Shown: positions 1 to 64,000 of the stretch, piece after piece
Position numbering within the stretch: position 1 is the first letter of the stretch
Layout of the letters: every line of letters begins with the position of its first letter
DNA from: Blastocladiella emersonii ATCC 22665
Taxonomy: Eukaryota > Fungi > Blastocladiomycota
Length of the DNA: 64,000 nt
Assembly: GCA_025594325.1 (NCBI GenBank)
Contig: JANHCV010000012.1
Span: forward strand, 434,001-498,000
Direction of reading: 5' to 3'
The notes under the pieces: generated by a model
What the model saw: only the letters and a program-made list of their open reading frames with translations
What the model was told of the DNA's origin: nothing
Database searches by the model: none
Made by a program: the position numbers and the translations under genes

Positions 1-287
1 ATGGAAGCTTGCCACTAAATGCACTGGCCGCGGTGCGCCACGTCGTTGCTCGGATGGTCGCGCTGGCAGCCAACGACGCAGTAATTTAATCATTGCTGGG
101 CCGTTCGCAAGTCGATGCCCTGCACAGCTTCGAGGACGCGCTTGTCTGAGCGTCTCGCGGGATGAAACACAATCAATGCCTTGGATGCTCACGTGAACTG
201 GTGGAATGCAGTCCTGTCTTGGTCTGCCTTGCAGTGAATGCTCGTTCGCCCAGGCGCTTCCTCTCCCACTTCACGCTACGGTAACCG

Positions 288-1517
288 ATGGAACTGCCAA
301 CTGGATGCATTAACGAGACTTTGGCCATTTTGCTTGACCACTCGCTGCAATCCAGCGCTTCGACCAACATGGAGCCCGCCTCCCGCCCACGAATCAATAT
401 GCCGCACGTGCTCGAGAACATCCTCGTTCGCGCCGTGTTTGCGCACAACGACCCGTGCGACGTGGCCGGCTTCACACAGTACATGAAGGTTACCTTTGCT
501 GAGGTTATCCCCGCAGTCCATTGCGCGGTCATCCAGCGATGCCTCAAGTTCCACGCGAATAACGCATTCGCAGCGGGTCGGGCCGCGGTACTCGAGAAGC
601 GACGTCAGCTCGGCCTTTCGCTTCGCGCTACGCGCACTGCCATCCAAGCGGCGGCAAATATTCGCTCGCTTGCCGTCTTTGAGTGGCTTCGGGAGACCGG
701 AGCGAGTTTGGATGCGAGCTGGCTGAACCCGCACGCATCCGCTGCACTTTACGGAGCTGTTTATGACCACCCGGCGAGCACTCCAGGCGACGCTTTTGTC
801 CTAGAGAATCGAATCGTGACGCTCGAGGCGGCTCGCAATCTTGGTTTGACGTTGGCTGCTCCGAACACCAGCGTTCGCCAGCTGCGGCTCACTGCTTGCA
901 CCATTGATCTTGCGCGACTGGTAGTACTTCGCTTTCCTGACAGCTTGGCCAAACTCGAGCTGGACCTGTACTGGTTGCCCCGCACTATTTCCGCAGATTC
1001 GTTCAAAGGTTGGCGATGGCCGCCGCACCTCGAACATCTCAAGCTCGCCAATATCGTGTTTGCCTCGACGACTATGCGTCCGCTGCTGCTGAAATTTCCC
1101 GCGACCCTGACGACATTTATCTTGGATGCATGTAACCTCGGCGACGACGGCGTACTCCGTGTCATCCAAAAGCTCCCGTCCACCCTGACAAGCCTCGGGC
1201 TCGTCGCTTGCGAAATCACGGGCAGCGGACTTGAACGCGTCCTTGTGCGGCTCCCAGTTTCTCTGACTAGCCTCGACCTCAGGTCAAACCGACTCAACTT
1301 CTTAGTTTACGAGAAATCGCGATGGGCGTTTCCCAGCCCGCTCACGCACCTTGTTCTCGACAATAACAGATTCAAACCGACGGGGATCGTCCCGCTTGGA
1401 AACGGAGTCCCTGCTGGACTCCAATCTTTGAGTCTCAAGTCCTGCGAACTGTTTTCCTGGGACCTTCATTACTTGCGAGCGCGGCTTCCCGGGCTCAAAA
1501 ACCTGGAACTTCGGTGA
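288..1517 (+). CDS. F-box-like/ankyrin-like N-terminus + RNI-like LRR protein (apparently intact)
   Basis: 409-aa ORF. C-terminal LxxLxL repeats (PATLTTFILDACNLGDDG, PSTLTSLGLVACEI, PVSLTSLDLRSNRL). The N-terminal PHVLENILVRAV and FEWLRETG motifs are shared with the paralogs at 28061, 40558 and 40654. Start could be 288, 369 or 399. Confidence 0.8.
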   Translation: MELPTGCINETLAILLDHSLQSSASTNMEPASRPRINMPHVLENILVRAVFAHNDPCDVAGFTQYMKVTFAEVIPAVHCAVIQRCLKFHANNAFAAGRAAVLEKRRQLGLSLRATRTAIQAAANIRSLAVFEWLRETGASLDASWLNPHASAALYGAVYDHPASTPGDAFVLENRIVTLEAARNLGLTLAAPNTSVRQLRLTACTIDLARLVVLRFPDSLAKLELDLYWLPRTISADSFKGWRWPPHLEHLKLANIVFASTTMRPLLLKFPATLTTFILDACNLGDDGVLRVIQKLPSTLTSLGLVACEITGSGLERVLVRLPVSLTSLDLRSNRLNFLVYEKSRWAFPSPLTHLVLDNNRFKPTGIVPLGNGVPAGLQSLSLKSCELFSWDLHYLRARLPGLKNLELR

Positions 1518-2898
1518 TCCGGATCCGCGTTGCCTTAAACAGCGCTTGCTGTGGAATTCAACTGAACTCAAACTGCTCAAGCACGTCGGTTACTGACGCG
1601 AAGCGACGTGGAGCTTCTGTTCTAGAAGCGGAAAAGGCGTAGTGGCGATCTGGGCGTCAAAAGACCATATATAGTACCTGCTGTATTGGGAATATTGAGG
1701 CGGCGGGTTCGCCTGTCAGGCGATGTGGGCGCCGTTTCAATGCCGAGTCTAAGCTTGGGCCGTTCGTCGGTTAGCCGAACAGTCCCGCTCTCTTCCATTC
1801 GTCAGATTGACTTCGTGACTTTTCTGAGATCTCTGCAAAACGATCCTAAGTGAAATGCGACACATTCGAGAGTCAAGGATATTGGTGACATGGGCCGCAC
1901 AGGCCCTTCCCGCCTTTCAACTCTGTCAAATGGCACGGATTATTGGGTAGTCAGCGCGACGTGGTTGAGTCGTGCTCCTCGTCCGGCCATCGGGCAAGGC
2001 TTAAAGGACTCGCGCGACGCGATCGAACAACACGATTCTTTGCAACCACGACGCTCGTGGCTGTGGCCATGTTGGCCATGGACGCGTGCCTGCTACACGC
2101 CGCTTCTCACAAAGAGAACTTGGCCACCGTTGCCACATCATCAATCCCACGAACTGCTCAACGTGTTGGAGGCAATTTGCTACAGCGCCCTACACTTGGG
2201 CGAGCTGCCAGGCTCAGCAACGCGATTATCACTCCATCACGCACACACCACGGGTCATGAAGCATGATGTAAAAGCCTCCAGGTTTTATGAGCCCGCTCT
2301 TATGCAAGGTTTCTAAGCGGATCAGTGACGACCGGCGTGACCTTTTACCTCCCGCCGCGCTCGCGCGCTTCTGGTCATCTAACCGCAGCATCCCCCGCTT
2401 CATCACCAAACCGCGCCCCAGTCAAGTAAAATCGATCGACCGCCGATCCACCCTTTGAATGGGTCAGGCCCAGAAAGTCGATCGACGTCGAACCGATGTT
2501 TTACTTTTCTGATCGGCCCTGAGATCGATATGGCTGGACGCGTCAATCGAGGCTTCACGTGCGCTTGAACGACGCGTCGTCCGACCGCTGGAGACAGCGA
2601 CGAACGAGATCTTTTCCCGCCCGATTGATAAAAGTAACATGTTGATCGGGTCCGCTGCACTCCTCGAACGATCACTCGCATGACCCAGTCCTGACCTTGA
2701 ACGACACACCGAATGAGACGCCATTTGGTATTTATATGCGCAGTAGCACATGCTGGATGGGTGGGAAGGACAGGAAGAGCCGACGAAGCGGGCCGCAGCG
2801 TGGTCGCCGACCCGCCCGTGCGACGAGCGACGCGTCGGCGCGCAGGCGGTTGTCCGTGACACACGCCGCGAGCCCCGTCGCCTTGGCCGCGGTCGCCG

Positions 2899-3189
2899 TC
2901 AGTCCTGCTTCTTGACTGCTCGCGTTGTTGATGGACTTGAGCTGCTCGACGGCCGACTCGAGCAGGTGGACCTTGAGGGCGGTCGGCGAGGGCAGCGGCG
3001 GGCGGTGCAGCTGGCTGACTTGAGGAGGTACTCGAGCAGCAGGTGGTGGGGACGCGCGGGGACCGAGTTGATCTCGTACGTCAGCGTGAGTCCGAGTTCT
3101 TGACCCGGCCGGGAACGCAACCCGACTGGACAGCGAGTGCAGCAGGAGCCCGGCTTGTTCAGCTACAACGAACGCGTAACAGTCAACCA

Positions 3190-3262
<73 letters not shown>

Positions 3263-3390
3263 AGGTCGGACCGGGTCGCAGACCTTGACCATGAACGAGT
3301 ACGCAGCCGAGTGCGGGCTCGAGGGCAGCGCCGACCGGTCGGTGGGCGGGCCCCGCAGCAGCTTGTCGTGGTAGATCGAGCCTACGGACG
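2899..3390 (-). pseudogene. Possible degraded, unidentified gene fragments
   Basis: Coding-like stretches in shifting frames (FMVKVCDP; [27 protein letters not shown]; [18 protein letters not shown]). A GTCCGA...TTGTAG intron-like segment contains the heptamer array. No family recognised. Confidence 0.25.
3190..3262. repeat. Heptamer tandem array (GATACGG)10
   Basis: Ten perfect units at 3191-3260, read directly. Confidence 0.97.
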
Positions 3391-3780
3391 AAGTGGCGGC
3401 GACGAGTGAGCGATGATCAAGAAGGTGTTGGGCGAGCGGGTCGCATCAGCGGCAACCAGCCCAGCAACGCGAGCGCACCAGCTCCCGTGCAGTGGAACCG
3501 GAAAGCGCCGACATTCTGGGCGATCGATCACGACGAGTGCATGAGGGACAAGGTCCGTACCGCTCGACCTCAGGCGCGCCACGAGGGAGGATGATGAGAC
3601 TTACCGCTACAGCTTGGTGTATTTGATAACCTACTCGACTTGGCCGTGTCAGTCTCGGTCCGTAAGCACGCCAACCGATGCGCATACCTCGGACTCGGAC
3701 TCGCGCGTGCAGCCCCGTTGCCGCATCCCGTATTCGATTGCGTAAGATGAGACGAAGAGTAAGACTGACCAGTACGAAGA

Positions 3781-3852
3781 AACTGCCTCCCACAGAAAAA
3801 AGGGGCGCTTCGCGGATGGAGAAGAATCAGCTGTAGCGAAGCTACAGCTGAG
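3781..3852 (-). mobile_element. Solo terminus related to the Helentron-like element at 29647
   Basis: Perfect hairpin TCAGCTGTAGC-GAA-GCTACAGCTGA (3827-3851). AAGCTACAGCTGAG (3839-3852) is identical to the element's subTIR core. AACTGCCTCCCACAGAAA (3781-3798) matches the reverse complement of the element's 5' region (about 29676-29692). Confidence 0.6.
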
Positions 3853-3934
3853 TTTTTTGAAAACACGAAAACGGACACTCGGGAGTTACGTACGGGCTAA
3901 GCTCGCCCAGGCGTGAGTGAAAGGTCAGTCAGCG

Positions 3935-4047
3935 TCAACCTTCAACCTTCAACCTTCAACCTTCAACCTTCAACCTTCAACCTTCAACCTTCAACCTTCA
4001 ACCTTCAACCTTCAACCTTCAACCTTCAACCTTCAACCTTGAACCTT
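3935..4047. repeat. Heptamer tandem array (CAACCTT)15 plus one variant unit
   Basis: Fifteen units at 3936-4040, followed by GAACCTT. Confidence 0.97.
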
Positions 4048-5293
4048 GGCAGGTGCCGATGCTCGTCTCACTCAAAACCGCATCCGCGTTGCGGTTGACG
4101 GCGACAACACCCAAGCGGCGATGCGGGCAAGAGGACATGAACACGAGCGGCTGGTTGGAGGAGGTGTCGGCGCGGGCGGGCACGAGCAGAGATGACGCTC
4201 AGCGAAACTTGGGGCGTTGGGCGGGCGAGCAGTACACTGAGACCAGCACGTGCAGAGGTTTCCGGCCGCCGCGAGCAGGAGGCGTGATTGGCAGCGTCAA
4301 CAACGGTGGTGGACAAGAAGCGGGAAGCACGCGCGCGGGGACCACGCCAAAGTCCTGCCGTGTGTACAATACGTAGTCGATCAGCCGTGGGAGCAGTGTG
4401 GGCGCCCAAAAAAAAAATCCCCTCAAGTATTGGTTGAAGCTGAGAACGAGCACGCGGAGCGCAAAGGGCGGCCTCAACCGACCAAAACGTTGGCAGCGAG
4501 AACGCGTGCGTGCTGCAGCTGCAGCGCGGCGGCCCGATCCGGGGGATAGAAGTGAGAGAGAGGCGGATCGCGCGCATAGACTTCGAGTCGCTCACGCATG
4601 ACGCACGCGGTGACCAATGCCGCGCACGCCACGGCGGCGGCGGGCGTCGCAGTCAAAACGGTTGACGGGAAGGCAAACGTGCGCAAAATCAACTGCCGAC
4701 AGACACCCCCAGATCTCGCACGCCCACGGCGCTGGTCGCATGAAAACACGAGCAATGCCTGCAAAAGAACGCGGCGCAGGTCGGATTTCTCACATCAGCA
4801 CCGAGCAGGAGTGCGGTAGATCCGGCCCATAAAGTTCAAAAGCGCGCTCAAAGCTGCTGCTCACCGAGATGGTCGAGTCGCGGGTCAACGCGCTGGCCGG
4901 CCCACGACGGTGCCTCGACGTTGATTGATCACGCGCTGCTCACTATTGGTCAGCATCTTTCGACCAAACTTGGAAATGAGCAGACTGCTAGCGCCACGGC
5001 CGCGGCCTTTGCGTGCCTCAAGCCAGAGCTCAAGCGCGCGCTCTTTCTGCCGCTTTACCCGAGCGTCAATCACGTTGCCCGTCAAGACACGGTCACGCCG
5101 ATGTCACGCCGCGATTGCGAGACATGATCCTGCGCTCGACGGAGTCGCCGCTCTCATTTCGCTCTCCATCTTCCGTCCGGCTCGCTAACCCCTGCCGCGC
5201 TCTTGAGACGGATCGAGCCGCTCGGCCTCCTGGGCACGGTCCTGACGATGAAAAGAAGGATGACGCTCTCGGAAACGTACAGATGAGGGCAAG

Positions 5294-5996
5294 CTACTCC
5301 ATTTTTCGCTGAAACGCGCTACGGTACGCGAGCCACCCCTCGCCGGCGAGGATGATCATGGCCAGGCTGAATGCGGCCATGACGCGCTACAATCGTATGA
5401 GCCTCGTTAGGATTCACCCGTAACCCGCTTCCTCGCTCGGCAAGGCGTACCCAGGCGACATTGTCCGAGATGGTCGGCCCGATCCACATGACGGCCACAA
5501 AGACGGACGCGGCGGTGAAGAAGACATTGAAGGACCCGATCAGGACCTTGGACACGGCCTTGGGGTCCTCGACGAGGTGCGCCGCATCGGGTGACGCGAG
5601 ATCGCTAAGACGGCGGCCCTTCATCCGCTCGTACTCGAACTCTTCCTGCTCAGCGCGGATCGCGGCGAGGATGCGCTGCAACTCGGGCGACCACTCGAGA
5701 GTGGCGGTCAGCGGCCGCGCGTAACGAGGTCCATGCACGGGAACGAGTACCTTGGGCTTGGGCGCTTGCGGCGCAAAGTGGACGCGGGAGCCACGAGTCA
5801 GCTCGTCAAACGGCGGCACCACACCGTCTTCGGAAGCGACTCTCTCTTTGGTCTCGGTGTGACACGCGAGCAGGACCGAGAACGGGACGTGGTCGTCGTC
5901 GAGGAACGGCGCAAGCGTCGCGCGTGTCGATTCACTCACGTCGGCATGAAGCAAGAAGCCGCGCATGCTCGGTGTCATCAAGAGGTCGATTCCCAT
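5294..5996 (-). CDS. VMA12: V-ATPase assembly factor Vma12/TMEM199-like, copy A (2 introns: 5691-5750 and about 5387-5450)
   Basis: Contains ELTRGSRVHF, SPELQRILAAIRAEQEEFEYERM and two C-terminal TM segments ending RKME. The intron-1 acceptor reads GAGTGG where copy B has GAGTAG. Confidence 0.8.
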
Positions 5997-6135
5997 GGCG
6001 TTGCAGCATGTTGAATCAAGAATACATGGAAGCAGGTTTGTCGAGGGGAGAGGAAGGGGCGCGAGCGGCGCAACGCGTCCTTCATGTCGCCGCCGCCAAC
6101 CTCCCCCTACCCCCGAACCCCTCACACACCATGCA

Positions 6136-7191
6136 ATGTATCCATTGACAGCAAGCAAGCAGCCGCAAACACGCATCGGCCTCCGTCCACAAGCCCTGGG
6201 CGCGCGCGGGACCGCCGACGGCGATGCGAACGTGGGCGCCATCGAGCTCGCAGCGTACGACGCACGTCTGCGCAGGCTGCACGATCGCGCCGTCGAAGAG
6301 CAGCGGGTCCAACGAGAGCAGCAACTCGCGGCGCGGCGGCGGCGTGGCCCTCGCACGCGGGTCTCCTCGACCAAGAAGCCCGTCGCCATGAAGCAGGAGG
6401 ACCCGCCGCGGCCGCTGCCGTCGCCTCCGCCCGAGCCGATTTGTCCTTCGACATCTCCGCTGCTAGATGACGTTCCGGCTGTTGGCGACCTCCTGCGCAT
6501 GCTTCGGACGCGCCAGAAGCAGGCGGCGAAGTCGCCCGACCGTGGGAACGCGGCGTCGCCAAGTTGGCCGGCGCTTCCTCGTCCGCTCCAGCCGTCTTTA
6601 TCGCCACCACTCCCGCCACCTTTAAGAACGATCCAGGCCATTGCTATCCAGACCGACGATCCGCCAGACCCGCTGCAACCACGCTCGCCGACGCGGGGGC
6701 CGCCCGTCGAGCTTATCGCGCTGACCCCGCGTCGACCACGACTTTCCGTCGTACCTCCAGTGCGGATACCGTCGCAAGTGCCAGCCGCAGTACCTCGGCC
6801 AGCTCAAGATCCGCCGGCACCACGCTCGCGTCGACGGAAACGACGCCCCGGGCCGCCCTTTGGCCTCATCGAAATCGCTTCGACCGCCGCCGCACCACTG
6901 GTCCTCTCGACCCGGACAACGCGCGTGCACGTCCACCCGCTTCTCCCCGCTGACCGCGACCGCGCCGTACTTGCCGTCGATGTCTCGCGCGCGGCGCGGA
7001 TCCACGCGAACCGCCGGTCGCGCGCCGACTTTGTCGCCGACCACTACGGAGTGCGCGACCCCGCCGAGCTGTTCCGGCTCGTGGACCGGGCCGAGTCGCT
7101 CATCTTCGCCGGTTTGATGCGCGGGGTGGTGCGCGAGGTGGACGCGGCGCTCGGCGGCGTTGTCGATGCGACGTTTCGTGGCGAGCTCTGA
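6136..7191 (+). CDS. Unknown protein, copy A (coiled coil, Pro-rich linker, conserved helical C-terminus)
   Basis: 351-aa ORF from MYPLTASK, conserved and open in copy B (33950-35020). The C-terminus (LIFAGLMRGVVREVDAALGGVVDATFRGEL) is weakly reminiscent of Moonraker/KIAA0753 or DUF4378 tails; this is unverified. Confidence 0.7.
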   Translation: MYPLTASKQPQTRIGLRPQALGARGTADGDANVGAIELAAYDARLRRLHDRAVEEQRVQREQQLAARRRRGPRTRVSSTKKPVAMKQEDPPRPLPSPPPEPICPSTSPLLDDVPAVGDLLRMLRTRQKQAAKSPDRGNAASPSWPALPRPLQPSLSPPLPPPLRTIQAIAIQTDDPPDPLQPRSPTRGPPVELIALTPRRPRLSVVPPVRIPSQVPAAVPRPAQDPPAPRSRRRKRRPGPPFGLIEIASTAAAPLVLSTRTTRVHVHPLLPADRDRAVLAVDVSRAARIHANRRSRADFVADHYGVRDPAELFRLVDRAESLIFAGLMRGVVREVDAALGGVVDATFRGEL

Positions 7192-7258
7192 TCAACTCTC
7201 TACCCATACACTCTCTGACTTCCATGAATCACATGTAAACTTGCTGCAACGTGACATT

Positions 7259-8438
7259 ATGGGTCGCAAGAAGAAGCAGCTGATGGCGATGCAGGCGCCC
7301 GACCCGGCGAGCATCGCGGGGCAGACGCCGTTCCGCGCCGTCGAGCGAAAGTACAAGCAGCGCTACTCGCCGCTCGACCTCGCCGAGGTGTTTGACTGGA
7401 CGCAGTGGGATCCCAACGAGGATGAAGGTGATGTGGACTGGAGTGCGCCACCCGACGTGCCCGAGGGCCGACCGCCGTGCGCCGTCGCTGTGGAGACGGA
7501 GTCGAGCGTGCGCGACCTGCTCGCCGCCGAGTTCCCCGACCTCGACCTCCACAGCGACGGCGCATGACCGCCCGTCATCGCTTTCCTGGGCTTCCCTGGG
7601 TTCCTGTTCCTCCCCGCCGCGCTCCCGCCCGCGGTGCAGCGCCACCTCGCGCGCCGGTCGATTACGGCGTACACGGCGCCGCCCAACCAGTGCAACATGT
7701 CGGCCCACTGGTCCATCCCCGCGACGGGCCTGTGGCCGCTGCACGCTGCCGGCTCCACCGACGAGATCCCGCTGCGCCCGCCGCCCGCCGATGGCGACGA
7801 CAGCGACGAGGACGCGAGCGGGGCGTACGCGCGCGGGACTCCGCCGACGCACCTGACGCCGCTCCCCGCGGGCGCGCTGCTCGACCGCCTGCGCTGGTGC
7901 ACGCTCGGGTACCAGTACCACTGGGCCAGCAAGACGTACCGCAGCACCGAAATGTTTCCGTTCCCCGCCAACCTCGCAGGCGTCGCGCGCGCCATCGCAA
8001 CGGCCGTCGAGTCGGCGACTTATCGCGGGATCGAGGTCGGTACGCGGTACCCCGGCAAGCAGTACGTGGCGTAGGCCGGCGTGCTCAACGTGTACGGGTA
8101 CCGCGACGCGCTCATGGGCCACGTCGACGAGAGCGAGCCGAACCGCAACGCACCGCTCGTTTCGGTATCGCTTGGCGCATCCGCCATATTAGTGGTTGGC
8201 GGCGAGACGCGCGCCACACGGCCCATGGCGCTGCGGCTGCGGTCCGGCGACGCCGTCATCATGAGCGGGCCGGCACGCCGCGCGTTCCACGGGATCCCGC
8301 GCGTGCTCGAGGACGAGTGCCCGAACTGGATGGCCGAGGCCGAGGAGCAGAGCGCGGATGCCGAGTGGGGGCATGGTCGTCAAGTACCTCCGCGCGCGCA
8401 AGGCGAGGATCAATCTGAATGTGCGTCAGGTCTTCTAA
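7259..8438 (+). pseudogene. ALKBH1: ALKBH1/AlkB-like 2OG-Fe(II) dioxygenase pseudogene, copy A
   Basis: Motifs LRWCTLGYQYHW, LMGHVDESE, PLVSVSLG, LRSGDAVIMSG, FHGIPRV, RINLNVRQV. Lesions: TGA at 7565-7567 (CGA in copy B), TAG at 8072-8074, and a +1 G in the G5 run at 8367-8371. Confidence 0.9.
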
Positions 8439-9675
8439 TACACGGTGTACGCGTCAATCTGAAGTTGCTCCCGCGATGGTCTCAGAACGCGCGCTGCAGC
8501 TTCTCCTCTTGCTCCCCACCCGCAATAGATAATCCGTCCACCCATGAAACTACACTCCATGCATCTGACCCGTCTTTGATGTTTCTCGCGTTAGCTGGCG
8601 AGCCTGATGCCCTGTTCGCTCAAATTAGACCACTTGACGGGATGCGATCGGCTTGGACCGAATCAGGATGATTTGGCTGAGGTATGCGTACCCGAGTACC
8701 GGCCCGCGTTGGCAAACTTGTGGTACGCATTTCCTACTGAAGTGGGCTTAGCGTGCTCGCTGACCCTGCAGCACCGATTCCCGGTTGTGCCCTGGAAACC
8801 AGTCACTGTCACGACTAGGCGCAGCGGCGCGTGCCATCCCCCGCCTATCGTTCTCCCGAAGCGCTTCTCATACCCACTCCGCGCGATTGTCGACGCACGA
8901 ATGCGTAGGCGTAGGGTCAATCGCCAGACGAGTCTGACAAGCGGCTGCGGGACTGCTTCGAAAACGAGCGGTGATCCGAAACCCGCACACCGCTTTGACT
9001 TGGCTGGTTCTGCATCATCAGCGCTCAGACGCGCTTACTTGCGGTTCTTCCAGCGTCGGAGCAAGGGTACAGCGTGGCCGCGGGTGTTTGTTACATGGAC
9101 ATTGATTCTCGAACCCGCTCGCAATGTAGCATCATAACCTTAACCTCGATCCCAAAGCCATCTCGCCGTGTCAGCTTGGCGGATCGACATGGCACCTCGA
9201 GCTTTAGCGTTTGCGACATGGGCTCCGAATGCGCCAACAACGACGTGCTACGAGCTCACGACCTCCCGGCTCGAGTATAGTGGGCGCAGCGCTCGCGTGA
9301 GCGCCGTGAAAAACTACGCGTCGCTCACGCGGGTGCTGCGGTCGAGAAAACTCGCGCTGGGCGCGGTTGCGCATCTCGTCGCTGCGTCGGACCGGCGTGC
9401 CTGTGATTGGGCCGTTCCGTTTTCACGGCAATCGATTCATTCATTCATTTCATATACATACACGCCGTGTATATGCTGAATTAGAGGGTTTCTCCTCAAT
9501 TTCCCAGGAAGCTGTCCCGTCGTTGCTGACGCGATGCGCCACACACGTGTTCCAAGACACGTCGGCGCACGACTACAACTGCTTCGTGTCCGGACGCGTG
9601 AGGAGAATTGGAAAACGTTCTCGACCGGAGAAGGTGTATTGCGGTCACGGAAACGTGTCAACTTATGATTGCGGC

Positions 9676-10418
9676 TCAGTGAATGAAGCTGCTGATCGGG
9701 CACCGCTTCACAAACGCCTGTTGCACGTTTGGGCTGAAGAGACCGTTGCGCGTGAGCATGATCGAGTTTGGGCACGATGGAAGCGATGGAATGAGATACC
9801 ACAGCGCCTCCTCGTCAAACCCGTATTGCTCGAGTCGCAGAGCCACAAGGTTGGCTGGAATATTCGAAGCGATCACCTTGGCGCCATCCACTGCAACTCG
9901 GCCAGCAAGTTCACCGCAGTGTTTGACATAAACGTGTACATGATGGTGAGGGATTGCAGTCCAGTCGGCAATGCGCGTACAAGCGCATCGAATGCTGAAG
10001 GTGAGAAAGCGCAGTCAAGGAGGTCGAGGGCGATCAAGGAGGTGGGCAAGCAGTCGAGCCCGGTCACGCACAATGGGCCAATGGATTTGAGGCATAGCGA
10101 CTCGAGTCCCTCGTGAAGCCACGAGTCATCGAGTTGGTCGGCTTGGTAGTCGGTTGGGATGTTAGTCGGGGAGATGGAGCGGATAGAGCTCGGGAAGCGC
10201 ATCGATTGCAGCAGTGGTAAAGTGATAACGCAGTCCTCGAAGAGCACCTCGTCTACGGCACAGTCGGGCTGAGAAAGCAGGTGGGCAATCAGTTCGGCCC
10301 CGCCGCGAGTAAGCCGGACGGAATCAAGCTCAAGTTGATCAAGCGAGCCCAAAGTAAGGTCCTCGTAAAGGTCGCGCACGAGCAAGTCGCCGTTTGACGC
10401 CAAAGAATAGCCGTGAAA
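9676..10418 (-). pseudogene. LRR exon-2 remnant of the F-box-like/LRR family, frameshifted near 9890
   Basis: FHGYSLASNGDLLV...LELDSVRLTRGGAELI aligns with IRGFEVAADGDLFV...LKLDSMRFTEGGARLL at 28559. It is preceded by an intron (10419-10487). LRR-like sequence continues in another frame after 9890. Confidence 0.75.
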
Positions 10419-10487
10419 CTAGACGGGATGCGAGTAAGTGAGGCTAAGATCGGGCTCGGCATGCTGTGAAGTGTGAAAGTACCGCAC

Positions 10488-10826
10488 CTGCCTACCCGCC
10501 TCACCACCGTCCGCCGCGACCACGAGTTCCTTGAACTGCGAGCTGCCGCAGACGGACACTCGGCGATCCGCTCGTTGGCTGCGCCCTCGACGAGGTCGTT
10601 ATCCCCTTCCTCCTCATCGTCGTCATCATGTTTGTGGTGGTGGTGAAGCTTCTCGCCCGACGACGCGACGAGCGACCGCTTGCTCGCGGGCAACGGCGGG
10701 ATGGGTTCCATGGAGTCATCGGCGGCAACGCGCCCGCGCGACGCGCTGCGGATCGACGAGCTCGACCGCCTTAGCGAGTCCGCGAGGCTCGACATGCTGC
10801 GGACCAGCGTGCTTGCCATGGTGCCG
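10488..10826 (-). pseudogene. Duplicated fragment of the 3' end of the WD40 gene (about 26491-26830)
   Basis: MASTLVRSMSSLADSLRRSSSSIRSASRGRVAADD...EGAANERIAECP is nearly identical to the WD40 tail. There is a 1-bp deletion at about 10551. Confidence 0.92.
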
Positions 10827-11238
10827 ATCCTAAGGGCACGCAAGCGGCGAAGGCGCTGCGGCCTCCTGATTGAGGCGCGACGAATGCGCTCATCGATGAG
10901 TCAAAGAGACATGGCATGGATTTTTAAAACAAGAGAGCGGGTGATGTTCGACGCCGACAAAAGCGCAGGACGGGGTTGAGCGAAGTGGAAGTCCAAAATT
11001 GCAAGTTCTGCCGCGAAATCGCCGAGGCCTGGAGGGTGCGGGTTTTCTAGGGACCTCTGGTCATGTTGCATGGAGTTGTTCATTGTTTGGTTGCATTCAC
11101 ACGATAGGAGGGAGGAGGAGGTACGGTTCGACGTCAAAGGCGGTTGATGAGAGTCACCCGCGGTCACGCGAGACCTTCCCACGCGAGCTGGCAAGGCGAG
11201 ACGCGCGTCCGCTTGCTCGGGCTCTCGCCGGACGAAAA

Positions 11239-14200
11239 ATGGATGCTAATGAAACCATGGAGCAACCTGCCACTAGCGGCAATGTATCGAGCGAGTCCAC
11301 CGTGGTCGAGAGCCCCGACGCGGCGATCCCGGCGCTGTTGACGTGCCGCACGCCGTACCGCGGTGCCCGCGCGAGCTCCTTCCGACCGTACCGCAACAAG
11401 CCGCCGCGCGACTTGTTTCTCTACCACGATTCCACCTCACTTCCTGAGCTCAAGGCACTCGTGTGCGCGTGCGGCGACCTGGCCGAGGTTGCGCGCACCG
11501 TGTGCGAGGCGGCGGCCAAGGGCGCCACGGCGACGCTCTCGTTTACTCTCAACGACTGGCAGCCTGAGATCCTCGCGCGGAATCTGCTTATTCTCCATGC
11601 CCCCGCTTTCACGCCTCCGAACGATCTCGACACGGACGCGCTCGCACGCTACGTCGGCCAGCTTTGGTATTCGGTTGTTCTCGACCCGGACGTCCGCGAC
11701 TTTTGGGACGGCCAACTGCGCGCGTGTGTCGACCTGGACTGGCTCGGCTTCTCGGCCGACTCGTCGCTCCGCGTGTTGAACGAGTCGACGCTGTGTGAGC
11801 TCCGCCGCTGCTGGTGTGCTTGGCTCGAAGTGGACTGGCCCGTCGAACAACTCTTGGCAGCGCGCTACGAGTACGTCAGTACCAGCCCCTTCTCCTGCTT
11901 TTCCCAGCCCACGGCTCAAAAGGAATACGCGGCCTACGCAAATTACCTTATGGAGGGTGTACAGGCGCAGTATCGTGGTGTGTTCAACCGCGCCGAATCC
12001 GCTCGAATTGCGTGCTCCGTCGAGCGGCTTGCAGTGTCTGGCGCGTTCACGTCTTCCACTCGACCGAGTCCCGCCGTTGTCAACCCGACGATGCTGCTCA
12101 TCTCCAGCGACGATATCCCGCACTACGCTGTGCTCGCGACCGCGCTCCCCTCGGATGCGTTTGATTACCTTCTTGGCCAAGGGCTTCTCGAATCGACCCT
12201 GCTCGGCGAGATTCGCCAGTGGCTCACCGCCCTCCGCACCGGGTTTCGCGAGCACAAACTCCGCGTTGCCGTTACTCACGGCCACGCGATTGCGGTCATG
12301 GAAGAGCTTGCAGCTGACCCCTCGATGCGGTTTGACGTCGTGGATACGGGGCATCTCATGGGGTCATGCTACCTTCTCAGCATCCTCGTTCACGGGTCGG
12401 TCTTGCTTCGTCACGTCACCCAGTACAGCGATCGGGCGCGCTTGCTCACTTACTCGCGAGTGTCGGAGGCTGGCCCAGACTACGATCACGAGCTTTACGG
12501 CGCGGCCGCACTTCTGCACGAAACCTTCCCCGCGCTCTTTGGTGTCACTGTCGCCGAAAAGGTAAGTAGCGACATCATGGCGACGTCGTCGTGGTATCAG
12601 AACTTTTGCTGGAGCCGTGACCACCTCGAGCATTCCCCGGTTCGATACTTCACTTTCACCAAGCTGCCGCATCCCACCGTGCCGACCTCGCTCAGCAACT
12701 CGACGTTTCTGACCGACGCACTGCGCGAGTGCGCCCGATACGTTGCGAAGCGGCCATGGGAGGGTACGGAGAATTGATACACACGCCATGCAAGGCACAG
12801 AACTGACGATCTGATGATGTAGGTCCTTGCAAAATCACTACGCTATTCTTTCCCAAGCTCATTGCCTTCGCTCTCGCTTCGGGCCGCATTGTCGCGTCGG
12901 GGGCAACTCTGCACGCGCTGCCGCAGTGGCCGGAGGCCAGCAAACTTGTACACTCGTTGGCAACGGGTTGCGAGATGAGCGAGTCGGCGCAGGCCGAGCT
13001 CCTCGCTTCGCTGCCCCTCTACGGCTTCACTGATTCGAAGGGCACGTCCTCGTTCAACTACACCCTCGAGCTCACGATTTCCATCAACGGCGCGGCTGCA
13101 TTTCTGGCGCCTTACCTTGCTCGCGAAATCGTTCAACCCACCAAGACCTATCGGCTCGAGGGCCTTTGCGCGGAGCCCGTCTACGGCGACCCTCCGCTTC
13201 TCCGCATTCGCACGAATGTTCCAGATTTTATGCTACTCGATGCGCCCGCAGAGACCGTGCTTGGCGTATACCAGGAGCAACTTGGGTTCGGCCACTTTGA
13301 GACCTCCCAGCGCGAGCTTCTCGGCGAGCTACTTCCGCTCTCGTCCGCCGTCATCACGCGGGCGCCGTGCAAGCCGCACACTTCGCTGCTCAAGGCGCTG
13401 ATTGCGTCTCGCCCGCCGCTTCCTCAGTCCGGGCCCGAAAACCCGCGCGCCTGGCCGCTTCGCGTGGTGCACGCGGCAGACATGGGCGGGACTATCGACC
13501 TCACCTTGCGCTGGCGAACCAAGACCAAATTGTCGTTCAAATTTGTGAGCGACTCTTACCAGGTCCGCTCGATGCTTGGTGCCGTCGGCCTTGTCTTTGG
13601 CAATGGTACCCGTCAGACGATGCGGTTGGCCGCGCCCGCTCGCATCAAAGCCATCAATACGATACGCAAAAAGGACGAGATCACTCTCACTCTCGAGTCT
13701 GTCCAAACTGCGGCTATGGATCTTGCTCTCGATGTATCCCTTCCGCACATCGGGCGCCGCCTCCCTCTTGCACCGGACAACCACCTCATGGTACACTCGA
13801 TCCGCGCGGCCGTGTGCGCAGGCGTGGACCTGATCAACCTCCTGTTCCCGCCGGCGCCAGGCGTCAAGCGCACCAACGCGAACCGCATGCGCCTGCTCAA
13901 CACGGTCGTCTCGCCCAAGGCCATTGCTTCGATCGCAGTCGAGTTCACGCGGCTGATTTTCGACGCGTTTGCGGCGGGCCACCAGGCTGTCATGCACAGC
14001 GGAATGGATCGCGCCCCGACCTTGCTCATCTTCTTTGACCGACCCGTTCTCCTTACCTCGGCCGGCCCAGGAATGATCCCGACGCCCGCGCTCGAGTGCA
14101 CCGTCGCCGTGATTGATGACGCCATGAACCCGTCGCCGGAGGCCGAGTACGCGCGGCGCAGTCGCATCTTCGTCGATTGCGCCAAAGCGATCGCTGGGCG

Positions 14201-14432
14201 TCTCTCGGTGTTCACGCTGCCACCTGAGTCGACCGTCGCCTTCTCCATGTTCAAGTTCATGTACCTCGCCGACCCGGTCCCCGAGGCGGACCCGCGATTC
14301 AGCGCCGATTTGTACGTGCGGCTGCGTCCGCTGCTCAGGCGCGTGCTCGTGCTGCCCGCGTACCCGGTTTGCAGCACGGGCATGGACAAGCTTGGGCGGC
14401 AGCTCAAGACGTTCCTCGACAAGGGGATCTGA
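11239..14432 (+). CDS. DUF4470-like protein, paralog 1 (exons 11239-12763, 12823-14432)
   Basis: LVCACGDLAE and FTLNDWQPEILARNLLIL match the DUF4470/DNAAF3-type N-terminal signature. A 59-nt GTACGG...CTGAC...TAG phase-1 intron joins the two ORFs in frame (about 1,040 aa). Confidence 0.75.
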
Positions 14433-14527
14433 GCTATGTATGGGCAAGTTTTTGATCTATTCGTTTCGTTTTTAATTCGCTAGAACGAGACGATTTCCAG
14501 ATGCTGAACGAGGTTTACTGAGGAGGC

Positions 14528-14570
14528 GAGACGCGTCCCTCACAACACGTGAGTGGCGCAACGCGTCTCC
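14528..14570. repeat. Short inverted repeat sharing a 26-bp motif with 55704-55729
   Basis: GAGACGCGT...ACGCGTCTC. ACACGTGAGTGGCGCAACGCGTCTCC differs by 1 base from the 55.7-kb copy. Confidence 0.6.
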
Positions 14571-14682
14571 GAGGGCTCCGAGACATCGCACTATATGTTT
14601 TAGCTCGATCTTGAACTACAACAAAGCTTATTGAATGTATTTTCAGCAGCACTTAGCGGCGTGACCGCGGTCAATCATCGGT

Positions 14683-16860
14683 TCAAGAAATGCGAGCGAG
14701 CTCCTCCAAATGGCGCTGCTTGACCCCCGGCGCGCTTTGGATGCGATGAAGCATTGCCTCATCGAGCATGTCACGCAACGCACCGTCGGGGATCAAGGCC
14801 GTGAAAGCGATCGAAACAGGCGAAAGGATCGTTAGGAGGTCCGGCATGAGCCGCGGCCGCTTGTCCAGGATTTCGGTCACGATGAATTGCAAAGTGCTGC
14901 CGCCGCCGCAGCAGTGGTTCGCAGCCTCTTTCGCCAGCGCCAGGTCATGTGCAAGCTTGACTGGCTCCAGGTAGGCGGCGAGAGTGCCAAAAAACTCGCT
15001 GCTCGCATCCCAGAGTGCAAGCAGTGAGGCAAAGGCGCTGCACCACGCCCCTCGGTACGAGTGCGGGCAGCGACGGCACATTTCGTCCCAATCGCACCGC
15101 GGGGGGGCGAGGGTTTCATGCGAAGAGAAGTGGGCAGCAAGCATCGCGCACAGGAACGGCCCCGCTGCTCCCATAATGCGGATGGATTCGAGAGCGCGGT
15201 CTTTGGTTTCGGCGTCGTCAAGGAGCGAAGCGATATAGGACGAGATGACTTGAAAATCGGTGATGGACCGAGCGGGAGCCGAGTCCGTCCCGGCGGAAAG
15301 CAAGCGCGCCGCGGCGACAAACAATTTGAGCGAATCGACCGTCGGCCGCTCACGCTGGAGAATCGATAAGAGCAGTCCAGCGTTGCCGTTCGGACTCGAG
15401 TCGCTGGAACCGTCCAAAACTTGGGCAAAGCGGTCGAGCGAGCTCGCACGTGTGGTGGCGAAAGCGAGATCGATCCAGTAACCGCGGAACGCACCCAAGC
15501 GCGGACCAGCCCTGCTACACGCCCACGCAAAGGCTCCAGGATCACGATGTGAGTACTTGGGGTAGGAGGGATACATGCTGGGCGGAAGCGTACCTTCAAC
15601 AAGAATGTCGTCCCACATGTTCTCAACAGGCACGAGAACAGCTTGCATCGCATCAATCGCCTCTACATCGTTTGTATCCAGGGAACGAGTAAGGACCACG
15701 ATAAAAAACTCGTTGTTGTTGAGGATCTCGAAGGGCACCAAAGACAGGCCGTCTCCTACCCGCTTTTGGAGGGCTTGCCCGGCGTAGCGAGAGGACATTC
15801 TGCGGGCAAAATCGGCTCGGCCAAGCTTTTCCAGATCAACCTCGACTTGATCACGATGGGTTGCAAGAAGCAGAGCAAAACCAGCTGGATACTCGTGAGC
15901 GATCGTTTCGATTGCTGACTCTTTGCTCGGAGGCACACTTGACCAACTTTGCGCATAAAGCCAGCCGACAACATCTGCGAGATGCTTGTGCGTCGGGACA
16001 ATGCTAGCCATGTCGCTGAACGCCCACGCGATATGACGAGGTGACGCCATGGTTTCGACAAGCTGGCGCACCTTGACGTGAAATTGCGGGCGTAGCATCA
16101 GTTGGAGCGATTCGGGCTGCCAGAACCCAATGGTAACTAGAGCGAGGACATCAACGAAACGGGGCGAACAGTCGTCAACAATCGGGTCCCCAATCCATTC
16201 GTCGTCGGGAAGCCCAAAGTCGTAAAGCGCAAGCTCCCACTCCGGCCACGGAAGCGAGAGCGCAAAGAACTGCGGCCAATTGGCCTCAAGTTTGGCAAGT
16301 ACCTCCTCGGGAAGCACGGGAAGGCCAGTTTGGACAGCGCGAATGGCAACACCGATGAAAATGGCGAATGGATGTCTGTAAAGCGCGCCCAGTTCAGCAT
16401 CTCGAGCACGATATATGGCAACAGCAATTTCGCAACGATCGTGGTCGTTGTGATTGTGTGCTTGGACCCGAGATTGTGCGCAGGCAACGATCGCACGCAT
16501 GAAGCTTTCGGCGCGAGTGAGGCGAGCAACGCAGGCGCTCCGGTTAAGCTTTTCGGTCTGTGCGTCGACGGTATCCGACCACAAGGTACGGAGCGCCGCG
16601 TCCAGGTTCTCCCAAGCGCCCATGGGACCCTCGGGTGAGGCGATACCGAATACCTCGCGGATGGTCCAGTGCGACAAGACATATTTACCACAAGCGAGCT
16701 GGTAGCTGAATCTGCATGCGGCAACGAGTGCGACTCGAGGTTGGGCGAGTTGGGAGATCATCTGGGCAAGTTCGGTCGGGAGATCACCGAATAATAGCGT
16801 CTGTGACCTCATTAGAGGGTCAGGGGTAGATTGCATGGAGTGATTCATGGGCTGCTGCAT
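14683..16860 (-). CDS. Unknown F-box-like family, paralog A (probable stopless 60-nt intron 15534-15593)
   Basis: N-terminal FGDLPTELAQMISQLAQPRVALVAACRFSYQL resembles an F-box. Collinear with paralogs B and C, including CxxCPxSYxGAW and EAANxCC motifs. Confidence 0.8.
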   Translation of the reverse strand: MQQPMNHSMQSTPDPLMRSQTLLFGDLPTELAQMISQLAQPRVALVAACRFSYQLACGKYVLSHWTIREVFGIASPEGPMGAWENLDAALRTLWSDTVDAQTEKLNRSACVARLTRAESFMRAIVACAQSRVQAHNHNDHDRCEIAVAIYRARDAELGALYRHPFAIFIGVAIRAVQTGLPVLPEEVLAKLEANWPQFFALSLPWPEWELALYDFGLPDDEWIGDPIVDDCSPRFVDVLALVTIGFWQPESLQLMLRPQFHVKVRQLVETMASPRHIAWAFSDMASIVPTHKHLADVVGWLYAQSWSSVPPSKESAIETIAHEYPAGFALLLATHRDQVEVDLEKLGRADFARRMSSRYAGQALQKRVGDGLSLVPFEILNNNEFFIVVLTRSLDTNDVEAIDAMQAVLVPVENMWDDILVEGTLPPSMYPSYPKYSHRDPGAFAWACSRAGPRLGAFRGYWIDLAFATTRASSLDRFAQVLDGSSDSSPNGNAGLLLSILQRERPTVDSLKLFVAAARLLSAGTDSAPARSITDFQVISSYIASLLDDAETKDRALESIRIMGAAGPFLCAMLAAHFSSHETLAPPRCDWDEMCRRCPHSYRGAWCSAFASLLALWDASSEFFGTLAAYLEPVKLAHDLALAKEAANHCCGGGSTLQFIVTEILDKRPRLMPDLLTILSPVSIAFTALIPDGALRDMLDEAMLHRIQSAPGVKQRHLEELARIS

Positions 16861-17246
16861 GTATCGAGTCTGTGGGGGGAGGAGCAAGGCCGAACGCGAC
16901 GCGCCCGCCGAAGGCCTTTGGCGAGTCCGGCGAGCAGCATCACATGATATCCCGACGCGTCTGATCCGGCGCTTCGACTCGACGGACTTCACAAAATTGC
17001 AAGCACGGTTCCCGATCAACAAAAATATGCTGAAATGTATATATGGGCTAGCCGATCCGTCACTCGCGGCGGGCATGGGCGGTGCGCGGGACTTGGCGCC
17101 CGCTGGCCGTGGGAGACACGCGAACCGAGCTTTAACTGGCGCGCTGATGCAACAGGCACTCACTGCTTTCAAATCCCAAACGAGCTCCGATAGTGTTAGT
17201 GTATTGCCCCAATCTCCCGCAAATCATTGCGCCTGGTAGGAAAGTG

Positions 17247-19420
17247 TCAGGCACTGTCACTAGACGTGACGCGAGCCAGCTCCTTCAAATGTCTTTCCTC
17301 GATCCCGAACGTGCTCGCGATGCGATGCATGGACGGCTCATCGAGCACGCCGCACAGTGCGCCGCTCGGGATAAGCTTGGTGAACGCCGGTGACACAGGT
17401 GAGAGAGCGACGACGAGGTCCGCCAGGAGACGCGGGTATATCGCCAGCGTCGTAGTCACGATAAACTGCAAGGTGATGCTACGAGCGCCAGAGCAGCAGG
17501 TGTTTGCAGCCTCCTTGTTGAGCGCCGAGCCGTGCGCATACCTGATGAGGTGCATGTATGCGTTGAGTGTGCGGAACAGGCTCTGTTGTTGGTCCGTGAG
17601 GTCAAGCAGTCCGGAAAACGCGTCGCGCCACGCGCCTTGGTACGAAAGCGGGCAATCCTTGCAGAGAGCCAGGGAATGGGTCCGCGGGTGGGCGAGATCC
17701 CGGTCAGTGGAGAAATGCGCAGCAAGCATCGCACACACCAGCGTCCCGGCGGTACCCGAGTCGCGTACAATCTCAAGCGTCCGAGTTTTCGTCTCCTGGG
17801 CCGCAAGCAGCGATGAGACGAAAACCGAAACCGAGTGAGAAAAATTCGCGCCCGCGTAGACGCCATCCTCGAATTCGGTGTCAAGTAGGCGCGCGACGAT
17901 GCTGAACACGTCGAGCAGATCAACTGCAGGCTCCTCGGAATCGAGGAGCGCCAAAACGATGAGAATACGCATGCCTTGGCCGGGGCTGCCGGCGCTGAAG
18001 TCATCGACGGCATAGCGGTCAAGTGGATTCGCAATCCCAGTCGTCCGGCCCAAGCGGACCAGGCCAAGCAGAACACGAGAATTAGGGTCAGGGGCGCTGC
18101 AAGCACTCGCAAATGCTACAAGACGAGGACGACGACGAGGACGAGTCAGTGCGTGACTCCACGGATGCACTGATCCTTTGAGGCTATCGCACCTTTGACA
18201 AGAACGTCGTCCCACAAGGATCCGCGTGAAGCAAGCGCAGCATACAGCAAGTCAAGTGTGTTTGGATCCTGGTCCTGAAGAGCAGTCTCAAGCATTGATG
18301 CATAGAGCTCATCACTGAGGACATCATACGGCGCGAGTGAAAGCACGTCCGCGGCATGGAACGCGGCGTGGGCCTCGGCATAGAGGGCTGAGATATCTTG
18401 AACGAATCTAGCTCGACCAAGCTTCGCCAAATCGGCTTCGACCTGGTCTCGAAATTGCGACATGATTAAGGGGAGGACACGCGGGAACGCCTGGGCGACA
18501 AAATCAAGCGCCGTCAATTCATTTTCCAGGGACACGTTCGACCAGCCTCGACTGTACAGCCAGCCCACGGTGGCAGCGACGCTGTCAGCCGACAGGGCGA
18601 GGTCAGGTATACCTCTGAAGTACCAGCTGGCGGTATTGGGCGAGGACATCATGTTCACGAGTGCGTGCTCGTTGATTCCATGTTGCGGCTGCAAAAGTAC
18701 TTGGAGCGAGTCATACTGCCAGTACGTCAAAGCGAGAATGGCAAGAAGCTCCACGAGGCGGGGCACAAGTTCACTTGGGAGCACGGAATCGTGGGGGAAG
18801 CCAAATTGGGACAGGGTTATCGCCCAATCGGCCCAGGGGCGAGCGAGCGTGAGTAGCGTCGGCCAGTGGATCTGCAAGCCAGCCAGCGCTCTCTCCACAA
18901 CGCCGGGATAACCCGCCTGAGCCGCGCCAACCGCAACGGCGACGTATACTGCGAGCGGGTGTTGGTACAGCTTGGTTACAGGCACGCTTTCAGCGCGGGT
19001 TGCAAGCTCGCGAAGGTCACAATCCGTCGGCTGCGCGCCCAGTGCGAGTCGCGCCTCGGCGCACGCGAAGGTCGCGTGCATCAGGGATTCGGCACGGGCG
19101 TGGCGAGTGGCCAGCGGGAGATCGTCCTGCAGGTCGTCGGAGCCAGCATTAATGGTGACCACCCACATCTGGTGGAGCGCGCGCGTTACTGCGGTCCATG
19201 CGCCGCCGAACGACTGAGGCAAACCAAGACGCGAGAGTTCGTCAATGGCAAGACGCGAGAGTTCGTCAATGGTCCAAGACGAGAGGACGTTGAGATCGCA
19301 AGCGAGAGCGTAAATGGCCCGCGACGCTGTAACGAGCGCGACGCGACGTTGTGCGAGCTGCATAACCATAATCGCAAGCTTGGTCGGGAGATCGCGGAAG
19401 CACGGCGTCAGCGACTTCAT
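17247..19420 (-). CDS. Unknown F-box-like family, paralog B (intron 18116-18192)
   Basis: Starts FRDLPTKLAIMVMQLAQRRVALVTAS. The GTGCGA...CTGAC...TGTAG phase-1 intron joins LWDDVLVKG to AFASACS in frame. An in-frame 24-bp tandem duplication lies at 19225-19272. Confidence 0.8.
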
Positions 19421-19659
19421 TGGTGACGTTTCATCAGTTTACATGGAGTGTCGCATGGCTAGCTGCATCGTGCCGCTCGGAGAGTGGTGGTGATGGTGGG
19501 GAGCGCGAACGAGGCGAGACGACCAAACTTGACCGATGCGCCACAGCGTGCTTCGATCACATGATATCCCGACGCGTCCCGGTCCGAGCGCTTTGGTACG
19601 CCGCACAAAATATGCGGGCGGACTCGTGTATTGCTCTGAACTGCACCAACATTTCGCGC

Positions 19660-21606
19660 CTAGCGGGACGCGTTGACGAGGTCCTCGCTTGATGAAACAC
19701 GAACGATCTCACGCAGGTGGCACGCTTCAATCCCTGGCGCGTGCGTGACGCGATCCAAAACTGATTCATCCATCGCCCCGCGAAGCGCGCCGTCCGGGAT
19801 CAAGTTAGTGAACGCGGGCGAAACAGGCGAAAGGACGGCGAGAAGTTCCGCCAGAAGCCGCGCGTTCCGAGCCAAGAGAGCGGTCACAATAAACTGGGAG
19901 GTGCTGGACCCAGCGCTCGGAGAGCAGCAAGTGTTTGCAGCTTCGTGATCCAGCGCCAAGGAGTGCGAGCGCTTGACCAGGTACAGAAAGGTGCCAAGTG
20001 CCCTGATGCGGCCGTGGCGGTGGTCCATGCGTGAAAGCAACGCGGAAAACGCGTGGCGCCACGCGCTCTGGTAAGAATGCGGGCCGCCGCAGCACGGCGC
20101 TGACTTACGGGCGGACGGATACGCGTGGCTTTTGTCGTCGTGAGCGGAAAAGTGGGCCGCGAGAATTGCGCACAGAAGTGTCGCTGCTTTATCCGGGTCG
20201 CGCACGAGCTCGAGGGCATGAGACTTGGTCTCGTCAGCCGTGAGCAACGATGAGACAAGGCGTGAGAGCGATCGAGAAAGAGCAGGTTCTGGGAAGATGG
20301 CTGGATCAAGGTCGTCGGGAAGGATGTGCACCAGGATCGCAAGCACGTCAAGCGGATCAGCTGTGGCTACCACGGGGCTGAGGAGCGCGCGAATGATTGC
20401 ACAACGGTTGTTTTCGTCGAAACCGGAAGCGCTGGAGAATTCCATCGCAAATCGGCCAAGGGGGTCCGCGATTCCTGTCGTCCGGCCCAAGCGAATCAGG
20501 TCGTCAAGGGCACCAGGGTCAATAGATTTGGCACTACACACACTTGCGAACACTTGGGACGAGCACCAGTGAGACCCTTGATTCAAAATGAATGATGGAT
20601 TTCGAAGGAAGCCGTACCCTTGACGAGAACGTCGTCCCACAAGGAGCCGCGGGAAGCAAGCGCTTTGTACATGGTATCCACTGCGCCTGACTCCTTTTCG
20701 TAGACCGCTTTTTCGAGCATCAAAGCGTAGAACGCATCGTCGAGGAGATCGAAAGCTGCCAGTGGAAGCACGTCCGTGACAAGCCGCAAAAGAGCGCCGA
20801 GATATCGCAAACAAATCCAGCTCGACCGTAATTGGCCAGGTCCGCCTCGACCTGGTCTCGAAAGCGCAACATGAGAGTAGCGAGGGCGCGCGGGTACGCT
20901 TCAGCGACATACTCGAGCGCGGTCGAAGCAAACGTGTACACGTCGGACCAACCCTGCGTGTAGAGCCAGCGGACGATGAAGGAGACGTGCTCGTGCGAGG
21001 GCGCGCGAGAGGTCAGTTAACTTCAATCTCTGCAAGTATCTCTTCGACCAAGGCGGTAAGACCCGTTTGGACCGCGCGAACTGCAACGATGATGAAAACA
21101 GCTAGCGGGTACTCGTACAGCTGGCTCAAAGGGGCGGATCGGGTACTCTGTAACAGCTGGTTCAGCTCAAAGGTGTCCAGCAAAGCACGGTTTGGCACTC
21201 GGACCCGAGCTTTAGCACACGCGACGAGTACATTCATCAGCGACTCGGCGCGGGCGCGACGTGTTGCAGCGGAAACCCGCTCCTTAATGTAGTACTTGAT
21301 CCTGAAGGTCGACTGCCACACCTCGTGGAGCACCCGTACCAGGTCATCCCAGACAAAGCTTGGGCGCCGGTTAGCAGCATCGCCTCGCCAGCGGAAGATG
21401 TGGCGGATGGTCCAGATCGACAGAACATAAAGGCCACAAGTGATGGCGTGGACAAGGCGCGACGCGAGAGTCACAGCGAGCCGAGGCTGCGCAAGCCGAA
21501 CAACCTCAAGCGCGAGCTCGGGCGGCAGATCACGAAAGTTGAGCGGTGACGGGCCTTCATTTGCGCCCTGATTAGGTTGCATAGAGTACTTCATGGTTGT
21601 CCTCAT
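19660..21606 (-). pseudogene. Unknown F-box-like family, paralog C (pseudogene; intron 20553-20617)
   Basis: About 90 codons are deleted with a frameshift and TGA at 21013-21015 (EIEVN* jumps to APSHEHVSFIVRWLY). A second frameshift lies near 20785-20790. Confidence 0.85.
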
Positions 21607-21746
21607 GGTTGGGTGAGAGGCAGAGAGCTGGAACCGCTTGTCCTGCGAGGGTCTCGTTGCCGCGGGCTCCGATCAGCTGATGTTCGCGTCGTTCGCGTCG
21701 TTCACCACGGACGGCTCGAGCGAGATTTGCTTTGAACTGGCATATA

Positions 21747-23162
21747 TTACGATCGCTGCGGGCTCACGGGTTCCGCCTCGCCTCTTCTCCGCTGCGACAT
21801 GGACCGGCGGCGCTTCGCTGGGCTCGCGGTCCGCCCTCGGTCCGCTGAAGCCGCAGACCCGCTTCGCGCGGCGGCTGCCGCGGCCTTGTTGCCCATCTCG
21901 CGCTCGACGAGGCGCGGGCTGCGTCGTCTCGGGACCGACTCGCACGGCGCGACGGCGACGGCCGACGACTTGCCCGCGCTCGGCCCGCCGTCCTCATCGT
22001 CGTCCTCGACCTCAACGACGCGCTTCGCTTCCTCCGACGGCTGCACCACGACCTTCACCGGCCGCCCACCCGCGAGCGACCACGCGTAGAGCGCGGTCCC
22101 CGCCATGACGAGGGCGGCGCCGACGACGTGGCCCGCACCAAAGGGGTTTCGGAAGTAGGCGATGGAGAGGATGAGCGAGACGAACTTGCGCAGGGTGAGG
22201 AGCAGGTTGGTGGAGAGCGAGGAGGTGGTGGCGGAGACGCGGTGGACGGCGGCGATGCACAGGTACTGCGAGCCCGTGGTGAGGGCGAGGCCGGTCCACA
22301 GGTCCGGCAGGCCGAACAGCAGAGGGTTCGGGCGCGCGTGGGTTTGGTAGTAGGCAAGTTCCGCGCGCAGGTGGGGTGTCAAGAAGAGGAAGAGGGGGAG
22401 CGCGAGGCAGTGCTATAGGACGCGGCGGGTGGGTCAGTGCGGAGGCGGGGCAGTGGGTGGTGAGTGAAGCGTGCCGAGAAGAAGAGACTCTCGCGCCAGT
22501 GGCCGCCGTAGATGCGGTACGTTTCCTCCTGGTAAATCCCGAGGTACGCCGACAGGACGAGCGCGACAGCGAGCAGCGCGATCCCGATGGAAAAGTCGGA
22601 CAGCGCGGCGTCGGTCGGGACCGCGGACGAGACCGTCGCGAGCCTCGCAGACGTCTTCGTCGAGAGAATGACGCCGACGGTGACGAGCAGGACGGCGAGG
22701 TAGGCGGTGCGCGGGTACCTGCGGCGCAGGACGACGAGGTTCATGGCCATGCTGACGATGAGGCCGCCGCTGCGGAAGATGATGTGGACGGGCATGGGCA
22801 CGCGGTAGTTGAAGGCGAGGTTGTTGAGGACCGAGGTGACGGCGAACAGGAACACGATGGTGAACCACCGCGACCACGGGACGGCTGACCGGTGGACCGA
22901 GTACCGGTGCAGCGCCCACCGCGGTGTTTTTGGCGGGCGGTGGAGGAGAGTGGGGAGGCCGAGAGCGGTCGCGAACAGGAACTGCGTCACGGTGACAATG
23001 TGGCTACTCTGCGGGGCGTCGCTGCGGGGTGCGCGCTGCGGCCGTCAGCCACTGCTGGCGCTAGCGCTCAGTAGGGACGTACCGGACGAGCTGCTCGAGG
23101 AAAAAGACGTTGGAGCAGCACCCGCCGAACAGCAGCGGGACTCCCCACACGAGGTCCGTCAT
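21747..23162 (-). CDS. YEA4: UAA-family nucleotide-sugar (UDP-GlcNAc/UDP-xylose) transporter, YEA4/SLC35B4-like
   Basis: Motifs LFGGCCSNVF, LNNLAFNYRVPMPVHIIFRSG, ESLFFS/HCLALP, LTLRKFVSLILSI. Intron 2 (22413-22474) is GC-AG. Confidence 0.9.
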
Positions 23163-23511
23163 AGCGGGGCGGGCAAGTGTATTTCTGGCGCGCGTCGTGC
23201 TCGCGGGGGTCGAAAATAGGGTTCGTGGACAATAAACTTCAGCAAGTGCGGGAGAGCATTTACATGGGCATCTAGCGTTCTAGCGAGTGGGAGGGGAGAG
23301 AGCGTTGCGAGCGGCCGGCCCGCCCGAAAAAGGCGAGACGGAGACGCGCGGTCAAGCGCACGTGGGCGGCGCTTTTCATCCGAGCAGCGGGGAGACATCA
23401 TCCGCGTCCCTTCCCCCCTCTCCCCCTAACACGCAATACAAGTCGCTGCACTCGGCGCGATACAGCCTGCTGCACCCACTCGCACTTCTTGCTACGCACA
23501 CGCACACTTCC

Positions 23512-26500
23512 ATGGAATCGACCGATCGCGCGGTAGCGGCGCGCCACGATGACGGCCGCGCGCCCGCTCGCCGCACCAACGCCGTTGCGCCCTACGACGT
23601 CCTGTCCATTGGTGGCTCGACCGACGACGACGACGACGACGACGACGGGGACGAGTCCTTCTACGACGCGCGCGATGACGTGACGGTGCACTCGGCGTCG
23701 CGGCAGCAGAGCCCCGTCCTCGCCACCATCGCCTCGCTGCCCGAGCCCGTCTCTGATCCGCCACCAGCGGTAACGGCAGTACACGCTGCGCCCGTCTACG
23801 CGGCACCGCCCACCGGATCCATTACCGTGCTCACGGGCGGCCACCGCGTCGACTCGATCCCGACCCTCAACCTGACCCCCGACACGCCAATACGCGCCGA
23901 ACCTTTGCATGCGGGCGCCGTCTCGGTCGCGCACGTCGCCGCCGACGACGATGACGATGCACCGAGCGACTTGACCGAGGTCCCGCCACCACCACCACGG
24001 CCCGCGCCCGCGGCGTCGACCCGGTCTCCATCCCCCGCCGTCCCCGCGCGCCGCCCGCTTCCACCAACACCACTCGCCGTCGCGACCGCGAAACCGTCTA
24101 CCCCGCTCGCCGCTACGCCCGCTGCCCGCTCGCCCGGCGTCGGCGTCAGCGTGGTCCACGACCCGTTCCACCACCACCACTTGCCGCCCGATGCCGCCCA
24201 CGCGCCCGCGCACCCACCCACCAACATCCCGCACCTCCCGCCGCCCCGCTCGCGCGTCGACTCGACCACCACCACCGTGGGCTCCATCGCCTCGTCCACG
24301 GGCTCCGGCGCGCTGTCACGGCTCGGCCGCGGCCGCCGCCCGTCCGACGCGACCACCTGGTCGGGCGCCAGCAGCAATGGGAACGGCTCCGGGTGGAACA
24401 CGTCGCCTGACTCGACCGGCGCGCCTTCATCCACGTCCCCGACGACACTCGTCCGCGGGTACGACGCGTCCGATACGCGGAGCACGCGGAGCGGCCGTTC
24501 GTTTTTCACGCGTCTGCGGAAGCGGGTTGGCGGGAGCGATGATGGCGTGGGCCATGCGCCGAGTGTGCCGCCGCTGCCCGCGGACAAGGTCGTGGTCGGC
24601 CCGCACGTCCCGTCGCTCGGGGATAGTGCGGGCGCGTCGGCACGGCTCGCGGCGTGGGGCGCCGAGGGCGGGGATCCGCCGACGGATGACGATGGGGCGC
24701 GGCAGGCGCCAGTCAGCGCGGTCGAGGCGCTCGCGAGCGTCAATGTGCAGTGGCCACGGACGCGGGTACGGTTTCTCGCTCGCTGCTCAGAATAACGCAC
24801 GAAATAACACGATGAACGGTGTAGACGCGTTCCAAAGGCGTCAGCAAGCGGTGCTTCAACGGCATGGGCCTCGTGCAGACGCTCACCCCGCCGCCGCCGC
24901 CGCCACCCACCGACGCGTCCAAACCCGCCACCGCCGCCGCCGACCACGCCGCGGACCCGTCCCGCCCGCCACCGACGCTCGAGGCCGTGTGGACCGTGCG
25001 GTGGTCGCCGTGCGGCCGGTTCCTCGCGAGCGGCGGAAAGGACGGCGTGGTGCGCGTATGGGCGATAGTGGGACTCGACGGGACGCGCGGCGACGAGCCG
25101 TCCACTCCACCACCGCCCTCATCCGCGGCGCCCGGGTCCGACCTCGAGCCGCCGCCGCACCTGGTCGTCGACCGCCCGTGGCTCGAGTTCCGCGGGCACG
25201 TCGGGGACATTCTGGATCTCGCGTGGAACCGCGCCGGGTGCCTGGCGTCGTCGGGCACCGACAAGACGGTGCGCGTGTGGCACCCGAGCCGGCCCGACGA
25301 CGCGATCGCGGTCTTCACGCACGGCGACTTCGTGCCCGCCGTCGTGTTCCACCCGACCGACGACTGGCTGTTCCTGTCGGGGTGCTTTGACGGGAAGCTG
25401 CGGCTGTGGAGCCTCGACGAGAAGCGGCTCGTCGCGAGCGCGGATCTCGGGAACCAGTACGTGACGGCGGTCCAGTTCGCGCGCGACGGGCGGTGGGCGG
25501 TTGCCGGGACCTACGCCGGCACGCTCGCCGTCTACTCGACCGACGGGCTCGGGCTGCAGGGCCAGGCCGTGGTGCGGAGCAACTCGCGCCGCGCGCGCGT
25601 CGCGTCGGCGAACGCGCGCCCGTGTAAGATCACGGGCATCGAGCCGTGGCCCGACCCGGCCGGGTTCGGCGACAAGCTAGTGGTCGCGAGCAACGACTCA
25701 CGCGTCCGCATCATCGATACCGCGGACCTCCGCGTCATCGCCAAGCTCAAGGGGCACAGCAACCAGCACGCGCAGATCCGCGCCCATGTCACCGAGGATG
25801 CAAGGTGGGTCGTGTGCGGGTCCGAGAACGGGTGGGCGTTCGTCTGGGATACCCTCGGCGTGCCCGAGCTCCGCCCGTCGCCGTTTGGCGGGCACCACCC
25901 ACCCGTCTCGCCGACCGCCGGGTCCGCGATCCCCGCGCCCGCAACTTCCCACGGCAGCGGCGGCGGCGGCGGGGGGAACTCGCGGTTCAGCCGGCTCCGC
26001 ACCGCGCTCGCGTCGCCGTGGTCGTCAGGCAGCAACGGGTCCACCTCGCCAAACGGCTCCCTGTCCCGCGGCGGCGGCACCCACACCGTGCCGCGCAACG
26101 GCGCGACCCCGCCGCCCGCCACCACGATCACGGGCGTCGAGACGTTCCAGGTCTCGTCGTGCACCGTGACCAGCACGTCGATCGCCCCGCTCAAGACGCG
26201 CCTGCTCCTCGAGGCCGCGGGGCTCCTGCCCGCGCGCTGGGGTTCGGCGGACGCGGCGGGCGGGGAAGCCGGGTCAGGCGCCGACTGGACGCTCGTCGCG
26301 GCGTCCGACCAGGCCGGCGCGATCCGCCTGTTCATCAACCTCCCGCCCGCCGCGCTCGCGGTCCCGGTGCCCGCTGCAGCCGCGCCGGCGCCGGCAACGG
26401 CGAGTGGGACTGAGACCCCGTCCACGCGCTCGGGCACCGCGACGCCGACGGGCCGCGGCCCCACCGCCACTGGTGCCCCGTCGGGCTCGGGCACCATGGC

Positions 26501-26900
26501 CAGCACGCTGGTCCGCAGCATGTCGAGCCTCGCCGACTCGCTCAGGCGGTCGAGCTCGTCGATCCGCAGCGCGTCGCGCGGGCGCGTTGCCGCCGACGAG
26601 TCCGTCGAGCCCGTTCCGCCGTTGCCCGCGAGCAAGCGGTCGCTCGTCGCGTCGTCGGGCGAGAAGCTTCACCACCACCACGGCCACGACAACGAGGAGG
26701 AGGAATGGGATAACGACCTCGTCGAGGGCGCGGCGAACGAGCGGATCGCCGAGTGTCCGTACTGCGGCAGCTCGCAGTTCAAGGACCTCGTGGTCGCGGC
26801 GGACGGTGGAGGCGAGGCGGGTGGGCAGGCGCCGCGGATCGCGGTGTGCTGTCAGTGCATGCGCGTGGTACGCGATCCGGCGCATGTGCTCGGAATGTAA
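23512..26900 (+). CDS. WDR44/Dgr2-like WD40 protein with C-terminal CxxC...CxxC (intron 24766-24824)
   Basis: Motifs VWTVRWSPCGRFLASGGKDGVVRVW, FRGHVGDILDLAW, DKTVRVWH, FLSGCFDGKLRLW, LVVASNDSRVRI, KLKGHSN. Long disordered N-terminus. Confidence 0.85.
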
Positions 26901-26930
26901 GGGGCGTGCGTTGTATATAGACAGACTGGG

Positions 26931-27928
26931 TTACAGGAGCAGGTCTTCGAAATCATCCTCGGCGGCGCTCTCGTGGCGGTGCGACGCGGCGGATGATGTA
27001 GGGCGGTCGCGTCGCCCGCGATCCCGTGAGCGCGAGCCCTTGCTTTCGGAATCGCCGCGCGAGCGAGATCGGCGGCGGGATGAACCGGATCGAGACCGCT
27101 CGCGCTCGCCGCGGTCAGAATCGCGAGACGAGCGAGGCCGAGATCGCTTGCGCTCTCCGCGCTCAGGATCGCGAGGTGAGCGGAACCGACTGCGCGACCG
27201 CCTCCGACTCTCGGCGTCCTTCCGCTGATCGCGATTGCGTCTCGAGTCCTCCTCCTCGACCGACTCGCCGCTTTTCTTACGATCGCGGTCGCGGCGGTAA
27301 TGCAGCTTGTCCGAACATTTCGGGCATAGGCGCAGCTTGACGAGCGCGCGGTGCTCGGCGCCGCCGTCAGCTGGCTCGCGGTACCGGAACGGCACCTCCC
27401 AGCTCGTCAGGTCGCGGTCGCGCTTGCACGCCACATTGCCGCACGACCACTGGCCGCGGCCGTCGAGGACCTCGGGCTGCGTGCGCCAGCGCATCGCAAT
27501 CTACACGTGTGCGGCGGGTGAGCCCTTGCTCGTGTGGAACAGGCGACCGAAGCGCGTACCAGGCCCGTCTTGTACCGTGACATGTCACACAGGGCGTACT
27601 CCTTGAACAGGCGGTCGTAGTAGGCACGCGCGAGCTTGGCCTCCCACCGCTGCGTGTGCGAGAGGTGCGCGAGCGCCGCGTCATCCTCCTTGTCGTCGTC
27701 CTCGCGCAGGAACCGGTGGTGCCGCCGGATCACGTCCTCTTCGGTCGTGTAGTTGGCCGGCAGCGCATCGGCGGCTTCCCTGGCCGTGGCGAGCGCGCCC
27801 GCGCCGCCGTAGTACAGCACGTAGTGGTCAATGAACCGCCGGTGGCGGTCGTACTACGGCGAGTGGGTGTGGGTGTGAGCGGGCATAAGTTGCAGCAAGT
27901 CGCAGTGGCGGGTTCATACGGCATTCAT
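26931..27928 (-). CDS. FRA10AC1: FRA10AC1 spliceosome-associated protein (2 introns)
   Basis: Spliced product: MNA/YDRHRRFIDHYVLYYGG, WEAKLARAYYDRLFKEYALCDMSRYK, MRWRT..EVLDGRGQWSCG, WEVPFRY, ALVKLRLCPKCSDKL, and a C-terminal FEDLLL. Confidence 0.92.
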
Positions 27929-28060
27929 GGCAGGAGGGTGAGGACAGGGAGAACAAGAGTGTCTGGCCGCCGCGCCACAGCTGATCCGCACGCCGACTTC
28001 GCCACACTCGAATCGCCCTCTCTCGCTCCCCCCACACATCGCTCTCATAGACGCAAACGA

Positions 28061-29518
28061 ATGAACACGGTCTCAACGAGGGCCTGCAACTGCCCTACAT
28101 GCCCGCCACGACTTCCGTTCGACGTCGTTGAGGGCATTCTCGTCCACGTCGCACTTGGCCACCACGACGCATCTCCCAAGCAACTGTTCCAGTACCTGCG
28201 CGTGCTCCCTCGGGAGTATGCTCCGCGAGTGCACCGTTACGTCCTCCAGTGCCTCGGCGTAGACTGGGCGAGCGCGGGCGGCCACGTCCGCTTGTTGGAC
28301 GAGTTGCGCGTGTCGGGCGCGCCGCTTGTGTATACCGACAAGGCCATCACGAACGCATGGTCGAAGCGTCGCTACGAGTCTCTCGAGTGGTGGCGCGAGT
28401 CCGGGCTGCCGCTGAAACTTGGAACGCTGCCGCCGTCGGGGCTCCGCAAGGCCCTGCTTGGTATCACGACGCGCCCTGTCCCCAAGAAGCCAACGATGGT
28501 ACGCCCTGCTCTGACTCTACTTGCCGTACCAGTGCTAATACTCATCTCGTCGTACTAGATCCGAGGGTTCGAGGTAGCAGCTGACGGCGACCTGTTTGTC
28601 GCCCACGGCTACGACTGGATTGCGACCGGCACCATGCAGACCGTTGAGCTCAAGCTTGACAGTATGCGCTTCACCGAAGGCGGCGCTCGCCTGCTCGGCC
28701 GCGCGCTTGCCCAGCCAGGGTGCCGCATCACCGCATTTACTGCGACTTCGTGCGCCCTCACGCTTCCGATGCTTCGGCAGATGCTTGCCCATCGCTCAAT
28801 CTCGACCGTGACCCTGTCCGAACTTTCGTTCTGCTAAAAGGACGCGCCGCTTACTGGCCCATGGCTCCCTGACGGCGTCACGACGCTCAAGCTCAGCAAC
28901 GTGTTCCTGAGCCACGGGCGCGGGCTGTCGCAGCTGCCAACTTCCCTGACCACGCTTGAGCTCAACTGCACCGGACCGCTCAACGTGCTGCTTCCGCTCG
29001 CGGAGGCAATTCCGTTCCGCCTCGAAACGCTTTCAATCACGAGCGATTGCGTTGGCACTGCGACCATGGAAGCCCTCGCTAAACGGTTACCGCCGACCCT
29101 CAAGCATCTCAAGTTTGTCTTTTCCAACCCCGTCGCCGAGGCGTGCGTGGCCGCTTTAGCGCACGGACTACCGCGTGAACTCGTCTCGCTCAAGCTGCAC
29201 TTCATCAAGCACGTCCAGGGCGGCAAGAACGCCATGACGCCGCTCATGGCCGCGCTCCCGCTGACGCTTGAGCACCTCGAACTCTCGGGGTGCAAGCTGC
29301 GTGAACCTGATTTCGCGCTCATGGCGAGCTACATGCCGCCTCACCTGTCCCAGCTTTGTGTGTGCAACTGCGGGATCGAGGACGTGGGGCTCGACGTGCT
29401 CGTGCTGGCGCTTCCGCGAACACTGCGTCAGCTTGACGCAACGCGGAACGACCTCAAGTTTCAGCGTTGGCACCGCGAGCTTTCGAAACAGTTCCCAGGA
29501 GCGAGCTGCAAGGTTTGA
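28061..29518 (+). pseudogene. F-box-like/ankyrin-like/LRR gene with one premature stop (intron 28499-28558)
   Basis: Motifs LPFDVVEGILVHVA, VDWASAGGHVRLL, LEWWRESGLPL and LRRs. In-frame TAA at 28835-28837; the same frame resumes afterwards. Confidence 0.8.
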
Positions 29519-30121
29519 AGTTGATACCATAGTCGTGCGCCGACGTGTCTTGGAACACGTGTGTGGCGCATCGCGTCAGCAACGACGGGACAGCTTCCTG
29601 GGAAATTGAGGAGAAACCCTCTAATTCAGCATATAAACAGCGTGTATTCTCAGCTGTAGCTTTAGCGAAGCTGAGTTTCTGTGGGAGCAATTGAAACCTA
29701 TCAGGCACATCAACCTTGCTCTTGTGGTCACATGAGTGGCTCAGTGACCGTTTTCGATTTTCGTCGCGCGACGAGTTCCGTTGTTTTTCGCTTTCACTTC
29801 ATTCCGACCCCTGCAACGTAAATCTGGACTGTGCTTTGCCTTGTCCCCAACAGTTCGAGGCTGTTCACTTCGAGGGGAGCGAGGTCCTGTGCAGCGGTTC
29901 CCGTGCGCAGGCGCGACGAGACGGACCTCGCTCGAAACTGACTGTTCAGCATCACGTGACCTGACATCAATCCTGTCTGGCTGCATTTTCGCGCCCTCGG
30001 AAGCTCTCCCACTCCACGCCCGCTCGCTCGCGCTTGCCGCTGCTCGTCGACGCTCTTTGAGACCTCCTGTGCTGACCAGCCGACGGCTCCGCCTCCTTCG
30101 CAGGGCCCCAACGGTCCGCCC

Positions 30122-30778
30122 ATGTTCACGGCCGGTCCCTTGTCGCCCGCCAAGATGGTTCCCGGCGCTGCGGCCGCGCCCGCTGCGCTCGTCCCGCTCA
30201 TGGCCGCGTGCACCACCCGCTCGCCGACTTCCACCTCGGCGTCTGTCAACGCGCCGTCAGGCGGCACCACGTTGGGCAGCACCACGTCCGGCAGCGCCAC
30301 GACGCCGTCGGGACCCGCAGCGTTGGCCGTCGTCCAGGAGCTTGACATCAACCTGCAGGAGTGGGACGACGTCGGCAGCGAGTCCGACATGACCGTGGTT
30401 CCCGCGTCGTCGTCCGCCATGACCAAGAACAAGAACATCACCAAGATCGTTGTCAACTTGGAGGCCAATGAGGAGGTCGACGCCGACGAGGAGGAGAGCG
30501 AGTGCGAGTCGGGCCCGTCGCCGTCGTCAAGCCGCGCGCGCAAGGTGGCCACCAAGGCCAAGGGCCGCGACAAGAACAAGACGGTCAAGACCCCGCCGGC
30601 CTCGCCCACCAAGCGTACCCGCACGTCGGCCGTCAAGGGCAAGTCCGGCGCTGCCGTCCCTGCCGCCCAAGACGACAACAAGGCCGACAACGACGACTCG
30701 GCGACCCCGCCGGCCTCGCTGACCAAGCGCGCGCGTCGCGGTCCCGCCAAGGGCAAGGGCAAGGACCGCTCGGCCTGA
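30122..30778 (+). CDS. Low-complexity acidic/basic ORF carried inside the element
   Basis: 218-aa ORF with strong C/G-ending codon bias, an acidic patch, and a repeated TPPAS(P/L)TKR motif. Confidence 0.55.
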   Translation: MFTAGPLSPAKMVPGAAAAPAALVPLMAACTTRSPTSTSASVNAPSGGTTLGSTTSGSATTPSGPAALAVVQELDINLQEWDDVGSESDMTVVPASSSAMTKNKNITKIVVNLEANEEVDADEEESECESGPSPSSSRARKVATKAKGRDKNKTVKTPPASPTKRTRTSAVKGKSGAAVPAAQDDNKADNDDSATPPASLTKRARRGPAKGKGKDRSA

Positions 30779-31105
30779 TCCTGATCCTGTTCCTTCCTTC
30801 GTTTCTTTCGAAAATACTTCCGCTGTCTGATATATTCCAAACTCTTTTTCTTCCAACTGGTTACTACTCGAATTTGTGAGGTGCTCGTCGACTGGCGAGC
30901 TCAAAGAGTTTACCCCTGAACTCTGAGAACGCGTTTCAAAGACGCGTTGCGTGACGCGTCGCGTCGGCGCTCGCGTTCGTGTTCTCACAACTGTGACGCG
31001 CGACGCGCAACGCGAAGAGCCCTCGCTTCTCTGTGCTCTCTCCCAAACCCACAATACACTTGGTCAATCTCCATGTAAACTGCTAGCCGTGCTTGGTCTG
31101 CAAGG

Positions 31106-32186
31106 ATGCCACCTAAACAAACTTTGGCCGACATGGCCGTTCGCGGCCTCAAAATGCACCAACTTCTTGCCAAAAATCCTCAAGCTTCCGCACAGGAGGT
31201 TCGAGAAGCGACGGGCTTGCACGGGTCGTACCTCGTCAAGGCAGCGACTGAAGCATACCTGCAAGCTCAAGACCACCCACTTGCTCAACATATTATTGCG
31301 ATGAAGTCTCAAGGTGACGGCCTGCTTCACATCATAAGCACGACATCGCTACCCGCCAACGTGGTTCACTTGATCCTGGCAGTTCACCACGCTTCAACCC
31401 CAAGCGACGCTTCCAACGCGCAAGTTATCAGTTCGGACACAGGATCGACTGGTCACGGCACTTCTTCCTCGCGACCGAGCTCGCCAACATCTCCATCTCC
31501 TTCCCAATCAAGCGCCTCACCGCCGCAAGTTCCGCCTTGGCCAATGGATCTGAACCAGGAGCACCTGGAAGGTCTTCTCGGCGAGGCCTTGCACGCGCTA
31601 CAAGACGAAGCTGTACTTCACTCGGCTTGCGCAGTTTGCGGTCAGCTCTCGCCAAAGTCGACGTGCTCAACGACACCGATAGCCGACTTCCTCGCGGCTC
31701 ACAGCGAATTCCTTGCTGAAAAGGCGGATCACACGTGGAAGAAGTTCTGCGCGGGAAAGGAGGGATTCACGCGACCTCCAATCCGCGAAGAATTCCGTAG
31801 TGTTCCCCTTTGTGAGGACAGAGTTGATGGCGAGAGTATGTGCTGGTGTATCTTGCCAAAAACAACTCTGACAGTTGATCCGCTTCCTTGTAGACGTCAC
31901 CGTGTGCTCAACCTGCCTCACGCATCTCAATTCGAGTGACCCAAAGAAACGTTTGCCCGTTTCTTCGCTCATGAACTACGGCAATCCCGGAAAGAAACCG
32001 ACTCCGCTCGAAAATCTCACCCGCTTGGAGCAGATGCTGATAGCTCCGGTCCGAGTGCGAGTCTACGTCTACAAGTTTGGATTTGGCCGCGACAAACGAA
32101 CGCACCAAAGCTTTGTCAAAGGCAACGTCATCGCCTTCCGTCAGTCGACGCAGCACACAGGTAAATCCGCGCCGCTCACCAGCTAA
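31106..32186 (+). pseudogene. N-terminal part of the Helitron Rep-helicase gene (DUF6570-like; intron 31836-31893), truncated
   Basis: CAVCGQ ... spliced NVTVCSTCL, then PVSSLMNYGNPG, LENLTRLEQMLIAPVR and VKGNVIAF, the pattern typical of the region upstream of the Helitron HUH core. Confidence 0.75.
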
Positions 32187-32680
32187 CGATTCATAATAAC
32201 AGCATCGGAATCGTCAACGGGATGATGGGTAAGGTCGTCGGCTTTGCTGTCGATGAAGACGGCCAGATCAAGGCTGTCATTGTACGACCCGACCGCGACC
32301 TTCAGCGAATCCCAAAACTCAACGGAATCGACAAGTTGGGTGACATCCCCATCGAGCGTGAGACAATTAGCAAGATGGTCACCATTGACGGCAAGCGGTG
32401 GACCTTTTGGCGATCGCAGTTCCCCATTGAGCTGAGCTACGCGATCACGGCGCACAAGGCGCAGGGGATGACCCTGAACAAGGTCATTGCCGACTTCGGC
32501 GACCCCAAGCTCCCGCATCGTTTTCCTGCCCGGTACCCGTACATGGTCCTCTCTCGAGCGCGCAGGACCAAGGACATCCTCATCATCCGGTTCAACAGTC
32601 GGGTTCTCGTGCAGAAGGCATTACAGCACGTGGCGAAGGACATGAAGCGACTGTCCCTGCTGAGCAGGATTGAGAATTGA
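32183..32680 (+). pseudogene. C-terminal PIF1-like (SF1B) helicase fragment
   Basis: GIVNGMMG, SQFPIELSYAITAHKAQGMTL and YMVLSRAR (motifs V/VI region). Walker A/B motifs are absent. Confidence 0.88.
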
Positions 32681-33236
32681 TAAACTACTTCACTTTCACC
32701 AACTGAAACAGTCTCAAGAAGCCAAGTAAAGCTACAGCTGAGACCCAAGTGTGTGCGCAGCACACACACCTAGTGTATATGAAATGAATGAATGAATCGA
32801 TTGCCGTGGAAACGGAACGGTCCAATCACAGGCACGCCGGTCCGACGCAGCGACGAGACGCGCAACCGCGCCCAGCGCGAGTATTCTTGACCGCAGCACC
32901 CGCGTGAGCGACGCGTAGTTTTTCACGGCGCTCACGCGAGGGCTGCGCTCAATGAAACCGCACCGGGAGGTCGTGAGCTCGTAGCACGTCGTTGTTGGCG
33001 CATTCGGAGCCCATGTCGCAAACGCTAAAGCTCGAGGTGCCATGTCAATCCGCTAAGCTGACACGGCGAGATGGCTTTGGGATCGAGGTTAAGGTTATGA
33101 TGCTACATTGCGAGCGGGCTCGAGAATCAATGTCCGTATGGAAAACATCTGCCGCCACTTCATACCTTTACGCTAACACGGCAAACCCGCAAGAATGTGT
33201 GCGTGAGCGCCGTGGATGCACGACTGGTGAACTTCA

Positions 33237-33882
33237 CCGTGCACCAGCGCAGGCGGTCAAGCAGCGCGCCCGCGGGGATTGGCGTCATGTGCGTCGGCGG
33301 GGTCCCGCGCGCCTATGCCCCGCTCGCGTCCTCGTCGCTGTCATCGCTGTCGGCGGGCGACGGGCGCAGCGGGATCTCGTTGGCGGAACCGGCAGCGTGC
33401 AGTGACCACAGGCCCGTCGCGGGGATGGCCCAGTGCGCGAACATGTTGCACTGGTTGGGTGGCGCCGTGTACGCCGTCAGCGACCGGTGTGCGAGGTGGC
33501 GCTGGACCGTGGGTGGAGGCGCAGCGGGGAGGTACAGGAAGCCGGGGAAGCCTGGGAACGCGATGACGGGCGGTCGTGCGCCGTCACCTTGGATATCGAA
33601 GTCAGGAAACTCGGCGGCGAGCAGGTCGCGCGCGTTCGAGTCTATCTTCACAGCGACGGCGAACGGCGGCCGACCCTTGGGCACGTTGGGCGGTGCGCTC
33701 CAGTTCACTTCGCCTGCATTGTTCTCAGGATTCCACTGTGTCCAGTCAAACACCTCGGCGAGGTCGAGCGGCGCGTACCGCTGCTTGTACTTTCGCTTGA
33801 CGGCGCGGAATGGCGTCTGCCCCGCGATGCTCGCCGGGTCGGGCGCCTGCATCGCCATCATCTGCTTCTTCTTGCGACCCAT
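33237..33882 (-). pseudogene. ALKBH1: ALKBH1 pseudogene copy B (nonsense + 3' truncation)
   Basis: TAG at 33313-33315 (TAC in copy A). Similarity to copy A stops abruptly after LRWCT at about 33237. Confidence 0.88.
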
Positions 33883-33949
33883 AATGGGACGTTGCAGCAA
33901 GTTTACATGTGACCCATGGAAGCCATCGAATATATGGGTGGAGAATGGA

Positions 33950-35020
33950 TCAGAGCTCGCCACGAAACGTCGCATTGACAACGCCGCCGAGCGCCGCGTC
34001 CACCTCGCACACCACCCCGCGCAGCAAGTCCGAGAAGATGAGCGACTCGGCACGGTCCACGAGCCGGAACAGCTCGGCGGGGTCGCGCACGCCGTAGTGG
34101 TCGGCGACAAATTCGGCGCGCGATCGGCGGTTCGCGTAGATCCGCGCCGCGCGCGAGGCATCGGCGGCGAGCACGGCGCGGTCGCGGTCAGCGGGGCGAA
34201 GCGGGTGGACGTGCACGCGCGTCGCCCGGGTCCAGACGAGCGGTGGCGCAGCAGGGGCGGAGGCGATCTCGATGAGGCCATTTGTCGCCAAGGGGCGTCG
34301 TTTCCGTCGACGCGAGCGTGGTGTTGATGGAGCTTGGACTAGAGGAAGCGCTGCGGGTGGTTTTAGTGGCGTGTGGCGTGTGCGCTCTGGCGGTGCGGCA
34401 GAAGCTCGGGGTCGACGCGGGGTCAACGCGATCTGCACGACCGGCGGCTCCTGCGGTTCCCGCAGCGGCGGGCGGGATTGTGGTGGGTCTAGCGGATCGT
34501 CGGTCTGGATGGCAATGGCCTGCATTGTTCTTGGAGGTTGCGGGTGTGGTAACAAGGAAGACGGCGGGAGCGGAGGTGGAAGCGTTGGCCAAGCGGGTGA
34601 TGCCGCGTTCCTACGGTCAGGCAAGCGCGCGGCCTGCTTCTGGCGCATCCGCAGCATGCGCAAGAGGCCGCCAACAGCCGGAACGTCATCTAGCAGCGGA
34701 GATGACGAAGGACGAAGCGGCTCGGACGGAGGCGACAGCAGCGGCCGTGGCGGGTCCTCCTGCTTCACAGCGACGGGCTTCTTGGTCAAGGAGACCCGCG
34801 AGCGAGGACCACGCCATCGCCGTGCCGCGAGCTGCTGCTCTCGCAGGACCCGCTGCTCCTCGACGGCGCGATCGCGCAGCCGGCGCAGACGTGCGTCGTA
34901 CGCGGCGAGCTCAATGGCGCCTGCGTTCGCGTCGCCGTCAGCGGTCCCACGAGCACCCAAGGCCCGCGGGCGGAGGCCGGTACGTGTCTGCGGCGGCTTG
35001 CTTGCTGTCAATGGATACAT
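33950..35020 (-). CDS. Unknown protein, copy B
   Basis: 356-aa open paralog of 6136-7191. Confidence 0.7.
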   Translation of the reverse strand: MYPLTASKPPQTRTGLRPRALGARGTADGDANAGAIELAAYDARLRRLRDRAVEEQRVLREQQLAARRWRGPRSRVSLTKKPVAVKQEDPPRPLLSPPSEPLRPSSSPLLDDVPAVGGLLRMLRMRQKQAARLPDRRNAASPAWPTLPPPLPPSSLLPHPQPPRTMQAIAIQTDDPLDPPQSRPPLREPQEPPVVQIALTPRRPRASAAPPERTRHTPLKPPAALPLVQAPSTPRSRRRKRRPLATNGLIEIASAPAAPPLVWTRATRVHVHPLRPADRDRAVLAADASRAARIYANRRSRAEFVADHYGVRDPAELFRLVDRAESLIFSDLLRGVVCEVDAALGGVVNATFRGEL

Positions 35021-35161
35021 TGCATGGTGTGCGTGAGGTACAGGGTGAGAGCGAGGGAGAGCGACGACGACATGAAGGACGCGTTGCGCGCGTTGCGGCC
35101 CGACCTCTCCCCGCAACGAATCCGCTCTCCATGTAAACTTGATCCAACCTGCTGCAACGCC

Positions 35162-35867
35162 ATGGGAATCGACCTCTTGATGACACCGCGCATGCGCGAC
35201 TTCTTGCTTCATGTCAACGTGAGTGAGGCGACACGCGTGACGCTCGCGCCGTTCCTCGACGACGACCACGTTCCGTTCTCGGTCCTTCTCGCATGCCACG
35301 CCGAGGCCAAGGAGCGAAGTGCTTCAGAGGACGGTGTGGTGCCGCCGTTTGACGAGCTGACTCGTGGCTCCCGCGTCTACATTGCGCCGCCAGCACCCAA
35401 GCCCAAGGTACTCTCCTTCCCGTGAGAAGGCGTCGTTACGTCGTAGAAACTGACTGCCACTCTCGAGTAGTCGCCCGAGTTGCAGCGCATCCTCGCCGCG
35501 ATCTGCGCTGAGCAGGAAGAGTTCGAGTACGAGCGGATGACGGGCCGCCGTCTTAGCGACAACGATCTGGGGGATCCCGCGCAGCTCGCCGAGGACCCAA
35601 AGGCCGTGTCCAAGGTTCTGATCGGGTCCTTCAATGTCTTCTTCACTGCCGCGTCCGTCTTTGTGGCCGTCGTGTGGATCGGGCCGACCATCTCGGACAA
35701 TGTCGCCTGGGTACGCCTTGCCGAGCAAGGAAGCGGGTTACGAGTGAATCCTAACGAGGCTCATACGATTGTAGCGCGTCATGGCCGCATTCAGCCTGGC
35801 CATGATCATCCTCGCCGGCGAGGGGTGGCTCGCGTACCGTAGCGCGTTTCAGCGAAAAATGGAGTAG
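35162..35867 (+). CDS. VMA12: Vma12/TMEM199-like, copy B (introns 35408-35470, 35711-35774)
   Basis: Canonical GT-AG introns; the spliced ORF is intact and ends RKME. Confidence 0.85.
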
Positions 35868-36343
35868 CTTGCCCTCATCTGTACGTTTCCGAGAGCTTCA
35901 TCCTTCTCTTCATTGTCAGGACCGTGCCCAGGAGGCCGAGCGGCTCGATCCGTCTCAAGAGCGCGGCAGGGGTTAGCGAGCCGGACGGAAGATCGAAAGC
36001 AAAATGAGAGCGGCGACTCCGTCGAGCGCAGGATCATGTCTCGCAATCGCGGCGTGACATCGGCGTGACCGTGTTTTGACTTAATCGCGGGCCGAGCACA
36101 TTTCACGCGGCCATCGTATGAAAGCCGAGACCTGCTCTGCGCAGCATCAGACTATCCGCGCGTCAAGCCAGCCTGTCGCAAGCATTCTGGTTCGATAGAT
36201 CAAGAAACAGGGCTGTATTTTGATAGAACGCCCACGCCTTCTCAAACTCTTCCGCTCAGTCGCGGGCGGTTATATCACACACACAACAATCACACGAGAA
36301 AATGTTCAAGACGGCAATCACACGGGGAGAGGGCCACCATAAC

Positions 36344-36772
36344 TTACTGGCGGACCCAGGTCTTGGACTTGGCGGGGATCGGGGCCACGTCCGACTGGGC
36401 GCCCGAGGCGCTGATGAGCTTGCAGCCGCCGAGCACCGACACGTTCATGTCGCGCGACTTGGACGAGCACGACCAGGTCTGCGAGATGGTCCACGACGGG
36501 TTCATCCAGTAGCTGACCGTCAGGCCGTCGGTCTTGGGGTCGTACGACCACTCGCCCTCGCCGCGCACAGCGACGCACGGCATGGTGTTGCACGGCAGCG
36601 TCGACATGACGATGAGCTTGCCCGTCGGGTCGAACGTGGCCTTGTGCGTGTTGGTCACCTGGTACGTGGCCGGGACGGGGAACGGCGCGGCGTAGATCGG
36701 GGGCGGGATGGCCGTGGCCGAGACCATGGCAACGAGGGCCAGGACAAGCACGAGGAGAGCGGCAACGTTCAT
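36344..36772 (-). CDS. Small secreted Cys-containing protein (142 aa)
   Basis: Signal-peptide-like MNVAALLVLVLALVAMVSA, 4 Cys in the mature part, strong GC3 codon bias, no intron. Confidence 0.75.
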   Translation of the reverse strand: MNVAALLVLVLALVAMVSATAIPPPIYAAPFPVPATYQVTNTHKATFDPTGKLIVMSTLPCNTMPCVAVRGEGEWSYDPKTDGLTVSYWMNPSWTISQTWSCSSKSRDMNVSVLGGCKLISASGAQSDVAPIPAKSKTWVRQ

Positions 36773-38975
36773 GGTGTTCGGAGGGGGATGGGCTTGGATG
36801 TCGTGCGGAGGGCTGACTGGTAAGGATCGACGGGATGGAGGGCGGGGGAGCCGGCCGGTCTTTAGAGTCTCGCGCTCTCGCCACACGCGCAGCTGCTGCG
36901 GCTGCGCTTGAACGTGTTCGGCACGTCGCGGCGGCAAAAGCTGGCATGATCGATGCGACGCGAGCCAGAGAAAGCAACTGTGAGCCGCAGCGACTGCATT
37001 GAACTGCCTCGATTTGGCGACGTTGGGGCTGCTTCACAGGACGCGAAGAAGTCAGCTTGGAGTTCACTGGATCTGGTGGCCGGAAGCGAGTGGTGGCGCA
37101 GCACGCGCGCACGCGCTCGAGTTTCAAACCGAGTCCTCGCTGGGCGCTTTCCTGCGTGCTCCACTCCCAACCTTGAACGAAAATGGAAAGCCAATCTGCA
37201 GGTTGCGTTTGAGCCGTGCGGTGGGCCTTTCGGTGCAGCTAAAATGAGAGAGCGAGGCGTCGAGTGCCGAGGAGCGAGAATGAATGCATTTCGTTGCTCG
37301 GTTGTTCCTCGCGGGAGACCTGATGGGGAGAAACCAGCGGGTGGAAAGTGGCGCAGTCAAACGCACGTGCAGTTAACCATCGCGTGGTGCGCCTCCCACT
37401 AAGCTCACCAGAGCGATCGCTCATGACGCGCCCCTCTGCGCTACTTTGCGAGCAGCTCAGGAGCGTTGGTACGACCGACCTGTTCCGATGGCCGCTATCG
37501 AAGTTAACTCGAGCTAAGACACAGTAATCATCAAGGGCCACTTGGACCACGTCGCATCGGTCCAGGCCGCAAGCACGCTTCGTAACACGCGCTCTGTGAG
37601 GGTGGTTAATTGTGAAGTCGTCAAGGCGTGGCGACGCGACCTCACGCGGCGGTTTGTCGGTCGAACTCGTGTACTATACGCTTCAGAAAACCTGTACGAC
37701 GATCTACGCTGTGTCCTTTGCGGGAGGGGAGATAACCCTACAGCGTGCGACGGCCACGCCGGTCGCAAGGCCATGGTCGTGGCCAAGAGCACGGACAGTG
37801 TCTGTACCGTGGTCAGAGCGCCCGAGTGGTAAGTCAACTTTGTGCGTGAAAGGGGTCGAAGTCCAGTGTTCGACACTCCCACCGGTTCACTAAGCCCCGG
37901 GCTGGCGAAGACGACAACACGACAATCTAGCGGACATCCTTTTGCCACTTTCGCTGGCTCGCGCATTTCGCTGGACCAGATGGTACAACCCCGTTGCCCT
38001 TTTCACAAAGATTTTACAAGTGCATTTCTTCAGCGAAACGCGTCGCCGACGTGGGTGCGAGGCTTAGGTGCGAGACTCGGGTGCGAGACGCGTCGCAAAA
38101 TCACCTGATCGCGGACGCCACGTACGGTGCGTCCTCAAGGCGCGTCGTCGTCGCCAGTCCCACCTTTCTGCTTCTCTCCAGCGACAGCGAACCGTACTAC
38201 GCCGTTGATCCTGTTAGGATTTGGGGTCCGGTCCCGACCTCAGCTGGCCTGTCTCCCAGCCCGCGTGAGACAGACGCGTGATCACGCGTCCCTCACGCGG
38301 CCGCACAAGGCCCCGAGCCAGGACGCGTGTCGCGTCTCTCACCGCCCGCGGCGCGCACCAACGCGTCCGCCGGCGCCGCCCCGCTGTACATAACCCAGCG
38401 GGTCCCCACTAGCGAGGAGGGGACTTCGAATACACATCGTTGAGCCGTGATCCCCGTCTTAACACGAGCCGCTAGAGTGCACTGACTGTTGGGTTCGCTT
38501 CGCGCTTCTTGCGCGCTGCAGCTCGCCTCTGAGCACGCCCAGGGTGAGCCCAATGTTTGGACTTGGTTCTCGCACGTGAGCCGAGATAAGGGCGCTAACC
38601 GCGCGGCTGATGCTGGACCAAACCTGCTCCGCGCTCTTGGCCTACCGTTCCATATCCCTCTTGGCCAGCTTGGTGGTCATGCAGTTCTCGGGCAGCGACA
38701 GCGCCGTGAAAGTGCGCTTGAGCTTGCGCGCAGCAACCCCTTGAGCGGTTGTCTGGATGAGCTACGGACAAGCGCGTGAGAGTGGAACGCACCCTGCAGG
38801 ACAAGTCATACCTAGTCGGTCGAGCTTTTGGCGGTACAAAGCCGCGAGAGCTTGGCTGTTGGCCCGAGCATCACGCGCGCGCGTCGCGCCAATCGCGCTA
38901 CATTTCTCACCGCCGCGAACGTGGGCGTCCGCGCCTGGCCGCAGCTGGTGACTCGCCGCCTGCTCCCCGTTGCCC

Positions 38976-40558
38976 TCAAAAGGTGGCCGCACCCCCGCCG
39001 CGAACGTGAGCTCTCTTAAGCTCACGTTTCCGGAGCATACAGGTGTGCGCGGCCTCCTCGCCCTCTTTTTCCCTCTTGTTTCCTCTCCATCTTGTCCCCC
39101 ATCTTTCGCCCGAATAAAGCTCACGTTTCCGGATCATACAGTTGTTTGACAGATTTAGTTCCTGAAGCGCAGGGAGCCGAGCTGTAGCAGGGTTCGGCTT
39201 GAACACAGCGAGAGTAGTATCATCCGATCGCTGAATATGAGCACGAAAGTCGACAGTGTTGTTTTCGCTGAGATCGAGATGTGCGAGGTTGGGGAATTCC
39301 GTGCCATGTACAAGGGAAGCTGCACCCATTGGACCAATGCCGCACGTCAACGCTGTAAGTCGCTCGATTGTCTTGGGTAATTTCTGCACAATGGCAAAGA
39401 AGCCTCAAGCACCAATCTTGTTGTCAGAAATATCCAAAGCAGTGAGTTGTGCAGGAAAGCGTCGGGCAATGCGATTAGCGCCAATGTGCGTAAGCTCATT
39501 ACCGTTGAGCTTCAGCATTTTGAGGCCCGAGGGGAGTGCGCGCGCCAACGAGGTGGCATCCTCGTCACCGAGTTGACAGTTCGAAATTGAGTTCAAGCAG
39601 ATTCGAGGGAGCCCCACGAGCGAGCATATTAATTGTAGACACGCTGATAGTGCACGACGACAGGTGAAGCGATTGAAGCCCCGGCGGTAAGAATTCGAGA
39701 TGAGCGCAGAGGGGAGCGTCGGTCAAGTCTTCGTCTGCAATGGAAAGCGACAAGAGCGATGCAGGAAGCCAGTCAGTTGCGGGAGAGCCGCAGCCAACAT
39801 CAAGTCGATTTGCGTGCAACTTGAGCGATTGAAGGGACGAAGGAAACTGGAGCGAGCAGAAACGTGTCCAGTTAAGGTCTGACGCAACAAAATGGGCCTG
39901 GGTGATCGGAGCTCGAGCCATGGCATCGTTGAGAAGGCCAATACCGCTCGAACTGAGCCGCGCGCGATGGAATTCTACTCGTGTGGTAGGCTGCGTGGTT
40001 GTCCACTCAAATATTTGTTTTGCCTGGGCATCACCAGCGGCCTTAGTGACGCCAGGCATCTACATGGAAGAGGGTTAGCACCTGGATCCAGAAGTGCCAC
40101 AGCTGAGGCAGTTGTACGGGAGGTTTGTAGCTTGGGATGCCAAGAAGCGCCCTGGCCCAAGCAGTCTCCAAGCCACGATGTTGCAGCACGAATCCCGAGT
40201 CGCGCCACCATTCAAAGACGCGGTAGTGTCGGAAGATTTCGGCGTGCTTCAGTGCCTCGACGGTATGATCAAGCGGAAGGCCAAAGTGGCGGAGGGCCTG
40301 TAGCAGGTCCGTGCAACCCAAAATCGTCGCCTCGTCGGCCGAGACACGTTCCAGTTGCTTACGAATCGCCTGCATGACGCCCGGAATCCGATCGGCGGGC
40401 ATGACGCGAGCATACTCGAGCATCGGCCCGAGCTCGGTCGGTTCATGCAACATCACGGCCTCGGCCAGAATTTGGTTCAGGACCTCGGGTATAGCTAGCT
40501 TTATGTTTTGCATCAAGTCCATTTGCTCCATGGTGGGTGGTGGCGCCGGAGTTGGCAT
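38976..40558 (-). pseudogene. F-box-like/ankyrin-like/LRR pseudogene
   Basis: IPEVLNQILAEAV, FEWWRDSG, an intron after WIQ, then LRRs. Frameshift near 39585 (ELN/SNCQLGDEDA) and in-frame TGA at 39405-39407. Confidence 0.8.
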
Positions 40559-40653
40559 CGTGCGCGAAAGGCGGCGACCGATCGGGCGACGGCTTGTGTT
40601 TTGTTTGGCCCTGCGCTCGTGAGCGGTCCTCGCTCTCCTGAAGCTGCCTCGCC

Positions 40654-42455
40654 ATGAAAACGCATGAAGTCATGAGCTCCACTTCGCTATCTATACCGCA
40701 CATCATCGAGGCCATCCTCTGCTACGCCGTGTGGGCCCACCCGTCCGCACAGGACACTCGCGGCCTCGCCTACTACGCCCGTGTGCTGCGCGTGCACGAT
40801 ATCCCGCGAGTACACCAAGCGATACTGCTGCGTTCGCCGGTGCTTACGTTGCGGCATGCTATTCTCCACGGTAATGCACCGCTGCTCGCAAAATGGTCGA
40901 GCAGTGGGCTGCCGAAGCGGGCCAAGTCAACCGACATCGTCCCTGCGATCAAGAAAGGCTTACTCGTGTCGCTTGAATGGTACCGCGAGTCGGGGCTTTC
41001 CGTAAGCAGCCTCGATAGCTTGAACGTAAAGACACGTGCTGCGCTCGGCATCGGCGGCGTGATCAAGGGCGCGTACGAGCGCATCGCAGTCAACTCGGCC
41101 ATCATGTCTGCACTCGAGGGTCTCGAGGCGGGAGCTACCGCCAAGCTCGACTTGAGCCGCCAGCCCATCAATACGGCGGGGATCAAGGTTCTCAACGCTG
41201 CCCTGGAACGATCACCATCCCCTCCCACCTCGCTCTCATTTGCTTCGAGCACCATCGACTTGCCACGTCTCCTCACGTTGCGGATTCCAGCTTCGGTTCA
41301 CGACCTTGACTTCAGCGACACTTGGTTTGCGCGCGACATACTCGGCCCCGACTCGCTCTCTGGATGGTCGTTCCCGCCACGGCTGCGCTCTCTTTCGCTC
41401 CAAAGTTGCATTCTACCGCCCGGTGGTGCAGCAGCTCTATTTCGTGACCTTCCGAGCACTCTGACAACGCTTGATGTCGCGGACTGCCAGCTTGGCAATG
41501 AAGCGACGCTTCAAGTTGTATAAGCGCTCCCATTGCTCGCTCGTCTCAACCTGAGCAACAACGATTTGACTTCTATGGGCTTGCTACAAATCTCTCGGCA
41601 CTTTGGCAATTCCTTGCAGCAGGTCAACATTTCGAGGAACGGCAACCTCGGCTATCGAGCTGACAACTCGACCACTCCTTGGCAATTCCCGGCCTCGCTC
41701 GTTGACCTTGATGTGAGCAAGACTGAGCTTGGGTCAAAAGGCGCAAAGGTGCTCGTATCTTCTCTTCCAGCGGGTCTTCTGTGCCTCCGCACTTCCAGTG
41801 CGGACTTGTGTGAGGCGAGCATCTCAACCCTTGCTGCGGCGATCCCACCGTCGCTCACGTATCTCGACCTACGGGGTAACTGGATGAGCGAGCGGCATTT
41901 GATCAATCTCCTGACCGCGCTCCCGCCCTCACTCGAGTCGCTGCACCTTGGACTTTTGGATGTGTCATCCAATCGTTACGAGTTGCTCCTTCCCAAACAT
42001 CTTCCCAGGCAGCTTCGCTGTCTCGCAATCGAACATGTGAGTCTCGGCCGGTCTGGCACCACGGCGCTCGCTAAGTCGATGCCTCCAAAGCTCGAGATTC
42101 TTCGCTTGCAGAAGCTGGTGTCCACGACTGGGCAATGAACGAGTTTGCGCGTGCGTTGCCATCAAGCTTGACTTCACTCGTACTCAAGGGCAACCGAGGC
42201 ATTTCAGACTACGGCGCCGAGCAGCTCGCGTTGCACCTTCCTCCGCACCTTGGCACCTTGGACCTCCGCGAGACGCGAGTTCGTGACCGCGGCCAAGCTT
42301 TGATTCGTGCCGTGGTACCGCCCACCTTGATCGAGCTGTTGTTTTGCGCCGCGAGCTCCAGCGACAGTGATAGCGAGGATGAAGGCTTGGATGAGAGCGA
42401 CTCTGACGACTTTGAAAGTGAGGGCGGCTCCACCGATTCTGACGACAGCGATTAA
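40654..42455 (+). pseudogene. F-box-like/ankyrin-like/LRR pseudogene with acidic tail
   Basis: IPHIIEAILCYAV, LEWYRESG and many LRRs. In-frame TAA at 41521-41523, frameshift near 42120-42135, Asp/Ser/Glu-rich C-terminus. Confidence 0.82.
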
Positions 42456-42830
42456 ACGGCATTGACACTCGTGAAATTCGGTGGCGCTCACACGCTGCAA
42501 TGCATTGCCAAATGATGTTGCTTGCCTTCCCCGACTAGCTGCACTGCTCGCTCTGGACCGCCTCGACGCGTGCAATCGAGGCACCTGCGCATCTATCTCC
42601 CCTAACCCTCCCGTCCCCTATACAATTTCCGTGCTAAATGCTGTGTCGCAAAACAAAAACTCGGAAAGTGCGACCCGTGCGTGGAAACTTGCACGCGCGC
42701 GCCAAGGAAGCAGCGTGCGAGACGCGTTCGGAAAACACGTGAGGTTCAGCTGCGCGATCGACGCGTCTTCGCCTCGCCCTTCCCGCCCACCCTCCCTCCT
42801 CCCACCGAACAGCGACTCCCTGCAACCACC

Positions 42831-44376
42831 ATGAAACGCAAGAAGACTCAGCGCAAACTCGACGCCAAGGCCGCCGACCCGCCCGGGAACTTGCCCGTGT
42901 ACCCGCAGGGCCACCCGCGCAACCCGTACACGCACACGCCGCCCGACTTTGCCGCGCTCGCGGAGAAGGATACCCGGCTGGCGTCGTTCCTGATCCCGAT
43001 TCCGGCTACGGAGGGCGAGCAGAAGGCGGATGGCCGCGTGACCGTCGACTTTGGACGGGCCGACGCGACGGTCGCGGCCACGCAGGCGCTCCTGCGGTGC
43101 GACTGGGGGCTCGATGTCGAAGTGCCCGAGAAGACCCTGTGTCCGACGGTGCGCATTGATGATCTCCATTGGCGTGAGCGGGGACTTACGCGTCGTGAAA
43201 TTAGGTGTCGAGCCGGCTCAACTACCTGCTCGAGATCCAAGACCTGGTGCGGTGGGCGGGCCACGACTCTGCTTCGCCAGCCCATATTCTCGACATGTAC
43301 GCTCACCTTTGACCCATCCCTCACGCATTCACTTACTCGCAACCGTAGCGGCACTGGGTACACGGCCATCTACCCGCTCCTCGGCGCGCGGATCGACACG
43401 TCGTGGCGGTTCACGGGCACCGACATCGACGCGGACACGCTCGCTGCAGCCGCAGCAAACGTCGAGCGCAACGGGCTGGGCGACCGGATTACCCTGCTCC
43501 CCGCGCGCGACGCGTCGGGCCCCTTTTTCCCGCCCGACGTCCCGTTCACCGTGGCCATGTGCAACCCGCCGTACTACGCGTCAAATGCGGAGCGTGTGGC
43601 CCGCGCCGCGGTCAAGGCGACGGCGCACGCGGCGACGCTGGGTACCGACATGCAGCTCGTGACCGAGGGCGGCGAGGTGGCGTTTGTGCGGCGGATGATG
43701 CGCGAGTCGAAAGAGCACAGCAGTGGGGACGGGAAGAAAACGACGCTGTACACGTCGCTGGTCGGGGTCAAGGCGACGGTCCAGGCGCTGCGCACGGTCG
43801 CGGCCGAGCTCGAGGTACGCTTTCATGATCTTGCTCACATTCGTTGGCAAGAAGCCAACGGTTGACCGAGTGTAGACGACCACGTTCCAGGTGCGCACGC
43901 TGCGTCAAGGCACGACGGTGCGGTGGGTCATCGCGTGGTCGTTCGACCCGACGCTCGCGACGCCCGCGACGGTCAAGCTCCTGTGGGCCGATCCGTCCAT
44001 GTACGATCCCAAGATGGACACGTCGTTCGTGCTCAAGTACGGCGGTGTGCGACGCACCATCGTGCGTGGCGAATCGGACGCGAAAGCGCGCGGCGCGGTC
44101 GCAGTCACGACGGCCGACGGGACCCTCGCGCAGGCGACGTGGACGCGCGAGAACAAGCGGGCGCGCAAGCGGTGGATGTACTTCACCGAGGAGGAGGCGC
44201 CGACGGGCGACGGCCCGCGGGTCCGGATCTGGTGGTCGTCTGCGGTCGAGGGGCGGTACACGGCGATCTGGGTCTGCGCGCGGTACACCGAGCAGTACGT
44301 CCACTCGTTCTACACGTGGTTCAAGGGCACGGTCAACGCTCCGACGCATGAAGAATATGGAGACGACTGGTGCTGA
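42831..44376 (+). CDS. METTL16: METTL16/RlmF-family RNA m6A methyltransferase (3 introns)
   Basis: HPRNPY, PDFAALA, LCPT/VSSRLNYL, ILDI/GTGYTAIYPLLG, MCNPPYY, GGEVAFV, LYTSLVG, QGTTVRWVIAWSF. Confidence 0.92.
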
Positions 44377-44543
44377 TGGCAACGTGGGGTGGCGGGGATA
44401 ATTTGCACAATATATAAATGTTTCGCAGCATCACATGGTGGCGCGACGCGTGACACGTCCCGTTCAATCGCGAAACACGACGTCCTCCATACACTCATAG
44501 ACGCAATAGACGCCATGAATCGATAGAACTAGATGCAACCACC

Positions 44544-47500
44544 ATGTCATTCATAGACGTCGACGGATCCTACATTTCGGTCAACACGTCAGACCCCGAG
44601 CACTCGGTCCGTCTGACGGTCGAGCTTCACTACTTTCTGCAGCGAGGTCCGTTCACCGGTCCCATGCGTTCACCGCGCGAAGCACTTATGTTGTGTGTGA
44701 CTAGACCTCGAGACCAAGGCGAAGCGCAAGATCAACAAGTCGACGGCCGACCTCAAGGACCGCCAGATCAATCCGCAGTCCGGCACGCAGGATGGCGTCC
44801 CGCCGGGTGAGGCGCTGCCGCGCTACTACATGACGTACAACATCGGGACCATGTACGAGGGCAAGGTGCGTCCGACGGGTACGACCATGATTCGGCGCAA
44901 CTCATCCGTGTCGCTTATTCTAGTCCGAGATCCTGCACCCAAGCAACTCGTTCTGGTCCAACACGCACGAGATCGACGTCAGTCTGGTACGTCCGAGCTC
45001 GCTCACCGACCAGCCACTTGTTGACTCACGCGCACAACCCCACAGGACTTTCTCGCCGAGCTGTACGAGGGCCCAATCGAGTTCAAGATTTGGCAAGTCA
45101 AGAAGGTGTGGGGCGAGGACCCGCTCGCGGCGAAAGGCGGCAGCCTCGGCGCCGCGCCGTCGCAGCAGACGCTCTTGTTCCGTCGCGCGAGCATCAACGC
45201 CATCGCCAAGCGCCTGGTCACGCTGTCGCGCACCGAGCAGCTGTCGCCCAAGACGCGGCGCAAGATCGAGCACTTCCGCAGCTACGTGCTGCACAACTAC
45301 AAGCAGATGCCGCTCACCGTCAAGGTCGTGGCGCCGACGGTCCCGCCGCAGCGCCCGCTCGTCGACTACGTCAAGATCCCCGCCGCGCCGCACATTGCCG
45401 GGTCGACGAACGCACGCGCCGCGATCTTGCGGTCGTCGCAGAACAGCTCGCGCGCGTCGTCGGCGTCGACACAGCGGAGTGTCGGTGGGACCGCAACGCC
45501 GACGAGCGCTGCTACGACGAATGCGGCCGCCGCGTCCCCACCGCCGCCGCCCCAGCAGGCGAAACCCGCGGCGCCGCAGCACCAGTGGCCCGGGATCAAG
45601 GGAGGCAAGGAGGACCTGTCGGCGATCTGCACCTTCTCGCGTCCCAAGACGCCGCCGCATCCGCACCACTTTGACGAGCCGGACCGGACGCTGCACCTCG
45701 TGCCCGACCTCCCGCGGCGCAACCGCACGCTCGTCGACCAGCACACGCACGTCGGGAGCATCTTCGTGGACCTGAGCTTCTTCTTCCTGGGCGAGATCCA
45801 CGCCAAGGGCGCGCTCGAGCGGCGGATCGAGGGGATGCAGGACGCCGAGGTCGGCGTGTCGCTGAGTGGGCCACTCCTGACGCCGCGGCAGGAGGAGTCG
45901 CTCAATCCGATGGTCATCACGGTGCAGGGCGTCGAGAACCTGCCCGACCGCCCGCTCGCGTACGACCAGCTGCGTCGCATTTGCCACCCGGTCTACACGC
46001 GGTTCGCGTTCCTCGACCATCCCGCGGCGCGGCACCGGTCGCGCGCGTCGGCCGCGCACCAGCGCGCGGTCCGGCTCGACTCGCGACACGTCATTCTGAC
46101 GGGGCTCCACGACGAGGACGCGCTGCGCGATTATTTCCTGCACAGTAAGCTCACGGTCGAGCTGCACGACCGCGACAAGAAGAGCAGCAGCGGGGCGGCG
46201 GCGAATAACCCTGAGCAGGATAAGCTCGCGCCGATCCAGTCGTACGGCGTCGCGCGATTTAGTACGTTGCTGTGTGCGCGGGTTCGTGTAGGTCGATCTG
46301 ACCCGAGCCGACGCGTGTAGGTCTCGCCGAGCTCGTGGCGGGCGCCACCTCGCTGAGCATGAAGGCGTCCGTGGTCCCGGCCGAGTCGGGCGCGGTGCTC
46401 GGGTCCAAGCACGCGGTCGCGCCGGGCTTCTACCTCGAGTGCGACACCATGATCAAGGTCAAGGTCGAGTCCAAGTTTGCCGTGTTCGGGCTCGGCGAGT
46501 CGTCCAACAACATTACGCGCGCCGTCTTCGTTTGCCCGTACGTGGTCGCGACGCTTTCTCCCGGCCAGCACTTACGTCGCGCGTCATGTAGCGCGAGCGC
46601 GGCCACGTTCCTCGAGCGCGTGCTCCAGTTCGTCGAGTCGCACAACCTCATGGCGCTGCGGCTCGCGTCGCTCGACGAGCTACACGAGCTGTGCCTGTCG
46701 AAAGAGCAGCGGCGCAACACGCAGCTCGACATGATCACGGGCTTCCTCGTCACGGACGGCGGCATGTCGATCCTCTTCCTCGAGGGGTGCATCCGCACGG
46801 GCATGCAGAAGCTGCACGAGCTCATCGAGACGTACGTCGTCACTGCCGCGCCCAGCCGCCGCAACGTCTGACTGACCACCGCCACCGCCTGTAAGGCTCG
46901 ACACGACCGCGATCGTCGCGTACTTCAACCTGACGCTGACCTTCTCGTCGCGCGCGTGGGCGCAGCTGCACCCGAACGTGGCGTGGCTGCACCTCGGCCG
47001 CCCGCTCGCCGAGCTGATGCTCGACCCGAAGCTGTTCATCCGGTCGCACTACCCGCGCACCGCGTACCAGGCGCTGCGCAACTGCAACGACGTACGTGAC
47101 CCAGATCAGGTCGCGGCAGGCTGTTGCTGACTCTCCCCCGAACTGTTAGATCGCCGGCCGCGTCTACTCGACCGTCTTCGAACTCTCCGCGCACGGCCTG
47201 CTGCCGACACTCGAGCAGTTCCTGGACCTCGCCGGCGTCAAGGGCGTGGCGAGCGTCATGGACCGGGTCCCGCTCGACCGCCTGTTCGCGGCCATGGGCG
47301 TCGTCCCTCGCGCATCCTCGCCGGCCGCGGCTGGCCTCGCCAGCTCCCAACCCGACGCAGCCGCGTCCGACTCGCCCTCGTGCCGCGCCGCGCGCGTCAA
47401 GAGCTACCACTCGCCCACAAGCTCGCCCGCAAAATGGCTGCGTTCGCACGACCTGCGCTCCATCTCCCCGGTCCGCGACGCCGTGGCCGCGTACACCGAC

Positions 47501-48076
47501 TCCTTCTACCTCAACTCCTCCCCCTCCCCGCCCCGCGCGCGTGTGCCCGCCGGCACCGCGGACGTGTTTCCCTACAGCATCCAGACCTCGAACGCGCGCG
47601 TCGCTGACCAAGTCGAGCGCATCGCGATCGCCGCCGCGAAAAGCCCGCGCAACGTCCTCGTGTTCCCGCACGAGCCCGCGCGCGCCGTCGCGCTCGACGG
47701 CGTGCGGCGGCCGCCGTGGGACGAGGCGACGGACGCGTACGCGTGGGACCGCGTCCAGGGGCCGGGATGGGATCCGCGGCCCGCGACGCCCGTGAGCGAG
47801 TGCGAGGCGGTGTCCGTCCGCCGCGAGTCGCCGTTCCGCGCGCCCAACGCGCTCGACGTGATCCAGGCGCCGCTGCCCGAGCTGCGCGGGGAGGGCGGGG
47901 CGCCCGGGTTCCACGTGGTGCCGGTGAAGAAGCCGCTGGTGCCCGGGACCGACTGCCGGGTCGTGTTTGTGTCGAACGATATGCGCGCCGAGCTGCCGAG
48001 CCGCGAGCGCAGGTTCAAGGTGCAGCAGCGGATCATGTGGGACGAGCGGTGCGGCGCGGCGGGGTCGAAGGTTTGA
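44544..48076 (+). CDS. CFAP92/KIAA1257 (DUF4550)-like cilia-associated protein, multi-exon
   Basis: LNPMVITVQGVENLPDRP, CHPVYTRFAF, VILTG, LTVELHDRD, YGVARF, FYLECDTMIKVKVE, ITGF...ILFLEG. Recognised from memory of the family. Several short introns join the ORF-track segments. Confidence 0.65.
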
Positions 48077-48101
48077 TGAATGATAACGGTGTTTATAAAG
48101 C

Positions 48102-49439
48102 TCACGGCTCCGCCTTCTTGTCGTCGCCGTGCTGCAGCCACTGCTCGTAGGCCTGCAGTCGCGCCTCGTCGGTCGCGTCGGTGGCCTTGGACCGGCGGTA
48201 CTTGGTTCCGTCGAACAGCGCGGCGGTCACCTTCTGGCCGCCAAAGAAGCGGCCGTCCATGAGCTTGATGCACGCAAGCGCGCTGAGCTCTTCCTTGAAC
48301 CGGACCAGGATCACGCCGTCGGGTTCGGCCTGCACACGCGCGCGCGGGGTCAGTGGGCGGTGCGGTGACGCGCGGTGACGCGCGGGAGCCAGAGCAAAAA
48401 CGTACATCGTAGATGGTGAGACTGGTGACCTCGCCGACCTTCTCGCACTCTTCACGCACGTCCTCGCTGATCTCGAGCAGCACGCCCGGTTCGTCCTCGA
48501 GCTCCTTGAGCGAGAACATGTGCTTGAGGGCGACGACGCGCGAGTACCGCGCCAGCTTCTTTTCGCTCGGGCCCGACTCGAACCAGTCGAGTTTCCTACA
48601 CGGGTGCGAACGGGTCAGCGGGGTTGAGCGGACAGAAGCGAGAGAAAGATGTACTTGTCGATCCGCGCGAGCTTGCGCTGCGTCGTCCGCTTATCCAGAA
48701 TCAGCCGTGACGCCTGTGCGGCGGCGCGCTCCTCGTCCGACTTCTCGCGGAACTGGGCAACGCTGACCTTGACGCGCGGGTTCTCTGTCGGGTGCTCGGG
48801 CCGGTCGGGCCGCAGCGGCGCGTCATCGAGCAGGTCGATGGCAAGGGCAACCGACTCCTCCTTGTAGTAGGTGACGAGGGCGTCGCCCTTGGGGTTGCCG
48901 TCGGCGTCGAGGTAGATCTTGATGCGCGGCAGGCCCGTGGTCAGGTCCTCCATGATGATGCCGTACTTGGAGCACACGTCGCGCAGCTCGGACGCCGTCA
49001 CGTCAGCGGGGAGGTGCGACAGGTAGATGGCCGTCACGGGCTTGGGCGGTTTCGGGTCGCGTTTCCGCTTCTTCGCGGGGTTGCCTTCGGACTCGGCCGC
49101 TGTGTCATCGGCGCCGCCCGCCTCGCGCTCCTTGCGCTTCTTCTCCTCGAGGAACTGTTTCCGCTTGAGCGCCGCGGGGAGCACGTTGAGACTCTCCGCG
49201 CCCTCCTCCGCTGCCGCCGGCTCCCCCGCCTGCACAACGTCGGGCTCGACGACGGGGAACCACGACCGCGTCGCATCGCCGCTCCACTCCCACTCGACGC
49301 CATCCTCGTCGAGGTACCGCGCGCGGCCCGTCGCCAGGTCGCGGTACACGCGCGGGTCCGCGTCGAGGTTGCGCGCGTCGGGCGGCGGTTGCTGAGACAC
49401 GGGTGCGGACGGGGCCGGCGCGGGGTGGTTCAGATTCAT
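48102..49439 (-). CDS. CUS2: HTATSF1/Tat-SF1/Cus2 splicing factor (RRM + UHM), multi-exon
   Basis: AIYLSHLP, CSKYGII, IKIYLDADGNPKGDALVTYYKEESVALAIDLLD, VSVAQF, VALKHMF, EDVREECEKVGEV, MDGRFFGGQKV. Confidence 0.9.
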
Positions 49440-50010
49440 GGTGGGTGATTCGTTGCAGCTAGTGGTGAAGCGGGTGGGGCGGCCGCGCATGGGAACCGCG
49501 GAGTGATCGGCGACCGCGACGGCGACGGCGGCGGAGGGAACGACGACAAGGAGAGTCACGTTGCTTCGCCACCACACGCCGCCGTCGTCGCCGCCACGGC
49601 CGAGGCGCACGCGCGCCGGTCGCGTCTTCCCCGCCGCCGCCCGCAAAACGCAGTGCGGCTGCGACGGCGAGTGGGCTGAGGGCGCCGCGCCGCCGTGGGC
49701 GACTGCGTAGGTCCTCCTTCACCAGGCTCGCCGCCGCCGCCGCGCGCGCGTGCAGAGGAGGCGCCGCCCTCCGCCGCCCACCACCTCCGCCGCCCTCCGC
49801 CTTCGCGCACCCCTCTGCTCTCTCTCTCTTGGAGATCCTCATCCGGACCCGGCTCATTGCAACGTAATCAACCCTACGCATCCGCGCGACGCTGCGACGA
49901 CGACGACGCGACCGAGACCGAGTGGGAGAGCTTGATCGAGACCCCCCACCAACCAACCTCTCCTCGCCGTCGTGCTGGCCCACGACGCCTGATCCTCCAC
50001 GACCGCCGAC

Positions 50011-51237
50011 ATGTCGATGCTCGGCCTCGACGACGGACCCGCGCCGGACCTCGACTACATCATCGAGCGGTTGCTTGAAGGTGCGTCGAGTCTCGCCGCC
50101 ACCCGTCGTCACACACGAGCCTGACGCGCTCTGTCCGTACCATAGTGCGCCACACGCGCGGCCGCGAGTTCGTGCACCTCGAGGAGCGCGAGATCCGGTG
50201 GCTGTGCGGCACGTCGCGCGAGATCTTCCTGTCGCAACCCGTGCTGCTGGAGCTCGAGGCGCCCGTGCAGATCTGCGGCGACATCCACGGCCAGTACTAC
50301 GACCTGCTGCGGCTCTTCGAGTACGGCGGGTACCCGCCCGACGCCAACTACCTGTTTCTGGGCGACTACGTCGATCGCGGAAAGCAGTCGCTCGAGACCA
50401 TCTGTCTCCTGCTCGCGTACAAGATCAAGTACCCGGAAAAATTTTTCATTCTCCGCGGGAACCACGAGAGCGCGAGTGTGAACCGGTTCTACGGGTTCTA
50501 CGACGAGTGTACGTTGCTCTTTGCACCCACTGATCCCGCCGCTGATCTGTTCCCCCGCGTCGCGTAGGCAAGCGCAGGTACAACATCAAGCTGTGGAAGA
50601 CCTTCACCGACTGCTTCAACTGCCTGCCGATCGCCGCGCTCATCGACGAGAAGATCTTCTGCATGCACGGCGGCCTGTCGCCGGACCTGCAGTCCATGGA
50701 GCAGATCCGCCGCGTCGTGCGGCCGACCGACGTGCCCGACACGGGCCTGATCAGCGACCTGCTGTGGGCCGACCCGGAACACGACATGCAGGGCTGGGCC
50801 GACAACGACCGCGGCGTCTCGTACCTGTTCGGCGCCGACGTCGTCCAGCAGTTCCTCGCCAAACACGACCTCGACTTGATAGCCCGCGCCCACCAGGTCG
50901 TCGAGGACGGGTACGAGTTCTTCGCGAATCGGCAGCTCGTCACGCTCTTCTCGGCACCAAACTACTGCGGCGAGTTCGATAACGCCGGCGCCATGATGAG
51001 TGTCGCCAAGGACCTGCTGTGCTCGTTCCGGGTACGCTTCGACGCGCTGTCCGCGACCGCGGGACCAACGCTAACGCTGTCGCCCGCTCGCGTGTGTAGA
51101 TCATCAAGCCGGCACAGAAACGCCTCGCGCGCGCCGCCGAGCGCGTCACGAGCCCGCTCATGGCCAAGTCGGGCCTCGACCTCGTGATTCTCGAGGAGGA
51201 AGCTGACGAGGCCGCGCGCGCCGCCGAGGAGCCCTAA
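50011..51237 (+). CDS. Ser/Thr protein phosphatase 1 catalytic subunit-like, divergent (3 introns)
   Basis: [52 protein letters not shown]. All PPP metal and catalytic motifs are intact. Confidence 0.93.
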
Positions 51238-51336
51238 CTTCTCTTGATTCCCCACCCCTACCCCCGCATTGTCTCATCTCACCTCACCCTACCTAGCACT
51301 CTTGAACAAAACGGTTTTGTGTATCTTCCTCCTCGC

Positions 51337-54300
51337 TCACGGCCTGAACACGGCAATGAAGCAGTACGCCTGCACCAGGTGCGTCGACTCGAGCACGTAC
51401 AGCACCAGCAGCGCGCGCGCCACGGCCCCGCGGTTCCACGCGCTCGGCAGCGCCGATGCGGCCGCCGTTTGGGTGCTCCCCGTCGCCTGCGACCCGGGAA
51501 CCGACCCGCGCGAAAGGCTGATCGCGCCGGGGCGAAGCGAGAGCCTTCGTTCTCGCCCATCGCCGCCGCCCGTCGCGCCCGAACTGCGCGTCGTCGTCGT
51601 CGACAGCGGCGGACCCGACCGCGTGCTTGACGACGCGCGCGGGCGGAGCGCCGGCGCTCGAGCGGGTGGCGGATCCGTGTCACCGTCGCTGTCGTGCTGC
51701 TGTTGTGATGCGCATAACGGCGCGCATACGGACCCGCCCGTTGGCATCCCCCGCGTTGCCGCAGCGGAGACTCCGCTACTGCTCGCGCTCCGCGGCCACG
51801 GCGCGGGGACCGGTAGCCCGCTTCCGACGGCGGCCAGCGCGCCCGTCGAGTGCGCGCCGGCGAGCGAGGCGGACGGCGGGCGCAGCGGGTCGACCCGGCC
51901 TGACCCCGACCCGGTGCGCGGCCGCGGCGGGGGCGGGGGCGGGTGGTGGTGCGCGTCGTGATCTGCGGCCGCGGGCGCAGAGTCGATATCCGTCGTCCGC
52001 GTCCCGCCACTCTGCCGAAAATCGGCCGACCCGGACCCCGATGTCGTGGACCCGTACCGCCGGCCGCCCGCGTCGCCGCCGCCGCCGTTGTCGGGGCCGA
52101 GGTGGCTGCTGCTGCGGCTGCCCGTCGACGAGAGCTGGCGTGACGAGCAGTCGTCGCCGTCGTCAGCTTGTGACCCGTACTCTTCCTCGTCGTCGTCTCG
52201 ATACTCGCCGCCGTCGTCCGCGCGTGCACTGACGGCTGTCGCCGCGACAGCCACCCGCTCTCGACTCGTCGACGCTGCGCCGGCGCTTCCCGACGCCATG
52301 CCCGTCGCGTTACTCCCCGCCCGCCCATGCCCGCCTCCGCCGTCCGCGTTCCACCCCTTGGCGTACCGCGCGAGGACCTGGCCGAACGGCAGCCGGTGCC
52401 CTCGCGCGCCGTTGTTGAGGTACAGGACCGCCGAGTCGGCGATCAGGACGAACAGCCAGTACGCAAACGCCGCGGACCGCGTGCGCGCGCCGCTCGCGTC
52501 GACGAGGAGGAAGTTGGTCTGGGTCTCGGCCAGCGCCGTCAGCAGGTAGTAGATGTGCGGGGCGAGCGTCAGGCCAACGAGCATGTTGAACAGGATAAGC
52601 GTGGCTGCGGTTTGGCGCAGGTTCGCGGCGATGGCGGGGTGCGGGACCAGGTTTAGGCGCAGGTGGAGACGGCGCACGGCGCGGAGGCGGGAGAGGAGCG
52701 TGGTTTGGGAGATGAACCGCGCGATGCAGGTCGCGACGACGATGAACCACCGCGTCGCGAGCGGGGTTGAGCGGCCGTTGAAGACGAGGATCGCGCTCTA
52801 CACGACACGACCGGGAGCAGTGTCAGTGCCTTCCACGCGCGAGCCACGGAACCCACACGCACGATGCACTGCGACACGGTGACCGCGCCAAACGGCGCCG
52901 CGAGATGCAGCGCGTCGACATGTTCGCCGGGCAACGGGTCGTCCCTCGCGCGCGGCGCGAACAGCGACGGGAGCACCACGCAGTACTCGGCGACGAGCGG
53001 CCACAGCACGACCGGGAACACGGCCACGATGAACGACACGGGCGCCGTGAACTCGGCGTCATCTGGTTTTAGCTTGAAGATGCGCCCCGGCAGCGAGTCG
53101 CGGTACCCAAAGATGAACAGCGGGTACACCACGATCAGCGGCAGAATCTCGACCACCGCGAACCGCGCCCACGCGAGCGTCCACTGCGTCACGCGGATCC
53201 GGCGGCTAACGGCGGCCGCCATCGATGGCGTGCTGGCGGTCCGCCGGTCGCTGCCCGGATACGCGTCGGCATCGGGACCTGAGAACGTCATGCTGACGAC
53301 GGGCGGGATGCCGGCGAGCGCGTTGCACTTGACGCGCACCATCCACCGGATCGGCGGGAACGCGACGACGGCCGCTAGCGCCGCCGTAATGAGCTGGTTG
53401 CGCAGCAGGCCGAAAAAACCGGGACTCCTACGCACGCGACAACGAGTGAGGTTAGCGCCTGCCAAGCACACAGCCAGTCGACAACATACGTGTAGACGGC
53501 GCCGCGCCACACCGCGACGAGGAGGAGAAACGCGCACACCGGCGTCGTCACGACCACGACCCAGAACGTCCACGGCATGTCACGCAGCCGTGGCCATCCG
53601 TGGATGAAGTACCGCGCGTGGCCGCGGGACAGGACCGCGAGGTTGAGTACGACGCCCGCGAGGAGCAGCATCCCGACGCGGTTCTTGACAAATTCGGGCG
53701 TCGCGTACCGCTGCAGCAGTTTCATGCCCTCGGGCAGCGCCATGGCCACCAGGCTGTTGACGACCGCGAACTGCGCCGCCGTGACCACGATCAGACCGAC
53801 GAGTTTCGCCAGCTGCTTGGTCGTCAGTCCGCGCGACCGCGGCGCCGTGCCCGACGCTGAGCTCGCAGGCCCACCGTCCGGGGAGTGCGCTGACGGGTAG
53901 TGGTAGAAACTGTCGAACGCCGCGTTGATGCACAGGGTCGGGCCCGGCGCGCTGCCTGCGAGCCCGTCGTCGAGCCGCGTCACGACCGGGTCGAGTGTTC
54001 TTCGCGCGCAACTGCTCGGCGGTGGAAGGTACGACCGCGCCGCGCTGTTGCCCGCCGAATCATAGTACTGCGCGGGCCCCGCCGCGACCGCCGCGCCGCC
54101 GCCACCGCCGACTTCGGTCCCGACCGCCCCCGTGGAAGCGACAACAGACGACATGCCCGACTGCGGCTGCAGCAGCCGCATGTGGTGGTCGACGAGCACA
54201 TTGGACGCGCGCGTCGACGCGGCTGAGAAGACCGTTGACTGCACCGTCGACTCGGACTGCTTGTACGGCGACGACGCCGCGGCGGGCTTCGGCACCCCGT

Positions 54301-55285
54301 TCTTGTCGTACAGCGCGACCTGCGTCCCGCGCAGCGTGTTCTGGCCGAACGCCGACGACGCGTTCCAGTCGTCCAGCAGCGATGATTTCACGCTCGGCCG
54401 CCGCGACACGTCGTCGCCGCTCACGCCCAGCGCGGAGGTGGTCGTGGACAGGAACGAGTTGAAGCTCGGGACTTGCTGTGCGTCCGAGAGACGGCGGGGT
54501 GCGGGTGGTGGCGCGAGCGCGGCGGACGATGGGACGAGCAGGCCGCCGTGCGACGGGCGCCGCGTTTCGGGGGCGGCGGGGCCGGGGCCCGGCGACGCGG
54601 TGCCGGCCGACATTCCGGCACCACCGTGGCTCGAGGTGCTGACGTCGCCCGCCGAGACGGACTGCTGCCGCGAGATCGGGCGGCCGACGACCGCGAGCCC
54701 CGTCGCGCTGCTCGCGTTCCCGTTCCCGTTGACTGACAGCATCGCCGAGTTCCGCGCCGACCCTCCACCGTCCGACCCCGCCCCGTCGGCGGGCGACACG
54801 AACAGGTACGACGCGGTGCTGCCCTGGATCGAGATGGGCGAGACGGCCGTCTGGTTGGACATGGTCGACACGATGCTCTGGCGCGACGCCGCCGCGAGCT
54901 CGATGTCGGACGGCGCGAGCAGGTCCGCGGCCGCGTCGTTCTGCGTCACGCGAATCTGGAGCGACCCGCCCTCGGATCGGTGGTGCGCGCGCCGGTTCGC
55001 GTTTGGTTGGGATTGTGCAGCGTCGAGGTGGATGGACGAGGCGCTCGCGGACGCCGAGGCCGCGTGGCCGGCGCCCAGCCCGCTGCCCGCGCTCGCCGTG
55101 AGCGAGTGGACCGGGGAGAAGTGGATCTGCGGCGGAACGGCGCCGATGTCGAGGTCATCGGTCGGCGGATCGTCCGAGTCCGGATCGCCGACGAGCGCCA
55201 CGGATCGTTCTGGCGGCTCGGGTGGTGGTAGCGGCGGCGGTGGTCGCGGCCCACTGCCGTTATGGGGATGAAGAGACGAGTCCAT
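51337..55285 (-). CDS. Unknown multi-pass membrane protein (about 2 introns)
   Basis: Three long ORFs joined by GT-AG intron-like gaps. Long Ser/Gly/Ala-rich N-terminus, many hydrophobic segments and a large polar loop. Confidence 0.6.
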
Positions 55286-55640
55286 GGTGTGTCGCGATTA
55301 CATTGCAGTGTGTGCGGTGCAGCGTTGCATGGCGTGGATCGGTGATGGCTCGCGATGGCATCGGGCGCCAGACGAGCGGATCACACGGCGGGGCTGCACG
55401 ACGCGTCGCGGGGCGACCGCGGCGCGGTAACCAAACAAAACGAGCGACCAGGCATGGTCTGCCTCCCACGCGGCGCGCGGCTTCGCGAAGGCCCAATTTG
55501 GCAATCTGTGGAGGCACAGCGTGGCCCGATTTCGCGCGTTTGCTCACGGCCGGACAAGGCGGGATGGCGGTTCCGCTGGGCATTGTGCGGGTTTAGTGAG
55601 CAGGTGGGAGAGGGGGGAGAGAGCCGCGGTTGCAGATGCG

Positions 55641-55733
55641 CGCGGGAGACGCGTCGCGAAATCGCGTGGTGAATTTTGCCGCGCGGCGAGGTGAATCGCG
55701 AGGACACGTGAGTGGCGCGACGCGTCTCCCGCG
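55641..55733. repeat. 93-bp fold-back with perfect 18-bp inverted repeats (MITE-like)
   Basis: CGCGGGAGACGCGTCGCG (55641-55658) pairs with CGCGACGCGTCTCCCGCG (55716-55733). Confidence 0.7.
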
Positions 55734-55870
55734 ACGGATGAGCGAGCCATCAGCGAACCTGTCACGCGTAAAGATCCTTCTTGGCAAGTATCGTTCGCTC
55801 ATCACGTAAGATCAAGACGACTTTCAGCAATATATCACAGTAATGCAGCTAATAATTCAAACAGTTAGGG

Positions 55871-58800
55871 TCAGATGCCCTTGCTCCAAAAGTCGCGAAG
55901 TTTCGGTCCGAGCGTATCCAGTCTGCCGCCGCTGACCGGATACGCAGGAAGGATCAGCGTGCGCGTGAGGTATGGACGCAGCTTCGCGTACAGCTGAGCA
56001 TCGAAGCGCGGATCCGACGCGGGAACCGCGTCGCCCAGGGTCAGGTAGTTCATGAGGTCGTGCGGATTCTGCGATATGTCCGGCAGCTTCCGGAAGGAGA
56101 GTCGCTCGGCAGCCGCCTTGCGGCACTCGGTGATGACTTCAATTCCATTTAGAAACTTGGTCATGCCAGACCCAGAACGGTCCTGCGCGGGCGGATCGTC
56201 GTGATCGATCGGCGAGGCGATGGTGCATTGCAAGGCGGGCGTTGGGATCGTCCCCGGGCCCGCGGAAGGGATGATGAAGGCGCGGTCAAACAAGATCATG
56301 AAGTTCGTCCGACCACGAGTGCCGTCGAGTTCCGCGCCCTGATGCCCGGCCGCGAACGACTCGAAAAGGAAGCGCGTGATTCCGACAACGGCAGCGGCCT
56401 GCACATTGGGCGACTCGGGCGCTTCGCAAAACAACTGAAATTCGTCATCGACGTCGTGAACAAAGCCGGGCGGAGCCGGGAAAAGCGCTTCGGCCAGGTC
56501 AGCGGTAGCGCAAGACGCCGTCTGAAGCAAGTGCTGCAGGATCCGGCTGTTCCGTGGGACGGCGAACCGGCGCCCGATGCGAGGAAGGGCGAGGCCGAGT
56601 CCAAGCTTGAAAGCGAAAGCACTGGCTCGTGTGTGTGTGTGAAATTGGGCAATAAGCCCGCGCGCGCCAACTGGTTTGAGGTTCGTGGGAAGGTCATAGT
56701 TGCAAGGCCAGGGCTAGAAGAAGTAAAAGCTGCTTTGCGCACAGGAATCGTCAGTCGAAAAACGTGCAGCAATCGGCCAAGGTGCAGTATTACAACGAAA
56801 CGGTTGCTTTGGGGCAGTGATTCGAACGAAACCGAGAGGTCCGATTGAGTAAGGAAGCGATTGCGAAATTTCAGTTGAACCTCAATTGAATCTTCTCGTT
56901 CGCTCACGTGCATTACGTTAATCGACCCCTCGTTCAAGTCACTAAGCCGACTTTGAGACGGGACGGGACGTGACTGAATGAGCGTGTTCAGAAGCGGGGC
57001 GAACGGCTTGGTGGCGTGTGCCCGAGTGACCGTGGCCGCAGAAAGATCTCTAAGCTCGTTGCCAAGAAGTTCACGCTGCATAGCCGTCTCAGGTCGCTGC
57101 TGTCCAGTGAAAAACTCGCGGTAGATTCCAATCATGGGACTTTCTGACGCCTTGCCAAGAAGAAACTCGGGGATGTTGAACGACACGCGCACGCGAGGCG
57201 GAAAGCCGCGCACGGACTCGACGCGGAGGCCTTCGAATCGGTAGATTTTGTCAGAAAGCGTGATTTCGGCCGCAAGATAAGTACAAGTGTTGGTCATTGG
57301 ATCAGCAGGCAGAGTGAACTCCACGTTGACGGGATTAGTGGAATCGTGGCCCCAAATGCCATCGAGGCGCAAAAGCAGGGCGAGCTCAGTCGTGTCGTGA
57401 CCATGTTCCTGAAGCGCGAAAAGCAGTCGATCAAGGAGGCTTTTGAACTCGGTCCATTGCGGTGTCGGGGAAATCGTTCCGCCTGAGTACACGAGACGCC
57501 CGCTGGCAACCGCGATACCAATAAGCTTGGGAATGAAGGCAGCCGACGTGAGCCGCGCATCTACCGGTGGACGAATTAATAGAATGTCGATGGAGGAGCT
57601 AAAGGAAAACCATACCAGGCGAGTTTGCCTTGGCATAGTGTCGCGTGCAGTCGATGAGAGCGTCACGTAAGAACGGCGACTTACTCAGCGTGGTCGGCAC
57701 ACTCGGATGCGGCAGCTTGGTAAAGGTGAGGTAGCGCTTGGGACACGAGTCAAGATGCTCGACGCTCAACGAAAAGTGTTGGTACCAAGTCGAAGGATCA
57801 CTAATGCTCGGTGTCTCGGCGAGAGTGACTCCAAAGAACGCGGGAAACGACTCGAGTGGGAGCCCCGTCACGCAAAGAAGAAAGTTAGCGTGATCGACGC
57901 TGGGTTGCTCGCGGTACAGTTGGCCGTACGCAAGCAGGCGAGCGCGTTCACGGTCATCGTCGTTGTCGCGAAGCAGCGGCGAGCCGTGGATGAGGATACT
58001 TAGAAGCCCGCAAGAGTCCATGAGATTGTTCGTGTCTACCACGTCGAAGCGCATCGCCGGGTCAGCCGCGAGCTGCTCCATGACCCCAACAGCGTGGCCG
58101 TGGATGAAGGCGACGCGGACGCGCGGCTCGTTGCCACGCAGGCCGTCGCGAAGGTTAACGACCCACTCTCCAATTTCGTCGAGTATGGCCGACTCTGGAA
58201 GCCCACGGCCAAGCAGCAAGTCAAATGCCTCGAAACACGTGGCGTTTGGATCGACAGCGTAATACGGAACGTCATCGGAGCCAACGAGAAGCATCGTTGG
58301 ATTTGGGGCGGACTCTTGGGTCGTGGAGGTGAACACGCTCGGGGCGGCGAGTCGCTCCAAATTGCACGCGGTATGCGCGGATTCAGCACCTTTGAGTACC
58401 CCGCGAAATTGAGCGTTCAACTGCTCCATAAACTTGGCGGCGGTTTCGACATCGTGCTTGCGAGCGTTCTGGGTGGTGCCGGGAACCAACTGCATCGACT
58501 GTTCGCGTTTGGCGAGGAGCGCATCAACGGACCAATTGACGTTTAGCCAAATAGTCCAGCAACGACGGAGCTCGCGCAGCGTCGCTACATCCACGACACG
58601 GAGCGGCGAGTTGGTCGCAATGTCGAGCCAATCCTTGTCGAGGCAGGCGCGCAGCTGGCTGATCCAGAATTCGCGCACGTTGGAATCAAGTACCGCCGAG
58701 TACCACAGCTGGCCGACGTAGCGGGTAAGAGCGTCCGAGTCAAGTTCGCTCTGCGGGGTGTAAGCAATAGCATGCAAGATGAGCAAGTTTCGAGCGAGGA

Positions 58801-59158
58801 CCTCGGGCTGCCAATCGTTGAGCGTAAATGAGAGCACAGCCGTGGCGCTCTTGGCCGCCGCCTCGCACACGGTGCGCGCAAGCTCGGCTAAGTCGCCGCA
58901 ACCGCACAAGAGCGCCTTCAGGTCAGGGCGCGAGCACGAGTTGTGGTACAGGAACAAGTCGCGCGGTGGCACTCGACGGAACGGACGGAAGGATTCGACG
59001 CGGGAGCCGCGGTACGGCGTGCGGCACGTCAAGGGCGCCGGGGACCACGTTTGCGAAGTTGGCGCCGGTGGCGTGGGTGCCGCTGACATAATAGCATGCG
59101 GGGAGGACGATGCATTGCCGCGAGTTGCGGACTTTTTGGTTTTCTTCTTTTGCTTCAT
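55871..59158 (-). CDS. DUF4470-like paralog 2 (intron 57561-57615; frame break at about 56625-56690, possibly a pseudogene)
   Basis: LLCGCGDLAE and FTLNDWQPEVLARNLLIL. Collinear with paralog 1 to the terminal KGI*. Intron at the same site and phase. Confidence 0.72.
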
Positions 59159-59512
59159 GGTTGCGAGGTAGAGAGCAACTTGGTTGAGCACGCGAAAATC
59201 GCCGGGACCCGACACCCCTGACCAGTTCATCAGGCGGGGCCGACTGGGACCTGTCAACCCCATCAGGCGGTCCGATTGGGCGATCGCTCGGGTGGCGCCG
59301 GAGCCGCTGCCTTGGTGCTCGCGAGCGCGTCGTGTTCTCCTCTCTCGCGCTGTACACCCGGCGACGTGTCCATGAACGAATGCATACAAATTAAACATGG
59401 AAAACGAATGAACATACACCTACTGCGATTGCGCGCCCCGTGCGCCTAAACCTCTCGCGACCATGGCGGCCTCGGAGCCGCCGCTCGACGCTCACCGCTC
59501 CGCTTGCGTGGA

Positions 59513-62500
59513 TCAGTACGGCGCATAGCGGTACTTCGCCAGGCTCTTGTGCACCATGCGGATGCGCGGCTCGATCGTCGCGCCCTTGCGCGCCATGCGG
59601 AGCGTGTCCGAGTGCTTGCCCTTTGACCGCTTCCCGCGCCGCCGCGTCTGCGCCTTGTCGCGCCCGGGCACGACGTTGAACCGGCCCTCGCCCGCGAGGC
59701 CGAACATCGAGTGCGAGTGCGGCGCGCGCCGGGTCGAGGCAGCGCCGCCGGGCACCTCGGCCGCGTAGATCGCCGCCAGCCGCTCCTCTCGCGAACACGC
59801 GCGAAGCGCGCGCGGCTCTGGGTCGAGGTCGGGGTTGCGGTACGACGACCGGTTGCGCGGCGGCGTCACGTCGAAGCCGCGCTCGTCGGCGGCCATGATC
59901 TTGAGCTCGCTGAGGATCTCGACGTGGCGCACGCTGCGCATCATGTCCTCGGCCGTCGCGTACTTGAGGCAGCGACCGTCGCTGCCCTGGTCGCGCTTGA
60001 GCTCCGAGATGTAACCCTCGGCGCCGTTCGTGGTGCCCGACCGCGCGTTGAACGTGGGCACGCAGTCGTCGCTCGCGGGCGGGCGCTGCGCGTTGAGGAG
60101 CGGGTACCCGTGAATGAGCTGGATCAAGTCCTGCGCGGTCTGGAACCCGACGCAAGCGACCGTACGCGAAGCGGCGCGACCCGTGAGCCCGTACATGACC
60201 GGGATCGCCTCGGGATACAACCACGCGGACGCGCGGCCCAAGCGCTGCATGGCTTCGCCGACGGACATGCGCGGGTCGTCGTATACGAGGTAAATGTCGT
60301 ACAGCGCCTCGGCGATCCGAGCATACTTGTCGGCGAGCTCGGGACCAATGAGATCGCGATGCTTGCGCAGTGCAGCGCACGTCTCGGGCAGGAAGAGTTC
60401 GAGTGCCCGCTCGACGTGCTGCGGATCGCGTTTTTCCCACGTCGCGCTAAACGCCGACGGATCGATGAGAGCAAGTCGGAGCCACACGTTCGCAAGCTTC
60501 GCAAGTTTTGCCGCATGAAGGTGGAATGCGGCGGCATCGGGACGCGGAATCGCCTCCGAGCTAGCGAACTTGAACAGCTGAGTCGCAGCTCGCTTCAAAG
60601 CGTGGTACACGTCAGGAAGTGCGATCAGACCGCCAGGAAGCGACGCGAAGAGCTGGCCAAAGCGCGCGGGCTTACTGTGACCGCAGTACGGCTGCTTGAT
60701 AAGATCGTAGCCGTTGCTTCGCACAATCAAGAACCAGAGGTCAGCGAGAAGCGGGAACAGGGCCACTCGAAGATTTTCAACGCCAATGAGCAGATCGGGC
60801 ACACCCTGATCGAGCAGCGTTGCCTTTTGGTGGTGGCACATTGCTGCACCTGCAAGGATCTGCGCATAGACGGCCACCTTGTACCAGTACACAGTAAGAT
60901 CCACGACCGTGGCAAGGTTAACCGTATTCGCAAGGAAGTTGACGAGTTTGTGGTACTCGTTGCTGTACAGCTGGGAAAACACGCAGTCCGGTGGAATCGC
61001 ATGGAGTGTTGCAACGTCAGCAAGTTCCACGGGCGGCGCGTTGGTCAAACCCGGATGAGAGAGTGTGTTGACGGCAGTTGCGCGAGCAGGAAGCGCAGTG
61101 ACAATTGGCACGATCAGGTTCGGCTGCAGCAGCAGCGAGTATAGCTGTTCCTTCGGGATCGCGGCAAAAATCTGCTCAACCTGGTCCATGACCGACCAGC
61201 CAGTAGTCGGGAGCGGCAGCTTGCACGCGAGCGGACCGGCCACAACGTTCTGCGCCTTGGCCGCCGGCTCGGGCGGCAGTGAGAGAACGCCGAGGTTGAG
61301 CGGCAAGTCTCGCGCGTGCGGCGGCATCCAGGTTGTGGAGGAAAAGTCAACGTGGCTAAGGAATGAGTGCGCGCCATCAAAGGTGCACACGGCGATGTCA
61401 AGCGAGCGGGCGAAGCAACGCGCCAGGAGTTGCTGGAGCAGAGACAAGGACTGCTGGTTTGACATCTCGTTGGAGATGAGAGCAGTGGCAACGACTTTGC
61501 GGAACTTGCGATCAAGCGACTCGAGCAAGAAGACCTGGAGCTTCCACGCAACGGGGAGGATCTCAAGCACAGCCGTCTCGTACCAGGCGAAAGTCGACGT
61601 CACTACAAGCAGATTCGGTGAGGTGATGTAGCGTACGCGATGGATCGAATGTGAATCGTTGGTACCGAGAGATGCGCGCTCCTCCAAGTCGTCAATCTCC
61701 GCGAGCGTGCGGGCCGAAGCAAAGCGGGCACTGTCGTCGATGAGGCGGGTGATGCGATCGATGCGGGCCGTGAGCGACGTGATTGATACGACCTGGCCGT
61801 ACGATGCAGTGACCCCATCAAGCACCTCGCCCACATTGTCACGCGTAGCAGCGACATCCGCGCCACCATCGCGACCGTAGGTGGCCTGCCGCGCGGCGGC
61901 AGCAATCGTACCCGAGCCCGGTTGGGCGCGCGACGAGCCGCTAGGTTTCGCCGCGCGCGTGCGAACCTTGCTGCGCTTTCCCTCGAGCTGCGAGCGGATC
62001 TCGATCAGTCGAGCTACGAGCGGGCCGCATGCGACTGAGATCGTGTTGATGAGAGCTTGACCAGCGTCGACATCGTCCTTGATGGCCAAGTCGCGTTGGC
62101 GCTCAAGTGAATTCAGCTCGTCCTCGAAGGCCTGAACTGTGCGGCCCGCCGTGGCATCAAGTACCCACGGAGTCTTAAAGTCGCCGTACTCGACAGTACC
62201 CATGATGCGACCAAGCTTGCGCTTCACTTCGTGATACGGAAAATCCGTCTCATCAAATATGGCCGCGAAGAAGGCATGGATTCCATGACGGGCGAGGTGC
62301 GAGGCACTGTAGCGCGAGCAAGCGTCGAGATTCCCCTCGTACACACCGCAAGCTGAGCGCTGGCTTCCAACTCCAGTGCGCAATGAGAACTCGGAGATCC
62401 ACTTTTGATGGTTGACGTACTTGGCGCGGGAAAGAGGAGTCCAAGCTGGTTCACGGCCACGCGCCCATGGCGGACGTAGAAGTGGCACCACCACAGTTTC

Positions 62501-63438
62501 TCGACATTGACGTATCGGTCGGAAGTGTCTTGGACGGGCGCTCGCTCGGGATGAGCGTAACGATCAGCAAGACGGTGGACAAGTTGATAGACAAGAGTGC
62601 CTCGGTGGAGCGTTCCGTGCTGAACAGCTGCAAGCAAGTCGCGGGCAAGCTCGAGGTCCGGGATCACCTCTTCATCGCGAGCGAGATTCGTGGCAATCTG
62701 GGTGATCTCTCCAAGCACCGAGAGCGTGGATGGATGAGGTCGCGGCGGCGCCTCGGGTTCGGGCCGTGGAGCGAACGTAAACGTCACAGTTGGTGCCGCG
62801 GGCGGCGGCGGCGGCGGCGGCGGCGCGACGCTGTTCGAAGCGCCCAAGGTCGCGGACGCGACCACGTCATCGATCCCGCGCGCGACGAGATCCTCGGCAA
62901 GCCGTTGCCCGTCAGCAAGGAGACGCTGCATGTCCTCGCTGTATTTGGCCGCGTGTCTCACGGCCTGCGCGATGCAGCCGCGACCGGAGAACAGCGCGAG
63001 GAAGCCTTGAGCGGGGACAAGCCGACGCGACAGGAAGCGGAGCGAGGGAATGGCAGCTTGAATCGCCCATGACGCGAGTCGTCCGGACCGAAGCATCTCG
63101 CCGCCAAACTTGCGCGCGTTCCGTTTAGTCACCGTGTCGAGCTCTGCAAAGCGTTTGAGGAAAGGGTAGACGTCAAGAAGCAACCGGTCCGTTCCTGTTG
63201 CACCAAGTTGCTCGCCGTCAAGCTGACACACATGGACGAGGGGAGGACTCGCTGCGGGAAGATCGCAAAGCACCGAGTAGCGCGGCTTTGTTGAGCCGTC
63301 CTCCCCGAAGGACGAAGTACTCGACGATGAGAGGTGAGACTGCAAGTCGGGCGGTATCGTTGACGCCGCGCTCACCGTCGGCGTGGCCGCCGTCGCGGCG
63401 GCCAACGGCGGCAAGGGTGATATTTCCATGGGTTCCAT
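59513..63438 (-). mobile_element. P-element/THAP9-superfamily-like DDE transposase gene, frameshifted at about 62403-62406
   Basis: PAPSTSTI/KWISEF, AIFDE (D, 62252-62254), A-KLQVFLL, CTFDGA (D, 61376-61378), ERALELF and TTNGAEGYISELKR (E, 60017-60019) occur in the P-transposase order. No TIRs or TSD identified. Confidence 0.7.
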
Positions 63439-64000
63439 GTGTTACGATGGGCGGCTAGCTACTACGTTGCCGAGAGCGCGGGCAGCGCGAGCCCATGCAG
63501 CAAAGTCATCGCTCCGGCCGCTGGTCGATGAACACGAGTCAGCCCGCCAAGCTCCAAGGCTGGTCGGGGACTGCCCCCGCCCGCACGGGCCCCCGCACAC
63601 GGGCTTCGGCGCTCAACACGAGCATCAACACGGTGCATAGAGTGATTCACGAAGCAGTCACTATATTTTGTGCGGCCAGGGAAGAGCGGAGCAGGCGCGC
63701 CGACGCGCGCGCGAAGGCCGGCGACGCGTCGCGCCACCGCGACGAGGCGCGAGACACGCGAGACAAGCCACTCGCTCCGGTTCCACCCGAATCCGGACTT
63801 GACATGTCCGGGTCGCGGCCGGGTCGGCCCCCCTGCCAGTTCATCGCCTCACCTGACCCGGCTGTCAGCCATCTCGTACGTGGCGCACCGCGTCCCGCAA
63901 CGAGTTAGGCAGATAGACAAACTTGTATTCAACAAACGATTCCTCTCCGCTTTACAACAGTCGCAGCAATACTCAAACTTCCTTCGCAAAGAACTCGGTC

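Follow-up and report, generated by a model that had tools for sequence, protein, structure and literature searches.

What kind of rolling-circle transposon interrupts this locus of Blastocladiella emersonii ATCC 22665? In the 64,000-nt stretch that was analysed as a whole (the window; assembly GCA_025594325.1, contig JANHCV010000012.1:434,001-498,000), the original prediction placed an element whose 5' fold-back and asymmetric subterminal repeats occur together with a 3' hairpin and CTAG, and took this combination for a special intermediate form. Every sequence feature that it listed was found in its place, and the two sets of terminal features are present together (Table 1). The ends, however, match the published definition of Helitron2 point for point (PMC3627910). 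Only CTAG deviates, being Helitron1- or proto-Helentron-like, and we therefore read the element as Helitron2-type rather than as a special intermediate. It is very probably a non-autonomous member of a rolling-circle family of Helitron2 type (HLE2) that is young and present in many copies in B. emersonii, an assignment that rests on DUF6570, the neighbours of the helicase and the terminal structure rather than on a Rep phylogeny, since no Rep domain was found in this copy or in the ~270 kb sampled. This family, family A, is a clean new family within a known transposon class and not a new kind of element.

Insertion site and paralogous empty site

The left junction (29646/29647) reads ...GCGTGTA/TTCTCAGCTGTAGCTTTA and the right junction (32773/32774) reads ...ACACACCTAG/TGTATATGAA, the slash marking the joint. 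The corresponding site in the paralogous arm, read on the minus strand (9459/9458), is empty: ...GGCGTGTA/TGTATATGAA. Self-BLAST aligned the left flank (29530-29647) with 9575-9458 at 98.3% identity and the right flank (32774-33135) with 9458-9097 at 95.6%, and the two alignments have exactly one base in common. This single-base overlap indicates a precise insertion, free of a target site duplication (TSD), with one T that can be assigned to either side. Compared with the empty site, no target sequence is duplicated at the 3,127-bp insertion, in agreement with the rolling-circle element originally proposed. Two readings of the junctions follow the placement of the T, A/TTCTCAG...CTAG/T or T/TCTCAG...CTAGT/G; the empty site holds a single T. 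AT content within 5 nt of the site is 71%, compared with 37% for the window. Logan contigs of the source sample, taken at a likeness threshold of 85%, include a form in which exactly 3,127 bases are skipped; this form is most simply the paralogue itself.

The insertion has also produced a chimeric gene model (H9P43_008653), in which a host LRR gene is joined to an ORF of the element.

Table 1 Coordinates of the element, its empty site and its internal features within the window
Feature	Position	Strand	Evidence
Whole element, 3,127 bp	29647..32773	+	Junctions, empty site, shared copy ends, contig depth
Paralogous empty site, other arm of an inverted segmental duplication	9458..9459	-	Sequence and self-BLAST
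Ambiguous T: first element base (5' TT) or host T of a T/N target	29647..29647	+	Flank overlap; contig joint with 1 base common to both sides
5' ATIR (asymmetric terminal inverted repeat), 17 nt, TCTCAGCTGTAGCTTTA	29648..29664	+	Perfect complement of 32727-32743
5' hairpin, stem CTCAGCT with AGCTGAG, using part of the 5' ATIR	29649..29675	+	Folding
Breakpoint of internal deletion; most family copies have 971 bp more	30080..30081	+	Copy alignments; contig loose ends at 30080 and 30081
218-aa low-complexity ORF, C-terminal part of the family's 469-aa ORF	30122..30778	+	Matches the tails of P0161 and P0166 exactly
RepHel N-terminus remnant: 277-aa ORF (31106-31939), frameshift, first half of DUF6570 (ORF 31875-32186)	31039..32152	+	Pfam
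Main deletion junction	32152..32153	+	Alignment with L002 and L003
Last exon of a Pif1-type helicase, 2B domain to C-terminus and stop	32203..32680	+	tblastn; longer copy L002
3' ATIR, TAAAGCTACAGCTGAGA	32727..32743	+	30 nt from 3' terminus, 5 nt upstream of hairpin
3' hairpin, GTGTGTGC-GCA-GCACACAC	32749..32767	+	Folding
3' terminal CTAG, followed by T in every copy	32770..32773	+	Family A and B copies

Terminal structures

Perfect 17-nt pairs are expected by chance about 0.0003 times in 3.1 kb, and three ATIR matches were observed against a mean of 0.03 in shuffles of the window. Helitron2 is defined by a 5' ATIR located 0-2 nt from the end, a 3' ATIR located 20-30 nt from the end and immediately upstream of a hairpin, and a 5' hairpin with the ATIR (Bao and Jurka 2013, PMC3627910). 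The 5' ATIR of the B. emersonii element lies 1 nt inside the 5' end, or directly at it (0 nt) if the ambiguous T belongs to the host, and the 3' ATIR lies 30 nt from the other end, just upstream of the hairpin. A 7-bp stem (29649-29655 with 29669-29675) makes up the 5' hairpin with the 5' ATIR. The energy of this fold (-6.3 kcal/mol, z = -1.1) is not significant by itself; the 3' hairpin has an 8-bp stem and folds at -9.2 kcal/mol (z = -2.2).

The order of 3' hairpin, AC and CTAG is the hairpin-CTRR arrangement of canonical Helitrons (HLE1). These are, however, characterised by an A/T target and by having neither terminal inverted repeats nor DUF6570, a description from which the element departs. 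The 5' TT and 3' CTAG of proto-Helentrons are likewise found, with the first T ambiguous, but the proto-Helentron structure is without terminal repeats, whereas here a perfect 17-nt repeat begins 1 nt from the 5' end.

Copies, families and target

Elsewhere in the assembly, 10 independent copies of family A have ends identical to those of the element at 29647-32773, the subterminal repeats included. They are 1.9-4.1 kb long and 95-99.9% identical, have both ends in common and vary only through nested internal deletions; the copy in the window is ~97-99% identical to the family. TTCTCAG...CTAG (first T ambiguous) delimits 10/10 of these copies and both complete copies of a sister family, B. The 3' CTAG is present in all 10, in one further 5'-truncated copy and at 3/3 of the 3' ends of family B. 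At the exact limits of the element, summed contig depth, which is not a copy number, rises roughly 60-160-fold over the flanks, and over 31058-32233 the same measure is ~2-3 times that of the flank.

Family B is represented by L006:1265-6980 and L009:328-4493. It retains the 5' stem, as CTCAGC paired with GCTGAG around a different and shorter loop, as well as the 3' stem (GTGTGC with GCACAC) and CTAG/T. Relative to family A, its ATIRs carry double, pair-preserving changes at positions 8, 13 and 14, by which complementarity is kept. These three compensatory changes indicate that ATIR complementarity is under constraint.

In the 14 5' ends sampled, TT is preceded by A seven times, by T four times and by G three times, so the A/T target that had been proposed does not hold as a rule for the family; T precedes TCTCAG in 14/14. 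These counts exclude the loose-end consensus letters of contigs, whose adjacency to the junction is uncertain. Every two-ended copy has T on both sides and no TSD, compared with one T in the sole empty site. The predicted 5' TT was thus seen in all copies, but TT and TC cannot be told apart as the start of the element itself, with T flanking both ends and a single T in the empty site. No backward-going joint, as from a circle or tandem junction, was present among the contigs, which are a poor tool for such junctions.

Coding remnants and internal deletions

The copy at 29647-32773 has lost the region from the middle of DUF6570 to the last helicase intron and is therefore unable to move by itself. 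The second half of DUF6570, the Rep domain and the greater part of the helicase went with this main deletion, whose downstream edge lies 12 nt within the intron. In the alignment, homology to L002 and L003 picks up at GCACACAGG, after the donor GTACGT, and a contig loose end at 32153 bears helicase exon sequence. On the upstream side, Pfam recognised DUF6570 (PF20209) with E = 8e-13 over profile positions 1-69 of 133; among the sampled copies, the segment 31039-32152 is common only to L001. On the downstream side, Pfam matches of the exon were below threshold (Herpes_Helicase, 18.7 bits; UvrD_C_2, 18.3 bits; curated cut-off ~27). Its identity as a Pif1-type helicase rests on tblastn matches to the C-termini of RepHel helicases and on the ORF of L002, which passes the PIF1 cut-off.

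The acceptor site of this exon is at 32202 and its stop at 32678-32680, 93 nt from the element end; in every copy, 46 nt separate the end of the helicase ORF from the 3' ATIR. No endonuclease follows the helicase, Pfam gave no Exo_endo_phos match, and the element departs from Helentrons in this respect. The coding remnants, with DUF6570 and no endonuclease, probably derive from a RepHel that belonged to the Helentron/Helitron2 lineage.

At the smaller deletion, 971 extra bases are present at 30080/30081 in L002, L004 (both copies), L006, L007, L008 and L012. Neither the 218-aa ORF nor its 469-aa counterpart had a Pfam match; an atlas search gave weak leads, none of them useful, and an AlphaFold2 single-sequence model (pLDDT 31.6) was unusable. 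Nothing was found when the window was scanned with Rfam and for tRNAs.

Search for a Rep-bearing partner

No Rep domain was detected in ~270 kb, comprising the window and 11 assembly loci, by tblastn with six RepHel proteins or with a Rep HMM built from these. Searched with the helicase tail, a representative library returned only short fragments from the same genome, followed by relatives of at most 60% identity, also short fragments; full-length RepHel relatives reached at most ~41% identity. The proteins closest to the helicase tail have a DUF6570, Helitron_like_N and PIF1 architecture; an endonuclease is added in some of them, and the RGS Rep signature is present in three. Word-index searches found no close proteins to the helicase ORF of L002 or to the 277-aa N-terminal ORF. 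At the locus of the closest full-length relative (L010, a Logan contig), no ends could be recognised from the single copy.

Alternative explanations

Kinship with the proto-Helentron would refine the explanation given above. The family would then belong to a lineage within the Helentron clade, or adjacent to it, in which Helitron1-like TT...CTAG ends and the A/T target were retained or reacquired, and no such lineage would have preceded it outside oomycetes; we consider this unlikely. The 5' TT under one reading, the CTAG of families A and B, the helicase with no endonuclease after it, the presence of the HLE2 marker DUF6570 and an A before TT in 7/14 ends all speak for such a relationship. 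HELIANO, which reports DUF6570 as specific to HLE2, also credits the proto-Helentron with this domain and with ~12-nt inverted repeats (PMC11417382). The ATIR is nevertheless terminal, as in Helitron2, rather than 3.6 kb inside the element with a distinct 5' stem-loop, A/T is not used consistently as the target, Pfam revealed no SET-domain or other accessory ORF, and a common 4-nt terminus could be convergent; no Rep was recovered and hence no phylogeny. There is a similarly small chance that families A and B represent an HLE2 lineage in which the ancestral hairpin-CTAG/T end signal of canonical Helitrons persists beside Helitron2-type ATIR pairing, and so may form a structural bridge that links Helitron1 with the proto-Helentron and with Helitron2.

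Two further readings concern the polarity of the event and the class of the element. The element may predate the segmental duplication and have been lost precisely from the 9458/9459 arm later, making the empty site an excision product; this we regard as improbable. Seamless excision is known for rolling-circle elements. Two paralogues alone do not give the polarity, and the T at both ends of all copies, as against one in the empty site, would fit the loss of one T from a T/T target. The originally proposed order, insertion after duplication, is nonetheless the parsimonious one. The copy is ~97-99% identical to a young family, whereas identity between the duplicated arms is 87.5% over 2.8 kb (self-BLAST); the near flanks are 95.6-98.3% identical, however, and this dating is not clean. 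A canonical Helitron (TC...hairpin-CTAG in an A/T target) with an incidental inverted repeat is disfavoured and very improbable. The 3' hairpin and CTAG, 6 nt apart, a 5' end readable as A-T/TC and the lack of a TSD would agree with it, but a perfect 17-nt repeat at the exact Helitron2 positions with three compensatory changes in family B, the DUF6570 domain and the inconsistent A/T target argue against it.

Proposed mechanism

On the preferred Helitron2-type explanation, the progenitor would have been at least ~7-8 kb long, with the upstream 469-aa ORF and a RepHel comprising an N-terminal region, DUF6570, HUH Rep and a Pif1-type helicase, with no endonuclease. The copy in the window would have arisen from it by loss of 971 bp of the upstream ORF and of the region from mid-DUF6570 to the last helicase intron. 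For transposition, a RepHel acting in trans, presumably from a present-day Rep-bearing partner, would nick the plus strand at the 5' end, beside the T preceding TCTCAG. The helicase would peel the strand off 5' to 3' up to a second nick, the putative site of which is marked by the 3' hairpin and CTAG. The two ATIRs may pair with each other, with the 5' hairpin as competitor, and so help to define the end point, as Bao and Jurka proposed for Helitron2. The single strand would then circularise, creating a CTAG-TTCTCAG junction, and the predicted circle would integrate next to a T within a short AT-rich patch, leaving the target unduplicated.

Significance

The searchable literature held no description of such an element in a zoosporic fungus, as the original prediction had supposed, and no characterised Helitron-like elements in Blastocladiomycota, a phylum for which we here provide a base-exact Helitron2-type family verified by an empty site. 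A young multi-copy family with a nested-deletion series and a sister family with compensatory ATIR changes make a good natural data set on Helitron2 end recognition. The conserved CTAG also blurs the rules of annotation tools, which set TC...CTRR with A/T (Helitron1) against terminal inverted repeats with T/T (Helitron2), and elements with both ATIRs and CTAG are likely to be mis-called or missed. HELIANO found no relatives of the proto-Helentron outside Phytophthora in 404 genomes (PMC11417382); if the Rep of the master copy were to group with proto-Helentron-Pi, this would be the first. If the bridge reading is true, the proto-Helentron state would be an old, widespread intermediate and not an oomycete oddity.

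Comparison with known systems

With canonical Helitrons (HLE1), the element shares a 3' hairpin a few nt before CTRR (CTAG), the lack of a TSD, a host T after the 3' end and possibly a 5' TC. It differs from them in its covarying ATIRs, 5' hairpin, DUF6570 and a target that is not strictly A/T. Helentrons and their non-autonomous HINE/DINE-1 derivatives resemble it in their subterminal inverted repeats, the 5' one of which has another inverted repeat nested inside it, in a 3' stem-loop and in abundant deletion derivatives, but the B. emersonii element lacks the AP-endonuclease domain after the helicase and the 3' T-run.

Proto-Helentron-Pi of Phytophthora infestans (Thomas et al. 2014, PMC4067079) is similar in its 5' TT and 3' CTAG, in insertion 5' of a T without TSD (A/T in about half of the B. 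emersonii copies), in a RepHel lineage with DUF6570 and without endonuclease, and in a boundary proven by a paralogous empty site. Its left repeat, however, is ~3.6 kb internal, behind a separate 5' stem-loop (PMC11417382), whereas that of B. emersonii is terminal and perfect. Proto-Helentron-Pi is also autonomous and ~14 kb long, compared with a defective copy of 3.1 kb here that has no SET or other accessory genes, and in B. emersonii the base before TT can also be T or G.

Several features distinguish the element from known Helitron2 transposons. Like canonical Helitrons it terminates in CTAG, and not in ATTTT (FoHeli) or in a T-run; its ATIR is 17 nt long, slightly more than the quoted 8-15 nt; the sole empty site has one T, whereas the canonical HLE2 target is T/T (or T and T or C); and the host belongs to Blastocladiomycota. 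The fungal Helitron2 elements FoHeli1 and FoHeli2 from Fusarium oxysporum (Chellapan et al. 2016, PMC5148889) likewise start with TC(AG) after a host T, show the same ambiguity between TC and TTC, and insert after (A)T in AT-rich sites. The likeness to Helitron2/HLE2 extends to ATIR placement, the 5' hairpin with the ATIR, the 5' T, the lack of a TSD and of an endonuclease, and many deletion derivatives, and compensatory ATIR changes of the kind seen between families A and B have already been reported for Helitron2.

A precise insertion with structured ends

The left junction of the 3,127-bp element (29646/29647) reads ...GCGTGTA|TTCTCAGCTGTAGCTTTA and the right junction (32773/32774) reads ...ACACACCTAG|TGTATATGAA. 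The empty paralogous site (9459/9458, minus strand) reads ...GGCGTGTA|TGTATATGAA. Self-BLAST of the window aligned the left flank (29530-29647) to 9575-9458 with 98.3% identity and the right flank (32774-33135) to 9458-9097 with 95.6% identity. Both alignments lie within a larger inverted duplication, 26490-36080 versus 10825-5081, whose 2.8-kb core is 87.5% identical. The flank alignments overlap by one base at the empty site; therefore, the insertion is exact, 3,127 bp long and free of target duplication, with one T assignable to either side. The original prediction of a precise insertion without a target-site duplication (TSD), with its empty site in the same window, is confirmed, as the quoted stretches are present and self-BLAST agrees. 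Elsewhere in the duplication, 2.7 kb (26832-29530) and 0.9 kb (9575-10484) of unrelated sequence separate shared blocks, so the arms bear further indels or gene replacements beyond the Helitron.

The predicted inverted repeats, here called asymmetric terminal inverted repeats (ATIRs), 5' fold-back and 3' hairpin are likewise all present. By chance, a 3.1-kb stretch should contain only ~0.0003 such 17-nt pairs, and the repeat motif is strongly over-represented relative to shuffled sequence.

Terminal and coding features of the window element
Feature	Window position	Description	Support
ATIR pair	29648-29664 / 32727-32743	17-nt inverted repeat	perfect pairing
5' fold-back		7-bp stem	energy alone unremarkable vs shuffles, z = -1.1
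3' hairpin	32749-32767	8-bp stem	folding beats shuffles, z = -2.2
277-aa ORF	31106-31939	directly 5' of DUF6570, different frame	
DUF6570 ORF	31875-32186	first half of domain (profile positions 1-69 of 133)	Pfam E = 8e-13
Helicase ORF	32222-32680	C-terminal end of Pif1-type helicase	own Pfam matches below curated cut-offs

Coding remnants and internal deletions

Two observations identify the helicase ORF as Pif1-type: its tblastn matches with the C-termini of RepHel helicases, and the family copy at locus L002, whose longer helicase ORF passes the PIF1 cut-off of Pfam. No Rep domain is encoded in the window element. In the alignment with L002, homology restarts at 32153. This point lies 12 nt inside the 62-nt intron upstream of the last helicase exon (donor GTACGT, branch CTAAC, acceptor at 32202), indicating that a single internal deletion took the second half of DUF6570, the Rep domain and the greater part of the helicase. 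The helicase stop codon (32678-32680) lies 46 nt upstream of the 3' repeat, leaving no room for an endonuclease domain downstream. At L002 itself (9199-10332 and 10368-10826), the Pif1 frame is open from the Walker A motif to the C-terminus, broken only by the 62-nt intron. A Rep domain is absent from this copy, which is a Rep-less, helicase-only Helitron derivative.

The 5' 1.4 kb of the element carries the 218-aa tail of a 469-aa ORF (protein P0161, L006:10001-11532), cut in the window copy by a 971-bp deletion at 30080/30081. This ORF is conserved in the family 5' of the RepHel remnants, and 16 or more annotated gene models across the genome correspond to it. Its N-terminal 230 aa are non-repetitive and its C-terminal tail is acidic/basic and of low complexity; the ORF has no recognisable domain and no Pfam match, and its fold prediction was unusable. 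The 423-aa gene model H9P43_008653 (P0166; window 28901-30778, or 6122-8404 of L005, the window's own locus on JANHCV010000012.1) fuses an upstream host LRR gene to the 218-aa ORF of the element. As annotated, this fusion may be an artefact or a genuine Helitron-driven chimeric transcript.

A multi-copy family with constant ends

The family of the window element, family A, was surveyed at eleven loci of GCA_025594325.1, reached via annotated fragments. Ten independent complete copies were found (window, L001, L002, L003, two in L004, L006, L007, L008 and L012), as well as a 5'-truncated copy in L009. The same copies of family A and of a related family, B, occur at L006 (JANHCV010000011.1, about 501-523 kb) and at L011 (same contig, about 448-471 kb), and their flanks are identical. 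Both elements were therefore duplicated as part of a large segment rather than inserted independently. Family A copies measure 1.9-4.1 kb, are 95-99.9% identical and differ only by nested internal deletions. All begin with TTCTCAGCTGTAGCTTTAGCGAAGCTGAG, and at the 3' end all share one ATIR, a CCCAA spacer, one hairpin and ACCTAG.

Depth summed over Logan contigs of the source sample, a measure that is not a copy number, rises sharply at the inferred ends and reaches roughly 60-160x the flank in the terminal bins. Values are about 10-70x flank over 29735-31057, 2-3x over 31058-32233 and 15-30x over 32234-32674. Family A clearly exists in multiple copies, and the depth changes place its boundaries at the inferred ends. 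Joints within Logan contigs connect 30991 to 32467, matching a shorter and more common form, 32018 to 32298, matching the L001 form, and 29690 to 32727, matching a mini form of roughly 90 bp.

Among the positions listed, the window copy has A/T where the majority of family contigs has G/C at 28, and 23 of these are CpG-to-TpG/CpA changes, a pattern that suggests decay of this copy driven by cytosine methylation. Identity of up to 99.9% between copies at different sites suggests recent activity of the family; a transposase source should therefore exist, now or recently.

Covariation in a second family

Family B has two complete copies (L006:1265-6980 and L009:328-4493) and further single ends in L007 and L008. 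Its 5' end begins with TTCTCAGCAGTAGGCTGAG; at the 3' end, GCCTACTGCTGAGA and a short spacer lead into a GTGTGC/GCACAC hairpin and a CCTAG terminus with a T after it. Compared to family A, the 5' repeat is changed at positions 8, 13 and 14, with matching complementary changes in the 3' repeat, and pairing is kept over 14 nt. The 5' stem, CTCAGC/GCTGAG, is also kept, with a loop of 5 nt versus 13-15 nt in A. This covariation and stem retention provide direct evidence that ATIR pairing, both hairpins and the CTAG|T terminus serve as functional signals and are not chance features of a single copy.

At L008:7468-7508, a family B 5' end (minus strand) abuts an A-type 3' hairpin and CTAG. The arrangement represents a hybrid 3' end, with a B-type ATIR and A-type hairpin, or else one element inserted into the 3' end of another. 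The window also holds a lone 5'-end-like motif (3790-3853, minus strand), CTCAGCTGTAGC-TTC-GCTACAGCTG, with a perfect 10-bp stem and, as in family A, TTTCTGTGGGAG about 50 nt further on. Its first base is A, not T, and no 3' partner was found in the window; it may be the truncated end of a third related family. A tandem array of about 16 copies of a 7-bp unit (GGTTGAA, minus strand; 3935-4047) adjoins it.

Target site and proposed mechanism

Every copy has a T before TCTCAG and a T after CTAG, and the empty site has a single T. If the element is read as TTCTCAG...CTAG, the preceding base is A at 7 of 14 5' ends, T at 4 and G at 3, and the following base is always T. Reading it as TCTCAG...CTAGT instead places the host T consistently on the 5' side, and the base that follows the element can be A, C, G or T. 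The circle junction is identical under both readings and sequence alone cannot separate them, an ambiguity also met for FoHeli1/2 (Chellapan et al., PMC5148889). The proposed A|T target thus describes the window copy but does not extend to the family as a rule. The 5 nt on either side of the site are 71% AT, in a window of 63% GC.

The sequences of the element and its relatives in the genome directly show that insertion was precise and TSD-free, that the ends are constant, that the repeats covary, that RepHel remnants persist and that internal deletions form a series. On the basis of established Helitron biology, drawn from the Helraiser work as far as it is summarised in PMC5148889 and from the Bao and Jurka model (PMC3627910), RepHel supplied in trans would nick at the 5' T and unwind the strand 5' to 3'. 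Termination would occur at the hairpin-CTAG, aided by pairing between the 5' and 3' ATIRs, and a single-stranded circle would form and then integrate beside a T.

Relation to known Helitrons

The host, Blastocladiella emersonii ATCC 22665, is a zoosporic fungus, as the first interpretation supposed. The B. emersonii genome paper does not mention transposons, and no characterisation of Helitrons in Blastocladiella or Blastocladiomycota was found in the literature searched. The element represents a well-documented new family of an already known transposon class, in a host phylum that is new for it.

No Rep sequence of the family was found in the window and the eleven assembly loci, or by protein searches with the helicase and N-terminal ORFs. 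The nearest full-length relatives of the helicase tail share only 30-42% identity with it. They combine DUF6570, Helitron_like_N and PIF1, in some cases together with a UCH or endonuclease domain, and three of the four with a readable Rep motif have the Helentron-type RGS signature. The closest, L010 (genes 7463-9946 and 10001-14170 on a Logan contig from run SRR11659451), has a DUF6570 gene followed by Helitron_like_N and PIF1, with the Rep motif VEAQGRGSLHCH; no element ends are recognisable from this single copy.

Three features define Helitron2 elements (Bao and Jurka, PMC3627910): the 5' ATIR lies 0-2 nt inside its terminus, the 3' ATIR lies about 20-30 nt inside the other terminus and immediately 5' of the hairpin, and a 5' hairpin is built on the ATIR. 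The window element has all three features, and it carries DUF6570, which is reported to be specific to the HLE2 (Helitron2-Helentron) clade (HELIANO, PMC11417382). The first interpretation, a proto-Helentron-like element, is partly supported: the 3' CTAG stands, 5' TT holds under one of the two readings, and the architecture of the ends is that of Helitron2. We therefore assign the element to Helitron2/HLE2, a known kind, as a new family whose terminal nucleotides resemble those of the proto-Helentron. The proto-Helentron of Phytophthora has 5' TT, 3' CTAG and an A|T target and lacks an endonuclease (PMC4067079); re-analysis added short inverted repeats, the left one about 3.6 kb internal, and DUF6570 (HELIANO, PMC11417382). 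The CTAG terminus, the sole feature of the window element atypical of Helitron2, is shared with this proto-Helentron and with canonical Helitrons.
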